Shown here: in pieces, positions 1 through 64,000 of the stretch
Numbering within the stretch: position 1 is the stretch's first letter
How the letters are laid out: every line of letters starts with the position of its first letter
Source: an uncultured Gammaproteobacteria bacterium
Lineage (GTDB): Bacteria; Patescibacteriota; Patescibacteriia; Magasanikbacterales; GWA2-37-8
Assembly (NCBI GenBank): GCA_964439885.1
Contig: CAYTPE010000001.1
Coordinates: 9,031-73,030, forward strand
Direction of reading: 5' to 3'
DNA length: 64,000 bases
Made by a program: the position numbers and the translations under genes
The notes under the pieces: generated by a model
Told to the model about the DNA's origin: nothing
What the model saw: only the letters and a program-made list of their open reading frames with translations
Database searches by the model: none

Positions 1-35
1 TTGGAGTCGAACTGCTCGAAGAGAGTATCGCCCAG

Positions 36-461
36 ATGAAGGCAAAGCCCTGCGACTTTCTAGCTGTACCCGAAGGCATTGCCTGCGGCGGAGCGGAATT
101 TTGTTTTAGTGTGGAGGCGCTCAACAAAGTATGTGATATGAAAGATACGAGCGACACCGAAATGATGTGGGTATACTTTACCAAGACCGGAAAATTTAAC
201 GTCCGCGATCAAGACATTCCCGACCGACGTTACTATTCAAACACGGTTCGCATGACGCTCGATTATATCGAAGACTTTAATTTTTTCGCGCGGGTATTTG
301 ACGAGTTTAACACCGATACGAACACTATTCCACTGCTCGACATCATGGCACTGCTCGAAAAGAAACCAGAAATCGCCGCTATTAACTATTTCCGTCAGCA
401 AGAATTTTTAGATAATCAAAAACGCAAAACCAAAATTGTGTTAAAATCTAACCCTGTTTAA
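36..461 (+). CDS. hypothetical protein, possibly 5'-truncated at the window edge
   Basis: 141-aa ORF from the six-frame track. The reading frame stays open back to nt 3, so the true start may lie upstream of the window. No recognisable motifs. Confidence 0.4.
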   Translation: MKAKPCDFLAVPEGIACGGAEFCFSVEALNKVCDMKDTSDTEMMWVYFTKTGKFNVRDQDIPDRRYYSNTVRMTLDYIEDFNFFARVFDEFNTDTNTIPLLDIMALLEKKPEIAAINYFRQQEFLDNQKRKTKIVLKSNPV

Positions 462-462
462 T

Positions 463-1713
463 ATGTCCAATCAAAGTCGCAAATGGCGCTATAGCGGTAA
501 CGAGTTGCAATATGTACAGGAAGTGCTGGATTCCGGATTTGCCGCCGCAACCAGCGGAAACAAAAATAAACAATTCGAAGACATGTTTGCCGAGCGCTTG
601 GGTGTAAAGTACGCGATTACACTTAATTCAGGTACGTCGACTCTCCACACCGCTCTCGCGGCTTTTGGTGTTGGTATGGGGGATGAAGTGATCATCCCTG
701 CCCTCACGGTAGTGATGTGCGCGTACGCTGTTTTTTATGCTAACGCCACTCCGGTTTTTGCCGATGTTGACCCGAATACTTTTCTGATCGATCCGGCCGA
801 TATTGAACGCAAAATTACCCCACGTACCAAAGCAATCATGCCGGTGCATCTGTATGGCCAGGTATGCGACATGGACGCGATTATGGCCATTGCCAAAAAA
901 CATAATCTTAAAGTAATAGAAGACAGTGCCGAATGTATGCTCGGTCTCGATAGTCACGGTCGTATCGGTGGCACCATTGGGGACGCCGGTAGTTTCTCGT
1001 TTGAAAATTCCAAACACTTAGCGGTAGGTGATGGTGGTATGCTTGTTACCAATGATGAAGCACTCGCCGAAAAAATGCGTAAATTTGCTGGTATGGGCTT
1101 TAAAAATATCAAAGCGAGCACTGGGCAAGTGCGCAAGAATAAAGACACCTTTCAAAATCCGGCGTACTTGCGCCACGATGCAGTGGGTTGGAATTATCGC
1201 ATGACCGAAGTGGCAGCCGCGGTTGGTATTGGTCAACTCGAACGCATCAACGAATTGGTGGGTCGTCGTAAAGATGTGGGCAATCGCTTAGTACAAGTTA
1301 TTAAAGATGCTCAGTGCGATTGGCTTGCGTATCAACACACACCAGCTGGTTACGAAAATTCTTACTGGACGCTGGCGGTGCGATACGACGGGCAAGAAAA
1401 AATCGGTGTTTCATGGGAAGATTTTCGTAAGAAATTTATGGAGTTTGGTGGTGATGGTATTTATTCGGCTTGGGCACTAGTCTACAACGAGCCCGCAGTG
1501 CAGATGGTAAGTAAGGAAGGAAAATTTTTTACAGATCTACCCGCCCGAGCTGAATTTTTGAAAGGCATATGCGATAATGTGCAGTGCCCCAAAGCAGATG
1601 TATTGCAGCCAAAAATGATGCACTTCCCAACTAATCAGGGCAGCGAAGAAGAGATTGTTGGGCAGGAAAAAGCTCTCAAAGAAACAATTAGCTTCTTTAG
1701 TCGCGCTGTATGA
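463..1713 (+). CDS. DegT/DnrJ/EryC1/StrS-family PLP-dependent sugar aminotransferase
   Basis: 416-aa ORF. Family-typical motifs are NSGTSTLHTALAAFG...DEVIIPALTVV and the PLP-lysine context GDAGSFSFENSKHLAVGDGGML. It ends with TGA, overlapping the next ATG (ATGA). Confidence 0.85.
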   Translation: MSNQSRKWRYSGNELQYVQEVLDSGFAAATSGNKNKQFEDMFAERLGVKYAITLNSGTSTLHTALAAFGVGMGDEVIIPALTVVMCAYAVFYANATPVFADVDPNTFLIDPADIERKITPRTKAIMPVHLYGQVCDMDAIMAIAKKHNLKVIEDSAECMLGLDSHGRIGGTIGDAGSFSFENSKHLAVGDGGMLVTNDEALAEKMRKFAGMGFKNIKASTGQVRKNKDTFQNPAYLRHDAVGWNYRMTEVAAAVGIGQLERINELVGRRKDVGNRLVQVIKDAQCDWLAYQHTPAGYENSYWTLAVRYDGQEKIGVSWEDFRKKFMEFGGDGIYSAWALVYNEPAVQMVSKEGKFFTDLPARAEFLKGICDNVQCPKADVLQPKMMHFPTNQGSEEEIVGQEKALKETISFFSRAV

Positions 1714-2513
1714 AGCAAACATTTTTCGATTTAACCAAAAAAGTAGTCCTCCTTACCGGAGGGCTTGGTTTTTTGGGAAAACATTTTGCGCGCTATTTGG
1801 TTACCTATGGTGCCACCGTGCTTATTCTTGACGTGCCAGATTACAAAACAGCAAAAACAATAATGCAGACATTTTTTACCCCGGCCGAAAAAAAACGCAT
1901 TACCTATTTTCAGGCGGATATAACGAACAAAGCTGAGTTGGTAACGCTTCACAAAATTATTATCAAGCGTTACAAAAAAATTGATGTATTAATAAACAAT
2001 GCGGCTCTGAACCCGGCGGTGCGAAAAAATCAAGCGCCCGAAGACGATAGTTTTGAGAATTTTAATTTGGATAAATGGCAGAAAATGTTTGATGTTAACG
2101 TGACTGGCACCATGTTGTGCTGCCAAGTTTTTGGCTCCGCCATGCACCCTGGTGGCTCCATTATTAATCTTGCTTCCCTATATGGAATTCAGGCGCCGGA
2201 TCAACGAATTTATAAAAAAGGTTTTACCAAACCGGTGTCGTATTCAGTCACTAAAGGCGGCGTTGTTATGCTCACGCGTTATTTGGCGGCCTACTGGGGT
2301 CCAAAAGGAATCCGCGTGAATAGTTTATCGCCGGGTGGTATTGAAGCGGATCAAGATAAGGATTTTGTCGAAAAATTTTCTTTTAGAACTCCACTAGGCA
2401 GAATGGGCAAGGTGGAGGAGCTTGGGGGGATGCTTGTCTACTTAGCGTCCGACAGTTCATCGTATACCACCGGTGCCAATATGATTATTGATGGGGGTAT
2501 TACAGTTTGGTAA
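1710..2513 (+). CDS. short-chain dehydrogenase/reductase (SDR) family oxidoreductase
   Basis: 267 aa. N-terminal TGGLGFLGKHFARYL (TGxxxGxG Rossmann) and the catalytic YxxxK in SYSVTKGGVVMLTRYLA. Confidence 0.8.
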   Translation: MKQTFFDLTKKVVLLTGGLGFLGKHFARYLVTYGATVLILDVPDYKTAKTIMQTFFTPAEKKRITYFQADITNKAELVTLHKIIIKRYKKIDVLINNAALNPAVRKNQAPEDDSFENFNLDKWQKMFDVNVTGTMLCCQVFGSAMHPGGSIINLASLYGIQAPDQRIYKKGFTKPVSYSVTKGGVVMLTRYLAAYWGPKGIRVNSLSPGGIEADQDKDFVEKFSFRTPLGRMGKVEELGGMLVYLASDSSSYTTGANMIIDGGITVW

Positions 2514-2536
2514 CCCTCTACTAATATTTATTCAAT

Positions 2537-4780
2537 ATGGTCATCGACCGCGCTCTCGACCCACTTATTATCAAAGAGTACGAAAGTATCAAAACCGCTC
2601 TGGTGAAGATTGATAAAAATCAACAGCAGGTTATTTTGGTTGTTTCCGAAGAAGGAGTGCTTTTGGGCATTGCCACCGATGGCGATATTCGCCGCTGGCT
2701 TATTAAACAGCCTGAAGTTGATTTGAACAAACCGATCAAGAGCGTCATGAAAGTTGATTTTATAAGCGTGCACGAGCAAACTGATACCGCTCGGGTTGAG
2801 CAGTTTTTTTCCAATGAAATTAAATTCATTCCTCTGCTTGACGACATGGGAAGACTGGTGGGAATAGCGCGGCCGTCATCAGACACATTTTTGATGGGTA
2901 ATCGTAAGATCGGTGTTGGTCAACCCGCCTTTATAATCGCGGAAATTGGAAATAATCATAATGGCAGCATCGAGCTTGCCAAGAAGCTTGTGGATCTGGC
3001 AGCCGAAGCTGGGGCTGATTGTGTTAAATTCCAAATGCGCGATCTCGGTTCACTCTACTCCAACCGCGGTAAAGCAGGCGATAAACGAGAAGATCTTGGT
3101 TCGCAGTATACATTGGATTTGCTCAATAAGTTCAATTTAACCCCCGAACAAATGTTTGAGGTGTTCGACTATTGTAAGAGTCGAAATATTTTGGCCTTCT
3201 GCACGCCGTGGGATTTGCAAAGTTTAGAGCACCTCAAACGTTATGGCATGCCCGGCTTCAAAATTGCTTCCGCCGACCTTACGAATCATGAACTGCTCAC
3301 CGCCGCGGCCAAAATCGGCAAACCACTCATCTGTTCGTCCGGCATGACCACCGAGAGCGAAATTCGAGCGGCAGTAAAAGTGCTCAGTGGCACCGGCGTG
3401 CCGTTTGCATTGTTACACTGCAATTCCACCTACCCAGCACCATTTAGCGATATCAATTTACGCTACATGCCCATGCTCAAAGAGATTGCCCACTGTCCGG
3501 TGGGGTATTCAGGGCATGAGCGCGGTATTAATGTCGCTGTCGCCGCCGTTGCGCTCGGCGCCAATATTATTGAGAAACATTTTACCATCGATCGAGCCAT
3601 GGAAGGCAATGATCATCGCGTTAGCCTTTTACCGGATGAATTCAAAAAGATGGTCGAAGGCATCCGCGAAGTAGAGCTTGCGCTCGGGAGTGGACAGAAA
3701 ACCGTACTCTCTCAGGGTGAGCTTATGAATCGTGAGGTGCTCGGTAAAAGCGTGGTTGTATCAAGAGCCGTATCCAAGGGCACCACTTTTACTCCCGACA
3801 TGCTCGATATAAAAAGCCCGGGCAAGGGTCTGCCCGCTTATCGAAAGGGTGATGTGATCGGCAAAATAGCGAATCGCGACTTTGCTCCTGGCGATTTTAT
3901 TTTTCCAAGCGATCTGAGCGAAGGTGGTACGAGCGAAACCACTTTTCGTTTTAAGCGTCGATGGGGTATTCCGGTTCGCTACCATGATTTTAAACAAATG
4001 CTCACGAAGGCTAATCCGGAATTGATTGAATTTCACTTAAGTTACAAAGATATCGAAGAAGACGCGCATCAGTTTTTCGACAAACCACTGAATATGCACT
4101 ACGTGGTGCATGCGCCCGAACTGTTTGCCGGCGACCATATTTTGGATCTTGCGTCGAGTGACGAATCGTACCGCCAGGCTTCGATTGCGAACATGCAACG
4201 AATAGTCGATATTACCCGCAGCCTCAAAACATATTTTACTACCGAACGACCCCTTATTGTCGCAAATGTGGGAGGCTTTACGGCCGATAAAAATATGCCA
4301 GTTGCCGAAAGAGCCGAGCGTTACAAACGAGTGGCCGAAAGTCTTCGTAAAGTTGATTCTGCGGGAGTGGAGATTATACCGCAGACTATGCCACCATTCC
4401 CATGGCATTTTGGTGGGCAGCGCTTCCATAATTTATTTGTCGACCCTGATGAGATTGTGGAATTTTGTAAAACATATGGTTATCGCGTGTGCCTTGATAT
4501 CGCGCACTCCAAACTCGCCTGCAACCACTATAAATGGTCATTCCGAGAATTTGTGGAAAAGGTCGGTCCCTACACCGCCCATTATCATATTTCAGACGCT
4601 CTTGGCGCCGATGGCGAAGGGCTGCAGATACACGATGGCGAAATTGATTTTAAAGCATTGTCCGATATTATGAATCACGTTTCCCCAGAGGCTTCCTTTA
4701 TTCCCGAAATTTGGCAAGGTCATAAAGACAGTGGAAGCGGCTTTTGGACCGCGCTTTCGCGTCTGCAAAAATGGTTTTAA
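2537..4780 (+). CDS. multidomain nonulosonic-acid (NeuB-like) synthase: CBS pair + NeuB sialic-acid-synthase domain + SAF domain + C-terminal xylose-isomerase-like TIM barrel
   Basis: 747 aa. CBS-like segments (VILVVSEEGVLLGIATDGDIRRWL), NeuB signature GVGQPAFIIAEIGNNHNGSIELAKKLVDLAAEAGADCVKFQ, a SAF-like segment (TFTPDMLDIKSPGKGLPAY...GDVIGKIA), then about 280 aa resembling a sugar-phosphate isomerase/epimerase TIM barrel (IEFHLSY...MHYVVHAPELFAGDHILDLAS). Confidence 0.75.
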   Translation: MVIDRALDPLIIKEYESIKTALVKIDKNQQQVILVVSEEGVLLGIATDGDIRRWLIKQPEVDLNKPIKSVMKVDFISVHEQTDTARVEQFFSNEIKFIPLLDDMGRLVGIARPSSDTFLMGNRKIGVGQPAFIIAEIGNNHNGSIELAKKLVDLAAEAGADCVKFQMRDLGSLYSNRGKAGDKREDLGSQYTLDLLNKFNLTPEQMFEVFDYCKSRNILAFCTPWDLQSLEHLKRYGMPGFKIASADLTNHELLTAAAKIGKPLICSSGMTTESEIRAAVKVLSGTGVPFALLHCNSTYPAPFSDINLRYMPMLKEIAHCPVGYSGHERGINVAVAAVALGANIIEKHFTIDRAMEGNDHRVSLLPDEFKKMVEGIREVELALGSGQKTVLSQGELMNREVLGKSVVVSRAVSKGTTFTPDMLDIKSPGKGLPAYRKGDVIGKIANRDFAPGDFIFPSDLSEGGTSETTFRFKRRWGIPVRYHDFKQMLTKANPELIEFHLSYKDIEEDAHQFFDKPLNMHYVVHAPELFAGDHILDLASSDESYRQASIANMQRIVDITRSLKTYFTTERPLIVANVGGFTADKNMPVAERAERYKRVAESLRKVDSAGVEIIPQTMPPFPWHFGGQRFHNLFVDPDEIVEFCKTYGYRVCLDIAHSKLACNHYKWSFREFVEKVGPYTAHYHISDALGADGEGLQIHDGEIDFKALSDIMNHVSPEASFIPEIWQGHKDSGSGFWTALSRLQKWF

Positions 4781-4783
4781 CCT

Positions 4784-5638
4784 ATGGTACAGTGCTACTT
4801 GTGTCACAATAAAAAATTAGTTTTGAGAAACGATTCCACGCGCGATCGACCGGAAATAAAGGTTCTCCATTGCCCGGCGTGCGATCTCACGTTTCTTGCT
4901 TCGTTCAAACATTTGAACGATTTTTCGTATAACGACAGTAAGCACAACTACGATAAACCAATACCGAGCAAGGAGGCTTATACCATGTTACTCAAGGAGC
5001 TGTCCGGTGACGATCTCAGACGTGTTGAGCAACACAAAAAAATGATCACCGGCAAGCGCTTGTTGGATTTTGGGTGTGGCGCTGGTGGGTTTTTACTACA
5101 AGCTAAAAAGCATGCCAAAGAAGCATACGGCGTCGAGATTGATTCAATTACGCGGTTCTATAATAAAAAAGTCTCGGTAAAAAAATCCATCGAGGAATTC
5201 AACATGCAATTTGACGTTATCACACTCTTCCATGTTATCGAACATATACCGGATCCGATTGCACTACTCACCATGTTAAAAAAATTTCTTCGTCCCGGCG
5301 GTACCATTATTATCGAAGTGCCGAACGATCATGATGCGCTTATCTCGTATTACCAATTGCCTGCCTTTAAGAATTTTACCTATTGGAGCCTACATCTGTT
5401 TTCGTTTTCGCCCCAAAGCATTACCAGGCTTTTCCGCAACGCTGGGTATAAGCGCAGTCAGGTAACCTTTTTTCAGCGCTACTCATTTGCCAATCACATT
5501 GGGTGGCTTAAAGACGGCAAACCAGGTGGGCAGAACCGCTATCCAGAGATGGATACCCAAAAATTGAACGCCGCGTATGTCGCGCATTTGAAAAAAAACG
5601 GTCTGTGCGACACGCTGATTGCTTATTTAAAAAAGTAG
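4784..5638 (+). CDS. class I SAM-dependent methyltransferase with N-terminal C4 zinc ribbon
   Basis: 284 aa. N-terminal CYLCHNKK...CPACDL zinc ribbon, then methyltransferase motif I LLDFGCGAGGFLLQ...YGVEID. This architecture is typical of methyltransferases in sugar-modification clusters. Confidence 0.75.
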   Translation: MVQCYLCHNKKLVLRNDSTRDRPEIKVLHCPACDLTFLASFKHLNDFSYNDSKHNYDKPIPSKEAYTMLLKELSGDDLRRVEQHKKMITGKRLLDFGCGAGGFLLQAKKHAKEAYGVEIDSITRFYNKKVSVKKSIEEFNMQFDVITLFHVIEHIPDPIALLTMLKKFLRPGGTIIIEVPNDHDALISYYQLPAFKNFTYWSLHLFSFSPQSITRLFRNAGYKRSQVTFFQRYSFANHIGWLKDGKPGGQNRYPEMDTQKLNAAYVAHLKKNGLCDTLIAYLKK

Positions 5639-5641
5639 TGT

Positions 5642-7042
5642 ATGAAAGTACTTTATATTGGCGGTGGCTTTGTGGGAGCCTGTAGCGCCGCAGTTTCTGC
5701 CGACAGTGGCCACGAGACGATGGTATACGATATCGACCAACACAAAACAGCCTTGCTTTCGTCGGGCGATCGGACGCGCATTGAATCATGTCTTTTTGAA
5801 AAAGGATTGGGAGATTTACTGGTGCGTAACGCCGACCGAATTACTTTTACCAGTGACTATGCTGATGTGGAAGCTTTTTTAGATACCTGTGAGGTTGTAT
5901 TCATGTGTGTGCCCACTCCCGAAATCGATGAGACGGGCGAAAGTGACCTGTCGTATTATAATGCAGCCACGGAAAAACTTTCTACTTGTTTAGTAAAGCG
6001 CAACAGTGGCTCTCAAAGCAATTACATTGTCGTCGTTAATAAGAGTACCGTTCCTATTGATACGGTGAGCCGAACCGAGCAGATGCTGGCTGAGCGTGGT
6101 GTCAAAAATGTGGGCGTGGTTTCTAACCCGGAATTTTTGGTTGAGGGCAAAGCCGTGCAAGATTCCCTCAAACCGGATCGGATAGTGGTCGGCGCGCGCA
6201 CTGAGCGTGACTTTGAGGTTATGCGCCGTTTGTATCAGCGGTTTTACGATTCTCCCACGGTGCAATATTTACAAGTAAGCCCGGAAGAAGGTGCCGCCAG
6301 TAAATTGTTAGCAAATTATTATCTCTTCAATCGCTTGGCTGTTTGTTTCGATGTGATTGGCAGAACCTGTGAAGCTTTTCCTGGCCTAAAATTCGAAAAT
6401 ATTCGTCGCGTGCTTACCACCGATAAAAGAATCGGCGAGTGGGGTTTTTACGATAGTCTGTATGCCGGTGGAAGCTGTTTTATCAAAGATACTCGCTCGC
6501 TTGCGCACCAACTGCAGTCCGTTGGCTATGATGCGCCGCTCGTACGCGAAACACATGCCGCCAATCGTCGCCAACTGATGTCCTTTTTGAATCGCGCCGA
6601 GCGCGAGGCGCAGTACCAGTGGGTGGGAAAAAAGGTGGCGCTCCTCGGCGTTGCTTTTAAACGAGACACTAACGATGTCCGCAATTCACCAAGCAGTGAT
6701 ATCGTCCGCTTTCTCCATGATAAAAAAGTGGGGAACATTACCGTGTACGATCCGGCAGCGATGGATACTTTTAAAAAAACGATTTCCGCGGATTTAACAC
6801 TTCACTACGCACAAAATGAAAGTGAGGCTATACACGACGCCGATGTCATTATCGTGGCTACCGATTGGCCACAATTTCGTGGTGTCGCCGACCAGCTGGT
6901 AATGCAAATGAATAGCACACATACGAATAAGCCTGAGTTGATTATGGATTGTCGCCGCATGTTCCAACATCGCTATGACGATTTGCAAAAAAGCGGCTGC
7001 GCTATTATCGCGGTTGGTTCGCCGCTTATCTCACCTCAATAA
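5642..7042 (+). CDS. nucleotide-sugar dehydrogenase (UDP-glucose/GDP-mannose dehydrogenase family)
   Basis: 466 aa. N-terminal NAD-binding segment MKVLYIGGGFVGACSAA and the catalytic-cysteine motif GGSCFIKD. Confidence 0.8.
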   Translation: MKVLYIGGGFVGACSAAVSADSGHETMVYDIDQHKTALLSSGDRTRIESCLFEKGLGDLLVRNADRITFTSDYADVEAFLDTCEVVFMCVPTPEIDETGESDLSYYNAATEKLSTCLVKRNSGSQSNYIVVVNKSTVPIDTVSRTEQMLAERGVKNVGVVSNPEFLVEGKAVQDSLKPDRIVVGARTERDFEVMRRLYQRFYDSPTVQYLQVSPEEGAASKLLANYYLFNRLAVCFDVIGRTCEAFPGLKFENIRRVLTTDKRIGEWGFYDSLYAGGSCFIKDTRSLAHQLQSVGYDAPLVRETHAANRRQLMSFLNRAEREAQYQWVGKKVALLGVAFKRDTNDVRNSPSSDIVRFLHDKKVGNITVYDPAAMDTFKKTISADLTLHYAQNESEAIHDADVIIVATDWPQFRGVADQLVMQMNSTHTNKPELIMDCRRMFQHRYDDLQKSGCAIIAVGSPLISPQ

Positions 7043-7046
7043 TTGT

Positions 7047-8378
7047 ATGGTTTCTTTTGCAGAATTACAATCCAAACGTCAGTCAATCGTGGTTGTCGGG
7101 CTGGGATATGTCGGGCTGCCTCTCGCCATCGCACTTGCCAGACATTTCAAGGTGATTGGTTTTGATGTTAAAGAAAATAGGATTACCGAACTTCAAGCGC
7201 ACTACGACCGAACGAGAGAAGTCACTGCTGACGATCTAATGAGCAGCACAATGGAGTTTGTGAGCGATCCGGTTGAGGTACGGAAAAAGCTGTGCGGTGA
7301 GTCGGCGTTTATTATTGTGGCGGTACCAACTCCTGTAAACCAAAAAAACGAACCAGATCTTACACTTGTAGAAAAAGCGTCAGCGATGGTAGGAAAAGAT
7401 TTTCTTTCCCCCGGCAGCGTGGTAGTGTATGAATCCACTGTCTACCCGGGAGTCACCGAAGACATCTGCATTCCAATTCTTGAAGAAAAATCACAAACTA
7501 AACGTGGTATTGATTTTAAGGTCGGTTATTCGCCGGAGCGTATTAACCCGGGCGATCACGAGCACACTATCAACAAAGTCACTAAAATCGTTTCCGGCAT
7601 GGATGCTGAATCCCTCGACGTAATTGCCGCGGTGTATGGGAGTATTACCACTGTTTTTAAAGCCTCATCCATCAAAGTAGCCGAAGCGGCCAAGGTTATC
7701 GAAAATACCCAGCGCGATATCAATATTGCCCTGATGAATGAACTGGCAGTTATCTTTAGCAAGATGGGCATTTCCACGTACGATGTTCTGGCGGCCGCCG
7801 GTACCAAATGGAATTTTCTCAAATTTACACCTGGCCTCGTTGGGGGCCACTGTATCGGGGTGGATCCGTATTACCTCACACACCGCGCCGAGCAGCTCGG
7901 CTACACGCCAGAAGTCATTTTGTCGGGACGCAAAATCAATGATGGAATGGGGGAGTGGATCGTGGAGCAGGTAGTGCAGCGAAGTAAAAAGCTGGGTAAA
8001 GATATTACCAAGTGTAATGTACTTGTTTGCGGCATGACATTTAAAGAAAACGTCCCCGATGTACGCAATTCCAAAGTATGGGATATTATCCAAGCGCTTA
8101 AAAAGCGTGGCGCCCAGCCTACCGTGTATGATCCGATTGCCTATAAAGACGAAGTCGAGTATGAATATGATTTTAAGCTTGCCGAAACGGAGGCGCTTTC
8201 CCGTGGTAAAAATTATGACATTATTATAGTAGCAGTAGCCCACCGGGAATTTGTGAATATGACGTCAGAAGCTTGGCAAAAAATAGCGTCTTCGAACCAA
8301 CCAATGGTTGTTGATGTAAAAGGAGTTCTAAATAAAGCCGAACTTGAACGAGTTGGATTTTCTTATTGGACTTTATAA
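7047..8378 (+). CDS. nucleotide-sugar dehydrogenase (UDP-N-acetyl-mannosamine/glucosamine dehydrogenase-like)
   Basis: The ORF track starts at 6975, but an in-frame ATG at 7047 follows the upstream stop at 7042. IVVVGLGYVGLPLAIALA Rossmann segment and the catalytic-Cys motif LVGGHCIGVDPYYL. Confidence 0.8.
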   Translation: MVSFAELQSKRQSIVVVGLGYVGLPLAIALARHFKVIGFDVKENRITELQAHYDRTREVTADDLMSSTMEFVSDPVEVRKKLCGESAFIIVAVPTPVNQKNEPDLTLVEKASAMVGKDFLSPGSVVVYESTVYPGVTEDICIPILEEKSQTKRGIDFKVGYSPERINPGDHEHTINKVTKIVSGMDAESLDVIAAVYGSITTVFKASSIKVAEAAKVIENTQRDINIALMNELAVIFSKMGISTYDVLAAAGTKWNFLKFTPGLVGGHCIGVDPYYLTHRAEQLGYTPEVILSGRKINDGMGEWIVEQVVQRSKKLGKDITKCNVLVCGMTFKENVPDVRNSKVWDIIQALKKRGAQPTVYDPIAYKDEVEYEYDFKLAETEALSRGKNYDIIIVAVAHREFVNMTSEAWQKIASSNQPMVVDVKGVLNKAELERVGFSYWTL

Positions 8379-8418
8379 TCTTCTAATCTTTCAGTCTTTT
8401 AGTCTTCAGTCTTTCACT

Positions 8419-9333
8419 ATGTCTCATTATCTCGTCACTGGCGGTGCTGGCTTCATCGGTACTAACCTCGTTAAACGCTTGCTCGCCGATGGTCATACCG
8501 TAAAAGTCTATGACAATTACGCTGCCGGGAAAAAACCGGAGCGTATACAAAGTGGCGCCGAGTATATCGAAGGCGACATTCGTGATCTGGAAAGTCTGAA
8601 AAAAGCGTGTGCGGGCGTGGATGGCATTTTTCACTTAGCGGCGCTGCCGCGAGTTCTTTTCTCCGTCGAAAATCCGCTGCTCACACACGACGTGAACGTG
8701 AACGGCACACTCAATGTGCTTCTTGCCGCCCGTGATATGAAAGTGAAGCGTGTTGTTTTTTCCACTTCGTCGGCCGCGTATGGCGACCAGACGGTATATC
8801 CGCTTCCAGAAGATACGGTGATCAAGAAACCGGTCAGCCCGTACGGCTTCCATAAACTGGTTGGCGAAGAATATTGCCGACTATTCAGTCTGTTGTATGG
8901 AGTTGAAACCGTATCGCTCTGTTACTTCAATATTTACGGTCCCTATTTTGACCCCGAAGGCGCATACGCGCTCGTAATCGGTCGATTCCTCAAGCTCCGC
9001 AGCGAAGGTAAGCCCATGACCGTGCGTGGTGATGGTGAAATGTATCGCGACTATACGCACGTATTCGACGCGGTTGAAGCGAATATACTTGCTATGACAA
9101 AAGAGACGGTGGGCAAGGGCGAGGTGCTTAATATCGGCTACGGCGAACCGCATTCCGTAAACGAACTGGTGCAACTCATCGGTGGGGCAGCCGAATATGT
9201 TCCGGCTCTTCCTGGTGAAATGAAATTTACTCACGCTGATAACAGCAAGGCGCGTCGATTGCTTGGGTGGCAGCCCACCATCGCGCTTGCGGACGGTATT
9301 GCTATGCTCAAAAAAGAATGGGGATTAGAGTAG
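8419..9333 (+). CDS. NAD-dependent epimerase/dehydratase (UDP-sugar 4-epimerase-like)
   Basis: Start taken at the internal ATG 8419 (MSHYLVTGGAGFIGTNLVKRL), 40 nt after the upstream stop. GxxGxxG Rossmann motif and YxxxK (PYGFHKLVGE). Confidence 0.8.
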   Translation: MSHYLVTGGAGFIGTNLVKRLLADGHTVKVYDNYAAGKKPERIQSGAEYIEGDIRDLESLKKACAGVDGIFHLAALPRVLFSVENPLLTHDVNVNGTLNVLLAARDMKVKRVVFSTSSAAYGDQTVYPLPEDTVIKKPVSPYGFHKLVGEEYCRLFSLLYGVETVSLCYFNIYGPYFDPEGAYALVIGRFLKLRSEGKPMTVRGDGEMYRDYTHVFDAVEANILAMTKETVGKGEVLNIGYGEPHSVNELVQLIGGAAEYVPALPGEMKFTHADNSKARRLLGWQPTIALADGIAMLKKEWGLE

Positions 9334-9379
9334 AAAGTCATTGAAAAATTATTAAGAGATTATTAAAAAGTTATTATAC

Positions 9380-9416
9380 AAAAAACCCGGCTTTTCAAGC
9401 CGGGTTTAATTTTTTC
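9380..9416. terminator. bidirectional rho-independent terminator between the convergent epimerase and rpmA genes
   Basis: AAAAAACCCGGCTTTTCAAGCCGGGTTTAATTTTTT: a GC stem with an A-tract on one side and a T-tract on the other. Confidence 0.55.
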
Positions 9417-9420
9417 AGAT

Positions 9421-9699
9421 TTATGCGGTCACAACATGGACAAAACGGGCATCTTTGAGTTTGCCGTCGAAACGCATGCGTTTGGCTTCGGTAAATTTAA
9501 CCTTACCGTTTTCCATGGCAAACAAAGTATCATCTTTGGCGCGTTTCACGTTGGTGCCTGGGTGAATGCGGGTACCGCGCTGGCGAACCAAAATCATACC
9601 TTTTTTAACGGTCTGACCGCTGAAAAGTTTGATACCAAGACGTTGTGAATTTGACTCTCGCCCGTTACGTGATGAACCGGCGGCTTTCTTATGTGACAT
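9421..9699 (-). CDS. rpmA: 50S ribosomal protein L27
   Basis: 92 aa, [29 protein letters not shown]...; matches the L27 consensus (AHKKGGGSTRNGRDS..KRLGVK..G). Confidence 0.9.
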
Positions 9700-9804
9700 A
9701 TGAATTTACTTTCGCAAGGAAATTCACTTCGTAGCGACTCGCCGCGGCGAGGAGCGTAGAAGGTCCTTATATATGAATGATATGGTGTGTAAATGGTAGC
9801 CACA

Positions 9805-9833
9805 TTATATGCTAAAATCTTATTCTTGTCAAG
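9805..9833 (-). promoter_or_regulatory. consensus sigma70-type promoter for rpmA (TTGACA-17-TATAAT on the minus strand)
   Basis: The reverse complement of 9805-9833 reads TTGACAagaataagattttagcaTATAAT, about 100 nt upstream of the rpmA start. It overlaps a possible divergent plus-strand promoter (TTGTCA 9827-9832, TAAAAT 9850-9855). Confidence 0.45.
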
Positions 9834-9866
9834 CTTGGCTGTTGATGATAAAATTAAGCCATATTT

Positions 9867-10223
9867 ATGCATTTCTACTCGCCGAAACTATACATACAGG
9901 ACCCGTGGGTATATGGGCCTACCGTCGGAGCGCTGCTCAGCCTTATTGCGTCGGGCGTGTATGCGTTTGTCCGGGTGCCAACCGCTGGTGAAAGCTATTT
10001 TTTGCACAGCACTATTGTATTTGGCGTGGATCTCATCGGTCCACGTGGTTCTCTTTTTAACCCGCTGTTGGCCGGGCTTGTCATGGTGCTGGTGAATGTG
10101 GCTATTACCTTTGTGCTGTATGCCCGCGAACGTTTTTTAGCCCGATTTATGCTCAGCGCGCTCGCTCTTTCCGCGCTCGGTATAGCAATTGGTGTTTATT
10201 TCATAGTTGGTCTCAATACCTAG
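9867..10223 (+). CDS. hypothetical small membrane protein
   Basis: 118-aa ORF with 3-4 hydrophobic segments. No homology recognised and the start is uncertain. Confidence 0.3.
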   Translation: MHFYSPKLYIQDPWVYGPTVGALLSLIASGVYAFVRVPTAGESYFLHSTIVFGVDLIGPRGSLFNPLLAGLVMVLVNVAITFVLYARERFLARFMLSALALSALGIAIGVYFIVGLNT

Positions 10224-10226
10224 CGT

Positions 10227-11333
10227 ATGTCTGCAATTGCGCGTCCAGCTGACCGTATTTTTTTGAGCTATGTTGGTCTTTTGGTGGTGTTTGGATTGTT
10301 TGCTCTGATGTCGGCTAGCGGGCCTGTGGGTTTTGCTAAATTCGGCGATACCTATTTTTTTGTTAAACGACAAATACTGTTTGGCATTATACCGGGCCTG
10401 ATTTGTTTTGTAGCTCTCGCGAAGATTGATGTGCAGCTGTGGAAGCGGTTCGCTTGGTGGTTGTATGGGCTCACGTTAGGTTTGCTCGTGCTTGGTTTTA
10501 TTCCACATGTCGGTTCGGTAATCAACAATTCACATGGTTGGCTTAACCTCTTCGGCTTCAGTTTTCAGCCGTCGGAGCTGGCTAAAGTAAGTATTATCAT
10601 TTTAATGGCCACACTGCTCACGGAAAAAAAACGAGATTGGGACGACTGGCGTACTGGTCTCATGCCAGTGCTCGGTGCGGTAGCCCCGGCGCTCCTACTC
10701 ATTCTGGCGCAGCCCGATGTGGGAACGGCGTCAATTATTGTGGCAATCATTTTTGCTATGCTCTATGTGGCACGTCTACCGAATGTGTACCTGTTTATTC
10801 TGGGTGGGGTAGGGATAATCTGTTTTGCTCTGCTGATTATCATTGCGCCGTATCGGGCGCAGCGTATTACGGTATTTTTGCATCCCGAAGCTGACCCAAC
10901 CACCATTGGGTATCAGATCAATCAAGCCTTCCTCGCGGTCGGTTCAGGAGGTCTGTGGGGGTTGGGGTATGGCCACTCTCGTCAAAAATTTCAGTATCTA
11001 CCCGAAGTGAGCGCCGACTCTATCTACGCTGTTATTGCCGAAGAAAATGGGTTCATTATTTCCGCTGGTCTTATTATCCTTATCCTGCTACTCGTAGCGA
11101 GGGGCTTACGTATTGCCAAAAATAATCCAGACGAGTATAGTTGCCTTATTGTGAGTGGTATTATGGTGTGGTTTGTGTGCCAATCCTTTCTCAATATCGG
11201 CGCGATGGTGGGGGCACTGCCGCTCACCGGGGTACCACTGCTCTTTATTAGCCACGGCGGCTCAGCTATGATGACGGCTTTGGCGGCAGTTGGCCTCGTG
11301 GCGAATGTGAGTAAAAAGGCGAGGTTGGAGTAA
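10227..11333 (+). CDS. FtsW/RodA/SpoVE (SEDS) family peptidoglycan glycosyltransferase
   Basis: 368 aa, polytopic. SEDS-typical segments include GSVINNSHGWLNLFGFSFQPSELAK, DVGTASIIVAI and a C-terminal PLTGVPLLFISHGGSAMM. Confidence 0.85.
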   Translation: MSAIARPADRIFLSYVGLLVVFGLFALMSASGPVGFAKFGDTYFFVKRQILFGIIPGLICFVALAKIDVQLWKRFAWWLYGLTLGLLVLGFIPHVGSVINNSHGWLNLFGFSFQPSELAKVSIIILMATLLTEKKRDWDDWRTGLMPVLGAVAPALLLILAQPDVGTASIIVAIIFAMLYVARLPNVYLFILGGVGIICFALLIIIAPYRAQRITVFLHPEADPTTIGYQINQAFLAVGSGGLWGLGYGHSRQKFQYLPEVSADSIYAVIAEENGFIISAGLIILILLLVARGLRIAKNNPDEYSCLIVSGIMVWFVCQSFLNIGAMVGALPLTGVPLLFISHGGSAMMTALAAVGLVANVSKKARLE

Positions 11334-11842
11334 TGGTTAAATTGCTAAATTGTTATATTATTATGGAGATTAGGGAATATTCACGAAGAGATCTGGCCGA
11401 TGTACTTCAGATTACTCGCTTAGCATGGAAACCCATTTACGCTTCGTTTAAAAAGCTCATGGGGAATAAAAATTTCTTTGCTTTTTATCCTGATTGGGAA
11501 AAGTACAAAGTAAACCAGATGAAAAATTTTTTAAATGACTCCTCAATAGGAAAATGTGTGGCTGTAGTTGACGAAAAAGTTGTGGGCTTCGTAGTATATG
11601 AAGTCGATGAGAAAAAACAAGTTGCAGAAATTCACAACAATGCAGTAAATCCAGCATACCAGGGAAATGGTATTGGGCCACGTCTGTACAAATACGTATT
11701 TAAAAAAATGAAGGAATCAGGAGTAAAGAGTGTCGTAGTGCGTACAGGAGGCGACGCATCCCATGCTCAAGCGCGCCGAGCGTACGCAAAGGCTGGTTTT
11801 AATCACGAACTTCCAACAGTTAAACTGTACCGTACATTGTAG
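11333..11842 (+). CDS. GNAT-family N-acetyltransferase
   Basis: Acetyl-CoA binding motif VAEIHNNAVNPAYQGNGIGPRLYKYVF. An alternative start at ATG 11363 (MEIREYS...) is equally plausible. Confidence 0.7.
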   Translation: MVKLLNCYIIMEIREYSRRDLADVLQITRLAWKPIYASFKKLMGNKNFFAFYPDWEKYKVNQMKNFLNDSSIGKCVAVVDEKVVGFVVYEVDEKKQVAEIHNNAVNPAYQGNGIGPRLYKYVFKKMKESGVKSVVVRTGGDASHAQARRAYAKAGFNHELPTVKLYRTL

Positions 11843-11861
11843 TTTTTAAATTAAGATAACT

Positions 11862-12917
11862 ATGCGTTTACTTGTCTGCGGCGGGGCTGGGTTTATTGGC
11901 AGCAATTTTATCCGGCACATGCTCGCCACTCATCCGAATTACACCATCGTCAACTACGACAAACTGACGTACGCTGGCAACCTAGATAATCTCAAGGATG
12001 TTGCTGACAACAAAAATTATACTTTTGTTCAAGGTGATATTATCGATCTTGAAACGCTCAGTAACGTAATCCAAGAATATAAAATCACGCACGTTATCAA
12101 TTTCGCCGCGGAAACGCACGTTGATCGCAGTATCCACGGCGGTGCCAAAGAATTCGTACTCACGAACACCTTGGGCGTGCAGATGATTCTTGATGCGGTA
12201 CGTCACAATAATGTTGAGCGCTTTGTCAACGTTTCAACCGACGAAGTGTACGGCGCCCTCAGCCTTGACGATCCGCATAAATTTACCGAGCATACGCCCA
12301 TCTGGCCCAATATGCCGTACGCGGCCGCTAAAGCCGGCGGCGACCTGATGTGCAACGCGTATTGGGTAACGCACAAGGTGCCTGTTATTGTAACACATTG
12401 TAGCAACAATTATGGTCCATACCAGTTTCCAGAGAAGGTAATCCCATTTTTTGTTTTTAAACTGCTCAAAGGCGAAAAGGTTCCCGTGTATGGCGATGGG
12501 CTTAATATTCGCGACTGGATTCATGTACTGGATCACGCCCGCGCGCTCGATTTACTTCTTCACAAAGGAGAAGTCGGCCAGGTATACAACATCGGAGTAG
12601 ATAACGAGCGCTCAAACCTCGAACTGACTAAAATGATTCTAAGCATTTTAGGCAAAGGCGAAGAGATGATCGAGTATGTTACCGACCGTCCAGGTCATGA
12701 TCGCCGCTACGCGATTGACGAGAGTAAAATCAAAGCGCTTGGCTGGCAGCCCGAGTATACACGTGCTGAATTCGAGCGAGGATTGCGCGAAACCGTGGAA
12801 TGGTACAAAAATAATTCCGAGTGGGTAGAAAATTTATGGAAAAAGAAAAAAGATGAGATGAATAAGTTTCAAGAAGCGCTGGAAAGATCAAGCGATAAAA
12901 TGAAATCATCGACTTAA
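11862..12917 (+). CDS. rfbB: dTDP-glucose 4,6-dehydratase
   Basis: 351 aa, MRLLVCGGAGFIGSNFIRHML...YDKLTYAGNLDNL with a catalytic YAAAKAGGD-type YxxxK. Canonical RmlB. Confidence 0.9.
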   Translation: MRLLVCGGAGFIGSNFIRHMLATHPNYTIVNYDKLTYAGNLDNLKDVADNKNYTFVQGDIIDLETLSNVIQEYKITHVINFAAETHVDRSIHGGAKEFVLTNTLGVQMILDAVRHNNVERFVNVSTDEVYGALSLDDPHKFTEHTPIWPNMPYAAAKAGGDLMCNAYWVTHKVPVIVTHCSNNYGPYQFPEKVIPFFVFKLLKGEKVPVYGDGLNIRDWIHVLDHARALDLLLHKGEVGQVYNIGVDNERSNLELTKMILSILGKGEEMIEYVTDRPGHDRRYAIDESKIKALGWQPEYTRAEFERGLRETVEWYKNNSEWVENLWKKKKDEMNKFQEALERSSDKMKSST

Positions 12918-13011
12918 GTTGCGCAGAGTATCTGGTATATAGTATTTTGTATTGAGGCACTTACCATATGCCATATACCAAATACCAAATACTTAATACA
13001 AAATTCTTTCT

Positions 13012-13431
13012 ATGTCTCCATTCAAACAATTCACCCTCAAAACATTCACTTCAAAAGGCTATTCACTCACCCCGGTGGAGTTTAAAGATATTGCGCCGTT
13101 CGAAGTGAAGCGCATGTATTACCTTACCAATTTTGAAGCCGCCGCGCACACGGGCGAGCACTGTCACTACGTAGAACAAGAGGTTTTCATTGTTGCCAAG
13201 GGGTCAGTCACCGCCATAATCGATAGAGGGCAGGGTAAAGAGGAAATAACGCTTACCACTCCCGGCGAAGCTTTTTATGCTCCCGCCTACAGCTGGCACG
13301 GGTTTAAGGACGCATCGAACGATTGTGTTCTTATCGCTCTCACATCTACCAACTATAGTGCCGATCGCAGCGATTATTTGGAAGATTATGAAAAATACTT
13401 GACACTCAGAGATGAACACCTGAGTAAATGA
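13012..13431 (+). CDS. cupin-fold dTDP-4-keto-6-deoxyhexose 3,4-ketoisomerase (FdtA/WxcM C-terminal-domain-like)
   Basis: 139 aa, FEVKRMYYLTNFEAAAHTGEHCHYVEQEVFIVAKGSV...LIALTSTNYSADRSDYLEDYEKY; resembles FdtA/QdtA isomerases. Confidence 0.65.
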   Translation: MSPFKQFTLKTFTSKGYSLTPVEFKDIAPFEVKRMYYLTNFEAAAHTGEHCHYVEQEVFIVAKGSVTAIIDRGQGKEEITLTTPGEAFYAPAYSWHGFKDASNDCVLIALTSTNYSADRSDYLEDYEKYLTLRDEHLSK

Positions 13432-13527
13432 CTAATGACAAATGTCTAATTTCAAATAAAATGTCCAAGTTAAAATTTGAGCATTTGTATTAGATATTAG
13501 AAATTCGATATTAGATATTCAAGTTAT

Positions 13528-14379
13528 ATGCGTGTTGTTATCATTGGTTCCAAAGGCATGCTCGGTACCGCTCTCGTGGAGCGGTTTTCTCACAAACATG
13601 AAGTAGTAGGTCTTGACCGACCCGAAATCGACATTACGGACGAAGCGTCGACTCAAACCAAGCTTGAAACGCTTGCTCCCGAGGTACTTATCAACTGCGC
13701 GGCAATCAATGCCGTCGATGATATCGAATCCAAAAACGATGTGTTTGAACTGGCTTGGAAAGTAAACGCCAAGGCGGTGGAAACACTCGCCCTGGTAGCA
13801 AAAACGCTGAACATTCCCCTTGTGCATTTTTCTTCCGATTATGTGTTTGATGGTACAAATGACGAGGGTTACGTGGAAGATTTTTCACCCAAGCCAATCA
13901 GTAAATACGGCGAGACGAAATTTGAAGGCGAGAGACTCTTAGAAAGCGTTACGAGCAAGTATTATCTCATCCGACTGTCCCGGTTGTTTGGAAGACCAGG
14001 AATAGGGGAAGGGATGAAAAAAAGTTTTGTGGATAAAATGCTTGAAATTGCCGAAGCAGGAAAGGAACTCAAAGTGGTCGATGCCGAAGTAGGATCGCCC
14101 ACCTATAGCGTTGATTTGGCGGATTTCGTTTACAAGCTTCTCGAAAAGCAGTTACCGTATGGTGTATACCATGGCGCCAATAGCGGCGCGTGCACATGGT
14201 ACGAGTGGGCAGGCGAAATTTTTCGCTTAAAGAATATGCCGGTCAGCGTTGAGCGAATTGACCCAGCTGGTTTGATCCGCCCCGCCAAACGCCCAGCGTA
14301 CTCGGAACTTATCAATACCAAAACAGAGCCGCCGCGCAGCTGGCAGGAGGCACTTAACGACTATATTAGTAGTTTATAA
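13528..14379 (+). CDS. dTDP-4-dehydrorhamnose reductase-like (RmlD family)
   Basis: 283 aa, MRVVIIGSKGMLGTALVERF...; RmlD substrate-binding-domain pattern. No RmlC was found nearby, so the true substrate is uncertain. Confidence 0.8.
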   Translation: MRVVIIGSKGMLGTALVERFSHKHEVVGLDRPEIDITDEASTQTKLETLAPEVLINCAAINAVDDIESKNDVFELAWKVNAKAVETLALVAKTLNIPLVHFSSDYVFDGTNDEGYVEDFSPKPISKYGETKFEGERLLESVTSKYYLIRLSRLFGRPGIGEGMKKSFVDKMLEIAEAGKELKVVDAEVGSPTYSVDLADFVYKLLEKQLPYGVYHGANSGACTWYEWAGEIFRLKNMPVSVERIDPAGLIRPAKRPAYSELINTKTEPPRSWQEALNDYISSL

Positions 14380-14390
14380 ATATTCTACGT

Positions 14391-15344
14391 ATGTCAATCG
14401 ACCATCCACCAGTTGGAACTAATCCAGAGAAAAGTAAAGAAAAAGAGGCAGCAACCAAAGCCCTCGTTGAAACGATTGTTTCACTTAAACAACTTGCAAC
14501 CGAATGGGAGGATTACTTCGACCGCGCGATGGTTCCTGACCCAACGTTGCTGCCGCTCAGAAATGAGACGAGAAATTATCAACGCATATACGATCGTGCG
14601 ACAGGGGAGGCCGGAACGAATGAAAAACCAGAAGATAATGTTTTTGGTAGGCTAGCGGATATATTGGATTTGGAAAAAGCTGCACAAATTGCCGAAAATA
14701 CCGCCGCCCATCAAAATGTGATTGGCCCTATTACCCAAGGTTTCGAGCGGAATGAACATCTTGTCACTTTGCTCAGATCAATAAATAGCACAGGCGGCGA
14801 AAGAATTTTTGCTGGTGATCCACTTGCCATAGCACAGCATCTGCGATATTTAAGCGATAGGTTGATGCAAAAAATAAGAGTGCGCGCGGAATTGTCTGGA
14901 GCCAACGCATCTCTTATGCAGCTTATTGATGAGGGCTCTCGGCAACTACGGAGCACTCACAAGCTGGCAGGTAGCGAGCCGCGTGTACAGGAGCTAATAG
15001 CGATTGCCGAAAATTTAGAAAGAAATGTAGCTGCTTTCAAAGAAAACGTCGTCGTTCCAGACGAAAAGAAATTTATTCCACGAAAAGAAACATATAATTT
15101 TTTTAGTGTTAAGGATGGTAATGAAGCTCAGGCTTTTCCGTTTTCAGAACCTGCTTTTGGCGATAGCGAAGGTATGATGCCGCGGCAACTCACCGTTTCG
15201 AAACGCCAGGTAGGAGACACATTCAAATATGAAGGTCGAGAATGGAAAGTGACACAGAACGAACTTGTAGACGGCTCTTTAGTAACATCACGTAAATATA
15301 CCTTTGAGGCTGTTCCGTTGACTGAAGACCCGATTTACGGCTAG
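14391..15344 (+). CDS. hypothetical protein
   Basis: 317-aa ORF closely packed in the operon. Predicted soluble; no recognisable motifs. Confidence 0.5.
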   Translation: MSIDHPPVGTNPEKSKEKEAATKALVETIVSLKQLATEWEDYFDRAMVPDPTLLPLRNETRNYQRIYDRATGEAGTNEKPEDNVFGRLADILDLEKAAQIAENTAAHQNVIGPITQGFERNEHLVTLLRSINSTGGERIFAGDPLAIAQHLRYLSDRLMQKIRVRAELSGANASLMQLIDEGSRQLRSTHKLAGSEPRVQELIAIAENLERNVAAFKENVVVPDEKKFIPRKETYNFFSVKDGNEAQAFPFSEPAFGDSEGMMPRQLTVSKRQVGDTFKYEGREWKVTQNELVDGSLVTSRKYTFEAVPLTEDPIYG

Positions 15345-15430
15345 TCATCAAACGGAGAATGCCTTAAAGAAGCGTTTTGCTTAGTGCTTACCCTAACTTG
15401 ACAAACACCCTCTCAACATACTACCGTACA

Positions 15431-15461
15431 AAAAAGAGCCCTGTGTAGAAGCTCTTTTTTG
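15431..15461. terminator. putative bidirectional terminator hairpin
   Basis: AAAAAAGAGCCctgtgtagaaGCTCTTTTTT: a short stem flanked by an A-run and a T-run. Confidence 0.4.
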
Positions 15462-15520
15462 ATAGCTTTGGAATAAATAAGGTAAAATAACGCTGAGATA
15501 AGGCAAAAGATGGGAGGGGA

Positions 15521-15549
15521 TTGACAAAACCGGCAAAAAGGTGTATACT
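15521..15549 (+). promoter_or_regulatory. sigma70-type promoter (TTGACA-17-TATACT) upstream of the GT4-RmlD fusion gene
   Basis: TTGACAaaaccggcaaaaaggtgTATACT, about 28 nt upstream of ATG 15578. Confidence 0.45.
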
Positions 15550-15577
15550 TACCTGTTTTATTCAATAAACGGCAATT

Positions 15578-17713
15578 ATGCAACCAATCGCCATACATGA
15601 GCCAAAAAACGGTTACCGCGTCGCCATTCTCGGCCATCGAGGCATTCCGAGCACCTATGGCGGCTTTGAGACCTTTGCCGAAAAGATTACCGAGGCATTG
15701 GTTGGTTTGGGTTGCAAAGTAGCTGTGTATTGCCGCAAAAATTACTTCAAAGAGCGCCCGGCAGAATACAAAGGGGCACGTTTGGTGTACCTGTCCACGG
15801 TTACCAACAAAATGCTCGACACGTTTGTGCATACCTTCATCAGTGTCTTGCATGTAATCTTTAAGAACACGGCCGATACCATCATCGTGGTAAATGTAGG
15901 CAACGCGCCATTTGCGCTGCTTGCTAAACTGTTTGGTAAGAAAGTTATTTTCTGTGTAGACGGACTTGATTGGGAGCGCAAAAAATGGGGTGCATTTGCC
16001 AAATGGTATCTGCGCACTTGTTCGTATTTCGCCAAATGGGCAGCGCATGAAGTAGTGACCGATGCCGGCAGTGTGCAAGAATTTTATCTCAAAGAGCGCG
16101 GCACCAAGAGCCACATGATTCCCTATGGCACCGACATTGAATCCGGCAATTCGGACCCGAACGTACTCAAAGAAATCGGGGTCGAATCCAAAAAATACTT
16201 CATCTACGTGGCTCGCTTCGAACCGGAGAATAATCCGCTCATGGTGGTGAAGGCGCATGTGGCGTCGGGCAGCACGTTGCCCCTGGTGATGATCGGCGAC
16301 AACCGCTACAACCAAGCGTTTGTGGATGAAATTAAACGCGCCGCGAACGACAAAGTTATCTTCCTCGGTTATGTCTTTGGTACTACGTACAAAACATTAC
16401 TGCGTGAATCTCTCGCGTATATTCGCGCGGCGGAAGTCGGCGGTATTTCTCCAGCCGTGATCGAAGCCATGGGCCGCGGCGTGTGCGTTATCGCCAACGA
16501 CAAGCCAGAGAATCGCGAGCCACTCGCGGAAAGCGGTGTCTTTTACCAATTGAATGAAGCATCGCTCACTGAAGCCATCACCACTCTTACCGCTCACCCG
16601 GAGAAAGCGATCGAACTCGGCAAAAAAGCCGCTCAACGTGCGATGATTGTGTACAGTTGGGACACGATTGGTTTTGAATACTTTAAACTCATCAAACACA
16701 ACATGCACAGCGTGCGCGCAAACAATCAAGAGATTGATACACTGACACCAGCGAACGCGAATGCCGGTAAAAAGAAGATTTTGCTAACTGGTGCGGGCGG
16801 TATGCTCGGACGAGCCATGTACGAACACTATGCTCGCACGTATAACGTGCTTGCTACTAATCGAACCGCCTACGAAAGTTGGATGCGTCCGCTCGACGTT
16901 ACCAATTATGCCGAATACGAAAAAATGGTGGCTGAATTTAAACCCGACTATATTTTTCATCTGGCAGCCATGACGAACTTGGAAGAATGTGAGAAACATT
17001 TGGCCGATGCCTACACGCTTAACACGTTGTCGGTAAAACACGCCGCCCAACTCTCCACGAAATACGGAGCAAAATTGGTGTATGTGAGCACCAGCGGTGT
17101 GTTCGACGGCCATCAGACCTTTTACACCGAACGCGACGAAGCACACCCCACTACCGTCTACGGCCTCACGAAACAGATGGGCGCGCTCATGGTAGAGTAC
17201 TACGCTACCGATTGGCTCATTGTACGTCCGTCGTGGCTGATGGGTGGTGGCGCGCATCATGATAAGAAATTCGTGGGTAAAGTGATCGAGCAGATCGTAT
17301 CCGGTAAACGCGAACTGTTCGCTTTGAACGATACATTCGGCACGCTGACCTACGCTCTCGACGTGGCTATAACCCTCGAAAAATTACTCGCGCGTAATGC
17401 GACGGGGCTCTACAACATGGCTGGTATTGGTCGCGCCAGTCGTTACGATATCGCTCGCGAAATAGTGCATATCTTAGGCTATCAGCGTGAAATTATCGTG
17501 AACGCGGTAGACAATACCTTCTTCAAAACGACGTATACGACACCACGCGTCGCTTCCGAATGTTTGGTGAACGAACGATTGAATCAAGAGTCAGCCAACA
17601 CCATGCGCCCATGGCAGGTAGCGTTGCGCGATTATCTGGAGCGAGACTACGCGCACGCGTTCAACCATACTACAGCTTCAGAGCACAGTGGTTTGGTAGT
17701 CAAACCAGCTTAA
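15578..17713 (+). CDS. fusion protein: family-4 (GT-B) glycosyltransferase + RmlD-like NAD(P)-dependent sugar reductase/epimerase domain
   Basis: 711 aa. The N-terminal ~390 aa carry the GT4-type EAMGRGVCVIANDKPENREPL (E-x7-E). From about aa 398, KKILLTGAGGMLGRAMYEHYA...YIFHLAAMTN...VYVSTSGVF resembles the RmlD/NAD-epimerase family. Confidence 0.75.
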   Translation: MQPIAIHEPKNGYRVAILGHRGIPSTYGGFETFAEKITEALVGLGCKVAVYCRKNYFKERPAEYKGARLVYLSTVTNKMLDTFVHTFISVLHVIFKNTADTIIVVNVGNAPFALLAKLFGKKVIFCVDGLDWERKKWGAFAKWYLRTCSYFAKWAAHEVVTDAGSVQEFYLKERGTKSHMIPYGTDIESGNSDPNVLKEIGVESKKYFIYVARFEPENNPLMVVKAHVASGSTLPLVMIGDNRYNQAFVDEIKRAANDKVIFLGYVFGTTYKTLLRESLAYIRAAEVGGISPAVIEAMGRGVCVIANDKPENREPLAESGVFYQLNEASLTEAITTLTAHPEKAIELGKKAAQRAMIVYSWDTIGFEYFKLIKHNMHSVRANNQEIDTLTPANANAGKKKILLTGAGGMLGRAMYEHYARTYNVLATNRTAYESWMRPLDVTNYAEYEKMVAEFKPDYIFHLAAMTNLEECEKHLADAYTLNTLSVKHAAQLSTKYGAKLVYVSTSGVFDGHQTFYTERDEAHPTTVYGLTKQMGALMVEYYATDWLIVRPSWLMGGGAHHDKKFVGKVIEQIVSGKRELFALNDTFGTLTYALDVAITLEKLLARNATGLYNMAGIGRASRYDIAREIVHILGYQREIIVNAVDNTFFKTTYTTPRVASECLVNERLNQESANTMRPWQVALRDYLERDYAHAFNHTTASEHSGLVVKPA

Positions 17714-17796
17714 CACAATGTATATTACTTACTTTCACAGACACCCACCAGGGTGTCTTTGACGTGTCGAATTATTTTCGCTACTATAGGTGCACT

Positions 17797-18540
17797 ATGA
17801 TTACTATTACTACCACCATCCATGACCCCGATGCTGGGCTTAAGTGGCTCAGCGAACTGCACGTTGCGTCACTTCTGAAGGTATGCGACTCGCTTATCGT
17901 GGTCGCCACGCCAGCTACCAACCCTCAGTACCTTGACCGACTTACTGCGCAGGGGTGCACTGTATTTCGAGCTAGCAAAAATATTCCTGGCCGCGTGTAC
18001 TACGAAGCGGTACGCCGAGGATATGAGACCGGCGCCGAACGTATCATGTACTGTGATTTTGATCGACTCTTGCATTGGGTTCACACATTTCCGGACGACC
18101 TCAAACGGATGCCGCGCCGTTTGAGTGGCGATATGACATTTGTGGAAAGATTGCCCGAAGACTATAAGGCACATCATGAAGCCCTGTACGAAACCGAGCA
18201 GCTTGCTAACAAAGTACTTTCGTATCGACTTGGTAAAAAAGAATGTCACGACCACCTCAGCGGATGTTTTCTCCTCTCACGTCGCGCCGCGAAAATTGTC
18301 GTGCGCTACCCAACAGACGGGTATCAATTTTATGGATGGTGGCCTATGAAAGTGCGCGCGGCAAAACTCAAAGTATCGTACCGCTCAAGCCCCGGCCTTG
18401 CCTGGGAAACGCCGGATCGGTTTCAGAAGGAAATTGCCAAAGCCGGAGGACTCGCACCGTGGCGCGAACAGCTTTCGTCCAAAGAAGAATGGAAGAAGCG
18501 CGTTATCATGGCGCGTGAATTTGTGGAAAAATGTTTGTAA
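17797..18540 (+). CDS. hypothetical protein (possible nucleotide-sugar-transferase-like fold)
   Basis: Start taken at the internal ATG 17797, after the upstream stop. 247 aa with a DxD-like CDFDR. No confident family assignment. Confidence 0.45.
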   Translation: MITITTTIHDPDAGLKWLSELHVASLLKVCDSLIVVATPATNPQYLDRLTAQGCTVFRASKNIPGRVYYEAVRRGYETGAERIMYCDFDRLLHWVHTFPDDLKRMPRRLSGDMTFVERLPEDYKAHHEALYETEQLANKVLSYRLGKKECHDHLSGCFLLSRRAAKIVVRYPTDGYQFYGWWPMKVRAAKLKVSYRSSPGLAWETPDRFQKEIAKAGGLAPWREQLSSKEEWKKRVIMAREFVEKCL

Positions 18541-18543
18541 CCT

Positions 18544-19494
18544 ATGCGCAGTGAACTCCCTTCACTTTTTATTGAACGCCTGCACGACATGTACGGCGCC
18601 GCGCTTGTTGCTCAGATAGAAAAAACGTTTGCTGAGCGACCCACGACCTTTCGGGTTAATACGATCAAAACAAACCGAAAGAATGTGATGAACGAATTGG
18701 AGCGCCTTGGGTTCAAAACACAGCCGGTTGCGTGGTATGCCGATGCGTTTATATTGAAAAATAAAAGCAAACGTGAACTCACCGAAACAGCCCTATACGA
18801 AAATGGTCACATCTATATCCAAAGTTTGGCCAGCATGGTGCCCCCACTCGTGCTTGCTCCCATGCCAGGAGAAGTCGTGCTCGACCTCACCGCCGCTCCC
18901 GGAAGCAAGACCTCACAAATGGCTGCGATGATGGAAAAAACGGGAGAGCTTGTTGCTAATGACAATAACAAGATTCGGTTTTTTAAATTGAAACACAATA
19001 TGGAGGTGCTGGGGGTGGTGGGAGAGTCTGCGTGGCGCTTCTCTCTTCACATGCAGCACGGTGCCGCGCTGGTAAAAAAATACAAAAATTATTTTGATAA
19101 AATTTTGCTTGACGCGCCCTGTAGCGCGGAAGCCAGGTTTATTGCCGGCGACAGTACCACCTATGGCTATTGGAGCGAACGAAAAATAAAAGAAATGGCG
19201 TATAAGCAACGTCAACTTCTTTTGAGTGTGTGGGGCGCTCTGAAGCCTGGCGGCACACTGGTGTATTCCACCTGCACCCTTGCCCCCGAAGAGAATGAAG
19301 TGCAAATAGAGCGATTGCTTGAACGATACAAAGACGTCGAGTTGATGGATGTGTCACTCGGTAATCTCAGACGTTTGCCAACAGTGACGAAGTGGGGGAA
19401 TAGTACCTTTTCTGATGGTTTAAAAAAATGCGTACGCATCTTGCCCACCGACCTTATCGAAGGCTTTTTTGTGGCCAAACTAAGGAAAAAATAA
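18544..19494 (+). CDS. NOL1/NOP2/Sun-family RNA cytosine-C5 methyltransferase
   Basis: 316 aa. DLTAAPGSKTSQMA (SAM motif), LLDAPCSAEA (motif IV Pro-Cys) and LVYSTCTLAPEENE (motif VI Thr-Cys). Confidence 0.8.
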   Translation: MRSELPSLFIERLHDMYGAALVAQIEKTFAERPTTFRVNTIKTNRKNVMNELERLGFKTQPVAWYADAFILKNKSKRELTETALYENGHIYIQSLASMVPPLVLAPMPGEVVLDLTAAPGSKTSQMAAMMEKTGELVANDNNKIRFFKLKHNMEVLGVVGESAWRFSLHMQHGAALVKKYKNYFDKILLDAPCSAEARFIAGDSTTYGYWSERKIKEMAYKQRQLLLSVWGALKPGGTLVYSTCTLAPEENEVQIERLLERYKDVELMDVSLGNLRRLPTVTKWGNSTFSDGLKKCVRILPTDLIEGFFVAKLRKK

Positions 19495-19562
19495 CTGTTT
19501 ACAAAGGAGCGTGCAGTTGCTATCATACCAATGCCGTTCGAGGCATTGTTTTTGTATAGTAT

Positions 19563-19916
19563 ATGGATATCTATTACGCTGAAGAGCGCCCGTGGGGAAC
19601 GTTCAAAATACTGTACGAAACCCCGGACATGAAGGTGAAAGAGTTGGTTGTTAAACCAGGCTGTCGTTTGAGTTATCAAGTACACAGCAAACGTCACGAG
19701 CACTGGTTCGTAACGCGCGGCACGGCTACTATCACACTCAATGATCACATCAGCGAGCTCGCTTCAGGCGCGAGCGTTGATGTCCCCGCCGAAACCAAAC
19801 ATCGGATCGCGAACTTATCGGGCGAAGAGGTGGTGATTGTGGAAATTCAAACGGGAACCTATTTTGGCGAAGACGATATTGTGAGGATTTCAGACGATTA
19901 CAATCGCGCATTTTAA
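19563..19916 (+). CDS. cupin-type mannose-6-phosphate isomerase-like protein (type II PMI C-terminal domain)
   Basis: 117 aa, ERPWGTF...LSYQVHSKRHEHWFVTRGTATI...: a two-His cupin motif as in the ManC C-terminal isomerase domain. Confidence 0.65.
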   Translation: MDIYYAEERPWGTFKILYETPDMKVKELVVKPGCRLSYQVHSKRHEHWFVTRGTATITLNDHISELASGASVDVPAETKHRIANLSGEEVVIVEIQTGTYFGEDDIVRISDDYNRAF

Positions 19917-19918
19917 CT

Positions 19919-20773
19919 ATGGATCTTTCCATCATCACTGTTACCTGGAACTCCGCCAAGCTTATCGACGAGCAGATCCGTTCTGTTGATACAGGCTGCA
20001 AAGCAATTTCTCATGAACAATACGTGGTAGACAACGCCTCTCCCGATGGAACGGCCGATTTGGTGAAACGAATATTTCCAAACGTCACCGTTATCGCCAA
20101 TACCGACAATAAAGGTTTTAGCGCGGCTAATAACCAAGGCGCTCGTTTGGCAACAGGAAAATATATTCTTCTGCTCAACCCCGATATGCGCGTCTCTCCG
20201 GGGAGTTTGGATGTGATGTACCAATGGATGGAAAAGCACCCAGATGTCGGGCTCGCCAGTTGCAAACTCGTGGATGAACACGGTAATCTCAATAGTGAAG
20301 CGCAACCAAGGCGCTTTCCTCGGTTATTCGATCAGCTCGCCATTATTTTGAAGTTGCCACATTTTTTCCCCACAGTTCTCGATCGGTACTTATGGAAAGG
20401 ATTCGACGCGGATAAAGAACAAGAAGTTGATTCCGTGCGCGGATCATTTATGATAATGCGCCGTGAAGTGTATGAAAAACTCGGCTGGGCGTTCGATCCA
20501 CGCTATTTTATTTGGTTCGAAGACGTGGATACCTGTCGCGAAGTGCACCGACTGGGTTACAAGGTGGTGCACACGCCGGTAATCTCATGCGTGGATTATA
20601 TTGGTCAGAGTTTCAAGCAGCGCACCACGCTGTGGAAGCAAAAAGAATTCACCAAAAGCATGCTCACGTATTTTCAAAAATGGGAGCCATGGTATGTGTG
20701 GATGTGGATCGCCCTTTTTCGACCAGTGGGTATTGCCTTGGCTTGGATTAACGACCGATTTAGTAAATCATAA
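19919..20773 (+). CDS. family-2 glycosyltransferase
   Basis: LSIITVTWNSAKLI...VVDNASPDGTADLV: GT-A N-terminal pattern with a DxD-type motif. Confidence 0.75.
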   Translation: MDLSIITVTWNSAKLIDEQIRSVDTGCKAISHEQYVVDNASPDGTADLVKRIFPNVTVIANTDNKGFSAANNQGARLATGKYILLLNPDMRVSPGSLDVMYQWMEKHPDVGLASCKLVDEHGNLNSEAQPRRFPRLFDQLAIILKLPHFFPTVLDRYLWKGFDADKEQEVDSVRGSFMIMRREVYEKLGWAFDPRYFIWFEDVDTCREVHRLGYKVVHTPVISCVDYIGQSFKQRTTLWKQKEFTKSMLTYFQKWEPWYVWMWIALFRPVGIALAWINDRFSKS

Positions 20774-20794
20774 CTTTATTTCCCAATTCGTCGT

Positions 20795-21238
20795 ATGGAA
20801 AGTAAAAAAATAAAATGGTTGAGATACGTCACACTATTTTTTCTAGGATTCTCTCTATTGTCGGCGGCCACTACCAAGTTTGTTAAATGGACGAGCCTCA
20901 GTGATTATTGGATCGCAGAGGGGCAAGAGTTGGTGTGCGCTACACCGGACATAGTTGCAAGGCAAGAGTCTCCCAAGACGCAATATATAGCCGGCTGGAC
21001 ATCGATCAAATGTCCCACCTCATCGTGGTATCTACCGCTGTCGTTGAGTACGTTTATACTGTGTGCGCTATCACTTTTTTTGGCGTACATATACTTGGTA
21101 TTGAGAATATACCAGCGTTTGGTGGCTACTCAAAAGACATGGATACGTGTGATATATGATACGTTTATGATCTGCTTGTTCCCTGTAGTCATGATAATGT
21201 TTTCAATTTTTTCTTTCATCTATTATTTTAGTGGTTGA
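20795..21238 (+). CDS. hypothetical membrane protein
   Basis: 147 aa, 3-4 transmembrane segments, embedded in the glycosyltransferase cluster. Confidence 0.45.
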   Translation: MESKKIKWLRYVTLFFLGFSLLSAATTKFVKWTSLSDYWIAEGQELVCATPDIVARQESPKTQYIAGWTSIKCPTSSWYLPLSLSTFILCALSLFLAYIYLVLRIYQRLVATQKTWIRVIYDTFMICLFPVVMIMFSIFSFIYYFSG

Positions 21239-22365
21239 TTATGGCGAAGCTCTCTGTCCATCTCGTCTCCTGGAACGGTGCCAAATATATCCCATATCTT
21301 TTTGACTCTTTGCGCAAGCAAACCTACACAGACTGGGAATTATTTGTCGTCGACAACGCGTCGACTGACGAGACAGTTGCTTTGATTCAGAAAGAGCTTG
21401 TCAATTTTCCTTTTGCTTCGCGTGTTACAGTAAACACCACGAATACTGGTTTTGCGGGAGGGCACAACCAAGCGTTCAAAGCTGCGAGCGCTGAGTATTT
21501 TTTGTTACTCAATCAAGACATGTACCTCATGCCCGATTGTTTGGAGAAGATGGTACAGTTTCTCGATGAACATTCTGATGTGGCCGCTGTTTCGCCACGC
21601 CTGATGTGTTGGGCCTTTAGCGAGGATTTAAACGAATTTAAGGTTGATTCAGACAGATTTAGACAGAGTCTTACGCATCAGATTGACGCGCTGGGACTCA
21701 AAATTTTCCGCAATCGGCGAGTGGTGGAGCAGCATACGCGAGAAGAGTGGAGCGCATTTGTCATCCCCGACCATGATCGGGGATCTATCGCAAACGAACC
21801 GCAGAACGTGGATTCCCGTTTGCACGGGAATGACAGTGTCATAGTACTTGAAGTGTTTGGCGTTTCCGGTGCCTTCCCTATGTTGCGCCGTTCCATTATT
21901 AACGAAATTGTCTTTTCCGATGGAACGTTTCTGGATGAATCGTATCATTCGTACAAAGAAGATATGGACCTCGCGTATCGACTGGCTGCTCATGGAACAC
22001 GATCGTACATACTCAGCGATACGGTGGCGTACCACGATCGATCGGGAGCCGGCCCCAAGGAACTTTCCGACTGGGCAGCCGCCAAAAATAAATCCACCCA
22101 ATCGAGTTGGGTGCGCTACCATAGCTACAAAAATCATCTGATGACACTGTACAAAAACGAATACTGGCAGAACGCACTACTTGATGCGCCGTGGATATTG
22201 TGGTATGAAATTAAGAAGTTTGTTTATTTTCTACTGTTTGAACCGCGCGTGCTGAGGGGGTTAGGTGAGGTGTGGAAAATGCGTAAAGATTTGAAGATTA
22301 AAAGATTGAAGATTAAAGAATTAAGAAAGGTTGGTTGGCGGGAAATGAGAAAGTGGTGGCGGTGA
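21235..22365 (+). CDS. family-2 glycosyltransferase (contains an in-frame copy of a 29-nt repeat)
   Basis: LSVHLVSWNGAKYIPYL...FVVDNASTDETV GT2 N-terminus. Nucleotides 21808-21836 are identical to an intergenic MITE-like element at 30594-30622. Confidence 0.75.
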   Translation: MIMAKLSVHLVSWNGAKYIPYLFDSLRKQTYTDWELFVVDNASTDETVALIQKELVNFPFASRVTVNTTNTGFAGGHNQAFKAASAEYFLLLNQDMYLMPDCLEKMVQFLDEHSDVAAVSPRLMCWAFSEDLNEFKVDSDRFRQSLTHQIDALGLKIFRNRRVVEQHTREEWSAFVIPDHDRGSIANEPQNVDSRLHGNDSVIVLEVFGVSGAFPMLRRSIINEIVFSDGTFLDESYHSYKEDMDLAYRLAAHGTRSYILSDTVAYHDRSGAGPKELSDWAAAKNKSTQSSWVRYHSYKNHLMTLYKNEYWQNALLDAPWILWYEIKKFVYFLLFEPRVLRGLGEVWKMRKDLKIKRLKIKELRKVGWREMRKWWR

Positions 22366-22519
22366 GGTGGGGAGTGTAGTATTTTGTATCTCATATCTCA
22401 CAACTGATAACTCATAACACGATTGGAAATCTCAAGTGTGCAAGGTATGTTTTGAAAAGATTCAAAAGCATGAGTTTGAGATTACGGGTTACGAGTTGTG
22501 ATGTGCATGTTTTACTCGT

Positions 22520-23365
22520 ATGTTCGATATCAATATCGTTTTCGTCAATTTTAAGTGCAAGGAGGACATTTTTAGTGCTATCGAATCGGTGCGTGAGGAT
22601 GTTTTGGATTCACCGTATCGCGTGCAGATAACCGTTGCTGATAACAGTAGTAATAGCGATGGCATTAAGGAAGATTTAGCACAGGAGTTTCCCACCGTGA
22701 CATACGTTAATTCGGGGGGCAATGTTGGCTTTGGTAAGGGTAACACCGTCGGCTTCAAAGCTAATCCGGCTCGTTATTATTTCGCGCTCAACCCCGATAC
22801 CATTATTCCAAAAAATTCACGCACGATCGAACGCATTATCCGTTTTATGGACGATCACCCTGCTATCGGATGCATAGGGCCGAAGCTCGTGAACCCGGAC
22901 GGCACGCTCCAGTACTCCTGCTATCGCTTCGACCTGCCATCAATACTCATTAAACCACTCAAACAAATCAATTGGGATAAAAAATACGCCTGGGTCAGAC
23001 GATATTCCGATCGATTGATCATGAAAGACTTCGACCACAATTCCACTCTTCCAGTAGACTGGGTGCTTGGAGCCGCGATGGTGGTACGAGCTACCACGGT
23101 TGATCAGGTTGGTTGGTTCGATGAGCGCTATTTTCTGTATATGGAAGACTGTGACTGGTGTCACACTATGTGGGAACATGGCTGGCCAGTCTACTATGTC
23201 CATGATATACTGATTCAGCATCGTCACGCTCGCGACTCTGCGAAGGTGCCCGGTATAATAAACGCCTTGTTCAAAAATAAACTTGCCCGTTTCCATGGCA
23301 AAAGCTGGCTACAGTACGTATGGAAATGGCGACAGAATCACCGCTATTATGCCCACATTGCCTAA
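22520..23365 (+). CDS. family-2 glycosyltransferase
   Basis: FDINIVFVNFKCKEDI...VADNSSNSDG; GT-A pattern. Confidence 0.7.
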   Translation: MFDINIVFVNFKCKEDIFSAIESVREDVLDSPYRVQITVADNSSNSDGIKEDLAQEFPTVTYVNSGGNVGFGKGNTVGFKANPARYYFALNPDTIIPKNSRTIERIIRFMDDHPAIGCIGPKLVNPDGTLQYSCYRFDLPSILIKPLKQINWDKKYAWVRRYSDRLIMKDFDHNSTLPVDWVLGAAMVVRATTVDQVGWFDERYFLYMEDCDWCHTMWEHGWPVYYVHDILIQHRHARDSAKVPGIINALFKNKLARFHGKSWLQYVWKWRQNHRYYAHIA

Positions 23366-24446
23366 AGTTGGCATTGTCTATCTCTCGTACAATTCCGAAG
23401 TATATTTGGATGATTTAGTGTCTTCACTGAAAAAAATGTCATATCCCAAGGATCGCGTTGAGCTTATTATTGTCGATAATCCCCATCCCACCTTTGGTCC
23501 GTCAGTTCGTTCAATAGAAGAAATTGTGATGCCGCTCGCGGGTACCGTATTACCGCACGTGACACTTTTGCCGCAGGAAAAAAATTTAGGTTTTTCTGGT
23601 GGCAACAATATCGGCATACAGTCCGCGCTCGATATGGGGTGTGACTATGTATTTTTACACAATAACGATGGTTTTGGCGACGTGAATTGTGTGATGAAGA
23701 TTGTTGAGGCGATGGAAGTGGACAAGACAATCGGCGCCGCGCAATCGCTCGTACTTTTATATCCTGAAACCGATTTAGTTAATAGCTCAGGCAATTCACT
23801 GCAATATCTTGGCGTGGGTTATTGCAATAATTTTCGCATACCGCGCGCTAACCTCACATTAGCGCCGGTCACGGAAACCAATTACGCAAGCGGCGCGGCC
23901 ATTATGATGCGCGCCGATGTGATCAAAAAATGCGGACTCTGGGATGAAGATTATTTCATGTATCATGAAGATGTTGAATACTCGTGGCGTTTGCGTATAG
24001 CCGGTTATCGCATTGTAGTGGTTCGCGATTCGTTATTTTTCCATAAATATAGTTTTGGTCGAAATAAAATTAAATTTTATTGTATCGAACGCAACCGCTT
24101 GGGTTTTTTGCTCAGTTTTTTTCGATGGCCAACACTCATACTTATGTTACCAATGGCAATTGTGTGGGAGCTCGGTGTTTTGGTGTTCGCGGCGCAGGGT
24201 GGATGGCTCAAAGAAAAGCTGGCGACGTATGTGTATTGGCTAAAGATACGTACTTGGAAACTCTGGCTGGGCAAGCGAGCGCGGCTGCAGAAAATGCGAG
24301 TCGTGCCCGACAGACGTTTGCTCGCTGCCACGGTCAACACCGTTCATTTTATGGAAAAAAGCATCAATGTACCGCTCTTGCGCTATGTTGCCAACCCACT
24401 TTTAACAATGTATGGCACTATTCTTAAGGCGATTGTGTTTTGGTAA
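23349..24446 (+). CDS. family-2 glycosyltransferase with C-terminal membrane segments
   Basis: Start taken at ATG 23349 (MPTLPKVGIVYLSYNSEVY...IVDNPHP). DxD-type HNNDGFGD, and a C-terminal hydrophobic region. Confidence 0.7.
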   Translation: MPTLPKVGIVYLSYNSEVYLDDLVSSLKKMSYPKDRVELIIVDNPHPTFGPSVRSIEEIVMPLAGTVLPHVTLLPQEKNLGFSGGNNIGIQSALDMGCDYVFLHNNDGFGDVNCVMKIVEAMEVDKTIGAAQSLVLLYPETDLVNSSGNSLQYLGVGYCNNFRIPRANLTLAPVTETNYASGAAIMMRADVIKKCGLWDEDYFMYHEDVEYSWRLRIAGYRIVVVRDSLFFHKYSFGRNKIKFYCIERNRLGFLLSFFRWPTLILMLPMAIVWELGVLVFAAQGGWLKEKLATYVYWLKIRTWKLWLGKRARLQKMRVVPDRRLLAATVNTVHFMEKSINVPLLRYVANPLLTMYGTILKAIVFW

Positions 24447-24499
24447 TTTTTCACAATGCGAATCAACGAATTTCATGCGAATCTACAAAAGTGCAAATT

Positions 24500-25585
24500 A
24501 TGAAAATCCGTAAAGCTATTCTCACCGGAGGTGGTCGAGCCACACGGCTTCGACCAATTACCACCACCATCAACAAACATCTGATACCGCTGGCCAATAA
24601 GCCGATGATTTTTTACGCGATCGAAAAGGCTATAGAAGCAGGCGTGGAAGAAATATTCATCAATGTGAACTCTGACGAAACGCAGTTGCAACAGTACGTA
24701 GGCGACGGTGGGCATTGGGGTATTAAAATTCAGTTCTTTGTTCAAGAAGGCGGCCCGCTGGGCATCGCCCATGTTGTCAAGTGCGCTCAAAAATTTATCG
24801 GGGACGACCCGTTCATGTTCTATCTCTCCGACAACATCATTTTAGGAAGTTTAAAACCGCTGTTTGAACAATTCGAAAAAAGCGGCGACGATTGTCAGCT
24901 CGCTTTTGCCAAAGTGCCTGATCCTGAGCGGTTTGGCGTGCCGCGGTTCGATGAATCCGGCAAGCTCGTGGAGATGCTCGAAAAACCAAGCAACCCACCG
25001 AACAACTTCGCCCAAACTGGTATTTATCTGTATGGGCCGAAAGTATTTTACCAAGCTTTCGACAACATCAAAAAAAGCGCCCGAGGGGAATACGAGATTT
25101 CGGATATACATACCTATTTTTTGAGAAATGACTATGCTGTGTCGTGGCGCGAGGTTACCGGATGGTGGAAGGATACCGGCTTGCCGATCGATCTGATTCT
25201 GGCCAACCAATCCATACTTGACGAAATGCCTGCCGACAAATTTAGCATTCAAGCAAGTGTCGGCTCAGCCCAGATTGAAGGAAAGGTAACAATTGGAAGT
25301 GGTACCACGATCGGGCAGAATGTAGTGATTAAAGGGCCAGTGATGGTGGCCGAAAATTGCACGCTTGAAAATTGTGTAATCGGGCCACACGTGACTATTG
25401 GCAGCGGCACCACGGTAAGCGGGGGGGCTGTTATCAAGAATTCTATTATTTTTTCTAACGCGACGATTCGATATCCTCGTGGTATTGCTGACAGTATTAT
25501 TGGTGACAGGGCCATACTTGAAACAAAACGTTTTGACGAGTTTGAACGAGTTATTTTGGGCGATCATACTCTTATTGAGGTGTAA
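24500..25585 (+). CDS. sugar-1-phosphate nucleotidyltransferase (RmlA-like, long form with C-terminal left-handed beta-helix)
   Basis: Start taken at ATG 24500 (MKIRKAILTGGGRATRLRPITTTINKHLIP: G-x-G-x-R-L motif). C-terminal hexapeptide-repeat region (IGSGTTIGQNVVIKGPVMV...). Confidence 0.8.
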   Translation: MKIRKAILTGGGRATRLRPITTTINKHLIPLANKPMIFYAIEKAIEAGVEEIFINVNSDETQLQQYVGDGGHWGIKIQFFVQEGGPLGIAHVVKCAQKFIGDDPFMFYLSDNIILGSLKPLFEQFEKSGDDCQLAFAKVPDPERFGVPRFDESGKLVEMLEKPSNPPNNFAQTGIYLYGPKVFYQAFDNIKKSARGEYEISDIHTYFLRNDYAVSWREVTGWWKDTGLPIDLILANQSILDEMPADKFSIQASVGSAQIEGKVTIGSGTTIGQNVVIKGPVMVAENCTLENCVIGPHVTIGSGTTVSGGAVIKNSIIFSNATIRYPRGIADSIIGDRAILETKRFDEFERVILGDHTLIEV

Positions 25586-25603
25586 AGTCAATGAACAATT
25601 AAT

Positions 25604-25639
25604 CACCGCCGCGAGGTGGGATCCCACCTCGCGGCGGTG
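25604..25639. repeat. perfect 36-nt palindrome (CACCGCCGCGAGGTGGGATCCCACCTCGCGGCGGTG) downstream of the nucleotidyltransferase gene
   Basis: Exact dyad symmetry centred on GGATCC, with no flanking T-tract. Could be an operator or a T-tract-less terminator hairpin. Confidence 0.5.
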
Positions 25640-25673
25640 GCAATAAATAATTAGCAATAAATGCTCCTACTGT

Positions 25674-26597
25674 ATGTTTAGTACATTTGTCGTTATTTTG
25701 GGTCTATGTTTATTTGAAATAATTTCGAGCATCGACAACGCGGTAGTCAACGCCCACGTACTCAAAACCATGCCCGAAAAATACCGCAAAATTTTTATGT
25801 TTTGGGGCATACTTTTTGCCGTATTTATCGTGCGCGGTATACTGCCGTTTATTATCGTTTGGATCGCTAACCCAGGTCTCTCTTTTCATGAATCGCTTTC
25901 GTTTTTGTTTACGAACGATCCGCATATCTTGGCCTATGTGGAACGGTCGAAACCGTTTTTGCTTTTGGGTGGTGGTGTGTATTTATTTTTTGTATTTTTA
26001 TCATGGCTCTTTTTGGAAGAAAAGAAGTACGCCTTTCTTGTGGAGTCGTTTATTCACCGCCAAGGGTTTTGGTTTTACGCGATATCATCGCTGTGTTTAA
26101 CACTGTTCACGTATTACGCTCTGCGTATTAATCCTTTTTTGGCTTTGTCGGCAGCGATTGGTGCTTCGGCGTTTTTTATAACTGATGGATTCAAGAAGAA
26201 CGCTGAAGAAAAAGAAAAAAGTTTAGCCAGCGCGCATATGAGTGCGTGGAGCAAAATCCTGTATCTCGAAATTTTAGACGCCTCATTCTCACTCGATGGT
26301 GTCATTGGTGCTTTCGCGTTCACCGTGTCGGTGCCGCTTATTATTATCGGTAACGGCATTGGCGCGTTTGTGGTGCGCGAACTCACGGTACGCGGTATGA
26401 ATCTCATTTCTAAATTCGCGTATCTTAAAAACGGCGCTATGTATTCCATTGGTATGCTTGGTGCGCTTATGATACTCGAGAGCTATGGCCATGAGATGCC
26501 TTTTTGGATAGCACCACTCAATACCGCGATACTTTTGGTCGTATTTTTATCTTTGTCACGTCGCGAGATTAAACTCGCAGAGCGTAAACGCGCATAA
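25674..26597 (+). CDS. TerC/DUF475-like integral membrane protein
   Basis: 307 aa, polytopic. N-terminal ISSIDNAVVNAHVL and a later LDASFSLDGVIGAF resemble the paired SxDN motifs of the TerC/DUF475 family. Confidence 0.5.
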   Translation: MFSTFVVILGLCLFEIISSIDNAVVNAHVLKTMPEKYRKIFMFWGILFAVFIVRGILPFIIVWIANPGLSFHESLSFLFTNDPHILAYVERSKPFLLLGGGVYLFFVFLSWLFLEEKKYAFLVESFIHRQGFWFYAISSLCLTLFTYYALRINPFLALSAAIGASAFFITDGFKKNAEEKEKSLASAHMSAWSKILYLEILDASFSLDGVIGAFAFTVSVPLIIIGNGIGAFVVRELTVRGMNLISKFAYLKNGAMYSIGMLGALMILESYGHEMPFWIAPLNTAILLVVFLSLSRREIKLAERKRA

Positions 26598-27415
26598 TGC
26601 GTATGCTACAAGCGAAACAACCTCGTATTGGATTGGCTCTTGGAAGCGGTGGTTCACGCGGCTTGGCACATGTGGGAGTTATCAAGGTCCTCAGTGACGC
26701 GGGGTATCGCATCAGCGCTATTGCCGGTTCGAGCGCGGGAGCGCTGGCAGGAGCTTTATACGCGCGCGACACCGACATTGAACGCCTTGAAAAAGCCATG
26801 ACCTCTACCACGTGGAAGGATGTGATGAAGGTGCTTTTTGATTTTTCGCTGCGCGGTGGAGTGGTAAAAGGCAGACGATTGGCCGAATTCGTAAAGCACG
26901 AGCTCGGCTCACGATCGTTTTCTGACCTCGTAGTACCATTTGCGGCTGTGGCAACTGAGCTTAAGACTGGCCGTAAGACTATTTTTACCGATGGAAAAGT
27001 AGGTACGGCTGTGATGGCCAGTATGGCCGTCCCGTTTGTGTTTCCACCTGTTACTATTGGACGCACGCTCTATGTGGATGGCGGTGTGGTGGAACCAGTG
27101 CCGGTACAAGCAGTACGCATGCTGGGTTGTGATGTTGTTATTGCCGTTAATCTGGATGGCAAGGAACTTGTTCGCTTTACCGGCTCGACCTCCAAGCCGT
27201 TTGACGTGATGAATCAAACACTCAATATTTTTCGTCATAACGTCGCGCGTTTGAATGTGATGCACGCGGATGTGGTGCTCGAGCCAAATACCGGTGTCAA
27301 AGGTATTATTGGTTGGGAAGGATTTTTGAACGGTCAACGCATCGTGAGAAGTGGTGAACGTGCGATGCGCGCAGCGCTACCCGAACTCAAACGCATACTT
27401 GAAAATTGGCAATAA
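26597..27415 (+). CDS. patatin-like phospholipase
   Basis: Glycine-rich oxyanion loop GSGGSRGLAHVG, nucleophile elbow GSSAG (GxSxG) and the catalytic Asp motif VDGGVVEPVP. Confidence 0.8.
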   Translation: MRMLQAKQPRIGLALGSGGSRGLAHVGVIKVLSDAGYRISAIAGSSAGALAGALYARDTDIERLEKAMTSTTWKDVMKVLFDFSLRGGVVKGRRLAEFVKHELGSRSFSDLVVPFAAVATELKTGRKTIFTDGKVGTAVMASMAVPFVFPPVTIGRTLYVDGGVVEPVPVQAVRMLGCDVVIAVNLDGKELVRFTGSTSKPFDVMNQTLNIFRHNVARLNVMHADVVLEPNTGVKGIIGWEGFLNGQRIVRSGERAMRAALPELKRILENWQ

Positions 27416-27444
27416 AAAAACAGCCCACGCAGGCTGTTTTTTTT
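27414..27444. terminator. bidirectional rho-independent terminator
   Basis: AAAAAAACAGCCCACGCAGGCTGTTTTTTTT between the convergent patatin (+) and secreted-protein (-) genes. Confidence 0.6.
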
Positions 27445-27452
27445 GAACGACT

Positions 27453-28025
27453 TTAGTGTTGTACCGGAACCACAGGAGCGGTAGCTGATTTATTTGCGCT
27501 CAGAGTCGCGTCGCGTGTTGCTTTGGCGGCGGCCACTGCAGCATCATATACCTTTTTGGCAGCAACCTTCGCGTCACTGAACGTTTTTTGAGCGGCTTCT
27601 TTTGCTGATTGATATGCTGTGCGAGCCGCAGTTTTTTGATCAGTGGTAGAAGCTGCTTTCATGCTTGTTTCGAAAGTGGCGCGCGTCGATTTGAGAGCGG
27701 CGAGGTAGGTTTCACGCGCGGTTTTAACGCTGGCCTCGCGAGTTTGTGCGGCTGCTTTTACGGCTTCACGATAGGCTTTGCGAGCAGCTTCATTGGCCTG
27801 GATTTTGGCTTTGGCAGCAGCTATTTTTGCCTGGCGAGCTTCTTCGGCAGCCTTACGATCGGCAGCTAATTTTTCTTTTGCAGCCTTTACCGCTTCGCGG
27901 TCGGTCTGCACGGTGGTTTTGGTGGTGGCAGTTTTCTCGGGAGAGGTGTTGGTTTCTGCAAAAGCAGGAGCCAGCACACTGAGCGCCATTACTGCAGAAA
28001 CGGCCAAGGTAACAAATTTTTTCAT
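27453..28025 (-). CDS. secreted Ala/Lys-rich alpha-helical repeat protein
   Basis: Start taken at the internal ATG (MKKFVTLAVSAVMALSVLAPAFA signal peptide). The mature part is low-complexity AKEKLAADRKAAEEARQAKIAAAKAKIQ...-type amphipathic repeats. Confidence 0.5.
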   Translation of the reverse strand: MKKFVTLAVSAVMALSVLAPAFAETNTSPEKTATTKTTVQTDREAVKAAKEKLAADRKAAEEARQAKIAAAKAKIQANEAARKAYREAVKAAAQTREASVKTARETYLAALKSTRATFETSMKAASTTDQKTAARTAYQSAKEAAQKTFSDAKVAAKKVYDAAVAAAKATRDATLSANKSATAPVVPVQH

Positions 28026-28128
28026 AGTGTAAAAAATTAAGATGTGTATATACTTCGACCTTTGGCGATTGATATAGTAAGTATACCCATGTACTGTCAA
28101 AAAGTTACAGTGGGTTATTGTATTTATT

Positions 28129-30528
28129 TTAAAAACTGCGGCCAATAAAATCGACGACATTTTTCCCTACGGTCTCTATACTCTCTGAACTACATTGATC
28201 AATCGTATCACGCGGTGTATCGAGAAAGGAGTATGAGCCATTGATAAGCAAAATGCTCGGAATACCGGCAGTGGTAAGCGTGGTGTGGTCATCGAAAATT
28301 TCTCCGGCGGCGCGACCAGAAAAAATATGAGGGAACTCGGAATTTGCATACTTGGAAAAAGCGCTGGCGAGCGTAACCGCTCCGCCTGAACGCGGATCCT
28401 CGATGTTAACTCGATCATTTTTTCCGCACACTACGTCGAGCACGATGCCAAAGCTTGGCAGCACGGTTGAATAGTACTCGCTCAGGTGCCTGGAAAAATA
28501 CTGCGAGCCAAGCGGCTGCCACAATGCCCACGAGCTGGTTGGCAAACTGGCAATTTCATCGCCTTCTTCGCCGTCAAAGAAAACAAGATCGATTCCATAG
28601 GGAGGGGTGGTAGGGTGAGTACTCAAGTAGCGCGCAATTTCGAGCAGCATGGCCACACCGGAAGCCGAGTTATTGGCGCCCGGTGGAGAAACGAGATAGT
28701 TGCGTTTGTCGAATTTGGCGTACCGCATACTGTCGTAGTGCGTGGCAAGCATGATTCGGCTGGTATTCGTAGGGTTCAAACGACCAATGATATTTTGTAA
28801 ATGAAATACATACCCTTGCGCGTCAGTGTAATCAAACTGTTGCACAGACGTTGATACGCCCAAAGCGCGCAGCTCGGTGACAATAAATTTTTGTTCCTCG
28901 GCATGCCCAGGAGCGCTGAGATAGCGTGGCCCAAAACTGAGTTGCTTTTTTATGATACCAAGCATTTCGTTTCCTTCAATTGTGTCGTGCTCCGTGAGTT
29001 CGTCCTCTGTTAAAAGTGGCGACAAAAAATATTCTACGGGCGCGTAGTTGTCGGTAAAAAGCGGGGTGGCGCTCAAATCAAATCTATCTGGATCGATGCG
29101 ATGAGCGCTGAGGCCAGCAATGAGTGGGTCCGTGCTCTGTAGTACGGTTGGCGCGGAAAAGTTAATGGTCGACGTGCTGTTATAGCCTACAAAAATAATA
29201 TTCTGTGCGCGGGTAGAAGTGGGTGAATCGACAGCAAAAAAATAACTGTTTGGAAAAACAGAACGAAATGTCTTGATCTCCGACATGAGAAAAGAGGGGT
29301 CGCTGCGCGACAGGCTGCCAATAAGATTGGCCATGAAAATGCCTCCAGGAGCAAGCTTTTGTTTGGCAGCGGCAAAAAATTCTTGAGTGGTAAAGTGAGT
29401 CGGGATTGAATAGAGTGAATAGTAAACATCACTAAAAATGATATCGTACCGATGGGGAGTATCGTGCACAAAACGGCGACCATCTACCACAAAATTGGTG
29501 AGCCGGGGAGTGCTGGGAACGGCAAAATATTTTTTTGACAGGTCGAACAAACGTGGCTCAATTTCGGTAACATCAACGGTGGATGATGGAATTTTTTCCA
29601 GCACTGCTTTGGGAATAGAATACGCGCCGCCACCGAGCGCAAGCACGCGTGTGGCGTGGGGAGTAAAGAGGCGATAGAGCGAAATGTACTTTGTATAATC
29701 AAAAGCGAGCTCAGGATTATCCAAAAACATTGCTCCAGAGTTACTACGATCTTGCAGCAGAAAACGCGCAGGGCGACCGCGATAGGTGGTATCGTAAATA
29801 GTCAATTTTTCGTACACACCATCGTGGCTATACACGGTGCCGGCGTTGCCTAGTAGCGACAAAAAATGTAAGCCTACTGTAACAGCGACTACAAGACCAA
29901 GTTTAACAAATGTTTTTTTTTGAGCGCGCAAGCGAATAAGATTCGCGCCTCCCACAACAATAAGCACAGCGGCTACGATTTCCACAATACGATTGACGCC
30001 AAGGTGGGGGATAAGCACAAACCCCGCGCTGAGGCTGCCGGCAATACTACCGGCGGTGGACCAGAAAAAAATATCGCCCGCCACGCTGCCCGCTCCTTTG
30101 TGCGGATATTGCAAGGCCTGCAATTTAACGGAAAATGGCGAGAGCATGCCCAACATAAAACTCGGCAGAAAAAAAAGCAGGAGCGCCATCACGAGTGGGC
30201 CGCTCATGAGCGTGAGTGAGTATCCTACAAAGGGCAGTGCGATAAGTTGGAGTGCGTACATGAGTATCGTGGCCACACCACTGAGCGTTATGAGCCCATA
30301 AAAAAAAGTTTCGTTCGGATATCGATCGGCCACTCGTCCGCCTACATAATATCCAATGCTTAGAGCGGCAAGCACCACACTAATAATGCTCGAAACCGTA
30401 AAAATAGTGTTGCCAAAATAGGGTGACAAAATACGGGTGGCCACCACTTCGATAATAAGCACGCAGGCACCGGTGAGGAAGACCACAAAGGGGAGTAGTA
30501 TTTTTTTTGCATTGATCATATTAAACAA
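28129..30528 (-). CDS. tri-domain membrane protein: N-terminal polytopic domain + spermidine/spermine-synthase-like aminopropyltransferase fold + C-terminal M28-family zinc peptidase domain
   Basis: 799 aa. About 8 N-terminal transmembrane helices, then a spermidine-synthase-like Rossmann segment (VLALGGGAYSIPKAVLEKIPSSTVDVTEIEPRLFDLSKKYF...YDIIFSD). M28 motifs follow (HYDSM, GANNSASGVAMLLEIARYL, FFDGEEGDE). Confidence 0.75.
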   Translation of the reverse strand: MFNMINAKKILLPFVVFLTGACVLIIEVVATRILSPYFGNTIFTVSSIISVVLAALSIGYYVGGRVADRYPNETFFYGLITLSGVATILMYALQLIALPFVGYSLTLMSGPLVMALLLFFLPSFMLGMLSPFSVKLQALQYPHKGAGSVAGDIFFWSTAGSIAGSLSAGFVLIPHLGVNRIVEIVAAVLIVVGGANLIRLRAQKKTFVKLGLVVAVTVGLHFLSLLGNAGTVYSHDGVYEKLTIYDTTYRGRPARFLLQDRSNSGAMFLDNPELAFDYTKYISLYRLFTPHATRVLALGGGAYSIPKAVLEKIPSSTVDVTEIEPRLFDLSKKYFAVPSTPRLTNFVVDGRRFVHDTPHRYDIIFSDVYYSLYSIPTHFTTQEFFAAAKQKLAPGGIFMANLIGSLSRSDPSFLMSEIKTFRSVFPNSYFFAVDSPTSTRAQNIIFVGYNSTSTINFSAPTVLQSTDPLIAGLSAHRIDPDRFDLSATPLFTDNYAPVEYFLSPLLTEDELTEHDTIEGNEMLGIIKKQLSFGPRYLSAPGHAEEQKFIVTELRALGVSTSVQQFDYTDAQGYVFHLQNIIGRLNPTNTSRIMLATHYDSMRYAKFDKRNYLVSPPGANNSASGVAMLLEIARYLSTHPTTPPYGIDLVFFDGEEGDEIASLPTSSWALWQPLGSQYFSRHLSEYYSTVLPSFGIVLDVVCGKNDRVNIEDPRSGGAVTLASAFSKYANSEFPHIFSGRAAGEIFDDHTTLTTAGIPSILLINGSYSFLDTPRDTIDQCSSESIETVGKNVVDFIGRSF

Positions 30529-30551
30529 CCAACAGTGAACGGTCTATTTTT

Positions 30552-30621
30552 TTGTCATTCCCGCCGGAGCGGGAATCTCGGGTATATAACGAAGTGGATT
30601 CCCGTTTGCACGGGAATGACA
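30552..30621. mobile_element. MITE-like double-hairpin element with terminal inverted repeat TTGTCATTCCC / GGGAATGACA
   Basis: TTGTCATTCCCgccggagCGGGAATctcgggtatataacgaagtggATTCCCGtttgcaCGGGAATGACAg. It has the same termini as the element at 36631-36736; the internal 29 nt recur at 21808-21836 and a degenerate copy lies at about 60245-60275. Confidence 0.5.
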
Positions 30622-30685
30622 GACGGTAAATCGGGTGCTATATTCTAATTGTAAACAGTATAGCATGGGGTGTCTATAAAGGAAA

Positions 30686-30716
30686 TAAAAAACACAGCTT
30701 ACGTCTGTGTTTTTTA
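30686..30716. terminator. rho-independent terminator downstream of the minus-strand tRNA-Pro pair
   Basis: AAAAAACACAGcttacgtCTGTGTTTTTT. Confidence 0.5.
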
Positions 30717-30720
30717 TGTG

Positions 30721-30794
30721 TCGGGCTGACACGACTTGAACGTGCGACCTCATGCACCCCATGCATGCGCTCTAGCCAACTGAGCTACAGCCCG
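30721..30794 (-). tRNA. tRNA-Pro (anticodon GGG)
   Basis: 74-nt cloverleaf folded by hand from the reverse complement: acceptor CGGGCUG/CAGCCCG with the bacterial tRNA-Pro hallmark C1:G72, anticodon loop AUGGGGU, T-loop UUCAAGU. Confidence 0.8.
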
Positions 30795-30880
30795 GTGCTT
30801 CGTTTGCCTGTGGCGAACTACGCACCGTAAACTTTTACAAAACTGAAAGTTCACTGGGCGTAATTACAACAGAGTCGAAG

Positions 30881-30954
30881 TGAAGACTGGTCGGGATACC
30901 GGGATTTGAACCCGGAATCTCGTCGTCCCGAACGACGCGCCTTAGCCAATTAGG
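30881..30954 (-). tRNA. tRNA-Pro (anticodon CGG)
   Basis: 74-nt cloverleaf: acceptor CGGGAUA/UAUCCCG (C1:G72), anticodon stem CGUCG/CGACG with loop UUCGGGA, T-arm CCGGG-UUCAAAU-CCCGG. Confidence 0.8.
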
Positions 30955-31054
30955 CCATATCCCGTTTGAATATCCAGAGCATATCACACTTGGCTTTGCT
31001 TTTCAAGGACATGCGGAGTGTGCTACAATTGCCTCATTCATTTCTCACAATTCT

Positions 31055-32089
31055 ATGATTACTCTCAAAAACTATTTTAAAGAAGCTATTAAACAAGACG
31101 CGTCCGACCTGCATTTGGTAGGTGATGAAAAGCCACTCATCAGAATTGAGGGCGAACTCAAAGAGCTTGAAGATAAACCACTGGCGAACAAAGAGCTTGA
31201 AACAGCTTTGTTTGGCTTGATTGATAAAGACCAGCAAGCTCGCTATGAAGAAGAAAAAGAGCTTGATTTTGGCTATGAACTCGACGGCGTTCGCTTTCGC
31301 GTGAATCTGCACCAAGAAAGCGGCCGCATTGGCATGGCAGCGCGCCTGATTCCGGCCGAGATCCCGGCTTCCACCGACTTGCATTTTGAACCACAGTTAC
31401 TGGAGTTGCCAAAATTGCTCGATGGCCTCATTCTCGTCACCGGCCCCACTGGCAACGGTAAATCCACCACCATCGCGAGCATGATCGAAGAAATAAATAA
31501 AACACGCAAAGCGCACATTGTAACCGTGGAAGATCCAATCGAATTTGTTTTCAAAGATAAAATGAGCCTGGTGGAGCAGCGTGAAGTAGGCACCGACACG
31601 AAATCGTTTGCCACCGCGCTCAAATACGTGCTCCGCCAGGATCCAAACGTCATCTTCGTTGGCGAAATGCGCGACCCCGAAACCATCGCCACGGTGCTCA
31701 CTGCCGCCGAAACTGGTCACCTCGTATTTTCTACACTCCACACCAGTAGTGCCGCTGAAGCAATTGAGCGTATCGTGGATGTATTTGAAGGTAGCAAGCA
31801 GAAACAAGTACTGATTCAGCTTTCGGCAGTGCTACGCGCCGTGATTTCGCAGCAGCTCGTACCGGCCAAAGACGGTGGTCGCGTACCAGCTCGTGAGATA
31901 CTCATGAATACTCCAGCCGTTGCCAATTTGATTCGTGAGAACAATATCGCGCAAATTAAATCCACCATTCAAACAAGTAGCAAAGACGGTATGATCAGTT
32001 TGGAAAATTCACTCAAGCAGCTGGTAAAAGAAGGGTGGATTACCGAAGAGGTGGCAGAGAATAGGATGGGGACGCGGAAGAAGATTTAG
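31055..32089 (+). CDS. pilT: type IV pilus retraction (twitching motility) ATPase PilT
   Basis: 344 aa. ASDLHLVGDEKPLIRIEGEL, Walker A GPTGNGKSTT, VGEMRDPETIA, and the His-box/Asp-box region of PilT/PilU ATPases. Confidence 0.85.
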   Translation: MITLKNYFKEAIKQDASDLHLVGDEKPLIRIEGELKELEDKPLANKELETALFGLIDKDQQARYEEEKELDFGYELDGVRFRVNLHQESGRIGMAARLIPAEIPASTDLHFEPQLLELPKLLDGLILVTGPTGNGKSTTIASMIEEINKTRKAHIVTVEDPIEFVFKDKMSLVEQREVGTDTKSFATALKYVLRQDPNVIFVGEMRDPETIATVLTAAETGHLVFSTLHTSSAAEAIERIVDVFEGSKQKQVLIQLSAVLRAVISQQLVPAKDGGRVPAREILMNTPAVANLIRENNIAQIKSTIQTSSKDGMISLENSLKQLVKEGWITEEVAENRMGTRKKI

Positions 32090-32290
32090 TCGGTTTTGGA
32101 GACATAGCCACGCCCCACCCTGGGGCTGGTTTTATTTTGGTTTTGTGTTATACTCTTTGAAAATGTCAAGTATCAAATTTCTAATGCCAAATAAAAAGCA
32201 CATTATCCAATTTTCAATACAATATATTTGATATTTGAGCTTAAAATTTGATTGGAAATTCGTCATTTGTCATTTGACATTTACTGATGT

Positions 32291-33808
32291 ATGGACGGGA
32301 AAGAGGTATTTGAACTTATAGCCACAATCGCCAAACATAATAAAACTCCAACATATATCGTCGGTGGTTTTGTGCGTGACGCGCTGCTCGGTCGCGGGCA
32401 AAAAAAGGACATTGATTTTGTGGTGGTTGGTTCCGGCATTGCATTCGCAAAAAAATTTGATGAGGCAATGAAGCAGTCAGGCTCGCTTATTGAGTTTCCC
32501 GATTTTGATACGGCGCGGTATGTCATAAATCCCCGCTTGGGCGGGGAGCCGTCCGCCTTGGCGGCGGACGGGGGGTGGGTTGGTGAGAGCAACGAAACAC
32601 TTGTTTTGGAATTCGCGGGAGCGCGTACCGAAAAGTATGACGAGAAATCACGCAAACCAAAAGTGGAGGCAGCTAGTTTGGAAAAAGATTTGGAGAGACG
32701 AGATTTTACTGTGAATGCAATGGCAATAGATGTAACGAAATACGAAAGGTACGAAAATACGAAAGAGATAAGTGATATAGCGATTGATCCATTCAACGGT
32801 CGGCAAGACCTTGAAGATAAAATTTTGCGCACGCCGCTCGATCCGGATGTTACATTTAGTGACGATCCGCTACGTATGCTTCGCGCAGTGAGGTTCGCGG
32901 CTCAGCTTAATTTCAGTATCGAACCAAAAACACTCGAAGCCGTTCATCGAAATCGTGAGCGAATGAAAATCATTTCCGGTGAGCGAGTGCAAGAAGAACT
33001 TATTAAACTGATGGCGACTCCCGTGCCATCAATCGGACTGCAACTTATGTGGACCACAGGGCTCATGGATGTGGTACTCCCCGAAGTGTCGGCCCTGGAC
33101 GGTGTGGAAGAAATTTTTGGTCACCAACACAAAAACAATCTCGTACATAGTATCAAAGTAGTCGACAACATCGCCGAGTGGTCCACGAACCCGTGGCTAC
33201 GCCTCGCCGGGCTTCTCCACGACATTGGCAAACCCGGTACCAAGCAATTCCTCCCCAAAATTGGGTGGAGCTTTCACGCGCACGAGCACCTCGGTAAAAA
33301 ATTGTTTTATAACGTCGCGCGCCGCCTCAAACTCTCCAAAGAAAAAACCGATTATATCGCTAAGCTTATCCGCTGGCATCTACAGCCAATCGCGCTCATG
33401 GACGAAGGTATTACCGACTCGGCAGTGCGCCGGCTCATTGTCACAATGGGGGAGGAACTGGAGGATCTGCTCATCCTCGGTAAAGGTGACATTACTACGG
33501 GCAACCCGTATAAAAAAGAAAAAAGATTAAAGAATTACGATCGTTTGCGTTCAACGATTGATGACTTGATTGAGCGAGATAAACTCCGCGCCTTCCAGTC
33601 TCCGGTGCGCGGTGATGAGATAATGCAGCTGTGTGGGCTTAAACCTGGGCCAACGGTGGGTAAAATAAAAGAAGCCATTGAAGAAGCTATTCTCGACGGT
33701 AAAATTCCGAACGAGTATGACGCGGCGAAACAGTATTTCGAAGAGATTAAAGACGAGTATCTGAAAGAAGCAGCGCGATGGGAAAGAGAGGAAAATGGTA
33801 CGGAGTAA
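32291..33808 (+). CDS. cca: CCA-adding tRNA nucleotidyltransferase (head domain + HD domain)
   Basis: PTYIVGGFVRDALLGRGQKKDIDFVV nucleotidyltransferase signature, RDFTVNAMA, and the HD motif LLHDIGKP. Carries an approximately 40-aa insertion in the head domain. Confidence 0.8.
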   Translation: MDGKEVFELIATIAKHNKTPTYIVGGFVRDALLGRGQKKDIDFVVVGSGIAFAKKFDEAMKQSGSLIEFPDFDTARYVINPRLGGEPSALAADGGWVGESNETLVLEFAGARTEKYDEKSRKPKVEAASLEKDLERRDFTVNAMAIDVTKYERYENTKEISDIAIDPFNGRQDLEDKILRTPLDPDVTFSDDPLRMLRAVRFAAQLNFSIEPKTLEAVHRNRERMKIISGERVQEELIKLMATPVPSIGLQLMWTTGLMDVVLPEVSALDGVEEIFGHQHKNNLVHSIKVVDNIAEWSTNPWLRLAGLLHDIGKPGTKQFLPKIGWSFHAHEHLGKKLFYNVARRLKLSKEKTDYIAKLIRWHLQPIALMDEGITDSAVRRLIVTMGEELEDLLILGKGDITTGNPYKKEKRLKNYDRLRSTIDDLIERDKLRAFQSPVRGDEIMQLCGLKPGPTVGKIKEAIEEAILDGKIPNEYDAAKQYFEEIKDEYLKEAARWEREENGTE

Positions 33809-33900
33809 GCAGTGAATCGTTTACTCCTTATTCTTTACTCTTTACTCTTTTGAAAAAGCATGGTATGATAAGTATGAAATTACATATTTAACTTTTTTCT

Positions 33901-34122
33901 ATGGCGACACGCAAAAAACGCCATGACGAAGCCCATTTTAGCGGGACGGCCGTGCTCGGTGAACGAGGGCAAGTGGTGATACCCAAAGAAGCCCGTGCCC
34001 AGATGGAGCTGAAGCCCGGCGATACGTTTGTGGTTATGGCTCACAACGGGGCGGTCATATTTTTACCCAAAAAGAAAATGGAGGCGTTTATTAAGCAGAT
34101 GACTGCGAAATTGCATCTCTAA
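33901..34122 (+). CDS. AbrB/MazE/SpoVT-family swapped-hairpin DNA-binding protein
   Basis: 73 aa, GERGQVVIPKEARAQMELKPGDTFVVMAHNGAVIFLP. Confidence 0.65.
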   Translation: MATRKKRHDEAHFSGTAVLGERGQVVIPKEARAQMELKPGDTFVVMAHNGAVIFLPKKKMEAFIKQMTAKLHL

Positions 34123-34127
34123 AAAAT

Positions 34128-35747
34128 ATGAGTACAGCTTTTTTTAAAAAGAAATCATTCTACATTCCAGCCATGATTGTGGTGTTGGTGGCAGTATTTA
34201 TTGTCTATCGGAACTACAAAAAAGCCAATCAACCACCCAACTATGAAATGGCCACCGTCACACGCACAGACCTCGTCCAAAAAGTAGAAGCGACCGGCAA
34301 TGTGGAATCAGTGAACGACCTCGATTTACGATTCGAAACTCCCGGAACGCTCACCTATGTGGCTGTAAAAGAAGGTGATCATGTGCGCGCTGGTACGCTT
34401 CTGGCCAATTTGAATTTGGCTGCCCTGAACGCTCAGGTTGCGCAGGCCAATGCCAATTTGCAACAGCATCTTGCCGGCTCAACCGACCAGGATATTGCTT
34501 TTTACGCTTCGGCTGTGGAAGCTGCTCGTGTATCGCTCGAACAAGCCAAAGCAAACGCTGGTGTGGACGCAACAGTAGTCGGCGGGATAAGCATCTCCGG
34601 TAGCGCGTATGCGAATGCAGTTACGACGCTGCAGGCATCACTCGGTAAAATGGATGATGCTATTACACAAGCGGACAACATTTTGGGCATTGATAATACG
34701 ATTGCAAACCAAAATTTCAAAAATTATCTCAGCAGCGGCAACCCAGTTCTAATGAATGACGCCGGTTTCATGTATGCTGATGCGAAGGCAAAACGTGATG
34801 CGGCTCGCAGTGCCATTGCATCGCTTAGTTTGGTAAGCACCCCTTCGGCAGTCGAGTCGGCTTTTGCCCCTGCCACCGCATCGCTCACTTCTATTAGTAC
34901 GCTACTCGGACAAGTGGGCCAAATTCTTAACGCAACCGTGCCACAAGGCAGTTTGACGCAGGATTTGCTTGATGCTAAGAAAACAATTATCACGACGTCT
35001 CGTTCCGGAGTCAATACAACCCTTACGAGCATTGCGAGCGCCGTGCAGGCGATTGCTGACGCGAAAGTGGCCGTGAACGCCAAACAGGCGGCGTATGACC
35101 AAGCAGTGGCGAACTATCAGGCTCGTACGGTACCGCCACGTGAAGTTGATGTGGCGTCATATCGTGCCGCACTTTCGGCAGCCGTAGCAGCGCGTGATAA
35201 AGCAGTAATTCGCGCGCCGATCGATGGCGTCATCGCGAAAGTAAACAAAAAGCGTGGTGAACTCGTAACATCGGCCGATGTGGCTATCCAAATGGTATCA
35301 CCGCATTTCGAAGTGAAAGTTGATATCCCCGAAACCGATGTATCCAAACTCAAATTGAACGACCCGGTGGATATCACGCTTGATGCCTTCGGCCCGGAAA
35401 CCAAATTCAGCGGTGTGATTACAGCGATCGACCCGGCCTCCACTGTTATCCAAGATGTGGTGTACTACAAAGTAACGGTAGCCTTGAACGATACGGATCA
35501 AGCGATCAAACCAGGGATGACGGCAAACGTATCGGTGACCACCGACAAACGCGATGCCACACTCTCGATCCCAGTACGCGCGGTGCGCACCAACGATGAC
35601 GGTAGTAAGAGTGTGCGTATTCTGGAAAACAAGAATCAAGAAAAGAGTGTCCCCGTAACACTCGGCCTGAAAGACAGTGAAGGACGCGTGGAAGTGGTGA
35701 GCGGCCTTACGGAAGGACAACAGATTATTGTGAGCACCAAGCAATAA
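34128..35747 (+). CDS. HlyD-family periplasmic adaptor (membrane-fusion protein) of an ABC export system
   Basis: N-terminal transmembrane anchor, long coiled-coil region (LNAQVAQANANLQQHLAG...), and C-terminal beta-barrel/lipoyl-like segments (IRAPIDGVIAKV...GMTANVSV). Precedes a MacB-type ATPase and permeases. Confidence 0.7.
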   Translation: MSTAFFKKKSFYIPAMIVVLVAVFIVYRNYKKANQPPNYEMATVTRTDLVQKVEATGNVESVNDLDLRFETPGTLTYVAVKEGDHVRAGTLLANLNLAALNAQVAQANANLQQHLAGSTDQDIAFYASAVEAARVSLEQAKANAGVDATVVGGISISGSAYANAVTTLQASLGKMDDAITQADNILGIDNTIANQNFKNYLSSGNPVLMNDAGFMYADAKAKRDAARSAIASLSLVSTPSAVESAFAPATASLTSISTLLGQVGQILNATVPQGSLTQDLLDAKKTIITTSRSGVNTTLTSIASAVQAIADAKVAVNAKQAAYDQAVANYQARTVPPREVDVASYRAALSAAVAARDKAVIRAPIDGVIAKVNKKRGELVTSADVAIQMVSPHFEVKVDIPETDVSKLKLNDPVDITLDAFGPETKFSGVITAIDPASTVIQDVVYYKVTVALNDTDQAIKPGMTANVSVTTDKRDATLSIPVRAVRTNDDGSKSVRILENKNQEKSVPVTLGLKDSEGRVEVVSGLTEGQQIIVSTKQ

Positions 35748-35884
35748 AACTCTAAATACGAAACCCTAAACTCTAAACAAACTCAAATTTTTAATCACCT
35801 ACATTCAAAAGGTGGTTTCGTAATGTGGTATGTGAGTTTTGAAATTGTTTAGGATGTAGAGTTTAGAACTTAAAATTTGAAGGT

Positions 35885-36607
35885 ATGTCATTAATCCAGA
35901 TCATTGATTTAAAAAAGGATTATGTGAACGAGGAGCTCGTCACCCCTGTTCTGAAAGGTCTCAATTTCAGTATCGAAAAAGGGGAATTTGTCTCCATCAT
36001 GGGGCCGAGCGGTTCCGGCAAATCGACGCTCATGCATATTCTGAGCTTCATGGACAAACTCTCCACGGGTAAATATCTCTTTGATGGGCAGGATGTAAGC
36101 ACGCTTACCGACGATGAACTGGCCGAGATGCGCAGTACCAAGGTAGGCTTTGTGTTCCAGGCTTTTAATTTGCTCCCTCGCGCCAGCTCGCTCGAAAATG
36201 TGGTGTTGCCACTTATCTATAGCAAAACAGCCGCCGCAAAACGCGAACAGCGCGGTAAACAACTGCTTGAGTCAGTTGGCCTATCGCATCGCCTCGCCAA
36301 TACGCCAGCGCAGCTCTCGGGTGGTGAAAAGCAACGCGTGGCGATCGCTCGCGCGCTCGTGAACAATCCGGATGTTATTTTTGCGGACGAGCCAACTGGT
36401 AACCTCGACTCCAAGTCCGGCCTCGCGGTGATGAAAATTTTACAGCAGCTCAACGACGAAGGGCGTACGATTATACTCGTCACCCACGAACGCTTCACCG
36501 CCGAGCACGCTAAACGTATTTTGGAAATTCGCGACGGCCTCATCATAAAAGATGAAGCAGTCAAAAATCGTCAGATCGCGAAGGAGCGGGAGGAATTGGC
36601 GAAGTAA
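35885..36607 (+). CDS. ABC transporter ATP-binding protein (MacB/LolD type)
   Basis: Walker A GPSGSGKST, ABC signature LSGGEKQRVAIARAL, Walker B IIFADEPTGNLD. Confidence 0.9.
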   Translation: MSLIQIIDLKKDYVNEELVTPVLKGLNFSIEKGEFVSIMGPSGSGKSTLMHILSFMDKLSTGKYLFDGQDVSTLTDDELAEMRSTKVGFVFQAFNLLPRASSLENVVLPLIYSKTAAAKREQRGKQLLESVGLSHRLANTPAQLSGGEKQRVAIARALVNNPDVIFADEPTGNLDSKSGLAVMKILQQLNDEGRTIILVTHERFTAEHAKRILEIRDGLIIKDEAVKNRQIAKEREELAK

Positions 36608-36630
36608 TGTGTTTTACCGGAGCATTTATT

Positions 36631-36736
36631 TTGTCATCCTGAGGCCACAGCCGAAGGATCCCTCTCCACCAATCGAAAGGGATTCTTCCCGCCAAAGGCG
36701 GATAGGCGGGGGTGTTAACCCCACTCAGAATGACAA
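36631..36736. mobile_element. MITE-like hairpin element (TTGTCATCCTGAG...CTCAGAATGACAA termini) between the ABC ATPase and permease genes
   Basis: Imperfect 13-bp terminal inverted repeat flanking about 80 nt with internal CCCGCC/GGCGGG hairpins. Its termini resemble the 30552-30621 element. Confidence 0.45.
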
Positions 36737-36770
36737 TTGTCCTTTTTGAGATATTTGGTAATCCATCATC

Positions 36771-38006
36771 ATGTTATTCGAAAATCTCAAATCAGCCTGG
36801 CAAATTATTTCCCGCAACAAAGTGCGGTCGTTTTTGACGATGCTTGGAATTATTATTGGTGTCATGTCAGTCGTCGTCATTATGTCCGTAGGTGCCGGCG
36901 CGCAAAGTCTTATCATCAACCAAATCAATAGCCTTGGATCGAACTTAGTGGGCATCTTACCCGGTAAGTCGGACGACAACGGGCCACCGGCAGCAGTCTA
37001 CGGCATTGTTATTACCACGCTTAAAGATAGCGATGGCACGGCTATATTGAATTCAGGCAACCCTCATGTTGTGGCATACTCGTCATATGTGCGTGGTGCC
37101 GACACGGTAACGACCGATGAATCCAAAACCGATACGACGTTTATGGGTGTGAGTGCATCGTACCCGAATGTGGAAAATATCTCGATGGCCGAAGGGCACT
37201 TCTTTACGCATGATGATGAGGTGGGCGTAGAGCGAACAGCGGTGCTCGGCAGCGCGGTGGCGCATGATTTGTTTGGCGACCAGAGCGCACTCGGACGACG
37301 AATAAAAATTAAAAAAACAAATTTTCAAGTGGTAGGCGTGCTTGCGTCGCGCGGGCAAAGTGGATTCCAAAATCAAGATGATCAAATTCTTGTGCCGGTT
37401 ACGACCGCGCAGAAATTGTTGCTTGGCATCGATCATGTAAATTTTATTCGGGTGAAAATAGATGACGCTGCGTATGTGGATAGCTCGATGGAAGAAATTC
37501 GCTCCATACTGCGTGATCGACACAACATCGTAAACGCGGAAAACGATGACTTTTCGGTTCGCTCCACCAATCAAGGAGTGGATGTGTTGCTGAATATTAC
37601 TAACGCTCTCAAATTTTTTCTCGCTGCCATTGCCGCTATTTCGCTCGTGGTTGGCGGTATCGGCATTATGAATATTATGCTGGCAGCCGTGGAAGAGCGC
37701 ACCAAAGAAATCGGCTTACGAAAAGCCATTGGTGCCAAGCGGCGTAATATTATCAGTCAATTTTTGGTGGAAACGGTACTCATCACGTTTTTGGGGGGTG
37801 CTATTGGCATACTACTCGGTAGTTTGCTCGCGGTCACAGTGGCCAAAGTCGCGCAAGGCATGGGGTATCAGTGGGATTTGGTAATCACTTGGTCGTCGGT
37901 GATACTCGGCTGCGTCGTTTCTATTTCCATTGGCCTCATCTTCGGACTCAACCCAGCACGCCGCGCCGCCGCCCTTGATCCGATGGTGGCGTTACGGTAT
38001 GAATAA
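36771..38006 (+). CDS. ABC transporter permease (MacB/FtsX-like)
   Basis: 411 aa: N-terminal transmembrane helix, large periplasmic domain and a C-terminal FtsX-type 3-helix bundle (LAAVEERTKEIGLRKAIGAKRRNI). Confidence 0.8.
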   Translation: MLFENLKSAWQIISRNKVRSFLTMLGIIIGVMSVVVIMSVGAGAQSLIINQINSLGSNLVGILPGKSDDNGPPAAVYGIVITTLKDSDGTAILNSGNPHVVAYSSYVRGADTVTTDESKTDTTFMGVSASYPNVENISMAEGHFFTHDDEVGVERTAVLGSAVAHDLFGDQSALGRRIKIKKTNFQVVGVLASRGQSGFQNQDDQILVPVTTAQKLLLGIDHVNFIRVKIDDAAYVDSSMEEIRSILRDRHNIVNAENDDFSVRSTNQGVDVLLNITNALKFFLAAIAAISLVVGGIGIMNIMLAAVEERTKEIGLRKAIGAKRRNIISQFLVETVLITFLGGAIGILLGSLLAVTVAKVAQGMGYQWDLVITWSSVILGCVVSISIGLIFGLNPARRAAALDPMVALRYE

Positions 38007-38094
38007 TTATTGAAAAGTTATTAAAAAATTATTAAGAAATTATTGTGTGAAAATATTAAAATAATTTTTCAATAATTTCTTAATAATTTTAAAA
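38004..38094. repeat. AT-rich inverted repeat built from TTATTAAGAAATTATT-type units
   Basis: TTGAAAAGTTATTAAAAAATTATTAAGAAATTATT...AATAATTTCTTAATAATTTTTCAATAATTTT. One arm recurs at 9339-9378 downstream of the epimerase gene. Confidence 0.5.
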
Positions 38095-39327
38095 ATGAAT
38101 TTCACCCCCATACAACTCGCTTACGGCTCACTGGTTCGTCAAAAGAAACGAGCGATTTTAACGATGCTCGCGATTGCTATTGGTATTGCAGCTGTTATCA
38201 CTATTAGCGCGGCAGGAGCAGGGCTTCGAAGGCTGGTGCTGGGGCAGATCGATATTTTTGGCGCAAGTACGTTTCATATAGAAACCCGTGTGCCAAGCTC
38301 AAAAAGCTCTGGCGGGTTTGGTTCAGTTGGTATTACTATTACCACTCTCAAAGAAAAAGATGTGATTGATATGCTGAAACTCCCGAATGTGGAGGCGGCC
38401 GAAGGTGAAGTATCGGGCCAGGAAATCGTGAGCTATAACGGACAGATTAGCAAATCATTACTTTCTGGTGCCGGCTACTCATCACCTGAAGTGCAGGTGC
38501 TTGAATTTCAAGAAGGACGTTTCTATACCAAAGACGAAGAAGATTCGCTCGCACAGGTAGCAGTGCTCGGACCCAAAACCAAACAAAAATTATTTGGTGA
38601 TGATACGGCCGAAGGCAAAACTATCTACATCAAAGGCAAACCGTTCCGCGTGATTGGCGTTCTGAAGCCGCGTGGCGCAGCATTCTTTTTTGACCTCGAC
38701 AATATGGTGATGCTCCCCACTAAAACCATGCAAAAACGATTGCTCGGGATAGATTACTATGTGAGTATTTCCGGTAAATTTAAAGACGTAAACCAGTCCG
38801 AAAGTACCGCGAAGGATATTGCCTATATCTTGCGTGAAAATCACAATATAGCCGACGAGGCTCATGATGACTTTGTGGTGCAAACGACGGTGCAGGCGCA
38901 GTCGTCACTCAGTGCGATCACGAGCGGTATTACTCTATTACTTATCGCACTCGTCTGCATCTCGCTTATTGTAGGTGGAGTTGGCATTATGAATATCATG
39001 TATGTATCGGTAGCCGAACGCACCTTCGAAATCGGTTTGCGCAAGTCGCTTGGAGCCAAAGGACGCGATATTTTGGGTCAATTTTTGGCGGAGGCAGTGC
39101 TTGTGACGCTCGGCGGGGGAGTGGTGGGAGTCGTGCTCGGCGCGCTTTTGGCTTTGCTTATTTATCTTGGTGCCACTGCAGCCGGATTTAAATGGGTGTT
39201 CAGCATTTCTCTTTCATCTATCATTTTGTCAGTTTGCTTTTCCGGTTTTATTGGCTTACTCTTTGGCTTGTACCCAGCCAAAAAGGCCGCGGCACTCAAT
39301 CCAATCGAAGCACTAAGGAAGGAATAA
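38095..39327 (+). CDS. ABC transporter permease (MacB/FtsX-like), second copy
   Basis: 410 aa, same architecture (VSVAERTFEIGLRKSLGAKGRDI). Confidence 0.8.
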   Translation: MNFTPIQLAYGSLVRQKKRAILTMLAIAIGIAAVITISAAGAGLRRLVLGQIDIFGASTFHIETRVPSSKSSGGFGSVGITITTLKEKDVIDMLKLPNVEAAEGEVSGQEIVSYNGQISKSLLSGAGYSSPEVQVLEFQEGRFYTKDEEDSLAQVAVLGPKTKQKLFGDDTAEGKTIYIKGKPFRVIGVLKPRGAAFFFDLDNMVMLPTKTMQKRLLGIDYYVSISGKFKDVNQSESTAKDIAYILRENHNIADEAHDDFVVQTTVQAQSSLSAITSGITLLLIALVCISLIVGGVGIMNIMYVSVAERTFEIGLRKSLGAKGRDILGQFLAEAVLVTLGGGVVGVVLGALLALLIYLGATAAGFKWVFSISLSSIILSVCFSGFIGLLFGLYPAKKAAALNPIEALRKE

Positions 39328-39379
39328 TGTTGAGTGAAGGCTGGTGAATTGCCGTTGGGTACAAAAAATATTTTAAAAA

Positions 39380-39410
39380 AAATAAAACCTTGGACAAAGG
39401 TTTTTTTGTT
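39380..39410. terminator. bidirectional terminator hairpin flanked by an A-run and a T-run
   Basis: AAAAAAATAAAACCTTGGACAAAGGTTTTTTT. It terminates the + strand permease operon and the - strand tRNA(UCA)-containing transcript. Confidence 0.5.
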
Positions 39411-39411
39411 G

Positions 39412-39687
39412 TGTAGTAGCTGGCCTGCCTCGGCTGCTACAGCTTGCTCCATCACCACCGGAGGGTAAGGTGAGAGCACATGCTGTGCAGCCGAGGCGAG
39501 GTCACTTGGCCCTACGCACGTACGTGCGTAGGTAAAGAGAGCCGCGGGCACCCGCTCGTCGCCGCCATGCCTTGTTCGTTCACCGGGGGGCCGGAGTTTT
39601 CCGAACAGAGACACACACGCGGTCACGACTAGCGGGGCCCGAGGCCCGACTGTGCCAACCACGATGAAGCTGTGGCTGGCGTTTGGA
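39412..39687 (-). ncRNA. GC-rich highly structured RNA of unknown class, co-transcribed downstream of tRNA(UCA)
   Basis: About 276 nt at about 65% GC in an AT-rich context, with no plausible ORF. Contains several perfect or near-perfect helices, including the 22-nt palindrome CCTACGCACGTACGTGCGTAGG, GCCTCGGCTGC...GCAGCCGAGGC (11 bp, long-range), GGGCCtcgGGCCC and CCGGccccCCGG. Bounded by the tRNA on one side and a terminator on the other. Confidence 0.25.
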
Positions 39688-39757
39688 TGGGGCCAGGAGG
39701 ATTCGAACCTCCGCATTCCGGTTTGAAGCCGGACGCTCACCTCTGAGCCATAGCCCC
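39688..39757 (-). tRNA. tRNA-like gene with anticodon UCA (UGA-decoding; resembles Trp-type anticodon arm)
   Basis: Hand-folded 70-nt cloverleaf: acceptor GGGGCUA/UGGCCCC, D-arm GCUC-AGAGGU-GAGC (short loop), anticodon stem UCCGG/CCGGA with loop CUUCAAA (U33, U34-C35-A36, A37), 4-nt variable loop, T-arm GGAGG-UUCGAAU-CCUCC, discriminator A. No encoded CCA. Confidence 0.5.
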
Positions 39758-39898
39758 ATACACCAGCACCGCCGAAGCGGTGCCGTCCTCTCTCACGCAC
39801 ATGCATGCGTGAGAAAAAAGCGACCCCCAAACCCGGGATCCGTCCACGGGAGGGAACCCGCGACAAACCACGCGAGATCTGGGGGTCAGTTGGGCACA

Positions 39899-39927
39899 AG
39901 TAAACCAGTTTTGGTGTGTTTTGTCAA
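39899..39927 (-). promoter_or_regulatory. putative sigma70-type promoter (TTGACA-17-TTTACT) driving the tRNA(UCA)-structured RNA unit
   Basis: The reverse complement of 39899-39927 reads TTGACAaaacacaccaaaactggTTTACT, about 130 nt upstream of the tRNA 5' end. Confidence 0.3.
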
Positions 39928-40199
39928 TAGCTAAAGAAAAATGAATGTCGATAAAGTGGCTAAATTAAACAGAATTTCACAATTATAGTGAAAAAAGTAA
40001 AACAAAAAATCCCCACTCAAATAGTAAGGATTTTTATCTTGATGAAGCCTTTTTCCAAAAGGAAATGCCTCGGCTACTCGTTAAATCTATACGCATCGGT
40101 AGAGACCTAACGAGTCGGTAGCCGGGGCGAGGCTTCCGTCTCGCTCCGTTGTGGCGGGGTGGGGGCGGCACGGAGGAGCCGCCAGCGGGGGGCTCCTCT

Positions 40200-40376
40200 T
40201 CAGCTCTTGTAGAGGTAGAACACGACGGCGCCCGCTCCGAAGAGCAGGCAGAGCCACGAGAAGTGGCTCATGAGTCGGGGGAAGAAGCGGAAGTTGTCCC
40301 GATCGATCCACCAGAGGATCCTCACCCAAACTCCCACTGCGAAGAGCAGTATTCCAAGCACTCGCCACGTTTCCAT
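40200..40376 (-). CDS. small (58 aa) two-helix membrane protein with atypical GC3-rich codon usage
   Basis: METWRVLGILLFAVGVWVRILWWIDRDNFRFFPRLMSHFSWLCLLFGAGAVVFYLYKS. A perfect GGAGGAGG ribosome-binding site lies 5-6 nt upstream of the ATG, which is unusual for this genome. Stop codon TGA; GC-rich hairpins downstream. Confidence 0.4.
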   Translation of the reverse strand: METWRVLGILLFAVGVWVRILWWIDRDNFRFFPRLMSHFSWLCLLFGAGAVVFYLYKS

Positions 40377-40695
40377 CTTGACCTCCTCCGGGTCACCACG
40401 ACCCGTGTCTACCGCAATAGTATATACGCATAATACACTACTACGATCGACACCGGTCAGAAAGATTACATTATTAAAGCGCACTTTATTTAAATAAAAC
40501 ATACTCTAGGGCAGGCTTAATGTCAATAATGACGAAACATTATACGGAATATTCAAGGTGAGAATTTTTTTATACTCCGCAGTTACTTTTTTGGTTTAAT
40601 TAGCGTATATAGTAGCGTGCTATTGGCAGGGTTATGAGTGTGCTTCTGTAAAGCATATTTATAACCCGGCCGATGTCGCTGGGGGGAGGAAGAAG

Positions 40696-40965
40696 ATGGC
40701 CAATCGTCGTGCAAACGTGGTGCCGGGAGCTCCGGCGCCGGTTACTCCAGACCGTACCGCCGGGGCCGATGCCCCGACGCGGTACATGCCTCAGATCGAT
40801 GGCAGCAGTGCGGCCGACAAGCGGCATCGGCCGCTCGCTGACGGGCTGGCAGAGAGCCGGCTCGTCCAGATCGTCTGCCTGCGCCGCTACCTCTGGGTGG
40901 CGGGCGGAATCGCGGCCCTGGAGGCCGCTCTGCTGGCCGCGCTGGCGGCTAAGTTCCTCCTCTAG
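40696..40965 (+). CDS. small (89 aa) protein with Pro/Ala-rich N-terminus and a C-terminal transmembrane helix; GC3-rich codon usage
   Basis: GGGGGAGGaagaagATG ribosome-binding site. C-terminal RLVQIVCLRRYLWVAGGIAALEAALLAALAAKFLL. Followed by a strong 11-bp GC hairpin (GGGGTCTCGCC...GGCGAGACCCC). Confidence 0.4.
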   Translation: MANRRANVVPGAPAPVTPDRTAGADAPTRYMPQIDGSSAADKRHRPLADGLAESRLVQIVCLRRYLWVAGGIAALEAALLAALAAKFLL

Positions 40966-41086
40966 GAGGCTGACCCCGCGGGGTCTCGCCCGTGAGCGCT
41001 TTCGAGCGACCGGCGAGACCCCCGGGTCTCACTACTCCACGTATTGCTTTTTAAGCCGTGGGGTGATAAGGTTTGAGTGTTGTGTG

Positions 41087-41199
41087 AAAAGAATAAAGAG
41101 TAAAGAATAAAGAATAATAAACGAAACCACCACTCTTTACCTGCCTGCGTAGGCAGGCTCTTTACTCTTTACTCTTTACTCTTTACTCTTTACTCTTTC
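41087..41199. repeat. inverted heptamer tandem arrays (TAAAGAR x3 ... CTCTTTA x6) flanking a central GC hairpin, immediately upstream of dnaG
   Basis: aaaGAATAAAGAGTAAAGAATAAAGAAtaa ... GCCTGCgtagGCAGGC ... CTCTTTACTCTTTACTCTTTACTCTTTACTCTTTACTCTTTC. Confidence 0.6.
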
Positions 41200-41205
41200 T
41201 CATCC

Positions 41206-43041
41206 GTGGCCACCGATACACAGGCGATAAAGGATCGCATCGACATCGTACAACTCATCGGCGAATACATAACACTCAAAAAAGCGGGCGCGAACTGGAA
41301 AGCCAACTGCCCGTTCCATCACGAAAAATCGCCGTCATTTATGGTGCATGCCGATAAGCAAATCTGGCATTGTTTTGGTTGTGGGAAAGGCGGCGATATT
41401 TTTAGCTTTGTGCAAGAAATGGAAGGGCTTGATTTTGTGGAAGCGCTGAAACTCCTGGCCAAGCGTGCCGGTGTACCAATAGAAACATTCAAAAGCGAAA
41501 CCGACACGAGCGCGCGCAACCGGGTGCTGGAAGTGAACACGAAAGCGGCGGAATTTTTTCACCGCGTTCTCATGGAGTTGCCCGCATCTCAAAGCGCGCG
41601 CGAATATCTGGAGCGCCGCGGATTGAAAAGAGAAACTATTATAGAATGGCAAATTGGATTTATTCCCGACCAGTGGGATTTGCTCACTCGATATTTTCTC
41701 AAAAAAGGTTTTGGTATCAACGACTTGGTAGCCGCGGGACTGGTGATTAAACGTGAAGGAGTCACTTCGACTACCACCCCTACCCCTCCTTCGCAAGGAG
41801 GGGAGATTACGAGTGAATCCATACGTGGGTATTACGACCGTTTTCGTGGACGTGTAATGTTTCCTATTGCCGACACGCATGGCAATGTGGTGGGTTTTAC
41901 CGGCCGTGTACTGGTCGAAACCGAGAATTCGGGGGGTAAATACGTCAATACTCCGCAAACCGCCGTCTACGATAAATCACGTGTGCTGTATGGGCTTTCT
42001 CGAGCGAAAACTGAAATAAAAAACCAGGATCAGGTTGTACTAGTAGAAGGTCAGATGGATGTGATAGCCTGCCACCAGGCGGGCATGAAGAACGTCGTAG
42101 CCGCATCGGGCACCGCGCTGACAACAGAGCAGATTAAACTGATTAAACGATATACGACCAATATTGCCATGGCGTTCGACGCCGACAGCGCCGGAGAGAA
42201 TGCCGGCAAACGTGGTATTACCACAGCGATATCCGAAGCAATGAACGTGCGCGTGATTCGTATTCCACCCGGCTTTGCCAAAGACGCTGACGAGTGCATC
42301 AAAAAAGATCCGACGGTATGGTTTACGGCGGTGAAAGAAGCAGCTGATGTGATGGAGTGGTATCTGGCGATTGTACTCTCACGCTATGATATTCGTGAAC
42401 CCAAAGCGAAACGCGTCGCCGCGACTATTCTGCTCGAACAAATCCGCTCTATTCCCAACGCCGTGGAACGCGATGAATGGATTAAACGAGTAAGCGGCGA
42501 ACTCGGTATCGAATTACCCATTTTACGCGAAGAACTCAAAAAAATTAAAACGTTGCCGTCACCAAAAAACAATGAGCCCGTGAGTAAAGTGGTAGAGCGA
42601 GTAGAAGCACTCACACCGTACGAATTGTTGCTGCAGGAATTTTGGTCATTACTTTTGAAATTCCCGGAATTGTATTCGACATACGCGAGTTCGCTGTCGC
42701 CAGACTATTTCGCAGGCACACCTTTTAGTGCTCTTTACCAAAACGCTGTGGGTGTGTATACTAAAGCTCAAGCACTGGATATGGAAGCGCTTCGACAACT
42801 CTATGCGACCGAAGCGCAAAATCCGATTGATATATTGGTGCTCCGACCCTACCGCAATGTAGAGGATTTGTCGCTGCCGACCGCTAAAGCCGAACTCACT
42901 GAATTGTGGAAGCGCATCGCCGAGCAGTGGAACAAAGAACGACGCAAGGCACTGGAGAGAGAAATGGCGATGGCCGAAAAAAGTGGGGAGAAACAGAAGA
43001 TGCTTGAGCTGCTCCAAGAACTACAAAATTTGAACGTTTAA
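41206..43041 (+). CDS. dnaG: DNA primase
   Basis: 611 aa. CHC2 zinc finger CPFHHEKSPSFMVHADKQIWHCFGCGKGGD, TOPRIM EGQMDVIACHQAG...AFDADSAG. Carries a Thr/Pro-rich insertion (TSTTTPTPPSQGGE) before the RNA-polymerase domain core. Confidence 0.9.
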   Translation: MATDTQAIKDRIDIVQLIGEYITLKKAGANWKANCPFHHEKSPSFMVHADKQIWHCFGCGKGGDIFSFVQEMEGLDFVEALKLLAKRAGVPIETFKSETDTSARNRVLEVNTKAAEFFHRVLMELPASQSAREYLERRGLKRETIIEWQIGFIPDQWDLLTRYFLKKGFGINDLVAAGLVIKREGVTSTTTPTPPSQGGEITSESIRGYYDRFRGRVMFPIADTHGNVVGFTGRVLVETENSGGKYVNTPQTAVYDKSRVLYGLSRAKTEIKNQDQVVLVEGQMDVIACHQAGMKNVVAASGTALTTEQIKLIKRYTTNIAMAFDADSAGENAGKRGITTAISEAMNVRVIRIPPGFAKDADECIKKDPTVWFTAVKEAADVMEWYLAIVLSRYDIREPKAKRVAATILLEQIRSIPNAVERDEWIKRVSGELGIELPILREELKKIKTLPSPKNNEPVSKVVERVEALTPYELLLQEFWSLLLKFPELYSTYASSLSPDYFAGTPFSALYQNAVGVYTKAQALDMEALRQLYATEAQNPIDILVLRPYRNVEDLSLPTAKAELTELWKRIAEQWNKERRKALEREMAMAEKSGEKQKMLELLQELQNLNV

Positions 43042-43179
43042 AATGTAAATTATAAACTTTCAATCCTGATCACATAAAAGTTCCAATGTTTTAAATGGCA
43101 TAATACTACTTAAAACATTTGAAATGTGTCATTCGTCATTGTTTAGATTTTAGAGCTTAGGGTTTAGAGTTTCAAAAGT

Positions 43180-44511
43180 ATGGTTGCAAAACCACATCGC
43201 CCGGTAAAACGAGCGAAGACAACTAAGAAGGCTGTTAAATCAGCCCCCAAAAAAGCAGCTCAGAAGGCTGTAAAAAAAATTCTTAAGAAAAACGGCCACA
43301 AGGCCCCACGGGTCAAGGCCAAAAGTACTGTTTTCTCCACCAGAGGTGGATCCTCCTTTGGAGGAAAAAAAGCACCCGCCAAATCGCGCGTGCCACTTAT
43401 TCCCCTCGAGCCGGTACGTGAACCGTCCGAAGCCGAGCTCTGGGAACTCATCCGCAAGGGGCGCAACCGTGGTTTCATCACGGAAATCGAACTCATGCGC
43501 GTTTTGCCGCAACCAGAACAATACCTCGATTTATACGAAGGCTTTTTGGATTTGGCCGAGCGCAATGGCATATCGGTAGTAGAAACCGCGCCCAGTCTGC
43601 TCGGCACCAAAGAACAAAACAAAGAAACCCTCAAACAATTTCAAGGCGAGCAACCGGACATGGACGTGCCGTTTGATCTGGCTCAAATCTCGAGCGACTC
43701 CATACAGATGTATTTGCGCGAGATCGGCAAGATCCCGCTGCTGTCTGGTGAAGAAGAAGTCGCGCTCGCCAAACGAAAAGAACGAAACGATAAAGCCGCC
43801 GAGCGCAAACTCATCGAAGCGAACCTGCGCCTCGTGGTTTCCATTGCCAAAAAATTCGTGGGCAAAAGCTTGTCGCTCCTCGACCTGATCCAGGAAGGTA
43901 ACATCGGCCTGTTTCGCGCGGTAAAAAAATTCGACTACCGTAAAGGGTATAAATTTTCCACCTACGCCACTTGGTGGATACGCCAGGCCATAACGCGCGC
44001 GCTGGCCGACCAGAGCCGCACCATCCGCATTCCAGTGCACATGGTGGAAACTATCAACCGCTTCCAGCAAGTGCAGCGCCGTTTGCAGCAAGACCTCGGC
44101 CGTGACCCCACGCCCGAAGAGCTGGCCGCCGAAATGGGGGAGGAAGTCGATAAGATTCATCACATCATCAAGATCTCGCAAGACACCATGAGCTTGGAAG
44201 TGCCGATTGGTGACGACGATGAAGATACACAACTTAGTGATTTTATCGAAGACGTCAAAAATGTCTCACCCGATCGCGCGGCGGGATTGCAAATTTTGCG
44301 TGATTACGTTCAAAATGCAATTAAAGATCTCTCTCCTCGTGAACAAAAAATTCTTGAGATGCGTTTTGGTTTAAGTGACGGTGTAACACACACACTGGAA
44401 GAAGTAGGGCAAGAATTTGGTGTGACGCGCGAACGTATTCGCCAGATTGAAGCGAAGGCACTCGAAAAAATTCAGCAGACGGATATTGTGAGTAAATTGC
44501 GTGATTATTAA
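43180..44511 (+). CDS. rpoD: RNA polymerase sigma-70 factor RpoD (with Lys-rich N-terminal tail)
   Basis: Region 1.2/2 [66 protein letters not shown], and region 4 [15 protein letters not shown]...[24 protein letters not shown]. Confidence 0.9.
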
Positions 44512-44513
44512 TT

Positions 44514-45026
44514 ACGTACAGACGTACAGAAAGTACAGAAATACGGAAGGTACAAGAATTAAATATAAAATATATGTCAAGGGAGGGGGTTGCTATCATC
44601 AAAAAAGATTTCTTATATCCGGATTTGACCTACAAAATTAACGGTGTTTTATTCGATGTATTTAAAGAGTTGGGCGGAGGTCACCTGGAAAAATATTATT
44701 AGAAAGCTGCGGCAATCGGGCTGAGCAAAATTCCTCTCAAGTTTGTAGAACAATACATGGTTCCATTAACCTACGCCGGACAAAAGGTTGGTAAATAGTA
44801 TGTAGACTTTTTGATCGAAGAAAAAATAGTATTGGAATTAAAACGAGGTCTATTCATTCCGGCAAATGTAATCCGTCAGACAAAACAGTATTTGATTGCA
44901 ACAAAATTGCAACTGGCACTGGTGGCGTGCTTTACACACAACGGTGTGATTATAAAACGAGTGCTTAATATTTATTAACGAGGTCAGTACGTTCTGTACT
45001 TCTGTACTTTCTGTACGTCTGTACGT
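44514..45026. mobile_element. MITE-like non-autonomous element with about 40-bp terminal inverted repeats composed of GTACAGAA-type octamers, carrying a decayed GxxExxY gene
   Basis: Left end ACGTACAGACGTACAGAAAGTACAGAAaTACgGAAgGTAC (44514-44553). The right end's reverse complement is ACGTACAGACGTACAGAAAGTACAGAAgTACaGAAcGTAC (44987-45026), with a 26-nt exact core. It is inserted exactly between the rpoD stop (44511) and the murG start (45032). Confidence 0.55.
44574..44978 (+). pseudogene. GxxExxY-family (PD-(D/E)XK nuclease-like) gene interrupted by two in-frame TAG codons
   Basis: Translation MSREGVAIIKKDFLYPDLTYKINGVLFDVFKELGGGHLEKYY*KAAAIGLSKIPLKFVEQYMVPLTYAGQKVGK*YVDFLIEEKIVLELKRGLFIPANVIRQTKQYLIATKLQLALVACFTHNGVIIKRVLNIY matches the GxxExxY family. 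TAG at 44700-44702 and 44796-44798. TAG is a bona fide stop elsewhere in the window. Confidence 0.6.
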
Positions 45027-45031
45027 TCTCT

Positions 45032-46111
45032 ATGAAAATTATCCTCTCTGGTGGCGGCACACTTGGTCCGGTCATTCCGCTACTTGCGATCGCCGAAACC
45101 TACCGACAGAAATTTCCGGAAGTAAAATTCATCTGGGTTGGCACCGCCAATGGCCCGGAAAGGGGAGTGGTGGAAAGTTATAATATACCTTTTTTTTCGC
45201 TTGGTTCAGGCAAATGGCGGCGGTATGTATCGCTGTGGAACGTGGTGGATCTCTTCCGAATAGTCGTGGCTTTTTTTCAGTCGCTGTATTTTTTGCTGCG
45301 TGAAAAACCGGACTTACTTATCTCGGCCGGTGGCTACGTGAGCGTGCCGCTGCACTGGGCAGCCGGACTGCTCGCTATGCCCACGTGGGTGCATCAGCAA
45401 GATGTGCGTGTCGGGCTCGCGAACAAACTGATGTTACCGTTCGCGCGCAAAGTCACAACGGCCGTGCGCGAGACAGCGGATGCGTTGAAAAAAAATCACG
45501 CCGAGTGGATCGGTAATCCGTCACGTGATCTGCGCGTCGCCGACAAAGTGGCGGCGCGAAAAAAATTTGCTATTCCGTTTGACGCGCCGGTGATCTTCGC
45601 GCTCGGTGGTGGTACGGGGTCGGCAAGTGTGAACAAGTTGGTGCTTGACGCGTTGCCGCACTGGCCAAGTAAATGGCACGTGATCCACCTCGTGGGAAAA
45701 GAGCGCCCCAAGGAACTTTCGGAACGTGCCGCTGTCGTCTATCCGAACTATCATGTGTATGATTTTTTTACCGATGAGATGAAGGACGCGTATGCCATTG
45801 CCGATGTGGTAATAGGCAGGGCCGGTTTCTCAACCTTGACTGAGATCGCCGCTCTTTCGAAGGCGGCAGTAATACTGCCTATGTTTGGCACTCATCAAGA
45901 ACAAAATGCCGATCTTTTCGCCACCCATGGCGGGATCATAACTTTGGAGCGGGGGACAGAGACCGGACTTAAGCTAGCTCAGGTAGTAAAAGACCTGGTA
46001 GAAGTGCCCGAAAAGCGCCGTGAATTGGGGGTGGCTATGCACGAACTTTTGCCGCGGACACCTGGGGATAAGATTCTTGCGCTCATCGAAGAGGTGTGCA
46101 TACAAAAGTGA
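45032..46111 (+). CDS. murG: undecaprenyldiphospho-muramoylpentapeptide beta-N-acetylglucosaminyltransferase MurG
   Basis: 359 aa, MKIILSGGGTLGPVIPLLAIAE... N-terminal G-loop, and a C-terminal GGSLGA-like/UDP-binding region. Confidence 0.85.
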   Translation: MKIILSGGGTLGPVIPLLAIAETYRQKFPEVKFIWVGTANGPERGVVESYNIPFFSLGSGKWRRYVSLWNVVDLFRIVVAFFQSLYFLLREKPDLLISAGGYVSVPLHWAAGLLAMPTWVHQQDVRVGLANKLMLPFARKVTTAVRETADALKKNHAEWIGNPSRDLRVADKVAARKKFAIPFDAPVIFALGGGTGSASVNKLVLDALPHWPSKWHVIHLVGKERPKELSERAAVVYPNYHVYDFFTDEMKDAYAIADVVIGRAGFSTLTEIAALSKAAVILPMFGTHQEQNADLFATHGGIITLERGTETGLKLAQVVKDLVEVPEKRRELGVAMHELLPRTPGDKILALIEEVCIQK

Positions 46112-46193
46112 CCTACCCTTAGCGAAAAATGTGCCGTTCGACACTTTGTCAACGGTAGTCAAAGCTTGGGCTGTGAATAACTCGTATTATTAA

Positions 46194-46222
46194 TTGCTGA
46201 AAGAGCAATTTTTTGTTATAAT
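46194..46222 (+). promoter_or_regulatory. sigma70-type promoter with extended -10 (TTGCTG-17-TGtTATAAT) for the giant surface-protein gene
   Basis: TTGCTGaaagagcaattttttgtTATAAT, 36 nt upstream of ATG 46258. Confidence 0.45.
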
Positions 46223-46257
46223 TAGATAAAATTTAATTCATTTCCTTCCTGAAAACC

Positions 46258-49200
46258 ATGCATTTGGGAAGTGCTCGTACAATAGCTGCACAATTAGGCC
46301 GCATTACCGGCTATTTTTTGCTTTTTGTACTTGCTTTAGGGGGCCTTTTTGTTGATCCGTTTGTATCGACAGCTGCCACTGGTGTACCTAAAATTTTCAC
46401 CTATCAGGGTCGTTTGCTTGATGGGGCGGGGAATTTGCTTGGTGGCAATGGTACCAACTATTGTTTCCGTTTCTCGCTGTACGACAACGCCACCGTCGGG
46501 CAGGGCGCAAAGGTATGGCCGGCAGGAGTTCCGTCTACCATGACGCTACAAGTTAAGAGCGGTGTTTTCAACGGCGCAATCGGCGATCTTGCTGCGGGAG
46601 GGGATTTGCTTGATTATAATTTTCAGGATTCCGATGAGGTGTACTTGAACGTAGAAGTAGCAGCCCAGGTGGGTGGCTCATGCGCGGGTGTGGCATTCGA
46701 AACACTGGCTCCACGTCAGCGTGTGACTGCTAGCGGTTATGCCATCAACGCGAACACAGATGGCGGATTTACCACATCGCAGATTGCAACAGGCAGCCAG
46801 ATTCCCGTGCACACCAATGGTGCTATCGTGCTTGGTGGTGCCACTGCCGGGCTCAGTGCTACCAACGCAAACCCGCTTCTTTTGCAGGGGAGTGGTAGTG
46901 GTGACATTCAATTTTTTTCTGCACTGAATAAACTTTCTTCTGCCGGTAATTTAACATTGGCCGGATCACTCACTGCCAACGGCGCACTTCTCATCAACAA
47001 TGACGCGACTATTACTGGCACAACGACGTTGGCAACAACGAGTATTTCCAAAGCAACAATTGCGAATGCTACGGTGAATAATTTAACTGTAACGGGGGTG
47101 TGTTTTGGTTGTGGTGGGGGGGGGGCGGCAGGTGGGGTGAACACATCAACGGCAGGATACATGGCGTATTATCTGAATGGCACAAGCGTAACGGGCACAA
47201 GCATGGTGACCTTTGCTGGTAACACATTTACGGTTTCAGGTTTGTCTGTATTTACTGCTACCGCAACTTTTGCCACAACAAGCATTACGAACGCCGCTAT
47301 TGGCTCTGCTTCAGTAGGAAATTTGGTAGCTACAAACAGTACATCGACAAATAGCTTTGCTGAGGGGCTTGCTTATACCAATTTGTCTGGTGTCAATGCT
47401 ACTTCGACAAATTTGTTTGCGTCACAATTTAATTTTGTGAATGCAAATGGAACGAGTCTGACTTCTACGAATGCATTTTTTTCTAATTTAGCTGTAGGTA
47501 ATTTCAGTCCGACGAATTTGTCGACTTCTAACATTACCACTACCAATTTTGTCGCGACGGGCGCGGTGAGTCTGCCAGTTAACTCGGTGACCGACGCGAT
47601 GGTTTCGAACTCTTTGACTATTGACAACACGGGAAATATTTCCGCTACCGCTATCAATTCGGGAACACTTGGTAACAATGCTGTCACGTTGGCTCTCGGA
47701 TCTTTTGGCTCGATCACTGGAGCGCTTGGAGATGCCAACGTAGCGGACAATCTTACCATCAACGGTGGCACTATTAACAACACAACGATTGGCGCGTCGA
47801 GCCCCTCCACGGGTGTGTTTACGAACGCGACAGCTACCAATTTTGTTGCCTCGAATGTTACCACTACTAATTTGGCAGTGACGGGAGCACTAAGTGTGAC
47901 CTCACTCAACCCCACGAATTTGGCTTGGGTAAACGCCACGGGAACGAACAGTATTCTGAACAATGTAACAAGTACGAATTTGTCCGTCTCTGGCTTAACC
48001 ACTCTCGCCAACACCACCTTGACCAACGCCACCTCCACCAACTTCAACACCGTTGGCCTCACCTTCACCAACGCCACGGGCACCAACAGTGTCTTCACGA
48101 ACGCTACCAGTACCAACCTCTTTAGCACTGGCCTTGCCTTCACCAACTTAAACGGTACGAATGCCACCTCCACCAACTTCTTTGCCACCAACCTCGCGAG
48201 CCTTGGCCTGACCAGCACCTACGGCAACCTCTCCTTTATCACCGCCACCGGTGTCACCTCCACCAACGCGAGCTTTACGAACCTCAGTGCTGCCACCTTC
48301 AACCCCACCAATCTCACCTGGACCAACGCCACGGGGACCAACAGCGTCCTGACCAATGTGACCAGCACCAACCTCGCCGTCAGTGGCCTGGTTGCCTTAA
48401 CAGGGAACACCACCTTGACCAACGCCACCTCCACCAACCTCTTCTCAACCGGCCTCGCCTTCACCAACCTCTCTGGTACCAACGGAACAAGTACCAATTT
48501 CTTTGCCACGAACCTCGCGAGCCTTGGCATTACGTCCACGTATGGCACCATTACCTTCTTAACAACCAGCGGCATCACCTCAACCAACGCGAGCTTGACC
48601 AACGTTACCTCCACCAACCTGTCCGTCTCTGGCTTAACCACTCTCGCCAACACCACCTTGACCAACGCCACCTCCACCAACTTCAACACCGTTGGCCTCA
48701 CCTTCACCAACGCCACGGGCACCAACAGTGTCTTCACGAACGCTACCAGTACCAACCTCTTTAGCACTGGCCTTGCCTTCACCAACTTAAACGGTACGAA
48801 TGCCACCTCCACCAACTTCTTTGCCACCAACCTCGCGAGCCTTGGCCTGACCAGCACCTACGGCAACCTCTCCTTTATCACCGCCACCGGTGTCACCTCC
48901 ACCAACGCGAGCTTTACGAACCTCAGTGCTGCCACCTTCAACCCCACCAATCTCACCTGGACCAACGCCACGGGGACCAACAGCGTCCTGACCAATGTGA
49001 CCAGCACCAACCTCGCCGTCAGTGGCCTGGTTGCCTTAACAGGGAACACCACCTTGACCAACGCCACCTCCACCAACCTCTTCTCAACCGGTTTGGCATT
49101 TACTAATCTCAATGGTACCAATGGAACCAGCACCAACTTCTTTGCCACCAACCTCAGCAGTCTTGGCAGTACTTCCACCTACGGTAACATCTCCTTCATC

Positions 49201-52200
49201 ACGGCTAGTGGCATCACATCGACTAATGGTAATTTCACTAATTTAACAGCTTCGAACTTCATTCCAACCAATCTCACCTGGGTGAGTGCCACCGGTACCA
49301 ACACCGTTCTAACCAACGCCACATCAACCAACTTAAATACGGTTGGGTTAACCTTTACGAATGCCACGGGGACCAACGCTGTCTTGACCAACGCCACGTC
49401 AACCAACCTCTTCTCAACAGGTCTGGCATTTACTAACTTGAACGGCACGAACGCAACGAGCACCAACTTTTTTGCCACCAACCTAAGTAGTCTCGGGCTC
49501 ACCACTACGTATGAGAAAAGTACATTCCTTGTAGCGACAAATGCTACTTCAACTAATTCTTTTGTCACTAATCTATCAAGTCTAGGCATAACATCCACAT
49601 ACGCAAATCTTGGTTTCTTGGTAGGTACTAATATTACTTCAACAAATCAATACAGCAACGGTCTCACCTTTAATATCGCCACAGGTACCTCTATCACTAC
49701 TACAAATGCATATATCGCAAGTTTGGTCGTCGGCACATGTACGGGTTGTGGTGGCGGTGCGGCAAGCGGTGGTGTAAATACTTCGACAGCTGGAAATTTT
49801 GCTTATTATCAGGGTGCCAGCTCAGTCACCGGTACATCTGCCCTTACCTTGTCTGGTACGAATATTACTGCGAATGGCGCAGTAGCCTTAACTGCTACTA
49901 CCACCGCCACCAATCGTTTTATTAACACCATATCAAGCGGCTCAAATATATCAGTGGTCGGCAGCGTTGCTCTTGCCAACTCAGGTTCTAAACCATACAA
50001 CCTAGTACTTCGAGGACGGTATGCCTATGTAACAAATTTCGCTAGTTCTACCATATCTGTGGTTGATTTAAGCAATCCGGCAGCACCAACTGTAATTAAT
50101 ACAATTAGCGTTGGAATTAACGTCGGGCCAACAGGCATCGATAATGATAGTAGATATTTGTATGTTGCCGCGTCGTCTACGCCAAGCCTTTATATTTACG
50201 ATCTTTCAACTGCAGCAGCCCCGTCTCAAGTTGGTCAGTCGCTTTTGTCTTTTTCACCAACAGATATAGGAGTAGATGGTCATTTTGTCCTACTTCCGTC
50301 TCCGAGCTTTGGTCAGGTCCAAATTCGTGATATTAAATATCCAAATAATGTATCATCTGTTCCTGGCTTGGGTGGTGTTACTGGTGGAACCCGCATTACT
50401 ATCTTTGGTAAATATGCCTACTACTCGGGCTCTTCCAATCTGTATATTGCTGACGCCTCCAACCCTGCCTCAATGGTTGTTAATGGTAGTATTGCTATGC
50501 CTAATCAGGTTAATGGCGTGTATGTTGTAGACCGATACGCGTACGTATTAAATGGAGGCTCGTTAAACGTAGTTGATATTAGTACGCCCAGCGCTCCAGT
50601 AAATGTTGCGACCACTTCAATCGGCGGCACTCTCTGGGGAGTGGCTGGTACTGGCCGCTATCTCTACATTACAGATAAAGCCAACAGCTCCGTTGATGTC
50701 GTAGACGTGGCAAGCTCTACCAACCCAGTCTTAGTAAAAACCATTACAGGCTTTGCTTCACCGCAAGGCATCGCCGTTAACGGAAGATACGCCTACGTTG
50801 TAGATAATGGTGATGGTACTCTCTATGTAATTGATTTACAGGGAACGGAAGTGAGCTCTCTGGTGGCATATTCTGCCGATGTCGGTTCACAACAAATTAG
50901 AAATGATCTCTACATTGGCAACAAAGCTTTTGTGCTTGGAGGGTTGACTGTTGGTAGTTTGGGCATCGCGTCAGCCGGAGATCTTGTGGTCCAAGGCACC
51001 GGCAATTCTACACTAGCCGGCGCTTTGGTTGTTTCGTCATCCATTTCAGCAAGTGCTTTTTCTGTGTCTGATAATTCATTTTATACAAGTGTAGGAACAA
51101 CCTATATAACAAATCTAAACGCTACTAGCATTACCTCCACCAACCTCTTTTCTACCGGTCTCACCTTTACTAACGCTACAGGTACCAAGGCCATTTTCAC
51201 GAGCGCCACCTCGACGAATTTGTATACAACAAACGGCGTGTTTACTAATGCCACTACTACCAACCTGTATTCAAACGGGTTGGTCTTCTCACGCGCCACA
51301 AGTACGGCATTAACTTCCACCATCGCATACATCGGCAGCCTGACAGTCGGCAGCTGTTCAGGTTGTGGCGGCGGAGTCTCTTTGAGCGGCAATAATACAT
51401 GGAGCGGGCTAAATATATTTACCAATACTACCACATTAGCCACCACCACCATTTCAGGTATATTTGATGGTGATGCTAAATTCGTCCCAGCTAGCCCGAA
51501 TGGGAATGGTTTCCAAGTAATGAATTTAGAAAACGATGAGACGCTTTTCAGCGTCGGCCCTTCAGCAGGGAATGCTGATTTTGTGGCGATAGGGGATAGA
51601 AGTGCCGCGCTTACGACCACTACACTCTTATATGTTGATACCAAATCTGATGCTGGCGACCCCACGCCTCCACTGAGTGCGGACGGTGCTATCTATTATA
51701 ATTCGAATAGCAAAAAATTCCGGTGTTACGAAAATTCGTCATGGAAAAATTGTGATAGCGCTGCTAATGCTCAAACATTTACCGCCACAAGTACCTGGAA
51801 CAAGCCAAACGGTGTTACATATGTTACCGTGCGTTGTATTGGCGGTGGCGGTGGCGGTGGCGGCGGAAGTTCGAAGGCGGCTGGTGGTGCACGAGCTGGG
51901 GGCAGTGGCGGTGGCGGTGGCTCTGTGCTCATCAGAACATTTTTAGCTTCTGACGTAACATCTAGTATTGGTATTACTGTTGGCCAGCCAGGTGGGGCTG
52001 GCGCCGGCGGCGTAAACGGAGCCAACGGCACCAGCGGCAGCGCTGGTACTGCATCCAGTTTTGGCACGTATGTCACCTGTTATGGTGGTGGCGGCGGTTT
52101 TGGGGGCACAACTGCAGTGAATTCAGGTGGTACAGGTGGTGGTCACGGTGGTGCTGGTAATAGTGGCAGTGGTTCAGCTTCCACTGGCGGCTTGCCGGCT

Positions 52201-52704
52201 ACTGCCAGCAACGCAGTTGGTTTGTCGGGACAGGGTTCTGGTAGCAGCGCGGGTACGGCTTCTGGCCAACCATCCGAATGGGGTGGTGCTGCTGGTGGCG
52301 GATCTTCAATCACAGTAGCTAGTCAAAATGGCGGTACCTCGCTCTGGGGTTGTGGTGGCGGTGGCGCAGGTGGAAATATTACTACTGGTAACGTGGCCAA
52401 TGCACCAGGCGCTGGTGGTAACACCGGTGTTTGGGTTACGGCTGGCGGCGGCGGTGGAGCGGCTGGTTCAAGCGGTGCGGCTGGTACTAACGGCACCGAC
52501 GGAACGGGAGGAACCTCCTTGTTGTGCGGTAAAGGCGGCGGCGGTGGTGGATCTTCCACAAACGGTGCTAACAATGGCGGTACCGGTGGTAACGGTGGCG
52601 CTCCTGGCGGCGGCGGTGGTGGTGGTGGAGCCGGTACTACTACTGTTAATGGAGGTACTGGTGGCAGAGGAGGGGCAGGTGAGGTCGATGTATGGGCCTG
52701 GTAA
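46258..52704 (+). CDS. giant (2148 aa) secreted/cell-surface repeat protein: signal-anchor, Thr/Asn/Ser-rich ~106-aa tandem repeats, YVTN-type beta-propeller repeats, Gly-rich C-terminal domain
   Basis: N-terminal hydrophobic segment [15 protein letters not shown]. Low-complexity repeats of the form [46 protein letters not shown].... [29 protein letters not shown]... repeats (YVTN/LVIVD-like) follow. The final ~300 aa are about 45% Gly ([18 protein letters not shown]...[25 protein letters not shown]). Confidence 0.8.
47981..49258 (+). repeat. near-identical 639-bp (213-aa) tandem duplication inside the giant gene, itself composed of ~106-aa sub-repeats
   Basis: TGTCCGTCTCTGGCTTAACCACTCTCGCCAACACCACC... 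occurs at 47981 and again at 48620. Hundreds of following nucleotides are identical between the copies. Confidence 0.8.
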
Positions 52705-52728
52705 TTCTAAAATAAACAACATAATAAT

Positions 52729-53859
52729 ATGCGTATAAAAATTTTTTCTTCCCTTCTCCTTGTTCTTGTTGCAACACTCCTCGTGCCAGCAGCTCATGTG
52801 TCAGCCGCCAGTTCGGTGTATTACAACCCTGATTCGAAAGAATTAATTATTAATGGCGATTGCAGTGGTGATACAGCCAACATTGTGATGTACAAAAGAG
52901 CTACTAATACCGGATGGGGAAGCTTTTCCGCACCCTGTGTGAATAATCAATTTTCACTCACCGAGAAAATGACCGAATGGAAAATCGATGAAGGCCAGTA
53001 TGATGTGAAAATTGTCGACAATGCCGCACAAAAGAAGAATAATGGAAAATTTTTTAATTTTGGCAACAATGACAATCGAGTTACCGTCAACATTACAAAT
53101 TTAGTTCCGCCTGCTCCTGAGAGTCCGCTCTCCCAAGTTTCCACATCAAGCGACACCACAACGACACCACCTGCCGGTTTTACCGGTGTAGGCAGTTTAA
53201 GTACATCCACCGAGCAGGCCATAGCCGACCAACAATCATTGCTCGAACAGCTCTTCGGTGTTTTTAAGGCTATCGAAGAGTCCATTGTTCGAGTAACTAC
53301 ACTCTTTGCCGAAAGTGTCCGAACCACACTGATAAGCACAGTACAGTTCTTTAGTAAAAACATTACTGTCTTACCCGAAGGTTCAGTCACACTTCCATCC
53401 GGAACGAATCAAATCACCGGCCATGCCGAAATTCCCGCTGATGCCGATCATATTTTCATATCAAACACGCAGGTTACCGTCGACTCGCGCATTATTCTCA
53501 CGCCGCTGCACAACATTATCGCACCGTTAGCCGTAACCAACAAAATCGCCGGACAAGGCTTCGAGGTTAGCATCGTCGCCCCCCTCAAAGAACCTTTACC
53601 CTTCGATTGGGTACTCTTCCAGACGTATTCAGCCGGTGGGGAAGTGTATACGATTCCGGTCAATCTGCCAGCGCAAAATGCAGTACCCGATCAAAATAAT
53701 CAAGTAAATACAAGCACACCACCCACTGATGCGACGGTTTCTGATGGTACTAGTACTACACCTGATGCTGTTGTGCAGTCGCCGGTGCCAGTAGAAGAAG
53801 GCGGTAACTCTCCATCCGCACCTGGGGAACAAAGTAACAGTTCTACGCCGGCACAATAA
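52729..53859 (+). CDS. secreted hypothetical protein (signal peptide, Thr/Pro-rich linker and C-terminal tail)
   Basis: MRIKIFSSLLLVLVATLLVPAAHVSAASS signal peptide. No recognisable domain. Confidence 0.55.
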   Translation: MRIKIFSSLLLVLVATLLVPAAHVSAASSVYYNPDSKELIINGDCSGDTANIVMYKRATNTGWGSFSAPCVNNQFSLTEKMTEWKIDEGQYDVKIVDNAAQKKNNGKFFNFGNNDNRVTVNITNLVPPAPESPLSQVSTSSDTTTTPPAGFTGVGSLSTSTEQAIADQQSLLEQLFGVFKAIEESIVRVTTLFAESVRTTLISTVQFFSKNITVLPEGSVTLPSGTNQITGHAEIPADADHIFISNTQVTVDSRIILTPLHNIIAPLAVTNKIAGQGFEVSIVAPLKEPLPFDWVLFQTYSAGGEVYTIPVNLPAQNAVPDQNNQVNTSTPPTDATVSDGTSTTPDAVVQSPVPVEEGGNSPSAPGEQSNSSTPAQ

Positions 53860-53872
53860 TTCGATATAGTGT

Positions 53873-54307
53873 ATGAAATTCATACGTCAGCATGTGTTGG
53901 TTTTTGTTGTCGGAGCGATACTTTGTGTCGGTGGGGGATTTGTCGTGTATCAAAAAAAATGGGCGCCATTTGATTTTACCTCTCTTGTTCAAAAGCAGTT
54001 AACCGATGATGATAAACAGCGAATCGTACAAGTGGTAAGCCGGGTGGTGGAGCTCCCACGAAATGAAATTCCCGAGATAAATTTTGTCACCAAACTCGAT
54101 CGTCTCAAAACCCAAAGTTTTTTTGCTCAAGCCCAAACAGGCGATGTGGTGCTTATCTATCGCCAAGCCAAAAAAGCCTTTTTGTATCGATCCACTACCC
54201 ATCGACTTGTCAATCAGGCAACAGTTGTTCTGGTGTCTCAACCACCCGATGATACACTACTGCCCGATGGTGCTATCCCAGGGTTTGCGTTGCCCGGCAT
54301 GCACTAG
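53873..54307 (+). CDS. small N-terminally membrane-anchored protein (paralog pair member 1)
   Basis: 144 aa: transmembrane anchor, then ...ELPRNEIPEINFVTKLDRLKTQSFFAQAQTGDVVLIYRQAKKAFLY. Paralogous to the next gene. Confidence 0.5.
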   Translation: MKFIRQHVLVFVVGAILCVGGGFVVYQKKWAPFDFTSLVQKQLTDDDKQRIVQVVSRVVELPRNEIPEINFVTKLDRLKTQSFFAQAQTGDVVLIYRQAKKAFLYRSTTHRLVNQATVVLVSQPPDDTLLPDGAIPGFALPGMH

Positions 54308-54388
54308 CTCATTGTGGACAACCACTTTACTCGATTACAAAAATCATTTATACTGTAAGCATATTAACTATTAAATTTTACTTTCCGT

Positions 54389-54820
54389 ATGGAAACACGA
54401 GAAAAAATTATCATAGCGGTATTGGCAGCATTGGTGCTTGTTTTAGGTGGTACCACTTTTTATTACTCCAAAAAATTCGTTCAAGCCAAAGAAAATCCGC
54501 AGCAGTATGTGCAGCAAACAGTTGACTCGCTCGTCAAACAGGTTGGTCAGCTTATGGAGCTCCCGGCAGGTGAAGTTCCAACCGTTGCTACTGTTGTTGA
54601 TCCGGAAAAATTAAAAGGCCAACCATTTTTTGCTCATGCATCAGTAGGGGACAAAGTGCTCATTTACGGCAATGCTCGTAAAGTTGTCTTGTATAACCCA
54701 AACACAAACAAGATCGTCGAAGTTGCACCGCTCAGTATCGGCAATCCAACCGGCACGAACCAGCCAGCTCCTACGCCAACTCCAACTCAGCCTACTGAAA
54801 CTGACACTAACAAACAATAG
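54389..54820 (+). CDS. small N-terminally membrane-anchored protein (paralog pair member 2)
   Basis: 143 aa: ...ELPAGEVPTVATVVDPEKLKGQPFFAHASVGDKVLIYGNARKVVLY. Shares the ELP..E.P....V.....LK.Q.FFA.A..GD.VLIY..A.K..LY pattern with 53873-54307. Confidence 0.5.
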   Translation: METREKIIIAVLAALVLVLGGTTFYYSKKFVQAKENPQQYVQQTVDSLVKQVGQLMELPAGEVPTVATVVDPEKLKGQPFFAHASVGDKVLIYGNARKVVLYNPNTNKIVEVAPLSIGNPTGTNQPAPTPTPTQPTETDTNKQ

Positions 54821-54843
54821 TAGTTTATCTAAAGGGGACGTGT

Positions 54844-56145
54844 ATGCGCCTGGCTATTCTCAGCGTATGCCTGCTCGGCTGCATACTCACTCTGAGCGCG
54901 GTCGCGCGAGCTGAAACATTTTCTTCTCCGAGTTACACTTCTGCCGACCCGGTAGTGACTCTTCATGGTGGCTACGCGGCTTCACCGAGCTTTCAATTAT
55001 TTGGAAGTTCTGGCCCCATCGTCATCGGCGAAAGTACCAGTACGAACTTTGTGTATCGTACTGGTTTTCTTTATTTTCCCTTAGTAACCGCGCCGATCGC
55101 TGTGGCCACCCCCGGTAACGCTTCCGTAAATCTCACCTGGACAGCTGCCACAGCGGCACTCGGCTACACCATTAGTGGTTATGATGTCGGCGTGTCTGCG
55201 GCGGACGGAGGTCCGTACTCTTATTCAAATGTGGGAGACGTGCTGGCGCACACCGTGCAAGGGTTGCCCAACAACAGCGTTCGATATTTTGTGGTTAGAG
55301 CGAATGATTTTTATGGCAATCCTATTGCCACGTCATCGCAAGTTTCCGCTACACCTGTTGGCGGAAATAATAATCAAAATAATGCTGGAGGTGGTGGTGG
55401 GGGTGGGGGTGGGGGAGGCGCTGTCGCTACTACCATTCAGGCATCCGGCATTACGTTCCCCAGTGCTTTGGTGTATCTCGTGAAGGATGGTGTGATCATT
55501 GCTACTGCCGAGAGCACCGCGCAGGGCACCTTTTCTATCGGCCAGTCCGTGAGTCCAGGCACAGCGGTTTTTACCATCTATGCCGCTGATAAAAATGGCA
55601 ATCGTACCGGTTCCGTATCGTATACTACTGATGTCCAGTTCGGATCTACGACAAAGATAGAAAATATTGTGTTACCGCCTCTTGTTACAACCGATAAAGA
55701 GTCCGTCAAACCGGGCGATATCATTACCATCACCGGCAGAGGCGCGCCGAACTCGAATTCCGTTATCACCATTGATGAAATACCTGGTTTGCAGTTCAAA
55801 GTCACCCTCGATTCGAGTGGTACATTCTCCACTCCCTTCAAAGTGGCGGATCTCGGCAACGGTGCCTACAGCGTGCGCGCTCGGCTGGAGCGCAATGGGA
55901 CAGTGACGGGTCTCAGTCAACTGATACAATTTATTGTTGGCAATAAAACAGTTGATCGAACCGAACAACAGCAATGTTCAGAGGCAGATTTTAATTGTGA
56001 CGGTAAAGTTAATTTGATTGATTTTTCCATTTTGTTGTTCTGGTTTGAAAAAAAGAATCCACCGGATGCCATCGATCTGAATCATGACGGCAAAGTGGAT
56101 ATTATTGATTTTAGTATTCTTATGTACTATTGGACGGGTGGATAA
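54844..56145 (+). CDS. secreted protein with fibronectin type III-like domain, poly-Gly linker and C-terminal dockerin-type (type I) calcium-binding repeats
   Basis: Signal peptide MRLAILSVCLLGCILTLSAVARA. Fn3-like APIAVATPGNASVNLTWTAA..GYTISGYDV. Two dockerin-like repeats DFNCDGKVNLIDFSILLFWF and DLNHDGKVDIIDFSILMYYW. Confidence 0.65.
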   Translation: MRLAILSVCLLGCILTLSAVARAETFSSPSYTSADPVVTLHGGYAASPSFQLFGSSGPIVIGESTSTNFVYRTGFLYFPLVTAPIAVATPGNASVNLTWTAATAALGYTISGYDVGVSAADGGPYSYSNVGDVLAHTVQGLPNNSVRYFVVRANDFYGNPIATSSQVSATPVGGNNNQNNAGGGGGGGGGGGAVATTIQASGITFPSALVYLVKDGVIIATAESTAQGTFSIGQSVSPGTAVFTIYAADKNGNRTGSVSYTTDVQFGSTTKIENIVLPPLVTTDKESVKPGDIITITGRGAPNSNSVITIDEIPGLQFKVTLDSSGTFSTPFKVADLGNGAYSVRARLERNGTVTGLSQLIQFIVGNKTVDRTEQQQCSEADFNCDGKVNLIDFSILLFWFEKKNPPDAIDLNHDGKVDIIDFSILMYYWTGG

Positions 56146-56146
56146 T

Positions 56147-57112
56147 ATGCTTAAACATATATTTCGTACTTTGCTTTTCGCTGCATTCGCAGTAGCTGTC
56201 GCCATTCCTGCCGCAGCCGCGAGCGATCCGTCAATAGTGATGGTTTTTAGTCCTGCCACGGTGGCCGCATCACGCCCAGAAGGGGCTACACTTGATGTGG
56301 CTGTGAATACTGGGGCGGCCACCATCAATGCGCTCGAAGGCGAACTGGTGTATCCAGCCAAAGAGCTCGCTGTTGATCAGGTGCTCGATGGTGATTCGGT
56401 CGTTTCGCTCTGGGTAGAGCGACCCACGGTGGATGAGGCACATGGTACGATACGATTCAAAGGTTTGTCAGCCGGTGGTATAAGCACCGGTCATGGTCGC
56501 TTGTTTAAAATAACCTTTCACACGGTACAAACCTCAATCGACGGTGCGTCGCGGTCAATTGTGCAAGCTCGGAATGTGCGTGGATTTTTGAGCGATGGGC
56601 GAGGTACGCCGGTGCCGGTTATTGGTGGAAGCAGTGAATTGGCCGTGGTACCAAGTGCCAGTGAATTAATTCCAACAAGCACAGCAACTTCTTCAACGCA
56701 ACCAATCGATACGACTGCTCCTGACCCTTTTAAACCAGCCATTTCTCGGTATCCGTCACTCTACAACAATCAATGGTTTGTGGTGTTTGCTTCACGTGAT
56801 GGGGGAGGGGGGATAGATCGATACGAAGTTCAGGAAACAAAAAGTGCCACACCCAATCCTGAGCGTTGGATTGAAGTGGCGAGCCCGTATGTATTAAACG
56901 ATCAATCATTAGGTAGTTATGTGCACATACGGGCGCTCGACAAATCAGGTAATGAGAGAATTGAAACGATATCGCCTGCATCAGGTGCGCGTAATTCATA
57001 TACGAAACTCTTTTTTTGGTGTATACTACTAATCGTAGTACTTTTCGGTGGTTTTGTGGTATGGAAAAAACAGTCGCGACAAACCGACACACCACCCCAG
57101 ACACGCAGCTAA
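56147..57112 (+). CDS. membrane-anchored protein with cohesin-like N-terminal domain
   Basis: Start taken at ATG 56147 (MLKHIFRTLLFAAFAVAVAIPAAAA signal peptide). MVFSPATVAASRPEGATLDVAVNTGAATINALEGELVYPAKELAVDQ...FKITFHTVQ resembles cohesin domains. C-terminal transmembrane helix LFFWCILLIVVLFGGFVVW. Confidence 0.5.
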   Translation: MLKHIFRTLLFAAFAVAVAIPAAAASDPSIVMVFSPATVAASRPEGATLDVAVNTGAATINALEGELVYPAKELAVDQVLDGDSVVSLWVERPTVDEAHGTIRFKGLSAGGISTGHGRLFKITFHTVQTSIDGASRSIVQARNVRGFLSDGRGTPVPVIGGSSELAVVPSASELIPTSTATSSTQPIDTTAPDPFKPAISRYPSLYNNQWFVVFASRDGGGGIDRYEVQETKSATPNPERWIEVASPYVLNDQSLGSYVHIRALDKSGNERIETISPASGARNSYTKLFFWCILLIVVLFGGFVVWKKQSRQTDTPPQTRS

Positions 57113-59145
57113 ATGGGGGAGTGGTACGCAGATTTTTCTTCAGCGCAATAGTAGCCGCTGCTCTTTTTTTCGCTTTCCCTTTTTCCGCGCATGCCGCTTC
57201 TCTCACTTTTAGTCCGTCAAGTGGTACGTTCACCGTGGGGAGTACTTTTTCCATCACCGTACTACTCAACACTGAAGACGAAACAGCTAATACCATTCGC
57301 GCGCAAATCTCATATCCAGCGGATAAATTACAACTGGTTTCTCCTTCCACGGGCAATTCAGTCATTAGTATTTGGACAAGCTTGCCCAAAGTAGACAATC
57401 AACGAGGTATCGTCGATCTGCAAGGTGGCATTCCCGGCGGCATTAAGTCCACCGGTGCGGCTATTACAACTTTGGTTTTTCGAGTTAATTCTGTAGGAAA
57501 TGCCGTGGTTCGTTTTACCGATCAATCAAAAGTATTGTTGAATAATGGTCTCGGCACCGAAGCGCTACGCCAAGTAACTAACGGCGTCTACAATTTGGTT
57601 CTTCCGCCACCAGCGGGGCCCATTGTGAGCTCAGAAACACATCCCGATCAGACCAACTGGTATAATATCTCTACGGTCGTGCTCCGTTGGGCACCAGAAC
57701 AAAATGTTGATGGCTATAGTTACATGCTCAGTGAGAACCCGGGAGATGTGCCCGATGATATTTCCGAAGGCATCAACCAAAGCGTCACGTACAAAAATGT
57801 TCCCGATGGTATTCATTACTTCCACATCAAATCACTTAAAGACAAAGCTTGGGGTGGAGTCACGCATTTCGCCCTTAAAATAGATACCGCTGCCCCGGCG
57901 GCTTTTCCGGTTGATATTATCCCTGATGCGCGTACCAGTCGTCGTGAACCAATCGTGCAATTTTCTACCACCGATGGTCTATCGAGTGTGAGCCATTACG
58001 AACTGAAGCTTATTCCACTTTCACCGAGCGCCGATGGCGGCTTTAATGCGCAACCACTCTTTATCGAAGTCACAAGCCCGTACGTGTTTTCGGAATTACC
58101 AATTGGTAATTACGACGTGATCGTTCGAGCGTACGATTTTGCCGGCAATTATCAAGAAATTACGGAGCGCATGAGTATTGTCAATCCGGTCTTTACAGTC
58201 GTGCGAGGTGAAGGTGTTAAAATCGGATCCGCACTCACCATTCCATGGTATGTGTTCTGGATACTCATGGCCACGGGCATTCTTGCAATCGGGCTCATAT
58301 TTTGGCGCATTCGCAGTTGGCGCCATCGTATCATCGCGCAGCGTGCCAATCGAGAATTACCCCAAAAGCTCCAGCAGGATCTTGATGAACTGAAACGCTT
58401 TCGAGCGCGCTATGGTAAGCTTGCGGCGTGTTTGCTCATCATCGCGTTTGTAGCGCTGGCTCGGCCAGCTCGCGCCGATGTCGTCCAAGTGACGCCGCCG
58501 ATCGTGGACACCATTTCTCGTAACATCACAAACGAAGATATTTTTTATATCGGTGGAAAAACCGACACGGGCGGTAGTTCGGTTATCATTTATTTGCAAA
58601 ATCTTTCCACCGGAGAAACACTCACCGAAGTCGTGCCCGTCGATAATCGCGGCAACTGGTTCTATCGCCACGGTTCGTTTCTTTCGAGTGGTGAATATTT
58701 GCTCTGGACGCAAAATAAAATTGGTAACGAAATCAGTCCGCCGAGCCCGCAAGAAAAACTGAAAGTCAGTACTTCTGTTGTACACCTCGGCACGTCACGC
58801 ATCAGCGTCGAAACGATCAATGGCGCGGTGGCCGCTGTCGCGCTCCTTGGTTTCCTGATTTTATTGTTCTACACACTATACCATGCGCGCCATGTGCATC
58901 GTGAGCGCAAGGCGCTCCTTACCGAAATTCGCACCGCCGAGGAGTCCGTACGTCGCGGATTTGCCGTCATTCGCCGTGATATTCAAGCAGAGCTGGAGCT
59001 TGTACACAAAGTAAAACTCGAGAAAAATTTGTCCGATGATGAGCGCACGCGCGAGGAACAGCTCCTCAAAGATTTGGAAGCGATCGAGCAAAATATTGGC
59101 AAGGAAATTTGGGAGATCGACCACTTAGAGGCCCAATTACGTTAA
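57061..59145 (+). CDS. large multi-domain membrane protein with cohesin-like N-terminal domain, Fn3-like domain, three transmembrane segments and C-terminal coiled coil
   Basis: Start ambiguous: ATG 57061 overlaps the upstream gene by 52 nt; an in-frame GTG at 57121 would give MVRRFFFSAIVAAALFFAFPFSAHA as a signal peptide. LTFSPSSGTFTVGSTFSITVLLNTEDETANTIRAQISYPADKLQLVSP is paralogous to the previous gene's cohesin-like domain. Confidence 0.55.
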   Translation: MEKTVATNRHTTPDTQLNGGVVRRFFFSAIVAAALFFAFPFSAHAASLTFSPSSGTFTVGSTFSITVLLNTEDETANTIRAQISYPADKLQLVSPSTGNSVISIWTSLPKVDNQRGIVDLQGGIPGGIKSTGAAITTLVFRVNSVGNAVVRFTDQSKVLLNNGLGTEALRQVTNGVYNLVLPPPAGPIVSSETHPDQTNWYNISTVVLRWAPEQNVDGYSYMLSENPGDVPDDISEGINQSVTYKNVPDGIHYFHIKSLKDKAWGGVTHFALKIDTAAPAAFPVDIIPDARTSRREPIVQFSTTDGLSSVSHYELKLIPLSPSADGGFNAQPLFIEVTSPYVFSELPIGNYDVIVRAYDFAGNYQEITERMSIVNPVFTVVRGEGVKIGSALTIPWYVFWILMATGILAIGLIFWRIRSWRHRIIAQRANRELPQKLQQDLDELKRFRARYGKLAACLLIIAFVALARPARADVVQVTPPIVDTISRNITNEDIFYIGGKTDTGGSSVIIYLQNLSTGETLTEVVPVDNRGNWFYRHGSFLSSGEYLLWTQNKIGNEISPPSPQEKLKVSTSVVHLGTSRISVETINGAVAAVALLGFLILLFYTLYHARHVHRERKALLTEIRTAEESVRRGFAVIRRDIQAELELVHKVKLEKNLSDDERTREEQLLKDLEAIEQNIGKEIWEIDHLEAQLR

Positions 59146-59153
59146 CTACTTTT

Positions 59154-59576
59154 ATGAACATATACTATTCCAAGAATTGGGTTAAACGTGGATTGCTTGG
59201 GCGTCGATATCAAACCTATGATGTGCTTATTACAGCTGAAGGTATGTTTGTGCTCAAAATGCCAATCAGTTTTGTGGCTAATTTTACCCATCTGTTTGGA
59301 GCTTTGGGGCAACTGGCAGGGTATTTGTTACAAAATAGGGTTTCCGATAAAGCGCGTAGATTATGGCTTGATGCAAACGGTGCGCTCATCAGTGAAGCCT
59401 ATCGTGATCGTGCCGAACAGTTTGTACCGCGCACCATGATCCTGCCGTGCATTTCCTTTCAAAAGAATTGGCTAGGCAAAGAATATATCATTATCAAAAA
59501 TAACGGTACTGAATTTCCACTGCAAAATAAACCAGCAGATATTATAATGTTTATACAGTTTATTTCCTCACTCTAA
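59154..59576 (+). CDS. hypothetical protein
   Basis: Start taken at the internal ATG 59154, after the upstream stop. 140 aa, no recognisable motif. Confidence 0.4.
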   Translation: MNIYYSKNWVKRGLLGRRYQTYDVLITAEGMFVLKMPISFVANFTHLFGALGQLAGYLLQNRVSDKARRLWLDANGALISEAYRDRAEQFVPRTMILPCISFQKNWLGKEYIIIKNNGTEFPLQNKPADIIMFIQFISSL

Positions 59577-59587
59577 AACAGTGAAAC

Positions 59588-59612
59588 AAAAAGAGCGCTC
59601 GCGCGCTCTTTT
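59588..59612. terminator. bidirectional rho-independent terminator between convergent genes
   Basis: AAAAAGAGCGCTCGCGCGCTCTTTT. Confidence 0.6.
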
Positions 59613-59628
59613 AACTTTTATTCGATGT

Positions 59629-60213
59629 TTAGGTATTTTTTCTATTTTTAAAGACGTCCTGCGCCGCCTTGAGCATTATTTCTATAATTTCGATTTCGGT
59701 TTCTGATCTGCCACCACTTTCAGTAATTAAGGTCTGCATTCTTTCGATTTCTTCGGCAAGCGTGCCTGTTTCCATTTGATCAAAGCGGGTACGAGTCAGA
59801 TCATAGATGTTCGTTGCGGGCACTGTTTCGCTCACCATTTCTTCGGTTTGATCTTCCATTGTTTCAATAGCTCTGGTCAGAGTAAGCAGCTGATCCGGCG
59901 GGCACTCCGAAAGAGCTTTTTTTCTGATTGCCTGATACAAAGAAAATTGTTTGTCCGTTTTTTGGCTGTAGACTTCTAAATCATCCGGCTGTCTTTTTTG
60001 TGCTTTTGGCCAAACTCCTGTGCGAGCGATAAATTCAACGTTCGGAAGCCTGGTTTCGTCAACGCTTTGTATGGCGAGTTTGATAGTGTCGAGTGTCTCT
60101 CGTGCAGCGCGGTAATTTTTGAAAGCTTCGACTACTGGCGCAATAAGCGACGTTATTTCGGTGGTGTCAGCGGATTGCAGCTGCCGCTCAGTACCTGTTT
60201 CGGTTGTGTTCAT
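59629..60213 (-). CDS. hypothetical acidic protein
   Basis: 194-aa ORF, Glu/Thr-rich, predicted helical. No homology recognised. Confidence 0.5.
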   Translation of the reverse strand: MNTTETGTERQLQSADTTEITSLIAPVVEAFKNYRAARETLDTIKLAIQSVDETRLPNVEFIARTGVWPKAQKRQPDDLEVYSQKTDKQFSLYQAIRKKALSECPPDQLLTLTRAIETMEDQTEEMVSETVPATNIYDLTRTRFDQMETGTLAEEIERMQTLITESGGRSETEIEIIEIMLKAAQDVFKNRKNT

Positions 60214-60384
60214 AGTATATGATTGCAGTAAGTTACTAGTCGTTTTTTGTCATTTCCGCTTTCGCCGGAACGAGATTGCTGAGATTGTTATATCTAGATT
60301 GTATCAAAAGACCGGCACAATGGCAAAAGTTAAACGAGAGCATCGCAGTAAACAAAAACACCACCTGTCGGCGGGTTTTTGTTG

Positions 60385-60457
60385 TGGGTCGGCTGGGGTT
60401 CGAACCCAGGACCTTATCCTTAAAAGGGATCTGCTCTACCAGCTGAGCTACCGACCC
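60385..60457 (-). tRNA. tRNA-Lys (anticodon UUU)
   Basis: 73-nt cloverleaf: GGGUCGG-UA-GCUC-AGCUGGUA-GAGC-A-GAUCC-CUUUUAA-GGAUA-AGGUC-CUGGG-UUCGAAC-CCCAG-CCGACCC-A; closely resembles bacterial tRNA-Lys(UUU). Confidence 0.85.
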
Positions 60458-60570
60458 AATATATTACCGAAGCTGGCACACCTCTGAAAGGTGAATTTAT
60501 GGACTTTAGACTTTCATAATGATATACTAAACAATGAAAAAAATCAAGAGTTTTTTGTGTATAACACGTT

Positions 60571-63249
60571 ATGTCAGAAAAAATGCCCATTATAGTAGAT
60601 GGTTCAAGAGGGGTAGAAGAGAAAGCTGGGCTGTCGGAGCCTCAGGGCGGCTCGGATCAACGAGAAATAATTCAACCAGAAACTCCAGAATCCATTCCCG
60701 AACTGACACCAAAACAGTCACGCTTTTTTAATTTTTTACGTCAGCACCGCCTAGGTGTGGCGCTTGGTTTGTCGTTTTCGCTGCATGGCGGATACATGGA
60801 ACGAGACAAAGTTGTTGCGTTTGCCGATGATACTGTGGAGGTGAGTAAAGAAGCTCTCAGCGCGCTTGGCAGTCTTCCAAAAAAGGCTTGGCACGAAATG
60901 GCAAATTGGTACCATCGTAACAGAATTGATACCACACAAGCCGAAGCGTTTAGCCGCAAAGCCGGCGAGATTATGGAACGCTCTGAGCGTGGTGAGCGGC
61001 AGCAGCTTGATTGGGCAAATCTTATGCCAGATATAGAATTTTTTTCCGGTGGCATTAGTGTAGAAGAGCACGAACATGAAAAAGCATATATTGCTGCAGA
61101 ATATGCTCGTATCGACGCGCTACCGCGTTTGCCCGACGAATTGGCCGATATGAACTCAGTGTTAGCCCTGCAGCCGCCAAGTGGCGAGGGCACATCGATG
61201 CTCGCGCGCGCAGATAAGCAGCCAGTATGGTGTGAGGGTTTGGCCAAGTGGGTGCTCGTTATGTTTCGCCATCGTTATCCCGAAAAAGAAATACACATGC
61301 AGCAGCTTTTAGTGGAAGGCAAGAACAAGAAAGCCGAACCGCATTTGCGCGCATTCATGAAAGTAGGAGACAAAACATACGCCTTGGACGGAAGCGAAGC
61401 ATATGAGTTGACTCAAAACGATTTTGAGGGTTCAGTAGTGACGACGCCTGAGGAATTGTATCTCGCGCCATTGGTTCCACATCCACGTTCGCAGGTAGTA
61501 GACAAACACGAAGACTTTCTCGCTGCCGAGCGATCCAAAGCTGCACTCAAATCAAAAGCAGAAGATGTTGCGTTGGCTGAACCGCCACCACGAGAGGTTA
61601 CCATGCGTAGCCGTTTGCAAATGGCGTCAGCAAGCAGCGATACTTCAATAGATCAGCGAGATATTGTTTTCCGTCTCAAAAGAGTGCATCGCGACAAACG
61701 GGAACCGCTCGAAGATCCCACCGCCGCACAGGATAAAAAATTACGCAAAGCTTTTGAAGACGACAAGAGCTTTAGGTTCTACCGAGCCTTGAGTAGCGGA
61801 GGACACGTACAAAATACCAAAGATGATTTTTCGTGGCGCGTATCGGGCGAGCCAGGCGAGCTGGTTGTTTCGCACCTGCCCTATCAAGAATTGATGGAGA
61901 GAATTAAAGATCCTGAGGGGTATGGGTGGAGAGAGAGGGTCTTTGAACTTAATCCCAATGTGCTCGTGGTAGGTAAAATTCCTGATTGGTATTCTCTTCG
62001 TAGAGAAGGTTTGGCTGTTGTTGAAGTCAGACCTTCAACTCTGGGAGCAAAAGAAATCGAATTGGTAGACAGAGTGGGTGATGTGGTGCTAGCAGGACAA
62101 AACAGCTGTCGGTTCGATAATGAATCGGCTGGTGTGTGGGAGTGTAGTGCAAAAGAACCAAGGTCTGTCGGTGAAGAAGTGGAGAAAACAGTTGTGTGGT
62201 ATGACATGAACGGTATGCTCCAAAAAAAAATGCTCGCCAAAGAAGGCCGATACGTTAGTGGGGGCTATATAAGTTTAGCCAAAAACGAAGCTGGAATCAA
62301 AAAAGTCTCGCTCAGTCGTTTGGATGAAAATGAACCATTCGCTTCATTTCTGGGTGAGCGGGCATTCATCAACTCTTTAACTGGTCTTGTATCAACCGAT
62401 GAACGCCGGCCGAATGGAGACATTAAACGTCTTTATACTGTGGACGGAAAATTATTGGATGATACACTAATGGGGGACATTACACCTAATGAGCCCTATA
62501 CGATTTGCCCTCGAAAAGGTAGTAGGGGTGGATATATTCTGAATAAAGAACACCAACGCATTTTTGAGGCACCCTCAGGCTTCATTGGTGAAGATGTCCA
62601 AAATGATGGTCCGTTTGTTTTTTTTACGTGGTCTTTAGGCAGTAATGCACATAAAAAGTTTTATTTTATCCGCGTTGATGGAAGCGTTAGCCAAGCCTAC
62701 GATCATGTTCGCTTTGAAGGTGCACTCGGAGTTGTAATGATCGGCCGTAAAAAATATTTTATAGATGATCATGAAAACAAGCTTTCAGATGGGTATGAAT
62801 ATGCGAACGTGTTGCCGGGTGGTATACGAGTGGCGCGGTTGAACGGTAAGCAGGTAATTCTCGACACTTATTTTCAACCTATTTCGGATGGTTATAAAAA
62901 TATAAGCTATGCTGGTTTTGGCCACATCTGCATTGCCGATGAAGAAGTAGAAAGCGGTAGGACAAAAAAATACTTACTTGACGGCAAAACCGGTAAACGC
63001 ATTACTCAAAAACCCTATAGAAAAATATCTAATTTTGTATATGGAAGAGCCATAGCTCGAGATTTTGAAGGTGGGTATAACTACCTCCTTGACGATAAAG
63101 GAAATGAAATACGCCAGGAAGTGTATAACATAATTTATGGCAGAGATGGTGATGTGGCCAGTGATGCGGCTGAAGCAGTGTGGTGGCTTATGGATGCCGA
63201 AGGAAAGTTCGCGTATTATATAGATAAAAATGGTAAAAAAATTTTTTAG
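60571..63249 (+). CDS. large hypothetical protein with C-terminal WG-repeat-like (KxYxIDxxGKxI) beta-repeats
   Basis: 892 aa. The C-terminal third contains repeated units such as KKYFIDDHENKL, KKYLLDGKTGKRI, YNYLLDDKGNEI and KFAYYIDKNGKKIF. Confidence 0.55.
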   Translation: MSEKMPIIVDGSRGVEEKAGLSEPQGGSDQREIIQPETPESIPELTPKQSRFFNFLRQHRLGVALGLSFSLHGGYMERDKVVAFADDTVEVSKEALSALGSLPKKAWHEMANWYHRNRIDTTQAEAFSRKAGEIMERSERGERQQLDWANLMPDIEFFSGGISVEEHEHEKAYIAAEYARIDALPRLPDELADMNSVLALQPPSGEGTSMLARADKQPVWCEGLAKWVLVMFRHRYPEKEIHMQQLLVEGKNKKAEPHLRAFMKVGDKTYALDGSEAYELTQNDFEGSVVTTPEELYLAPLVPHPRSQVVDKHEDFLAAERSKAALKSKAEDVALAEPPPREVTMRSRLQMASASSDTSIDQRDIVFRLKRVHRDKREPLEDPTAAQDKKLRKAFEDDKSFRFYRALSSGGHVQNTKDDFSWRVSGEPGELVVSHLPYQELMERIKDPEGYGWRERVFELNPNVLVVGKIPDWYSLRREGLAVVEVRPSTLGAKEIELVDRVGDVVLAGQNSCRFDNESAGVWECSAKEPRSVGEEVEKTVVWYDMNGMLQKKMLAKEGRYVSGGYISLAKNEAGIKKVSLSRLDENEPFASFLGERAFINSLTGLVSTDERRPNGDIKRLYTVDGKLLDDTLMGDITPNEPYTICPRKGSRGGYILNKEHQRIFEAPSGFIGEDVQNDGPFVFFTWSLGSNAHKKFYFIRVDGSVSQAYDHVRFEGALGVVMIGRKKYFIDDHENKLSDGYEYANVLPGGIRVARLNGKQVILDTYFQPISDGYKNISYAGFGHICIADEEVESGRTKKYLLDGKTGKRITQKPYRKISNFVYGRAIARDFEGGYNYLLDDKGNEIRQEVYNIIYGRDGDVASDAAEAVWWLMDAEGKFAYYIDKNGKKIF

Positions 63250-63265
63250 AATAACCAGAAATAGT

Positions 63266-63844
63266 ATGCTCAACAAAAAATACTTCCAACAAGTTCGTAC
63301 CGATTTGCTCTCATACGCCGAGAAGCGCCGCGATGTTATCAAATCCGCCGGAGACGCCCAGCACCACGCCAAGCGCGCTATTTTCGCTCTGCAACGCGAT
63401 AGCACCGCCGATGCCGACGAGTCTCTCACGGCGGCCAAAGAGCTGCTCGCCGGTTTGGTCAAAAAGTACAAGAATGATAGCCGCATTATTGAAGAAGGAT
63501 CTTATCGAGCCGCGCTCGAGGAATTTATCGAAGCTACTTTGTTTCAGCAGTTTCTCGCCAAAAAAGATTTAGGAGAAATTAAAGGGTTGCCCATCGATTC
63601 CGATGCCTTTATCGCTGGGTTGGCCGATGTGCCGGGAGAAATTGTACGCTACGCTACTAAATCGGCCACCGAACGTAATTTCAATATGGTGCAATACTGC
63701 TATCAAGTCGCCGAAGCAATTATTGGGGAGTTGCTCGATATGGACTTAACTGGGTATAATAGACAGAAGTTCGACCAAGCCAAACAGGCGTTGCATAAAT
63801 TGCAGCAAATCGTCTACGAGGTGAGCCTTAAAAATAACTTGTAA
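63266..63844 (+). CDS. translin-family protein
   Basis: Start taken at ATG 63266. AKRAIFALQRD...YRAALEEFIEATLFQQFL...AFIAGLADVPGEIVRYATKSA matches translin/TRAX helical-bundle conserved blocks. Confidence 0.5.
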   Translation: MLNKKYFQQVRTDLLSYAEKRRDVIKSAGDAQHHAKRAIFALQRDSTADADESLTAAKELLAGLVKKYKNDSRIIEEGSYRAALEEFIEATLFQQFLAKKDLGEIKGLPIDSDAFIAGLADVPGEIVRYATKSATERNFNMVQYCYQVAEAIIGELLDMDLTGYNRQKFDQAKQALHKLQQIVYEVSLKNNL

Positions 63845-64000
63845 AGCCCAATATTATAAACGTTATGTTTTTGTTTTTATCACAAAAAGTATCTGACTAT
63901 TGGGTGAGAGCTGTGGTAGTGCTAGCTTTTATAGCAAGTTGTGCGTTTGCCGTAACTGTTGCTCGCGCAGCTGATGCGCCTCTTGTTTCCGCATCCCTTT

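Follow-up and report, generated by a model that had tools for sequence, protein, structure and literature searches.

A strongly structured GC-rich region beside a tRNA(UCA) gene on a candidate-phylum chromosome

What follows the tRNA with anticodon UCA on the minus strand of this chromosome, and does it belong to a conserved class of RNA? The original prediction had flagged a 276-nt, GC-rich span behind this tRNA as a structured non-coding RNA of unrecognised class. We analysed that span within the whole 64,000-nucleotide stretch of DNA, hereafter the window, and compared it with syntenic loci of related genomes. The window is a segment of bacterial chromosome with dense, contiguous ORFs in the standard code, and its closest dnaG relatives are metagenome-assembled genomes of Candidatus Magasanikbacteria (Patescibacteria/CPR), at identities of 60% or less. 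Of 49 ORFs examined, 34 end in TAA, nine in TAG and six in TGA; since six of them end in TGA, this codon serves as a stop in the window.

The tRNA(UCA) unit and its surroundings

The neighbouring genes of the window encode a HlyD-like protein, an ABC ATPase, two MacB/FtsX permeases, DnaG, RpoD and a MurG-like protein. Between the stop codon of the second permease gene, macB2, at 39327 and the start of dnaG at 41206 lies a spacer of ~1.9 kb that contains all three of the most GC-rich islands of the window, each of which is bordered by AT-rich promoter-like and terminator-like DNA:

39412-39895, minus strand: island A, which holds the tRNA(UCA) gene
40200-40376, minus strand: island B, a 58-codon two-transmembrane ORF (ORF B) with a GC3 of 0.80
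40696-40965, plus strand: island C, an 89-codon tail-anchored ORF

ORF B lies ~300 nt from island A and stops at a TGA, beyond which the reading frame continues for a GC-rich, in-frame extension of 30 codons; the GC-rich island runs exactly across this extension. The small ORFs beside island A returned no homologs, ORF B matching itself alone, and the tail-anchored ORFs showed no similarity when the window was compared with its closest relative, the locus L103. The ORFs beside island A carry long G-rich ribosome-binding sites.

Within and around island A, the following features were located:

39899-39927, minus strand: promoter-like site, with TTGACA at 39927-39922, a 17-nt spacer and TTTACT at 39904-39899
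39821-39888, minus strand: leader hairpin L1, 24 pairs with apical CCCUCCCG, followed by a U6 tract at 39814-39819
39792-39813, minus strand: hairpin P2, CTCACGCA-TGCATG-TGCGTGAG, related to the H3 palindrome
39764-39785, minus strand: hairpin with a UUCG tetraloop in the minimum free energy (MFE) fold, directly 5' of the tRNA
39688-39757, minus strand: tRNA with anticodon UCA, of opal-suppressor type
39654-39680, minus strand: hairpin H1, GCCAGCCAC / GUGGUUGGC, 9 bp with a 9-nt loop
39539-39647, minus strand: hairpin H2, long and bulged, ~42 bp, apical CCGG-CCCC-CCGG
39511-39532, minus strand: hairpin H3, the perfect 22-nt palindrome CCTACGCACGTACGTGCGTAGG
39418-39506, minus strand: hairpin H4, 11-bp GCCUCGGCUGC/GCAGCCGAGGC arms around a bulged hairpin, apical CCCUCC
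39378-39410, both strands: AT-rich bidirectional terminator, an inverted repeat shared with macB2 (stop codon 39327)

The flagged span thus has the position that had been given for it: on the same strand as the tRNA, with a promoter-like site before it and a terminator behind it. The TTGACA-17-TTTACT sequence expected at 39899-39927 is present on the minus strand; its -10 box is weak and does not pass the rule of the consensus scanner, and both boxes are kept in L103, where they align with TTGACT-17-TTAACT. A bidirectional terminator, anticipated at 39380-39410, is present as well, although its stem is AT-rich and weak; its form, AGGnnTTTTTTTATT, recurs beside macB2 in L103 and in two further relatives, L106 and L111. 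A terminator scan also called L1 with its U6 tract (39888-39814) as a terminator-like hairpin inside the leader. A second 22-nt palindrome had been proposed at 39791-39812. This element is P2, which is displaced by one nucleotide and is an 8+8 hairpin with a 6-nt centre rather than a perfect palindrome. The motif ACGCAYRYRYRTGCGT (ACGCA-N6-TGCGT) occurs twice in the window, in P2 and H3, against an expectation of 0.06, and the two copies bracket the tRNA at a distance of 281 bp.

The tRNA itself matches the Rfam tRNA model (RF00005) over model positions 1-71 with 69.5 bits, the criterion being at least 29 bits, and was also called by ARAGORN. It folds as a 70-nt standard cloverleaf with G1-C72 to G4-C69 in the acceptor stem, A73 and no encoded CCA. 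Its D loop of 6 nt and variable loop of 4 nt set it apart from the Pro and Lys tRNAs of its host. Bacterial selenocysteine tRNAs have 8+5 acceptor/T helices, a 6-bp D stem and a long variable arm, and are ~95 nt in length. Given its 70 nt, its 7+5 arrangement and its 4-nt variable loop, the tRNA(UCA) is not a selenocysteine tRNA; the 'SeC' label assigned by ARAGORN derives from the anticodon alone. Its closest comparators are the tRNA-Pro(UGG) that L106 carries at this site (~73% identical), the tRNA-Arg(ACG) of L111 in its 5' half, and a phage tRNA-Arg(CCG). The anticodon UCA is one change away from the Arg anticodons UCG and UCU.

In the ordinary tRNA units of the host (Pro-Pro, 30720-30964; Lys, 60384-60457), the leader is short and AT-rich and a terminator follows the tRNA immediately, and island A is therefore atypical for a tRNA gene of this genome. 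As these units lack such GC-rich flanks, we set aside a thermophile effect on GC content as the cause of the high GC of island A. An integrative element at the tRNA gene was likewise rejected: a search for direct repeats of the 22-nt tRNA 3' end with up to three mismatches returned none, and no recombinase is encoded among the neighbouring ORFs.

Fold, coding potential and database searches

The region between the tRNA and the terminator (39412-39687, minus strand), which we refer to as the trailer, is 276 nt long with a GC content of 64%, compared with 47.5% for the window; ~65% in a genome of 45-50% GC had been estimated. Its MFE is -150.4 kcal/mol, compared with -109.8 +/- 5.1 kcal/mol for dinucleotide shuffles (z = -7.9 to -8.7), which bears out in silico, at z ~-8, the expectation of a strongly structured region. 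The whole unit reaches z = -12.2, and coding controls, including GC-rich ones, range from z ~0 to -2.4. The MFE fold of the trailer contains ~95 base pairs and consists of four autonomous hairpins, H1 to H4, with no multi-branched architecture. All of the helices that had been pointed out by eye are present: the perfect 22-nt palindrome at 39511-39532, the 11-bp long-range pairing with GCCTCGGCTGC/GCAGCCGAGGC arms at 39427-39437 and 39487-39497, and the hairpins CCGGccccCCGG and GCCAGCCAC...GTGGTTGGC. In the case of GGGCCtcgGGCCC, the sequence is present, whereas the MFE fold pairs its bases inside H2.

The trailer is non-coding. A stop-free frame of 245 codons (39162-39899, minus strand) does traverse the whole of island A, but it is a mechanical ORF that also passes through the tRNA. 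It has no codon periodicity, a Pfam search of six mechanical ORFs gave no match, and in a phmmer search of the 245-codon frame against 1.84 billion proteins the single match was a tandem-repeat artefact. Re-translation of island A with TGA as a sense codon gave no convincing ORF. The earlier statement that the span lacks a credible ORF therefore stands, and its reinterpretation as a decayed protein gene, which had been named as the outcome that would overturn the prediction, finds no homolog or periodicity to build on.

Nor does the trailer match any described RNA family. When the window, the 2-kb spacer and a 300-nt trailer segment were scanned with the 4227 models of Rfam 15 at gathering and permissive thresholds, only the tRNA passed; the single sub-threshold match for 39400-39700 was mir-874 (16 bits, E = 3.3). 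Neither ARAGORN nor the Rfam tmRNA models found a standard or permuted tmRNA, and the ROOL and GOLLD models gave no match to the region at E <= 10. These scans agree with the prediction that the span is not a tmRNA, RNase P RNA, SRP RNA or ribozyme. The trailer is thus real, strongly structured and outside every described family, and is not an artefact.

Homologs were sought in phage, plasmid, viral, metagenome and genome collections, and none of the trailer was found. BLASTN against phages and plasmids matched only the body of a tRNA-Arg(CCG), and E. coli genomes contained no trailer homolog. Pattern scans of IMG/VR with the 22-nt palindrome and three tRNA-derived patterns, exact or degenerate, returned neither a trailer homolog nor a tRNA-pattern match; two patterns searched in JGI metagenomes returned unrelated tRNA(UCA) genes alone. 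The 21 metagenomic tRNA(UCA) genes retrieved are other types of tRNA, one of them lying in a phage-type array of 20 tRNAs. In syntenic loci of Magasanikbacteria, ~1 Mb in all, nothing homologous to any segment of the trailer was detected, and no second copy of the trailer occurs in the 64-kb window or in the related loci. A REP or MITE-like repeat element was rejected for the absence of dispersed copies in the same DNA.

Does the fold form in RNA or does it reflect symmetry of the DNA? The predicted energy of the leader is -81 kcal/mol on the tRNA strand and -63 kcal/mol on the other strand, with 12-14 G-U pairs versus 2. H1 (-16.1 kcal/mol on the minus strand versus -12.6 on the plus strand) and H2 (-63.8 versus -53.9, with 4 G-U pairs versus 1) are biased in the same direction, as is the body of the L103 island, composed of the long hairpins X and Y (-98.3 versus -80.7, favouring the transcribed strand). 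H3 has no strand asymmetry, and H4, with 32 Watson-Crick pairs and one G-U pair, is slightly more stable on the plus strand. The calculated asymmetry supports RNA-level folding for the leader, H1 and H2, but not for the near-palindromic H3 and H4, and the greater predicted stability of H1, H2, X and Y on the transcribed strand suggests selection on an RNA fold.

The apical loops are frequently C-rich: UUCCCU/CCCUCCCG in L1 of the window and L103, ACUCCCCCUCCCC in L103 hairpin X, CCCC in H2, CUCC in H4 and AACACCCCCUC in a spacer of L106. CCCUCC occurs twice in each of the window and L103 islands, within or touching apical loops, where ~0.2-0.3 copies per island are expected. The recurrence of CCCUCC and CCCC loops despite sequence turnover hints at a shared function, which we regard as a lead and not as a finding. 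The ACUCCCCCUCCCC loop of L103 is a perfect 10-nt complement of the ribosome-binding site of a neighbouring gene, GGAGGGGGAG. However, ungapped complementarity between the RNA of island A and the mRNAs of islands B and C, and between the L103 RNA and its neighbour, was no better than for shuffled sequences. For this reason, type I toxin-antitoxin or antisense pairing with the neighbouring mRNAs was rejected.

The macB2-dnaG slot in related genomes

The gene order hlyD-abc-macB1-macB2-dnaG-rpoD is conserved across Magasanikbacteria, with a macB2-dnaG spacer that ranges from 47 nt to 3.9 kb and carries unrelated cargo in different genomes, often of 60-73% GC. Eighty dnaG loci from GTDB contained neither a tRNA(UCA) nor a homolog of island A. 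Nearer relatives (66-70% identity) were obtained through a protein search with MacB2 and the contigs of its matches (L103-L115). In two of these the spacer is nearly empty, at 56 nt in L105 and 131 nt in L113. Others hold tRNA units on the minus strand. In L115 the slot contains a tRNA-Pro(UGG) with plain flanks, preceded by what reads by hand as a truncated Phe(GAA)-like tRNA. In L111 a structured leader of ~185 nt is followed by a tRNA-Arg(ACG), a trailer hairpin and a terminator, and in L106 a leader is followed by a tRNA whose anticodon loop has 9 nt, a structured spacer of 174 nt, a tRNA-Pro(UGG), a trailer hairpin homologous to that of L111, and a terminator.

The closest relative, L103, is laid out like the window, with a promoter, a leader hairpin, two small hairpins, the long hairpins X and Y and a terminator, but has no tRNA. 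Its island folds with a z-score of -9.95, and L104, an independent assembly from Logan, confirms it. The window and L103 are homologous in promoter and leader, their local alignment scoring 76 where the null reached 30 at most. When L1 is compared with L103 6500-6588, all 24 pairs are kept, with six compensatory changes, five one-sided changes and none broken, against 0-1 in slid controls; as these are two sequences, this covariation is suggestive and not proof. A covariance model of L1 (R1), run on 1.05 Mb of related DNA, recovered these two copies and no others. At the position of P2, L103 has a hairpin of different sequence with two compensatory pairs, as read by hand from the alignment, which favours a conserved structure over a sequence-specific DNA site at this position. 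A hairpin also occupies the place of the UUCG-tetraloop hairpin in L103.

Downstream of the leader, the window did not resemble L103, L106 or L111 significantly. Inspection by eye and a MAFFT alignment had suggested that H4 is a homolog of the trailer hairpin of L106 and L111, but the covariance model of that hairpin does not detect H4, and we discarded the idea. Given that similarity ends at the leader and that the L106/L111 model misses H4, a homolog could not be detected for any part of the flagged region, the genomes compared being two for the leader and one for the trailer. The macB2-dnaG locus thus appears, from these comparisons, to be a rapidly remodelled tRNA slot in which promoter and leader persist in one relative alone. 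The original assignment to a structured non-coding RNA of unrecognised class is therefore upheld for structure, for lack of coding capacity and for the absence of an Rfam family, but not for a conserved class, as no homolog of the trailer was found and the body of the L103 island differs. The sequence comparisons do not support the trailer being an independently conserved non-coding RNA.

Explanations for the trailer

We tentatively favour the view that the 276 nt are the 3' external transcribed spacer of a non-canonical, lineage-specific tRNA unit, in which the hairpins would give the precursor stability and insulation. In this model, transcription from the conserved TTGACA-17-TTTACT promoter would yield one precursor, in which the conserved L1 and its U tract would limit or stabilise read-through. 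RNase P and RNase Z would then cut out the tRNA(UCA), its CCA not being encoded. The stacked hairpins H1 to H4 would stop 3'-to-5' exonucleases and shield the unit from the macB2 transcript that converges on it, leaving a stable trailer fragment of ~280 nt as a by-product. We infer co-transcription, processing and the stabilising or insulating role from the arrangement of the locus. Given that promoter, leader, tRNA, trailer and terminator share one strand, that relatives carry minus-strand tRNA units at the same spot with a shared form of terminator, that L103 keeps the promoter, L1 and P2 and then continues with other hairpins and no tRNA, that the slot is nearly empty in L105 and L113 and its length varies widely, that the trailer has neither a homolog nor a coding signal, and that H1 to H4 are autonomous hairpins of a kind absent from the flanks of the ordinary tRNA units of the host, a processed spacer seems to us the best account. 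Against it, a z-score of ~-8 and ~95 base pairs are far more structure than a passive spacer needs, the terminator-like L1 might end transcription before the tRNA is reached, the strand-biased stability of H1 and H2 suggests selection on the RNA fold, and the recurring C-rich loops hint at a shared function.

In a possible, though in our judgement doubtful, alternative, trailer and leader form a trans-acting, multi-hairpin small RNA or sponge freed by tRNA processing, whose C-rich loops (CCCUCC, CCCC) mimic the anti-Shine-Dalgarno sequence and either base-pair with ribosome-binding sites rich in G, such as those of the GC-rich small membrane-protein genes nearby, or titrate a protein. The extreme predicted stability, the strand-specific G-U pairs in the leader, H1, H2 and L103 X and Y, the excess of CCCUCC in both islands together with the related loop of L106, the 10-nt match in L103 and the long G-rich ribosome-binding sites of the neighbouring ORFs would all fit. 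Yet complementarity to those mRNAs is at the level of shuffles, every Shine-Dalgarno sequence matches every C-rich loop, and the matches in the window span only 6-7 nt. Furthermore, H3 and H4 lack an RNA-strand bias, and the sequence and architecture of the trailer are not kept even in L103. In another alternative, the palindromes act or arose in DNA, as inverted duplications of recent date or as traces left by recombination or mobile DNA at an insertion hot spot, with the GC content stemming from foreign origin or biased gene conversion and RNA folding being a side effect. In keeping with this, the slot receives unrelated and often GC-rich cargo in many relatives, H3 is a perfect palindrome, H4 is almost free of G-U pairs and folds slightly better on the plus strand, related ACGCA-N6-TGCGT palindromes flank the tRNA, and the codon usage of ORF B (GC3 0.80) looks foreign. 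We consider a DNA-level origin unlikely, because the 64-kb window and 1 Mb of relatives yielded neither an integrase or transposase nor a directly repeated tRNA 3' end nor another copy, the position of P2 is kept in L103 as a hairpin of other sequence, the leader, H1 and H2 are strand-biased, and the island is framed neatly by AT-rich promoters and terminators.

The anticodon raises the further idea of a regulated recoding module, in which the attenuator-like L1 and the trailer set the dose of an opal-suppressor tRNA and thereby UGA read-through, for instance in the adjacent 58-codon membrane ORF. Such a tRNA, high-scoring and intact, does reside in a genome in which TGA is a stop (6/49 ORFs), a hairpin resembling an intrinsic terminator does stand between promoter and tRNA, and ORF B does end in TGA with a GC-rich island spanning its 30-codon extension; moreover, 94-aa two-transmembrane proteins with a basic, proline-rich tail are encoded at this position in two other loci, L001 and L107. 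However, homology between the extended product of ORF B and the L001 protein had to be rejected (BLASTP E = 1.4, not significant), ORF B has no homolog except itself, L103 retains the leader without any tRNA, and the window offers no other candidates for read-through, so that we judge recoding very improbable. Equally far-fetched, though it would be the most consequential reading, is a self-contained recoding and regulatory module of an undescribed kind, in which a standard-code CPR chromosome would keep an opal-suppressor tRNA in a scaffold RNA whose leader and anti-Shine-Dalgarno-like hairpins gate the dose of the tRNA and act on neighbouring GC-rich small membrane-protein genes, including read-through of the TGA-ending ORF. 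A protein-coding gene, whether decayed or overlooked, or a chimeric assembly is an explanation of the region that is already largely refuted and can hardly be credited: although a 245-codon stop-free frame spans the island, the composition is unlike that of the host and the genome is known from a single assembly, the frame runs through the tRNA without codon periodicity, Pfam match or genuine phmmer match, and L103, whose own island is confirmed by L104, has homologous promoter and leader sequences in syntenic position.

Several known systems resemble parts of this locus. External transcribed spacers of tRNAs can persist as RNAs, as exemplified by the E. coli sponge 3'ETS-leuZ. The trailer is similar in being a non-coding segment beside a tRNA which processing would free to act in trans, a likeness that here comes from layout only; in contrast to known 3'ETS RNAs, which are ~50 nt, weakly structured and defined by pairing with small RNAs, it has 276 nt and four very stable hairpins. 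In the RsaE/RoxS-type small RNAs of Firmicutes, C-rich loops of hairpins can pair with Shine-Dalgarno sequences, and several hairpins of the trailer and leader present predicted C-rich loops that could do the same. However, there is no sequence or Rfam relation, pairing with neighbouring mRNAs is at chance level, and the host is a CPR bacterium. The tRNA cluster of phage T4 co-encodes the stable species 1 and 2 RNAs of ~120-140 nt, which are likewise structured RNAs of a tRNA cluster processed with the tRNAs, but are phage-borne and shorter than the 276-nt trailer. With phage opal and amber suppressor tRNAs, the tRNA(UCA) shares a normal-looking cloverleaf, a stop-codon anticodon and carriage as accessory DNA; indeed, the tRNA(UCA) of a 172-kb metagenome contig with a 20-tRNA array (L100) is 82% identical to it over 44 nt. 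Unlike these, the tRNA(UCA) of the window is single and chromosomal, with no phage genes nearby, at a site where relatives have tRNA genes. Finally, ROOL and GOLLD are large structured RNAs of phages and prophages encoded near tRNA islands, with tRNAs sometimes embedded in the GOLLD linker (PMC12286853). The trailer is also structured and associated with a tRNA, but ROOL and GOLLD RNAs are ~580-800 nt, multi-domain and pseudoknotted, whereas the trailer has 276 nt, four independent hairpins, no phage context and no conservation.

In conclusion, the trailer resembles a processed spacer that evolves fast more than it does a new conserved class of RNA, a released small RNA with anti-Shine-Dalgarno-like loops being the next most likely reading. 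If the trailer is a mere spacer, it is a cautionary case, in that an extreme fold z-score and a high GC content, against a genome of 47% GC, were not enough to indicate a conserved family of RNA. The locus is of interest as a tRNA slot at which the identity and number of tRNAs and the flanking RNA structure turn over among close relatives, while promoter, leader and terminator persist. If the tRNA(UCA) is expressed and charged, it would be a natural opal suppressor on a standard-code candidate-phylum chromosome, set in far more RNA structure than the ordinary tRNA genes of its host. As sister CPR lineages read UGA as glycine, such a tRNA would bear on how the reassignment of a stop codon starts.

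Cargo of the macB2-dnaG spacer

The spacer between macB2 and dnaG is an insertion hot spot. Across the comparison loci L001-L115 it ranges in size from 47 nt to 3.9 kb, and its cargo is unrelated from genome to genome and often 60-73% GC. HD-domain-like proteins, an SPFH-like protein, a DHBP-synthase-like protein, a nucleotidyltransferase, small membrane proteins and tRNA units are all found there. One further GC-rich island occupies the spacer of L005:

L005 4195-4640, minus strand: GC-rich island coding for a very basic ORF of 62 aa (MANSVKAEKRREK...)

The fold z-score of this island on the minus strand is -7.4, and it carries a GC terminator hairpin of 17 bp; the ribosome-binding site and start of its ORF resemble those of ORF C, the tail-anchored ORF of the window.

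Small GC-rich ORFs upstream of dnaG

In three genomes, namely the window, L103 (the relative that shares its promoter and leader hairpin) and the comparison locus L112, a small GC-rich ORF lies just 5' of dnaG; the N-terminus of its product is disordered and the C-terminus carries a membrane anchor:

Window 40696-40965, plus strand: ORF C
L103 6752-7237, plus strand: small GC-rich ORF
L112 ~2350-2680, plus strand: small GC-rich ORF, for which the gene caller picked a different frame

No sequence similarity was detectable among the three dnaG-upstream ORFs. Inside ORF C, ARAGORN called an 89-nt 'tRNA-Pro(tgg)' (window 40887-40975, plus strand), for which the Rfam tRNA model gave no support even at E <= 10; we regard the call, made in GC-rich DNA, as a probable false positive.

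ORF B of the same spacer (window 40200-40376, minus strand, with an extension to ~40107) is a two-transmembrane ORF of 58 codons, GC-rich (GC3 0.80) and preceded by a strong ribosome-binding site; it has no homologs except itself. Its stop codon is TGA, followed in frame by a GC-rich extension of 30 codons, and the distance from ORF B to the opal-suppressor-type tRNA is ~300 nt.

Repeats and other genes

Window 41088-41198: inverted repeat of 30 nt, with tandem 7-nt units (AAAGAAT/AAAGAGT x4 ... CTCTTTA x6) around the GC hairpin CCTGCCTGCGTAGGCAGG
L071 4669-7614, plus strand: dnaG, 981 aa
Window 46258-52704, plus strand: ORF of 2148 codons

The dnaG start of the window lies directly downstream of the heptamer repeat. 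Comparable heptamer runs occur elsewhere in the window (33821-33851, 33514-33535 and 22300-22327), and similar ones in L050, L057, L060 and L068. In L071, the dnaG product has an insertion of ~390 aa immediately after the zinc-finger CFGC motif, which looks like an intein. Within the 2148-codon ORF, a stretch at 48-49 kb is strongly skewed (GC skew -0.45, GC 0.57).

tRNA units

Downstream of the host tRNA units of the window (Pro-Pro and Lys), a recurring hairpin is followed by TGACAAAAAAA (e.g. TTCCCGCTCCGGCGGGAATGACAAAAAAA), at ~30550-30610 and ~60245-60275. In L106, the tRNA unit at the site equivalent to that of the window's tRNA(UCA) begins with an unusual gene:

L106 6672-6747, minus strand: tRNA with a 9-nt anticodon loop, 47.7 bits, first acceptor pair mismatched

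Since this tRNA sits there, the macB2-dnaG slot holds a second non-canonical tRNA.

Follow-up and report, generated by a model that had tools for sequence, protein, structure and literature searches.

The locus and its host

The stretch of DNA analysed here (64,000 nt, hereafter the window) belongs to a Candidatus Magasanikbacteria bacterium (CPR) that uses the standard code (code 11). The gene order HlyD-ABC-MacB1-MacB2-DnaG-RpoD-MurG is conserved in its relatives, and the gap between MacB2 and dnaG varies from 28 nt to 3.9 kb. In the window this gap holds a minus-strand tRNA gene with anticodon UCA, a chain of hairpins around it, and two small orphan ORFs (Table 1). The CCA-adding enzyme encoded 6 kb from the UCA tRNA is required to mature the CCA-less tRNAs of the window.

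Table 1. Features of the MacB2-dnaG gap and the CCA-adding enzyme gene, in window coordinates.
Feature	Position	Strand	Description or evidence
CCA-adding enzyme (tRNA nucleotidyltransferase)	32291..33808	+	Pfam PolyA_pol, PolyA_pol_RNAbd, HD, tRNA_NucTran2_2
AT-rich hairpin with flanking T/A runs	39384..39404		Repeat I15, fold; between MacB2 stop and block A
H8, 35 bp	39506-39418	-	Fold, 3' flank of tRNA
H7, core ACGCACGUACGUGCGU	39532-39511	-	Fold, 3' flank of tRNA
H6, 42 bp	39647-39539	-	Fold, 3' flank of tRNA
H5	39680-39654	-	Fold, 3' flank of tRNA
tRNA gene, anticodon UCA	39688..39757	-	Rfam RF00005, ARAGORN, minimum-energy fold of whole transcript
H3, 9 bp, UUCG loop	39785-39764	-	Fold
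H2, 15 bp, palindromic core ACGCAUGCAUGUGCGU	39819-39786	-	Fold
H1 leader hairpin, 68 nt, 29 pairs (7 G.U)	39821..39888	-	Fold, terminator scan, L136 homology
Sigma-70-like promoter candidate, TTGACA, 17-nt spacer, TTTACT	39899..39927	-	Read from sequence; putative function
ORF B, 58 aa, two predicted TM helices, SD GGAGGAGG, stop TGA	40200..40376	-	Orphan
ORF C, 89 aa, C-terminal TM helix, SD GGGAGGAAG	40696..40965	+	Orphan
(AAAGAGT/CTCTTTA)n AT-rich repeat hairpin, just upstream of dnaG	41088..41198		Repeat scan, fold

A full-length tRNA with anticodon UCA

A first-pass annotation had described a minus-strand cloverleaf at 39757->39688 with the anticodon UCA in a CUUCAAA loop. It was found that Rfam model RF00005 matched this segment over its full length (model positions 1-71) with 69.5 bits and E = 4.3e-13, which was the top tRNA score within the window (gathering score of 29). 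ARAGORN placed a tRNA with anticodon tca at 39684-39758(-). Both programs accepted the fold, with the stems as described earlier, and agreed on UCA at positions 34-36, next to U33 and the purine A37. These results confirmed that a full-length canonical tRNA with anticodon UCA is encoded at this position.

The acceptor stem has 7 bp (GGGGCUA/UGGCCCC) with a single G.U pair at 6-67, followed by a 4-bp D stem (GCUC-AGAGGU-GAGC), an anticodon arm of 5 bp with a 7-nt loop (UCCGG-CUUCAAA-CCGGA) and a 5-bp T stem (GGAGG-UUCGAAU-CCUCC). Inspection of the sequence showed canonical U8, A14, G15-C48, G18 G19, G26.A44, U33, A37, G53-C61 and T-loop; the sole oddity at the tertiary positions was a D loop of 6 nt with U in place of A21. 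The variable loop comprises 4 nt (AUGC), and the discriminator is A73, with G1-C72. A73 and the lack of an encoded CCA are common to the three other tRNAs of the window. ARAGORN drew an alternative acceptor stem of 8 bp via a U-1:A73 pair, leaving a 3' end of U + CCA, and the canonical 7-bp register was preferred. When the surrounding transcript of 531 nt was folded, the cloverleaf was also part of its minimum-energy structure.

Promoter, leader and flanking hairpins

The candidate promoter upstream of the tRNA was missing from the consensus-scan listing because its -10 element is weak and lacks A2. TTGAC and the stretch down to the CAACTG start were kept in the homologous region of a related genome, L136. 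H1, which may be either an intrinsic-terminator-like element or a leader module, is directly followed by a U6 tract (39814-39819) and stands between the sole candidate promoter and the tRNA. L136 carries a homologue of H1 in which 6 changes are compensatory and none of 24 pairs is broken. The alignment of the two leaders scored 95, compared with 34 +/- 5.5 for shuffles, and the covariance model R1 gave 98 and 102 bits on the two H1 copies and matched nowhere else.

The hairpins of the 5' flank, H2 and H3 (39764..39819), gave z = -7.1, the minus-strand fold being ~20 kcal/mol better than that of the plus strand. Those of the 3' flank (39418..39680) gave z = -8.8 on the minus strand. The palindrome motif of H2 was found at H2 and H7 only. 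For the whole transcript z was -12.2, with 18 G.U pairs outside the tRNA and a minus-strand fold better than the plus-strand fold by 24 kcal/mol. The RNAs of the same gap in relatives fold in the same style (z = -9.1 in L136, -7.2 in L142 and -4.4 in L143). The AT-rich hairpin at 39384..39404 is likely a bidirectional terminator for MacB2 on the plus strand and the tRNA transcript on the minus strand. No other RNA family was detected in the gap by Rfam at E <= 10. The hairpins after the ORFs were considered as integron attC sites, and this identity was rejected as the GTTRRRY and RYYYAAC motifs are wrongly ordered.

Such extensive structure on the tRNA strand, together with the compensatory changes in H1, is consistent with a cloverleaf that acts as a processing or stability module, in which cuts by RNase P and RNase Z would free the flanking hairpin RNAs or mark them off within a longer structured transcript, whatever the anticodon. 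The hairpin chain of L136 exists without a tRNA, implying that these RNAs may serve a separate function. Nevertheless, a pure processing signal needs no perfect anticodon arm, no U33 or A37 and no full set of tertiary positions; canonical decoding tRNAs, Pro(UGG) and Arg(ACG), occupy the same scaffold in relatives, and apart from H1 the hairpins are without sequence conservation. We regard this explanation as improbable.

A fast-changing tRNA slot in related genomes

The contents of the MacB2-dnaG gap were found to differ widely among relatives. L141 has an empty site of 56 nt without a tRNA. L136 has the homologous promoter and leader hairpin followed by hairpins only, and a tRNA remnant there was rejected, as RF00005 gave no match even at E <= 10. 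L143 carries a tRNA-Arg(ACG), and L142 a tRNA-Pro(UGG) plus a second tRNA whose anticodon loop has 9 nt (47.7 bits). Upstream of dnaG, L029 has two tRNAs with aberrant loops, and L026 has a tRNA with anticodon AAC and a tRNA-like gene with an insert of ~95 nt. The tRNA bodies of L142 and L143 differ, yet they are combined with a 3' hairpin and terminator that are orthologous in the two genomes (z = 13.8). GC-rich, hairpin-rich fillings of this gap or of the dnaG-upstream slot were observed in several independent MAGs, and four of them carry minus-strand tRNAs. These results showed that the gap in this sub-lineage is a native, fast-changing minus-strand tRNA slot with a chain of long GC-rich hairpins. 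An assembly chimera appears unlikely, because similar fillings occur in independent MAGs and both promoter and leader hairpin have homologous counterparts in a relative.

Alternatively, the UCA tRNA might be a neutral, near-silent by-product of turnover at the slot, a recently copied or recombined tRNA whose anticodon mutated to UCA, which is poorly expressed behind H1 or unacylated, has no decoding role and will decay as the aberrant slot tRNAs of relatives do. The slot repeatedly holds non-canonical tRNAs (L142, L029 and L026), the UCA tRNA is without a homologue and is absent from L136 and L141, it lies downstream of a weak promoter and a terminator-like leader, it matches no complete identity set (see below), and nothing in the window needs it. 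On the other hand, it is a pristine tRNA without a stem mismatch and with intact tertiary positions, in contrast to the degraded occupants elsewhere; its 69.5 bits, compared with 47.7-55.6 bits for the odd slot tRNAs of relatives, indicate that it is unlike a decaying pseudogene. In L143, moreover, an analogous leader hairpin and U-rich tract precede the canonical tRNA-Arg(ACG), so that a terminator-like leader alone is no proof of silence. On balance we think a by-product rather unlikely.

Composition, neighbouring ORFs and origin

Three blocks in the gap have a GC content of 58-70%, compared with 47% for the genome, and the GC3 values of ORF B (0.80) and ORF C (0.78) exceed the host mean of 0.495 +/- 0.047. 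The blocks are bracketed by an 18-nt imperfect direct repeat (15/18 matches), a match equalled in 2/300 shuffles. They are unrelated to each other and to the loci L001-L081, and were therefore rejected as copies of one mobile element. The AAAGAGT/CTCTTTA element upstream of dnaG lies outside the GC-rich blocks and is of native host type; it recurs at 33820-33850 of the window and in L050, L057, L060 and L068.

ORF B has a strong Shine-Dalgarno sequence, a promoter-like site at 40526-40498 and a terminator-like site at 40035-40005. Word-indexed searches gave no homologue of ORF B beyond the window's own contig and none of ORF C, for which an exhaustive HMMER search returned only one spurious low-complexity match. 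PADLOC gave no match for either ORF, and Pfam none for ORF C or the ORF B region. L136 has a positional counterpart of ORF C that is likewise GC3-rich with a C-terminal TM helix, without sequence similarity. A tRNA-Pro(tgg) proposed by ARAGORN at 40887-40975(+), inside ORF C, was discarded as it had no Rfam support and a poor fold.

A tRNA scan of 83 dnaG or MacB2 loci from relatives gave no homologue of the UCA tRNA. IMG/VR yielded 0 matches to the exact full length, to the separate halves or to degenerate patterns of the anticodon arm and T-loop; one JGI metagenome scan recovered just an organellar partial tRNA(UCA) that is no relative; and neither the whole island nor the tRNA retrieved a relative by BLAST from phage and plasmid records (INPHARED, PLSDB). 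Since no homologue was found, conservation and covariation of the tRNA cannot be demonstrated. The species is represented by one assembly only.

The first-pass annotation had proposed acquisition from a phage or from a code-4 or code-25 lineage, and the results did not favor either source. In known 'code-change' modules a suppressor tRNA sits beside phage genes, a cognate aaRS or RF1 (PMC10746230; bioRxiv 10.1101/2025.10.30.685624). No phage, integrase, aaRS or release-factor gene was present among the 30 window proteins scanned with Pfam, and viral, phage and plasmid collections contained no match. The UCA tRNA shares A73 and the unencoded CCA with the tRNAs of its host.

A suppressor acquired horizontally, from a phage or a code-4/25 organism, on a GC-rich island inserted in one piece would account for the composition of the blocks and of both ORFs, for the direct repeat and for the orphan status of ORF B and ORF C, and phage tRNA(UCA) genes with A73 do exist (bioRxiv 10.1101/2025.10.30.685624). 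However, L136 has homologues of the promoter and H1, which are thus vertically inherited, and this weakened the view of the blocks as a fresh import of high-GC DNA. GC3-rich, hairpin-rich gap fillings in many related MAGs point to composition as a property of the locus and not of a recent import, and the best match among the recovered phage tRNA(UCA) genes was just 80% identical. With no mobile or code-change gene among the scanned proteins, no match in IMG/VR, INPHARED or PLSDB, and features shared with the host, horizontal acquisition is very improbable.

Amino-acid identity of the UCA tRNA

A likeness to tRNA-Trp had been suggested earlier and was not borne out. The discriminator of bacterial tRNA-Trp is G73 (PMC5370408), whereas the body of the UCA tRNA has A73, G1-C72 and a variable loop of 4 nt; nor is it similar to the Trp-like bodies of the phage tRNA(UCA) genes that were recovered. 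Its anticodon arm had one exact match, in the partial organellar tRNA(UCA) of code-4 type, which is no relative of the locus. The combination of A73 with G1-C72 also fits an archaeal-type Trp or some phage-type Trp: it is found in the archaeal/eukaryal-type tRNA-Trp that is used with TrpRS-A in some CPR bacteria (PMC5370408). The archaeal-type TrpRS gene of CPR bacteria is in an operon with its tRNA (PMC5370408), and no TrpRS gene lies beside the UCA tRNA, whose flanks are a MacB permease, the orphan ORFs and dnaG.

For tRNA-Sec an 8/5 acceptor/T geometry, a 6-bp D stem and a long variable arm are expected. In the UCA tRNA the variable loop is 4 nt long and the D stem has 4 bp, its 8-bp acceptor is obtainable solely through the U-1:A73 pair, and RF00005 was the best tRNA-clan family here, by which tRNA-Sec was ruled out. 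The identity of bacterial tRNA-Gly is given by U73, G1-C72, C2-G71 and G3-C70; A73 and G2-C71 of the UCA tRNA do not agree with it, and the same holds for the code-25 tRNA-Gly(UCA) judged by these rules. At least one defining feature was violated for each of classical bacterial Trp (G73), Gly (U73, C2-G71), Cys (U73) and Sec.

The identity elements of E. coli tRNA-Arg are C35, A/G73 and A20, of which A20 is the major determinant. C35 and A73 are present in the UCA tRNA and A20 is absent (U20); the tRNA-Arg(ACG) of L143 also carries U20, and the 5' strand GUCCG of the anticodon stem is common to these two tRNAs. They are identical at 51/70 positions, with unrelated acceptor stems and G73 in L143; the tRNA-Arg genes of the host itself map outside the window. 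The T arm of the UCA tRNA is identical to that of E. coli tRNA-Arg, and a change from UCG to UCA would require a single mutation (G36A). By bacterial identity rules, a parent of Arg type (A73 + C35) fits best. In BLAST against phage, plasmid and E. coli collections, tRNA-Tyr, Asn, Gln(supE) and Arg were only generically similar (70-80%), which was uninformative about the isotype. None of the identity sets was matched in full, so the tRNA may never be charged.

Proximity to an ordinary tRNA raises the question of a single-base assembly or sequencing error, or of a minor allele, the real gene being for example Arg UCG, Gly UCC or Trp CCA. The slot holds ordinary tRNAs in relatives (Arg(ACG) and Pro(UGG)), an Arg-type tRNA could have this A73 and T arm, and with a single MAG for the species the anticodon base is without confirmation from a second copy. 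Consensus errors are nevertheless rare at one given base of a 70-nt gene, and the discriminator is wrong for Gly or Trp. The CUUCAAA loop also has the A36-A37-A38 context, which is typical of tRNAs reading codons that start with U. We give an error of this kind little credence.

Stop codons and a possible reading of UGA

The 50 long ORFs in the window end in TAA (36), TAG (8) or TGA (6). TGA was counted as the terminator of 5-6 of them (10-12%), and two TGA stops lie within ATGA stop/start overlaps, in agreement with the earlier claim that TGA stops genes here. TGA is also the rarest stop clade-wide (10%, with TAA at 67% and TAG at 23%). Readthrough would extend the TGA-terminated genes of the window by merely 5-48 codons, and no gene requiring UGA decoding was found in the window or the island. 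The proposal of a host that can live with a UGA reader without depending on one also held, as the genome terminates genes at TGA; such tolerance can be explained by UGA being the rarest stop (~10% of genes clade-wide).

An intact UCA tRNA, a UGA that is still a rare stop and a fast-changing slot together make this tRNA a candidate natural stop-codon suppressor. We put at roughly even odds (a probability of about 0.5) that the intact gene, as the current occupant of a slot with fast turnover, encodes a functional UGA decoder. At the level of sequence, the only hints of an expressed, charged and active tRNA are the candidate promoter, the terminator-like leader and the CCA-adding enzyme. In the proposed pathway, a hairpin-rich RNA of ~490 nt would be transcribed from TTGACA-N17-TTTACT, or by readthrough from ORF B, via the leader of H1 and U6. 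The tRNA would be excised by RNase P and RNase Z, and its 3' end would be completed by the nearby CCA-adding enzyme. The mature tRNA would pair with UGA, possibly also with UGG via U34 wobble, and cause some stop-codon readthrough in competition with RF2, whose gene prfB, if present, lies beyond the window. Regulated readthrough of UGA, one of the alternatives in the first-pass annotation, is likewise conceivable.

Several observations were counted against UGA decoding by this tRNA: the terminator-like leader and weak -10 element, the missing homologue, the single assembly, the incomplete fit to every identity set and the lack of a gene needing UGA decoding. In addition, U34 wobble onto UGG would be harmful if the tRNA carried any amino acid but Trp.

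Models of codon capture and of an ambiguous intermediate predict that a UGA-reading tRNA coexists with UGA stops. To our knowledge, genomes with both have rarely been encountered. A tRNA(UCA) on the chromosome and outside any phage, in a CPR lineage that uses code 11 and already has UGA as its rarest stop, would make the coexistence stage testable, and the same phylum also produced code 25. The dnaG-upstream slot itself suggests an unusually fast turnover of tRNA genes, which bears on the origin of new decoding specificities. It is conceivable, albeit doubtful, that the genome is a living 'ambiguous intermediate' toward UGA reassignment, with a functional, charged tRNA(UCA) that arose at a hotspot of tRNA innovation. 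If this were true, reassignment would be under way in a class of Patescibacteria not known as recoded, with UGA stops already depleted clade-wide, and the hairpin-chain slot, with its exchange of tRNA bodies among close relatives, some of them with altered anticodon loops, would represent a new way of producing and trying out tRNA specificities that has not been described before. If the tRNA is silent or uncharged, the finding shrinks to an unusual tRNA by-product.

Comparison with known systems

Known opal suppressors include the tRNA-Trp(UCA) of code-4 bacteria and those of recoded phages on standard-code hosts (10.1101/2021.08.26.457843; bioRxiv 10.1101/2025.10.30.685624; PMC10746230). The UCA tRNA resembles opal suppressors in its class-I cloverleaf, its anticodon, the CUUCAAA loop and its occurrence in a genome that otherwise uses UGA to end genes. 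It differs in being chromosomal, in a native tRNA slot, and in its 4-nt variable loop. Unlike for the code-4 and phage suppressors, neither a phage context nor nearby code-change partners (TrpRS, RF1) were observed here. The experimentally characterised tRNA-Trp(UCA) of phage HF2 has A73 like the present tRNA, whereas the Trp-like phage UCA tRNAs recovered here have A1-U72 or G1-C72, G73 and an encoded CCA, unlike the body found here.

The tRNA-Gly(UCA) is known from code-25 Patescibacteria (Gracilibacteria, Absconditabacteria) and their phage RSA-ATP1 (bioRxiv 10.1101/2024.03.08.584096). The anticodon and the phylum-level group (Patescibacteria/CPR) are the same here, but the host belongs to another class and uses code 11. 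The present tRNA also differs by A73 and G2-C71, in a comparison made with general bacterial Gly rules. Some bacterial tRNA-Gly likewise have a variable loop of 4 nt. With bacterial tRNA-Arg (UCG/ACG), and with laboratory opal suppressors derived from tRNA-Arg, it has in common C35, A73 and the E. coli Arg T arm, but A20 is absent and its variable loop has 4 nt instead of 5. It shares with tRNA-Sec (selC) the anticodon UCA, the ARAGORN label 'SeC' and an acceptor stem that can be drawn with 8 bp, but not the long variable arm or the 6-bp D stem.

A parallel at the level of the genome is Tapirivita (Eggerthellaceae), a code-11 lineage described as 'primed' for UGA reassignment, with ~9% UGA stops (PMC13462651). 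UGA is the rarest stop in both, and both have a small genome and probably a host-dependent lifestyle. In contrast to Tapirivita, the tRNA with anticodon UCA is already present in the genome studied here, while UGA still ends genes.

Structure of the UCA tRNA gene

The first-pass annotation had claimed a tRNA with a UCA anticodon, which pairs with UGA; this was correct, and the observation is far beyond chance. ARAGORN called a tca tRNA at 39684–39758 (−), and the Rfam tRNA model was aligned end to end over 39757->39688 with 69.5 bits (E = 4.3e-13), the top tRNA score in the window. In its sequence, GGGGCUAUGGCUCAGAGGUGAGCGUCCGGCUUCAAACCGGAAUGCGGAGGUUCGAAUCCUCCUGGCCCCA, the sole imperfection of the stems was U6.G67, and U8, A14, G15-C48, G18 G19, G26.A44, U33, A37, G53-C61 and the T-loop were canonical. 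The variable loop had 4 nt, the discriminator was A73 and no CCA was encoded. The other three Rfam-supported tRNAs of the window (Pro GGG, Pro CGG and Lys UUU) likewise had A73 and no encoded CCA, and a gene for a CCA-adding enzyme was present (see table). Because the UCA tRNA had neither a long variable arm nor a 6-bp D stem, tRNA-Sec identity was ruled out; the 'SeC' label by ARAGORN resulted from the anticodon and an optional eighth acceptor pair, U-1:A73. A separate ARAGORN call, 'tRNA-Pro(tgg)' at 40887–40975, was a false positive that had no Rfam support.

UGA usage in the host

DnaG relatives assigned the host to Candidatus Magasanikbacteria (CPR/Patescibacteria), the best GTDB representative showing 60% DnaG identity. 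The 50 long ORFs, covering 92% of the window, ended in TAA (36), TAG (8) or TGA (6). Two of the six TGA stops lay in ATGA overlaps, and readthrough of TGA would extend the ORFs by 5–48 codons only. Stop usage, overlaps and short extensions thus demonstrated that UGA is a genuine stop in this host. No ORF of the gap between MacB2 (a MacB-type permease gene) and dnaG required in-frame UGA decoding. The earlier view that a UGA reader is tolerated by the host without being needed was borne out.

In 80 loci of relatives (L001–L080), TAA, TAG and TGA accounted for 67%, 23% and 10% of stops, respectively. Bacteria usually use TGA more often than TAG; Magasanikbacteria show the reverse, TGA being the rarest stop across the clade and dropping to 6% in its lowest-GC members. 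Since UGA is rare in the whole clade, its rarity is a lineage property and no response to the UCA tRNA. The phrase 'primed for reassignment' has been applied to a code-11 lineage in which UGA makes up ∼9% of stops (PMC13462651).

A Pfam scan of 30 window proteins revealed no release factor, aaRS, phage or mobile-element protein. An ORF at 63230–63844 (+) matched the Translin family (PF01997, E = 8e-16), whose nucleic-acid-binding members are best known in eukaryotes and archaea, bacterial ones being unusual. Another ORF of 2148 aa at 46258–52704 (+), probably a repetitive surface protein, had strongly skewed composition in some stretches (GC skew of −0.45 at 48–49 kb, 67% GC at 51.8–52.7 kb).

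Predicted hairpin-chain RNA around the tRNA

The UCA tRNA sits in the 1.9-kb gap from MacB2 to dnaG, which is composed of three blocks of 58–70% GC with spacers of 30–34% GC between them (genome, 47% GC). Block A (39400–39890) is non-coding. As minus-strand RNA it was predicted to fold at −282 kcal/mol (z = −12.2) into a chain of hairpins, among which the tRNA cloverleaf was retained. The fold contained 18 G.U pairs outside the tRNA and was 24 kcal/mol better than that of the plus strand, which places the structure at the RNA level, on the strand of the tRNA. A candidate promoter is listed in the table; between hairpin H1 and the tRNA no further promoter-like site was found. It seems improbable that the tRNA acts as a processing module here.

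Two related perfect palindromes with the core ACGCAYGYAYGUGCGU (39511–39532 and 39786–39819) flank the tRNA ∼280 nt apart; none was found elsewhere in the window or in 84 loci of relatives. AT-rich intergenic hairpins consisting of 7-nt repeats, (AAAGAGT)n/(CTCTTTA)n, were seen at 41088–41198 and 33820–33850 and in L050, L057, L060 and L068, and resemble a repeat or terminator element typical of intergenic regions in the clade.

Each of the two small ORFs in blocks B and C has a strong Shine-Dalgarno site, and their GC3 values (ORF B, 0.80; ORF C, 0.78) exceed the host mean of 0.495 ± 0.047. No credible homologue of either was found in 5.8 billion clusters, nor of ORF C under exhaustive HMMER. 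Readthrough of the TGA of ORF B, next to the tRNA, would add 30 codons across downstream hairpins up to a TAG; no sign was found that this extension is meaningful.

Features of the window and of related loci
Feature	Coordinates	Strand	Description
CCA-adding enzyme gene	32291–33808		
MacB-type permease gene	38095–39327		
dnaG	41206–43041		
Candidate promoter	39927–39899	−	TTGACA-N17-TTTACT
H1		−	leader hairpin, 29 bp, then U6 tract; terminator-like
H2, H3		−	block A hairpins, in this order between H1 and cloverleaf
H5, H6, H7, H8		−	block A hairpins, in this order after cloverleaf; H6 42 bp, H8 35 bp
AT-rich terminator			common to permease gene and block A RNA
ORF B	40200–40376	−	58 aa, two TM helices, TGA stop
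ORF C			89 aa, C-terminal TM helix
Filled gap, window	39328–41205		
Filled gap, L001	3440–6000		
Filled gap, L004	1888–2281		
Filled gap, L005	4190–4749		
Filled gap, L071	2120–6000		
Filled gap, L136	7237–8342		
Filled gap, L138	7252–8484		
L142 tRNA	6672–6747	−	9-nt anticodon loop, 47.7 bits; ACCUCCAGU
L029 tRNAs	914–985; 993–1067	−	aberrant anticodon loops; 53 and 56 bits
L026 tRNAs	5302–5375; about 5400–5560	−	

The same site in relatives

The order HlyD-ABC-MacB1-MacB2-DnaG-RpoD-MurG was kept across the clade, and the MacB2-dnaG gap varied from 28 nt to 3.9 kb. A like filling of GC3-rich small ORFs, long GC-rich hairpins and AT-rich promoter spacers was found in independent MAGs (L001, L004, L005, L071, L136 and L138), with no sequence similarity between fillings of different genomes. 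This recurrence argues against an assembly chimera, and also against taking the GC-rich composition as a sign of recent import. The gap-filling ORFs of many Magasanikbacteria MAGs had GC3 of 0.7–0.8 vs 41–50% GC of the genomes, each with an AT-rich promoter spacer and long perfect hairpins; they often encoded membrane proteins, and also HD-domain and SPFH proteins. Options for the locally high GC3 are repeated import, local mutational bias and selection for RNA structure.

The closest relatives were recovered via MacB2 homologues. L141 (68% MacB2 identity) had an empty site of 56 nt. In L136 (70%), the promoter and H1 with its U-tract were homologous to those of the window (local alignment 95 vs 34 ± 5.5 for shuffles), H1 showing compensatory changes in 6 of 24 pairs and none broken; a hairpin chain followed (z = −9.1), and no tRNA was detected in this gap even at E <= 10. 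An H1 covariance model matched only these two copies in ∼1 Mb of relatives' loci. L143 (67%) carried tRNA-Arg(ACG) after a long leader hairpin and U-rich tract, and L142 (68%) carried tRNA-Pro(UGG) and a second tRNA whose anticodon loop is 9 nt long, each of them within long hairpins. Their 3' hairpin and terminator (L142 6317–6523 and L143 1726–1931 (−); common sequence GCUCCCGGCACA...UGCCGGGGGC) were orthologous (z = 13.8). Because this shared scaffold surrounds unlike tRNA bodies, Pro UGG and Arg ACG, the alignment suggests cassette-like tRNA replacement inside a conserved hairpin scaffold.

In more distant relatives, which have another upstream gene, dnaG was likewise directly preceded by odd tRNAs on the minus strand. 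Besides tRNA Cys GCA in L039 (−) and the two tRNAs of L029, L026 had a tRNA with anticodon AAC (A34) and a tRNA-like gene with a structured insert of ∼95 nt in place of the anticodon arm. The non-canonical tRNAs of L142, L029 and L026 could be frameshift-suppressor-like, intron-containing or decaying copies. The comparison thus identifies the gap as a native tRNA slot of hairpin-chain architecture and rapid change, occupied here by the UCA tRNA. This context, above all that of the closest relatives, changes the interpretation of the UCA tRNA. The best-supported reading, to which we give roughly an even chance (∼0.5), is a probably functional UGA-pairing tRNA gene that arose in this native, hairpin-scaffolded, fast-turnover slot and would be tolerated because UGA stops are rare. 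About half as plausible to us is that turnover of tRNAs left it as a by-product that is silent or uncharged.

Origin of the UCA tRNA

A phage or code-4/25 origin had been proposed earlier, but nothing found supports it, and a suppressor acquired from phage or by other horizontal transfer is the least probable explanation, very unlikely in our estimate. No relative of the UCA tRNA was found in 83 dnaG or MacB2 loci scanned for tRNAs, in IMG/VR (exact sequence, each half, degenerate pattern), or in phage, plasmid and E. coli records, where only generic tRNA similarity of 70–80% was seen. One JGI metagenome scan returned no relative; its sole match was a partial tRNA(UCA) of organellar type whose anticodon arm was the same. 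Seventeen phage tRNA(UCA) genes formed two groups, Trp-like bodies (G73, encoded CCA) and A73 bodies, with a top identity to the UCA tRNA of 80%. The GC-rich blocks lie between the copies of an imperfect direct repeat of 18 nt (equal match in only 2 of 300 shuffles), which is weak evidence only, because of the L136 homology. The host species is known from one assembly only; a single-base error or allele behind the UCA anticodon is judged unlikely.

Amino acid identity and comparison with known tRNAs

Trp, Gly, Arg and Cys tRNAs are the class-I tRNAs one mutation from UCA, and of these four only Arg commonly has A73 in bacteria. Bacterial Gly identity depends on U73 together with C2-G71, and Cys identity on U73; the UCA tRNA has neither set. 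The resemblance to tRNA-Trp suggested by the first-pass annotation did not hold, the discriminator being A73 and that of bacterial tRNA-Trp G73 (PMC5370408). The archaeal/eukaryal Trp set combines A73 and G1-C72, and the few CPR bacteria that have it encode a TrpRS of archaeal type beside the tRNA (PMC5370408); the UCA tRNA has no TrpRS gene next to it. One A73 phage tRNA-Trp(UCA) is charged by the phage's own TrpRS (bioRxiv 10.1101/2025.10.30.685624).

With tRNA-Arg, the UCA tRNA shares the main anticodon determinant, C35, and its T arm is the same as in E. coli tRNA-Arg. L143 Arg(ACG) also has its GUCCG anticodon-stem strand and its U20, although overall identity (51/70) is generic and the acceptor stems differ. 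Arg-type, Trp-type or no charging is possible from these elements. U34 could wobble onto UGG, and for this reason an identity other than Trp would be costly. Proof of charging and readthrough, or signs of UGA recoding elsewhere in the MAG, would make the gene far more important. Among known systems, the UCA tRNA comes closest to the natural suppressor-type tRNAs.

Follow-up and report, generated by a model that had tools for sequence, protein, structure and literature searches.

The two small open reading frames (ORFs) at positions 40200 to 40376 (ORF1, minus strand) and 40696 to 40965 (ORF2, plus strand) of the window, that is, of the whole 64-kb stretch of DNA that was analyzed, are best explained as parts of a lineage-specific accessory islet of ~1.7 kb that was laterally acquired from a GC-richer donor pool using Shine-Dalgarno (SD) sequences. 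This reading is given a probability of roughly 55%; lateral acquisition of the islet DNA, taken by itself, is very probable. The islet is small and accessory, and it is not a recognizable toxin, holin, or prophage. A preliminary description, which had placed both ORFs at exactly these coordinates, regarded them as a horizontally acquired module. That view is favored by the extra 1.7 to 1.9 kb of DNA at a variable gap and by the deviant third-position GC content (GC3), SD sequences, and stop codons, but no integrase, att repeat, or functional match was found to complete it.

Genomic setting and boundaries of the islet

The host is a member of Candidatus Magasanikbacteria (CPR/Patescibacteria), as are the sources of the related DnaG proteins, which are 46 to 60% identical to its own; the fact that even the closest DnaG match is 60% identical counts against the reading of a lateral islet. 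No 16S gene is present in the 64-kb window or in the related loci. Both ORFs are located inside a gap of 1,878 bp that separates a MacB-type permease gene from dnaG, two genes whose order is conserved among related loci. The gap was compared across 37 related loci in which the permease gene and dnaG were both located: it spans only 23 to 175 bp in 17 of these and 331 to 2,556 bp in the other 20, where it holds unrelated cargo, and its content varies even among the closest relatives. The permease-dnaG gap is a variable hotspot in Magasanikbacteria. The ten proteins that flank the islet all have housekeeping or efflux functions, the neighbors being MacB-type permeases, dnaG, and rpoD. The sequences that delimit the islet, which extends roughly from 39415 to 41085, are as follows.

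38095-39327, upstream of the islet: MacB/FtsX-type permease gene (Pfam MacB_PCD and FtsX)
39384-39410, plus strand: intrinsic terminator of the permease gene, consisting of hairpin AAAACCTTggacaAAGGTTTT and a T-run after it; the host sequence on this side of the islet ends here
39397-39414, plus strand: left copy of an imperfect 18-nt direct repeat, AAGGTTTTTTTGTTGTGT, found by repeat search
41068-41085, plus strand: right copy of this repeat, AAGGTTTGAGTGTTGTGT, at the right compositional border
41088-41199, plus strand: host-type intergenic element, an inverted heptamer array (AAAGAAT/AAAGAGT, then six copies of CTCTTTA) around a hairpin

The heptamer array lies immediately 5′ of the dnaG start (41206) and recurs at 33820-33850, 5′ of another operon; it is therefore of host origin and sets the islet's right-hand boundary. 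The two copies of the 18-nt repeat are identical at 15 of 18 positions and might represent a duplicated insertion site. By an estimate from the local base composition, chance alone should produce a few pairs of this kind per 2 kb; the repeat is within this expectation and stands out only by lying at both compositional borders. The preliminary description had pointed to an integrase and to a direct repeat of the tRNA 3′ end as possible signs of an island, and neither turned up: no integrase or transposase is encoded by the ORFs of 39328-41205 or among the ten flanking proteins, and the 22-nt tRNA 3′ end occurs only once in the 64 kb at up to three mismatches, leaving no att-type repeat. An integron cassette is an unlikely reading, as there is neither an array nor an integrase. 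Chimeric assembly is also unlikely, because the GC-rich islands are just 300 to 500 bp long and alternate with AT-rich spacers.

There are three such islands, of 61 to 65% GC, set between spacers of 28 to 36% GC; the spacer separating ORF1 from ORF2, correctly described before as AT-rich, has 33 to 36%. The GC contents at codon positions 1, 2, and 3 are 0.53, 0.41, and 0.80 in ORF1 and 0.77, 0.56, and 0.78 in ORF2, the latter in DNA of ~70% GC, whereas the GC3 of the host reference set, the 42 ORFs of at least 150 aa in the window, is 0.49 (standard deviation, 0.054). The preference of both ORFs for G/C-ending codons thus stands, but the accompanying claim that host genes use A/T-rich codons was wrong. 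Host-gene chunks of the same length match the GC3 of the ORFs in ~0.3% of draws (empirical p, ~0.003), and all chunks that do so derive from one atypical giant gene. A codon adaptation-like index gives 0.62 for ORF1 and 0.69 for ORF2 against 0.75 ± 0.02 (minimum, 0.70) for host genes, and the codon usage of both ORFs is accordingly outlying relative to the 42 host ORFs. Initiation and termination signals deviate as well. Both ORFs are preceded by strong SD-like sequences at the ideal spacing noted in the preliminary description (5 and 6 nt), whereas among the 42 host starts the best SD match is a weak 4- to 5-mer and GGAGG-type sites occur at none. ORF1 ends in TGA and ORF2 in TAG, against TAA in 33 of the 42 host genes. 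The GC hairpins reported 3′ of both ORFs are present.

The UCA tRNA and the two reading frames

The left part of the islet is occupied by a tRNA gene with the anticodon UCA and its GC-rich flanks.

39415-39683, minus strand: non-coding array of four long hairpins, ~62 to 68% GC, 3′ of the tRNA (minimum free energy [MFE], -150 kcal/mol; z = -7.6 relative to dinucleotide shuffles)
39684-39758, minus strand: tRNA whose UCA anticodon would read UGA (Rfam RF00005, 69.5 bits; loop CUUCAAA)
39759-39903, minus strand: GC-rich leader preceding the tRNA, containing three stable hairpins, of which one carries a UUCG tetraloop (MFE, -84.8 kcal/mol; z = -6.4)

The array has a period-3 chi2 below 3 from 39450 on, rising to 10.1 at its left edge (39390-39569 window), and no match in Rfam; the leader has no period-3 signal. 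In a permissive Rfam search of 39300-41300, the UCA tRNA was the sole match. The preliminary description had put the ORFs beside a tRNA, and the tRNA does lie 440 bp from ORF1, but it belongs to the foreign-looking DNA as well. No other tRNA among the 100 in the window and 80 related loci carries a UCA anticodon. The host uses UGA as a stop codon, and the neighboring ORFs contain no in-frame TGA codons. ARAGORN draws it with an 8-bp acceptor stem, a 5-bp T stem, a 4-nt variable loop, and U plus an encoded CCA, whereas the Rfam alignment yields the canonical 7/5 arrangement. The UCA anticodon, which is certain, is shared with tRNA-Sec (selC). The 13-bp acceptor/T helix of tRNA-Sec (8/5) is reproduced here by ARAGORN (8/5) but not by Rfam (7/5). 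The variable arm of tRNA-Sec is long and its D stem has 6 bp, in contrast to the 4-nt variable loop and the D stem of 3 to 5 bp found here. The best Rfam family is RF00005, and the arms are not those of tRNA-Sec.

Stop-codon-recoded phages carry suppressor tRNAs, and bacteria with genetic codes 4/25 decode UGA by tRNA(UCA). The islet resembles these systems in combining a canonically scoring UCA tRNA with foreign-looking DNA, here in a standard-code host. It differs from both in the possible 8-bp acceptor stem with encoded CCA and in neighboring ORFs that lack in-frame TGA, and from the phages also in that phage genes are missing and no related tRNA was detected in viral contigs. Exact and relaxed patterns of the tRNA had no match in the viral contigs or in two metagenome scans, and in phage records only a weak similarity to a Caulobacter phage tRNA-Phe was seen. 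Literature searches retrieved no description of UCA tRNAs or of GC3-rich, SD-led cassettes in Magasanikbacteria.

The two ORFs diverge from the AT-rich spacer in the right part of the islet.

40005-40035, minus strand: terminator-like hairpin for the ORF1 transcript, 13 pairs followed by the T-run TTTTTTGTTTT; also present in the predicted fold
40040-40199, minus strand: GC-rich, strongly folded 3′ untranslated region of ORF1 (z = -6.1 for the fold of 40000-40210), free of coding periodicity
40200-40376, minus strand: ORF1, 58-aa orphan, predicted two-helix membrane hairpin; stop TGA
40382-40389, minus strand: 8-nt SD sequence GGAGGAGG of ORF1, 5 nt 5′ of the ATG, with a 7-mer match to AGGAGGT
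40498-40526, minus strand: sigma-70-like promoter of ORF1 (TTGACA, 17-nt spacer, TATGTT), a consensus match at 10 of 12 positions
40681-40689, plus strand: GGGGGGAGG, 6 nt 5′ of the ORF2 ATG, either an SD sequence or one strand of a terminal helix
40696-40965, plus strand: ORF2, possible 89-aa protein
40966-41035, plus strand: GC hairpins 3′ of ORF2 (inverted repeat and fold), with no clear T-run

ORF1 looks like a real monocistronic gene, because it has a strong period-3 signal (chi2 = 18), promoter- and terminator-like sites of its own, and a predicted hairpin structure. Its codons end in G or C in 47 of 59 cases and in T in 3, its mRNA folding is ordinary (z = -0.96), and its promoter-like site lies inside the 33%-GC divergent spacer. 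The two-helix topology proposed in the preliminary description was recovered by AlphaFold2 (helices 3-27 and 32-57; pLDDT, 79), in keeping with hydrophobic segments that reach a maximum 19-residue Kyte-Doolittle value of 2.22. The NCBI annotation gives a 100-aa extension of ORF1. Reading TGA as a sense codon produced no convincing longer gene: read-through of the ORF1 stop would append a 30-residue Arg/Pro-rich tail, and the extension shows no coding periodicity. A 94-aa acidic ORF on the plus strand, antisense to ORF1, was likewise rejected (GC1 above GC3, a TTG start, and neither an SD sequence nor a family match).

The coding status of ORF2 is uncertain. As had been suggested, AlphaFold2 predicts a disordered Pro/Ala-rich N terminus and a C-terminal helix (residues 44-88) for its product. 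The ORF is doubtful because its period-3 signal is restricted to the 3′ half (40770-41009), its RNA is strongly folded (z of -5.0 to -5.9 relative to dinucleotide-shuffled and -4.3 relative to codon-shuffled sequences), the GGAGG of GGGGGGAGG is paired in the MFE fold with the CCUCC of UUCCUCCUC at the 3′ end of the ORF, and NCBI called a different frame, one of 145 aa at 40673-41110. Frames of 145 and 75 aa are also open across the ORF2 DNA, and the open frame of ORF2 is no longer than expected by chance in DNA of ~70% GC. An 89-nt "tRNA-Pro(tgg)" predicted by ARAGORN at 40887-40975 is a false positive, since it is unsupported by Rfam.

Related cassettes and homologue searches

A search of 1.3 Mb of sequence from relatives for ORFs with the same signature yielded 37 GC3-rich, SD-led ORFs, against 7 in the reversed-sequence null. 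They include ORFs with real domains, for example, an HD domain and a Band_7 domain (phrog_200, 1e-29). In 24 of the 27 tabulated cassettes, the window ORFs counted, the upstream DNA is GC-poorer (27 to 46% GC). Downstream hairpins and TAG or TGA stops are further shared traits. The cassettes are single-gene units, mostly on the opposite strand, and many encode lipoproteins or small membrane proteins. One GC3-rich, SD-led lipoprotein gene occupies the same syntenic position in three relatives (loci L008, L045, and L052; GC3 of 0.77 to 0.85 in all three), where the lipoproteins are 32 to 51% identical and the DnaG proteins 79 to 92% identical; divergence so far above that of DnaG points to rapid turnover. 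The recurrence in three genomes also suggests that high GC3 and SD sequences may be features that the lineage itself preserves, and not signs of recent import. A cassette protein of the closest relative is, like those of the islet, an orphan. ORFs of this class tend to have folds more stable than those of codon-shuffled controls; a cassette ORF in locus L066 that is clearly protein-coding in shape has an mRNA fold z of -4.9.

The searches for relatives and donors returned nothing for either ORF. In a word-indexed search of 5.8 billion proteins, ORF1 and ORF2 had no homologue, ORF1 matching only itself; an exhaustive phmmer search of ORF1 against 1.84 billion representatives recovered ORF1 and two further proteins, which were rejected on inspection as repeat junk. 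Comparison by tblastn with the 80 related loci gave only chance matches in alternative frames of the permease gene, and the viral contigs, the phage records, and the remainder of the window contained nothing similar to either ORF. The islet DNA itself, compared by blastn and tblastx with the related loci and plasmid records, matched only at low-complexity heptamer repeats. Altogether, no donor of the ORFs, the tRNA, or the islet DNA was found among proteins, viral and metagenome contigs, or phage and plasmid records. Conservation of the ORFs in related genomes was thus not seen in any set searched. The preliminary description had named host-like codon usage and a lack of conserved relatives as observations that would speak against it; the former did not appear, but the latter did, for both ORFs.

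Origin and possible function of the islet

If the islet was acquired laterally, insertion would have taken place directly after the terminator of the MacB-type efflux operon and directly before the dnaG-rpoD operon, and would have brought in three self-contained GC-rich units: the UCA tRNA within long GC hairpins; ORF1, with its own sigma-70-like promoter, strong SD sequence, 58 codons, and terminator; and the folded ORF2 segment, which might be a gene for an 89-aa protein anchored through its C-terminal helix, or else a remnant, decayed or non-coding. The source would be a GC-richer pool with SD-dependent initiation, for example, an unsampled phage, plasmid, or other bacterium, and the same kind of pool appears to feed the cassettes scattered in other Magasanikbacteria genomes. 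ORF1 would then be expressed, and its product would probably insert into the membrane as a "moron"-like accessory hairpin of the envelope. The islet resembles genomic islets and moron insertions in that deviant DNA lies at a variable site between conserved housekeeping genes, in self-contained units (promoter, ribosome-binding site [RBS], ORF, and hairpin terminator) with small orphan envelope products. It differs from them in that no prophage, integrase, or recognizable vehicle accompanies it, in that the host lineage does not use SD sequences, and in that it adds a tRNA with a stop anticodon. Like tRNA-targeted integrative islands, it deviates in composition and is missing at this site in relatives; unlike them, it has no integrase or recombinase and no second copy of the tRNA 3′ end at its other border.

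The strongest competing explanation, albeit a doubtful one, is that one or both ORFs are non-functional, i.e., chance or decayed frames in foreign DNA rich in GC and hairpins. The "SD" of ORF2 would then be a strand of an RNA helix, and the islet a remnant whose sole working part, if any, is the tRNA. The alternative frames of 75 to 145 codons over the ORF2 segment and the diverging NCBI call, the half-length periodicity, the strong fold with its paired GGAGG, and the lack of homologues of either ORF all agree with this possibility, as does the leftmost island, which is clearly non-coding though equally GC-rich. For ORF1, it is opposed by the frame-specific GC3, the properly spaced 8-nt SD sequence, the ordinary fold, and the correctly placed promoter and terminator. 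Even for ORF2, the GC content is lowest at codon position 2, as in coding DNA, and strong mRNA folds also occur in cassettes of clearly protein-coding shape, such as that of L066. It is unlikely that the ORFs are instead native, belonging to a special, long-maintained class of Magasanikbacteria genes in which a minority of envelope and accessory genes keep SD sequences, G/C-ending codons, and structured mRNAs while ordinary genes have no SD sequence, an arrangement that could stabilize mRNAs or allow translation to be privileged or regulated separately. The recurrence of the signature in many genomes, the syntenic lipoprotein gene, and the tendency toward stable folds speak for such a class. 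However, the lipoproteins are 32% identical where DnaG is 92% identical, a pattern better explained by replacement out of an external pool than by vertical descent, and the cassettes are orphans, the hotspot content differs between the closest relatives, and the stop codon usage is unlike that of the host.

Very improbable is a membrane-acting killing module, for which the preliminary description had proposed a holin-like or type I toxin-like peptide or a small-protein toxin/antitoxin pair. ORF1 is indeed small and hydrophobic with two predicted helices, which places it in the size class of class II holins and pinholins; the ORFs diverge from a single regulatory spacer; and the tail gained by TGA read-through resembles a holin C terminus. 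Yet the annotated ORF1 ends in ...VVFYLYKS, with one charged residue after helix 2 and no charged C-terminal tail, and the read-through part lacks coding periodicity. ORF1 also differs from these holins in having no dual-start motif, family match, or lysis-cassette neighbors: endolysin, spanin, and other phage genes are absent nearby, and the islet contains no further credible ORF. No holin or toxin profile in Pfam, PHROGs, or NCBIfam was matched, the best hit being to phrog_502, "membrane protein" (E = 0.089), and the fold search gave nothing at an E value of <1 (best Foldseek match in BFVD, 1.1). The proposed identity therefore found no match in these profile collections, PADLOC, a PDB sequence search, or the fold search. 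Like type I toxins such as Hok, TisB, and Fst, ORF1 is short (58 aa, under ~60) and hydrophobic and has a strong RBS together with an extended, structured untranslated region; unlike most of them, it has two helices instead of one, and it matched no family in these searches. Nor is the layout the overlapping antisense one of a type I pair, because the ORFs diverge from an AT-rich spacer and their coordinates are disjoint; a consensus scan, which is weak evidence, detected no overlapping antisense promoter-like sites directed into ORF1.

By itself, the islet is a piece of orphan accessory DNA, which bacterial genomes often contain and which says little about function. If the pattern holds genome-wide, the Magasanikbacteria cassettes, with their strong SD sequences, G/C-ending codons, and TAG or TGA stops, bear on the origin of surface and accessory genes and on the mode of translation in reduced episymbionts whose ordinary genes lack SD sequences. 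It is conceivable, though improbable, that the cassettes represent an undescribed channel of gene flow, captured from GC-richer organisms, or phages, on which CPR episymbionts live and translated in a "privileged," SD-dependent manner, with the accompanying UGA-reading tRNA allowing read-through of the ORF1 TGA and hence an 89-residue, basic-tailed second isoform. Finally, on the same genome-wide condition, a well-formed UGA-reading tRNA where UGA serves as a stop codon could give a testable clue to recoded mobile elements or to the suppression of stop codons among CPR bacteria.

Layout of the permease-dnaG gap

The DnaG encoded in the window is 46-60% identical to the DnaG proteins of 80 metagenome-assembled genomes, among which the specific labels are Magasanikbacteria or Patescibacteria, and many of the others are generic or evidently wrong automatic assignments. 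The source is a Candidatus Magasanikbacteria (CPR/Patescibacteria) genome. The gap between the permease gene and dnaG spans 1878 bp of non-uniform composition, with three islands of 61-65% GC each (local peaks of 72-75%) separated by AT-rich spacers of 28-36% GC. The rest of the 64-kb window is free of comparable non-genic GC islands.

Features of the gap and its flanks
38095-39327, second of two MacB/FtsX-type permease genes, left flank
39384-39410, permease terminator, after which the islet begins
39406-39903, GC-rich island 1
39684-39758 (-), tRNA with anticodon UCA (Rfam RF00005, 69.5 bits)
~40043-40400, second GC-rich island
40200-40376 (-), ORF1, 58 aa
40633-41086, third GC-rich island
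40696-40965 (+), ORF2, 89 aa
41088-41199, tandem CTCTTTA array, before which the islet ends
41206-43041, dnaG, right flank, followed by rpoD

The permease-to-dnaG order is kept in the related genomes. The gap is only 23-175 bp in 17 loci and 330-2556 bp, with unrelated cargo inside, in about 20 others, which makes the site a variable hotspot and the content found here lineage specific. The cargo of the closest relatives at this site lies on the minus strand, is led by Shine-Dalgarno (SD) sequences and has a GC3 of 0.65-0.79, versus 0.35-0.57 in the host genes. It comprises a 94-aa two-transmembrane (TM) protein with two HD-domain paralogues (locus L001), a 64-aa TM protein (L004), a Band_7/SPFH lipoprotein (phrog_200, 1e-29) with a TM/coiled-coil protein (L071), and a 123-aa protein (L040).

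The inverted heptamer array at the right border (CTCTTTA, six copies, one inverted copy and a central hairpin, just upstream of dnaG) was assigned to the host because it also precedes another operon, at 33820-33850, upstream of a small AbrB-like gene and a HlyD/MacAB operon. The host may use these arrays at both sites as a common regulatory or promoter-associated element. An imperfect 18-nt direct repeat, AAGGTTTnnnnGTTGTGT, is found at both islet borders, but 2 kb of sequence would yield repeats as good as this by chance, leaving it a possible insertion scar at most. Neither an integrase nor a transposase was found at the islet, and a search for a direct repeat of the tRNA 3' end that would delimit an island, as proposed in the preliminary description, found none.

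Two small ORFs against the host background

Both ORFs are present as originally described, and their GC3-rich codon usage, atypical for the host, was borne out. GC content at codon positions 1/2/3 is 0.53/0.41/0.80 in ORF1 and 0.77/0.56/0.78 in ORF2, against a host mean of 0.54/0.39/0.49 (42 host ORFs; GC3 standard deviation, 0.054). The host genes are thus compositionally balanced, not rich in A/T-ending codons as had been stated. A GC3 at the level of the two ORFs was reached in ∼0.3% of random host-gene chunks of equal length, all derived from one atypical 2148-aa repeat protein. In a codon adaptation-like index with host codon usage as the reference, ORF1 (0.62) and ORF2 (0.69) both fall below the host minimum of 0.70 (0.75±0.02 for host genes). 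The SD GGAGGAGG stands 5 nt before the ORF1 start and the SD-like site GGGGGGAGG 6 nt before that of ORF2, whereas the 42 host starts offer nothing stronger than a weak 4- to 5-mer. SD sequences are essentially missing from the host genes, considering all 42 long ORFs of the window. rRNA, and hence a 16S anti-SD tail, is missing from both the window and the related loci. Host genes stop at TAA (33/42), TAG (6/42) or TGA (3/42); the stop codon of ORF1 is TGA and that of ORF2 TAG. The hairpins reported downstream of both ORFs were likewise found.

ORF1 is a credible gene. Over it the period-3 GC signal is maximal (chi2 of 18), its codons end in G or C in 47 of 59 cases and in T in just 3, and its mRNA fold is ordinary (z = -0.96). 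The AT-rich spacer holds a promoter-like site (TTGACA-17-TATGTT) 120 nt upstream of the ORF, and a terminator-like 13-bp hairpin with a T-run follows 165 nt downstream; the stretch from stop to terminator forms a very stable GC-rich structure (z = -6.1). AlphaFold2 (AF2) predicts a helical hairpin (helices 3-27 and 32-57; pLDDT, 79). Readthrough of the TGA would append 30 Arg/Pro-rich residues, in a stretch that has no coding periodicity and overlaps the 3' hairpins. An antisense 94-aa acidic ORF was a poorer candidate (GC1 > GC3, TTG start, no SD). The NCBI annotation at 40200-40502 (-), a singleton cluster, is a 100-aa, N-terminally extended version of ORF1 and is probably wrong in start or frame.

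Conversely, it is doubtful that ORF2 is a gene. At ∼70% GC chance alone would leave such a frame open, 145-aa and 75-aa frames are likewise open across the same DNA, and the period-3 signal is limited to the Ala/Leu-rich 3' half. The fold of the segment is exceptional (z of -5.0 to -5.9 with dinucleotide shuffles and -4.3 with codon shuffles), and in it UUCCUCCUC, where the ORF ends, is the pairing partner of the "SD". In favor of coding, codon position 2 has the lowest GC, the GGAGG-to-ATG spacing is optimal, and a protein-coding-looking cassette ORF in relative L066 is equally structured (z = -4.9). AF2 predicts a disordered N-terminus followed by a single long C-terminal helix. NCBI leaves ORF2 unannotated and calls the 145-aa, Arg-rich frame instead (40673-41110, +; a singleton cluster), probably wrongly in frame or start. 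An 89-nt "tRNA-Pro(tgg)" reported by ARAGORN at the 3' end of ORF2 (40887-40975, +) had no Rfam tRNA match at E ≤ 10 and is most likely a false positive due to GC hairpins.

A tRNA with a UCA anticodon

Island 1 is non-coding: the period-3 signal is absent (chi2 < 3 from 39450 to 39930), except at the left edge (chi2 of 7-10 in the windows that begin at 39330 and 39390). The tRNA that it holds is well formed and scores at the level of the host's other tRNAs. Its anticodon loop, CUUCAAA, gives the anticodon UCA, which would read UGA and is carried by no other of the 100 tRNAs counted across the window and 1.29 Mb of related loci. In the ARAGORN drawing the acceptor stem has 8 bp, the T stem 5 bp and the variable loop 4 nt, and the discriminator base is a U before an encoded CCA; unlike tRNA-Sec, the tRNA has neither a long variable arm nor a long D stem. 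Long GC hairpin arrays flank it both 5' (z = -6.4) and 3' (z = -7.6). Neither the tRNA nor relaxed versions of it had a match in viral or metagenome collections. TGA does serve as a stop in the host, in 3 of 42 genes. As regards ORF1, the nearby tRNA is most probably a passenger by coincidence.

Recurrent cassettes and the origin of the islet

A systematic screen identified 37 GC3-rich, SD-led ORFs in 1.3 Mb, compared with 7 in a reversed-sequence null. These cassettes, which recur in Magasanikbacteria, are single genes, usually on the strand opposite to their core neighbors, with a strong SD and a GC3 of 0.65-0.9 versus 0.27-0.57 in the host. In 24 of the 27 tabulated, which include the window ORFs, the upstream DNA (27-46% GC) is poorer in GC than the ORF itself. 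The stop codon is TAG or TGA in 18/25, hairpins follow many (downstream z of -3 to -8), and many products are lipoproteins or small membrane proteins.

Cassette loci in related genomes
L001:7566-9884; L004:1953-2147; L008:15892-16383; L035:20240-20608
L045:16328-16837; L052:15931-16458; L063:8075-8371; L064:9332-9859
L069:9634-9864; L071:6880-8478; L072:8019-8279; L076:3237-3644

In all features that could be measured, ORF1 and ORF2 conform to this class, and a cassette protein of the closest relative is likewise an orphan. A syntenic GC3-rich lipoprotein (the L008, L045 and L052 cassettes) is only 32-51% identical among genomes whose DnaG proteins share 79-92%, a pattern that points either to very rapid divergence or to the exchange of cassettes at a fixed site.

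The islet is of a known type, an orphan genomic islet. Somewhat better than even odds (about 0.55) are given to its being accessory DNA acquired laterally from a gene pool that is unsampled, richer in GC and uses SD sequences. That pool would have contributed ORF1, a credible orphan gene encoding a small membrane hairpin, together with the uncertain ORF2 and the UCA tRNA. Of the horizontally acquired module originally suggested, lateral acquisition is the best-supported part; the holin or toxin identity has no family or fold match. Non-functional or decayed ORFs are a weaker candidate, above all for ORF2 with its chance-compatible frame; the periodicity of ORF1 speaks for a gene. That the cassettes are a native, maintained SD/GC3 gene class rather than a recent import is unlikely; their recurrence is compatible with it. 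A toxin or holin module is the least probable reading: neither ORF had a family, defense-system, solved-structure or fold match, and for a holin the C-terminal tail, the neighboring genes and the family searches all speak against it. The likeness of ORF1 to a type I toxin is one of peptide size. Two parts merit further attention, the recurring cassettes as a class and the tRNA that would read UGA.

Two other features of the window were noted. The giant 2148-aa LVIVD-repeat protein (46258-52704, +) is unusual in composition, with a GC2 of 0.58, above its GC1 of 0.44. The GC skew of its gene is strongly negative at 48-50 kb, no other host gene contains stretches with a GC3 as high as 0.8, and long, spurious antisense ORFs with SD-like motifs lie on its minus strand. 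Finally, a perfect 36-nt GC-rich palindrome, CACCGCCGCGAGGTGGGATCCCACCTCGCGGCGGTG, which bears no relation to the islet hairpins, occupies an intergenic gap at 25604-25639.
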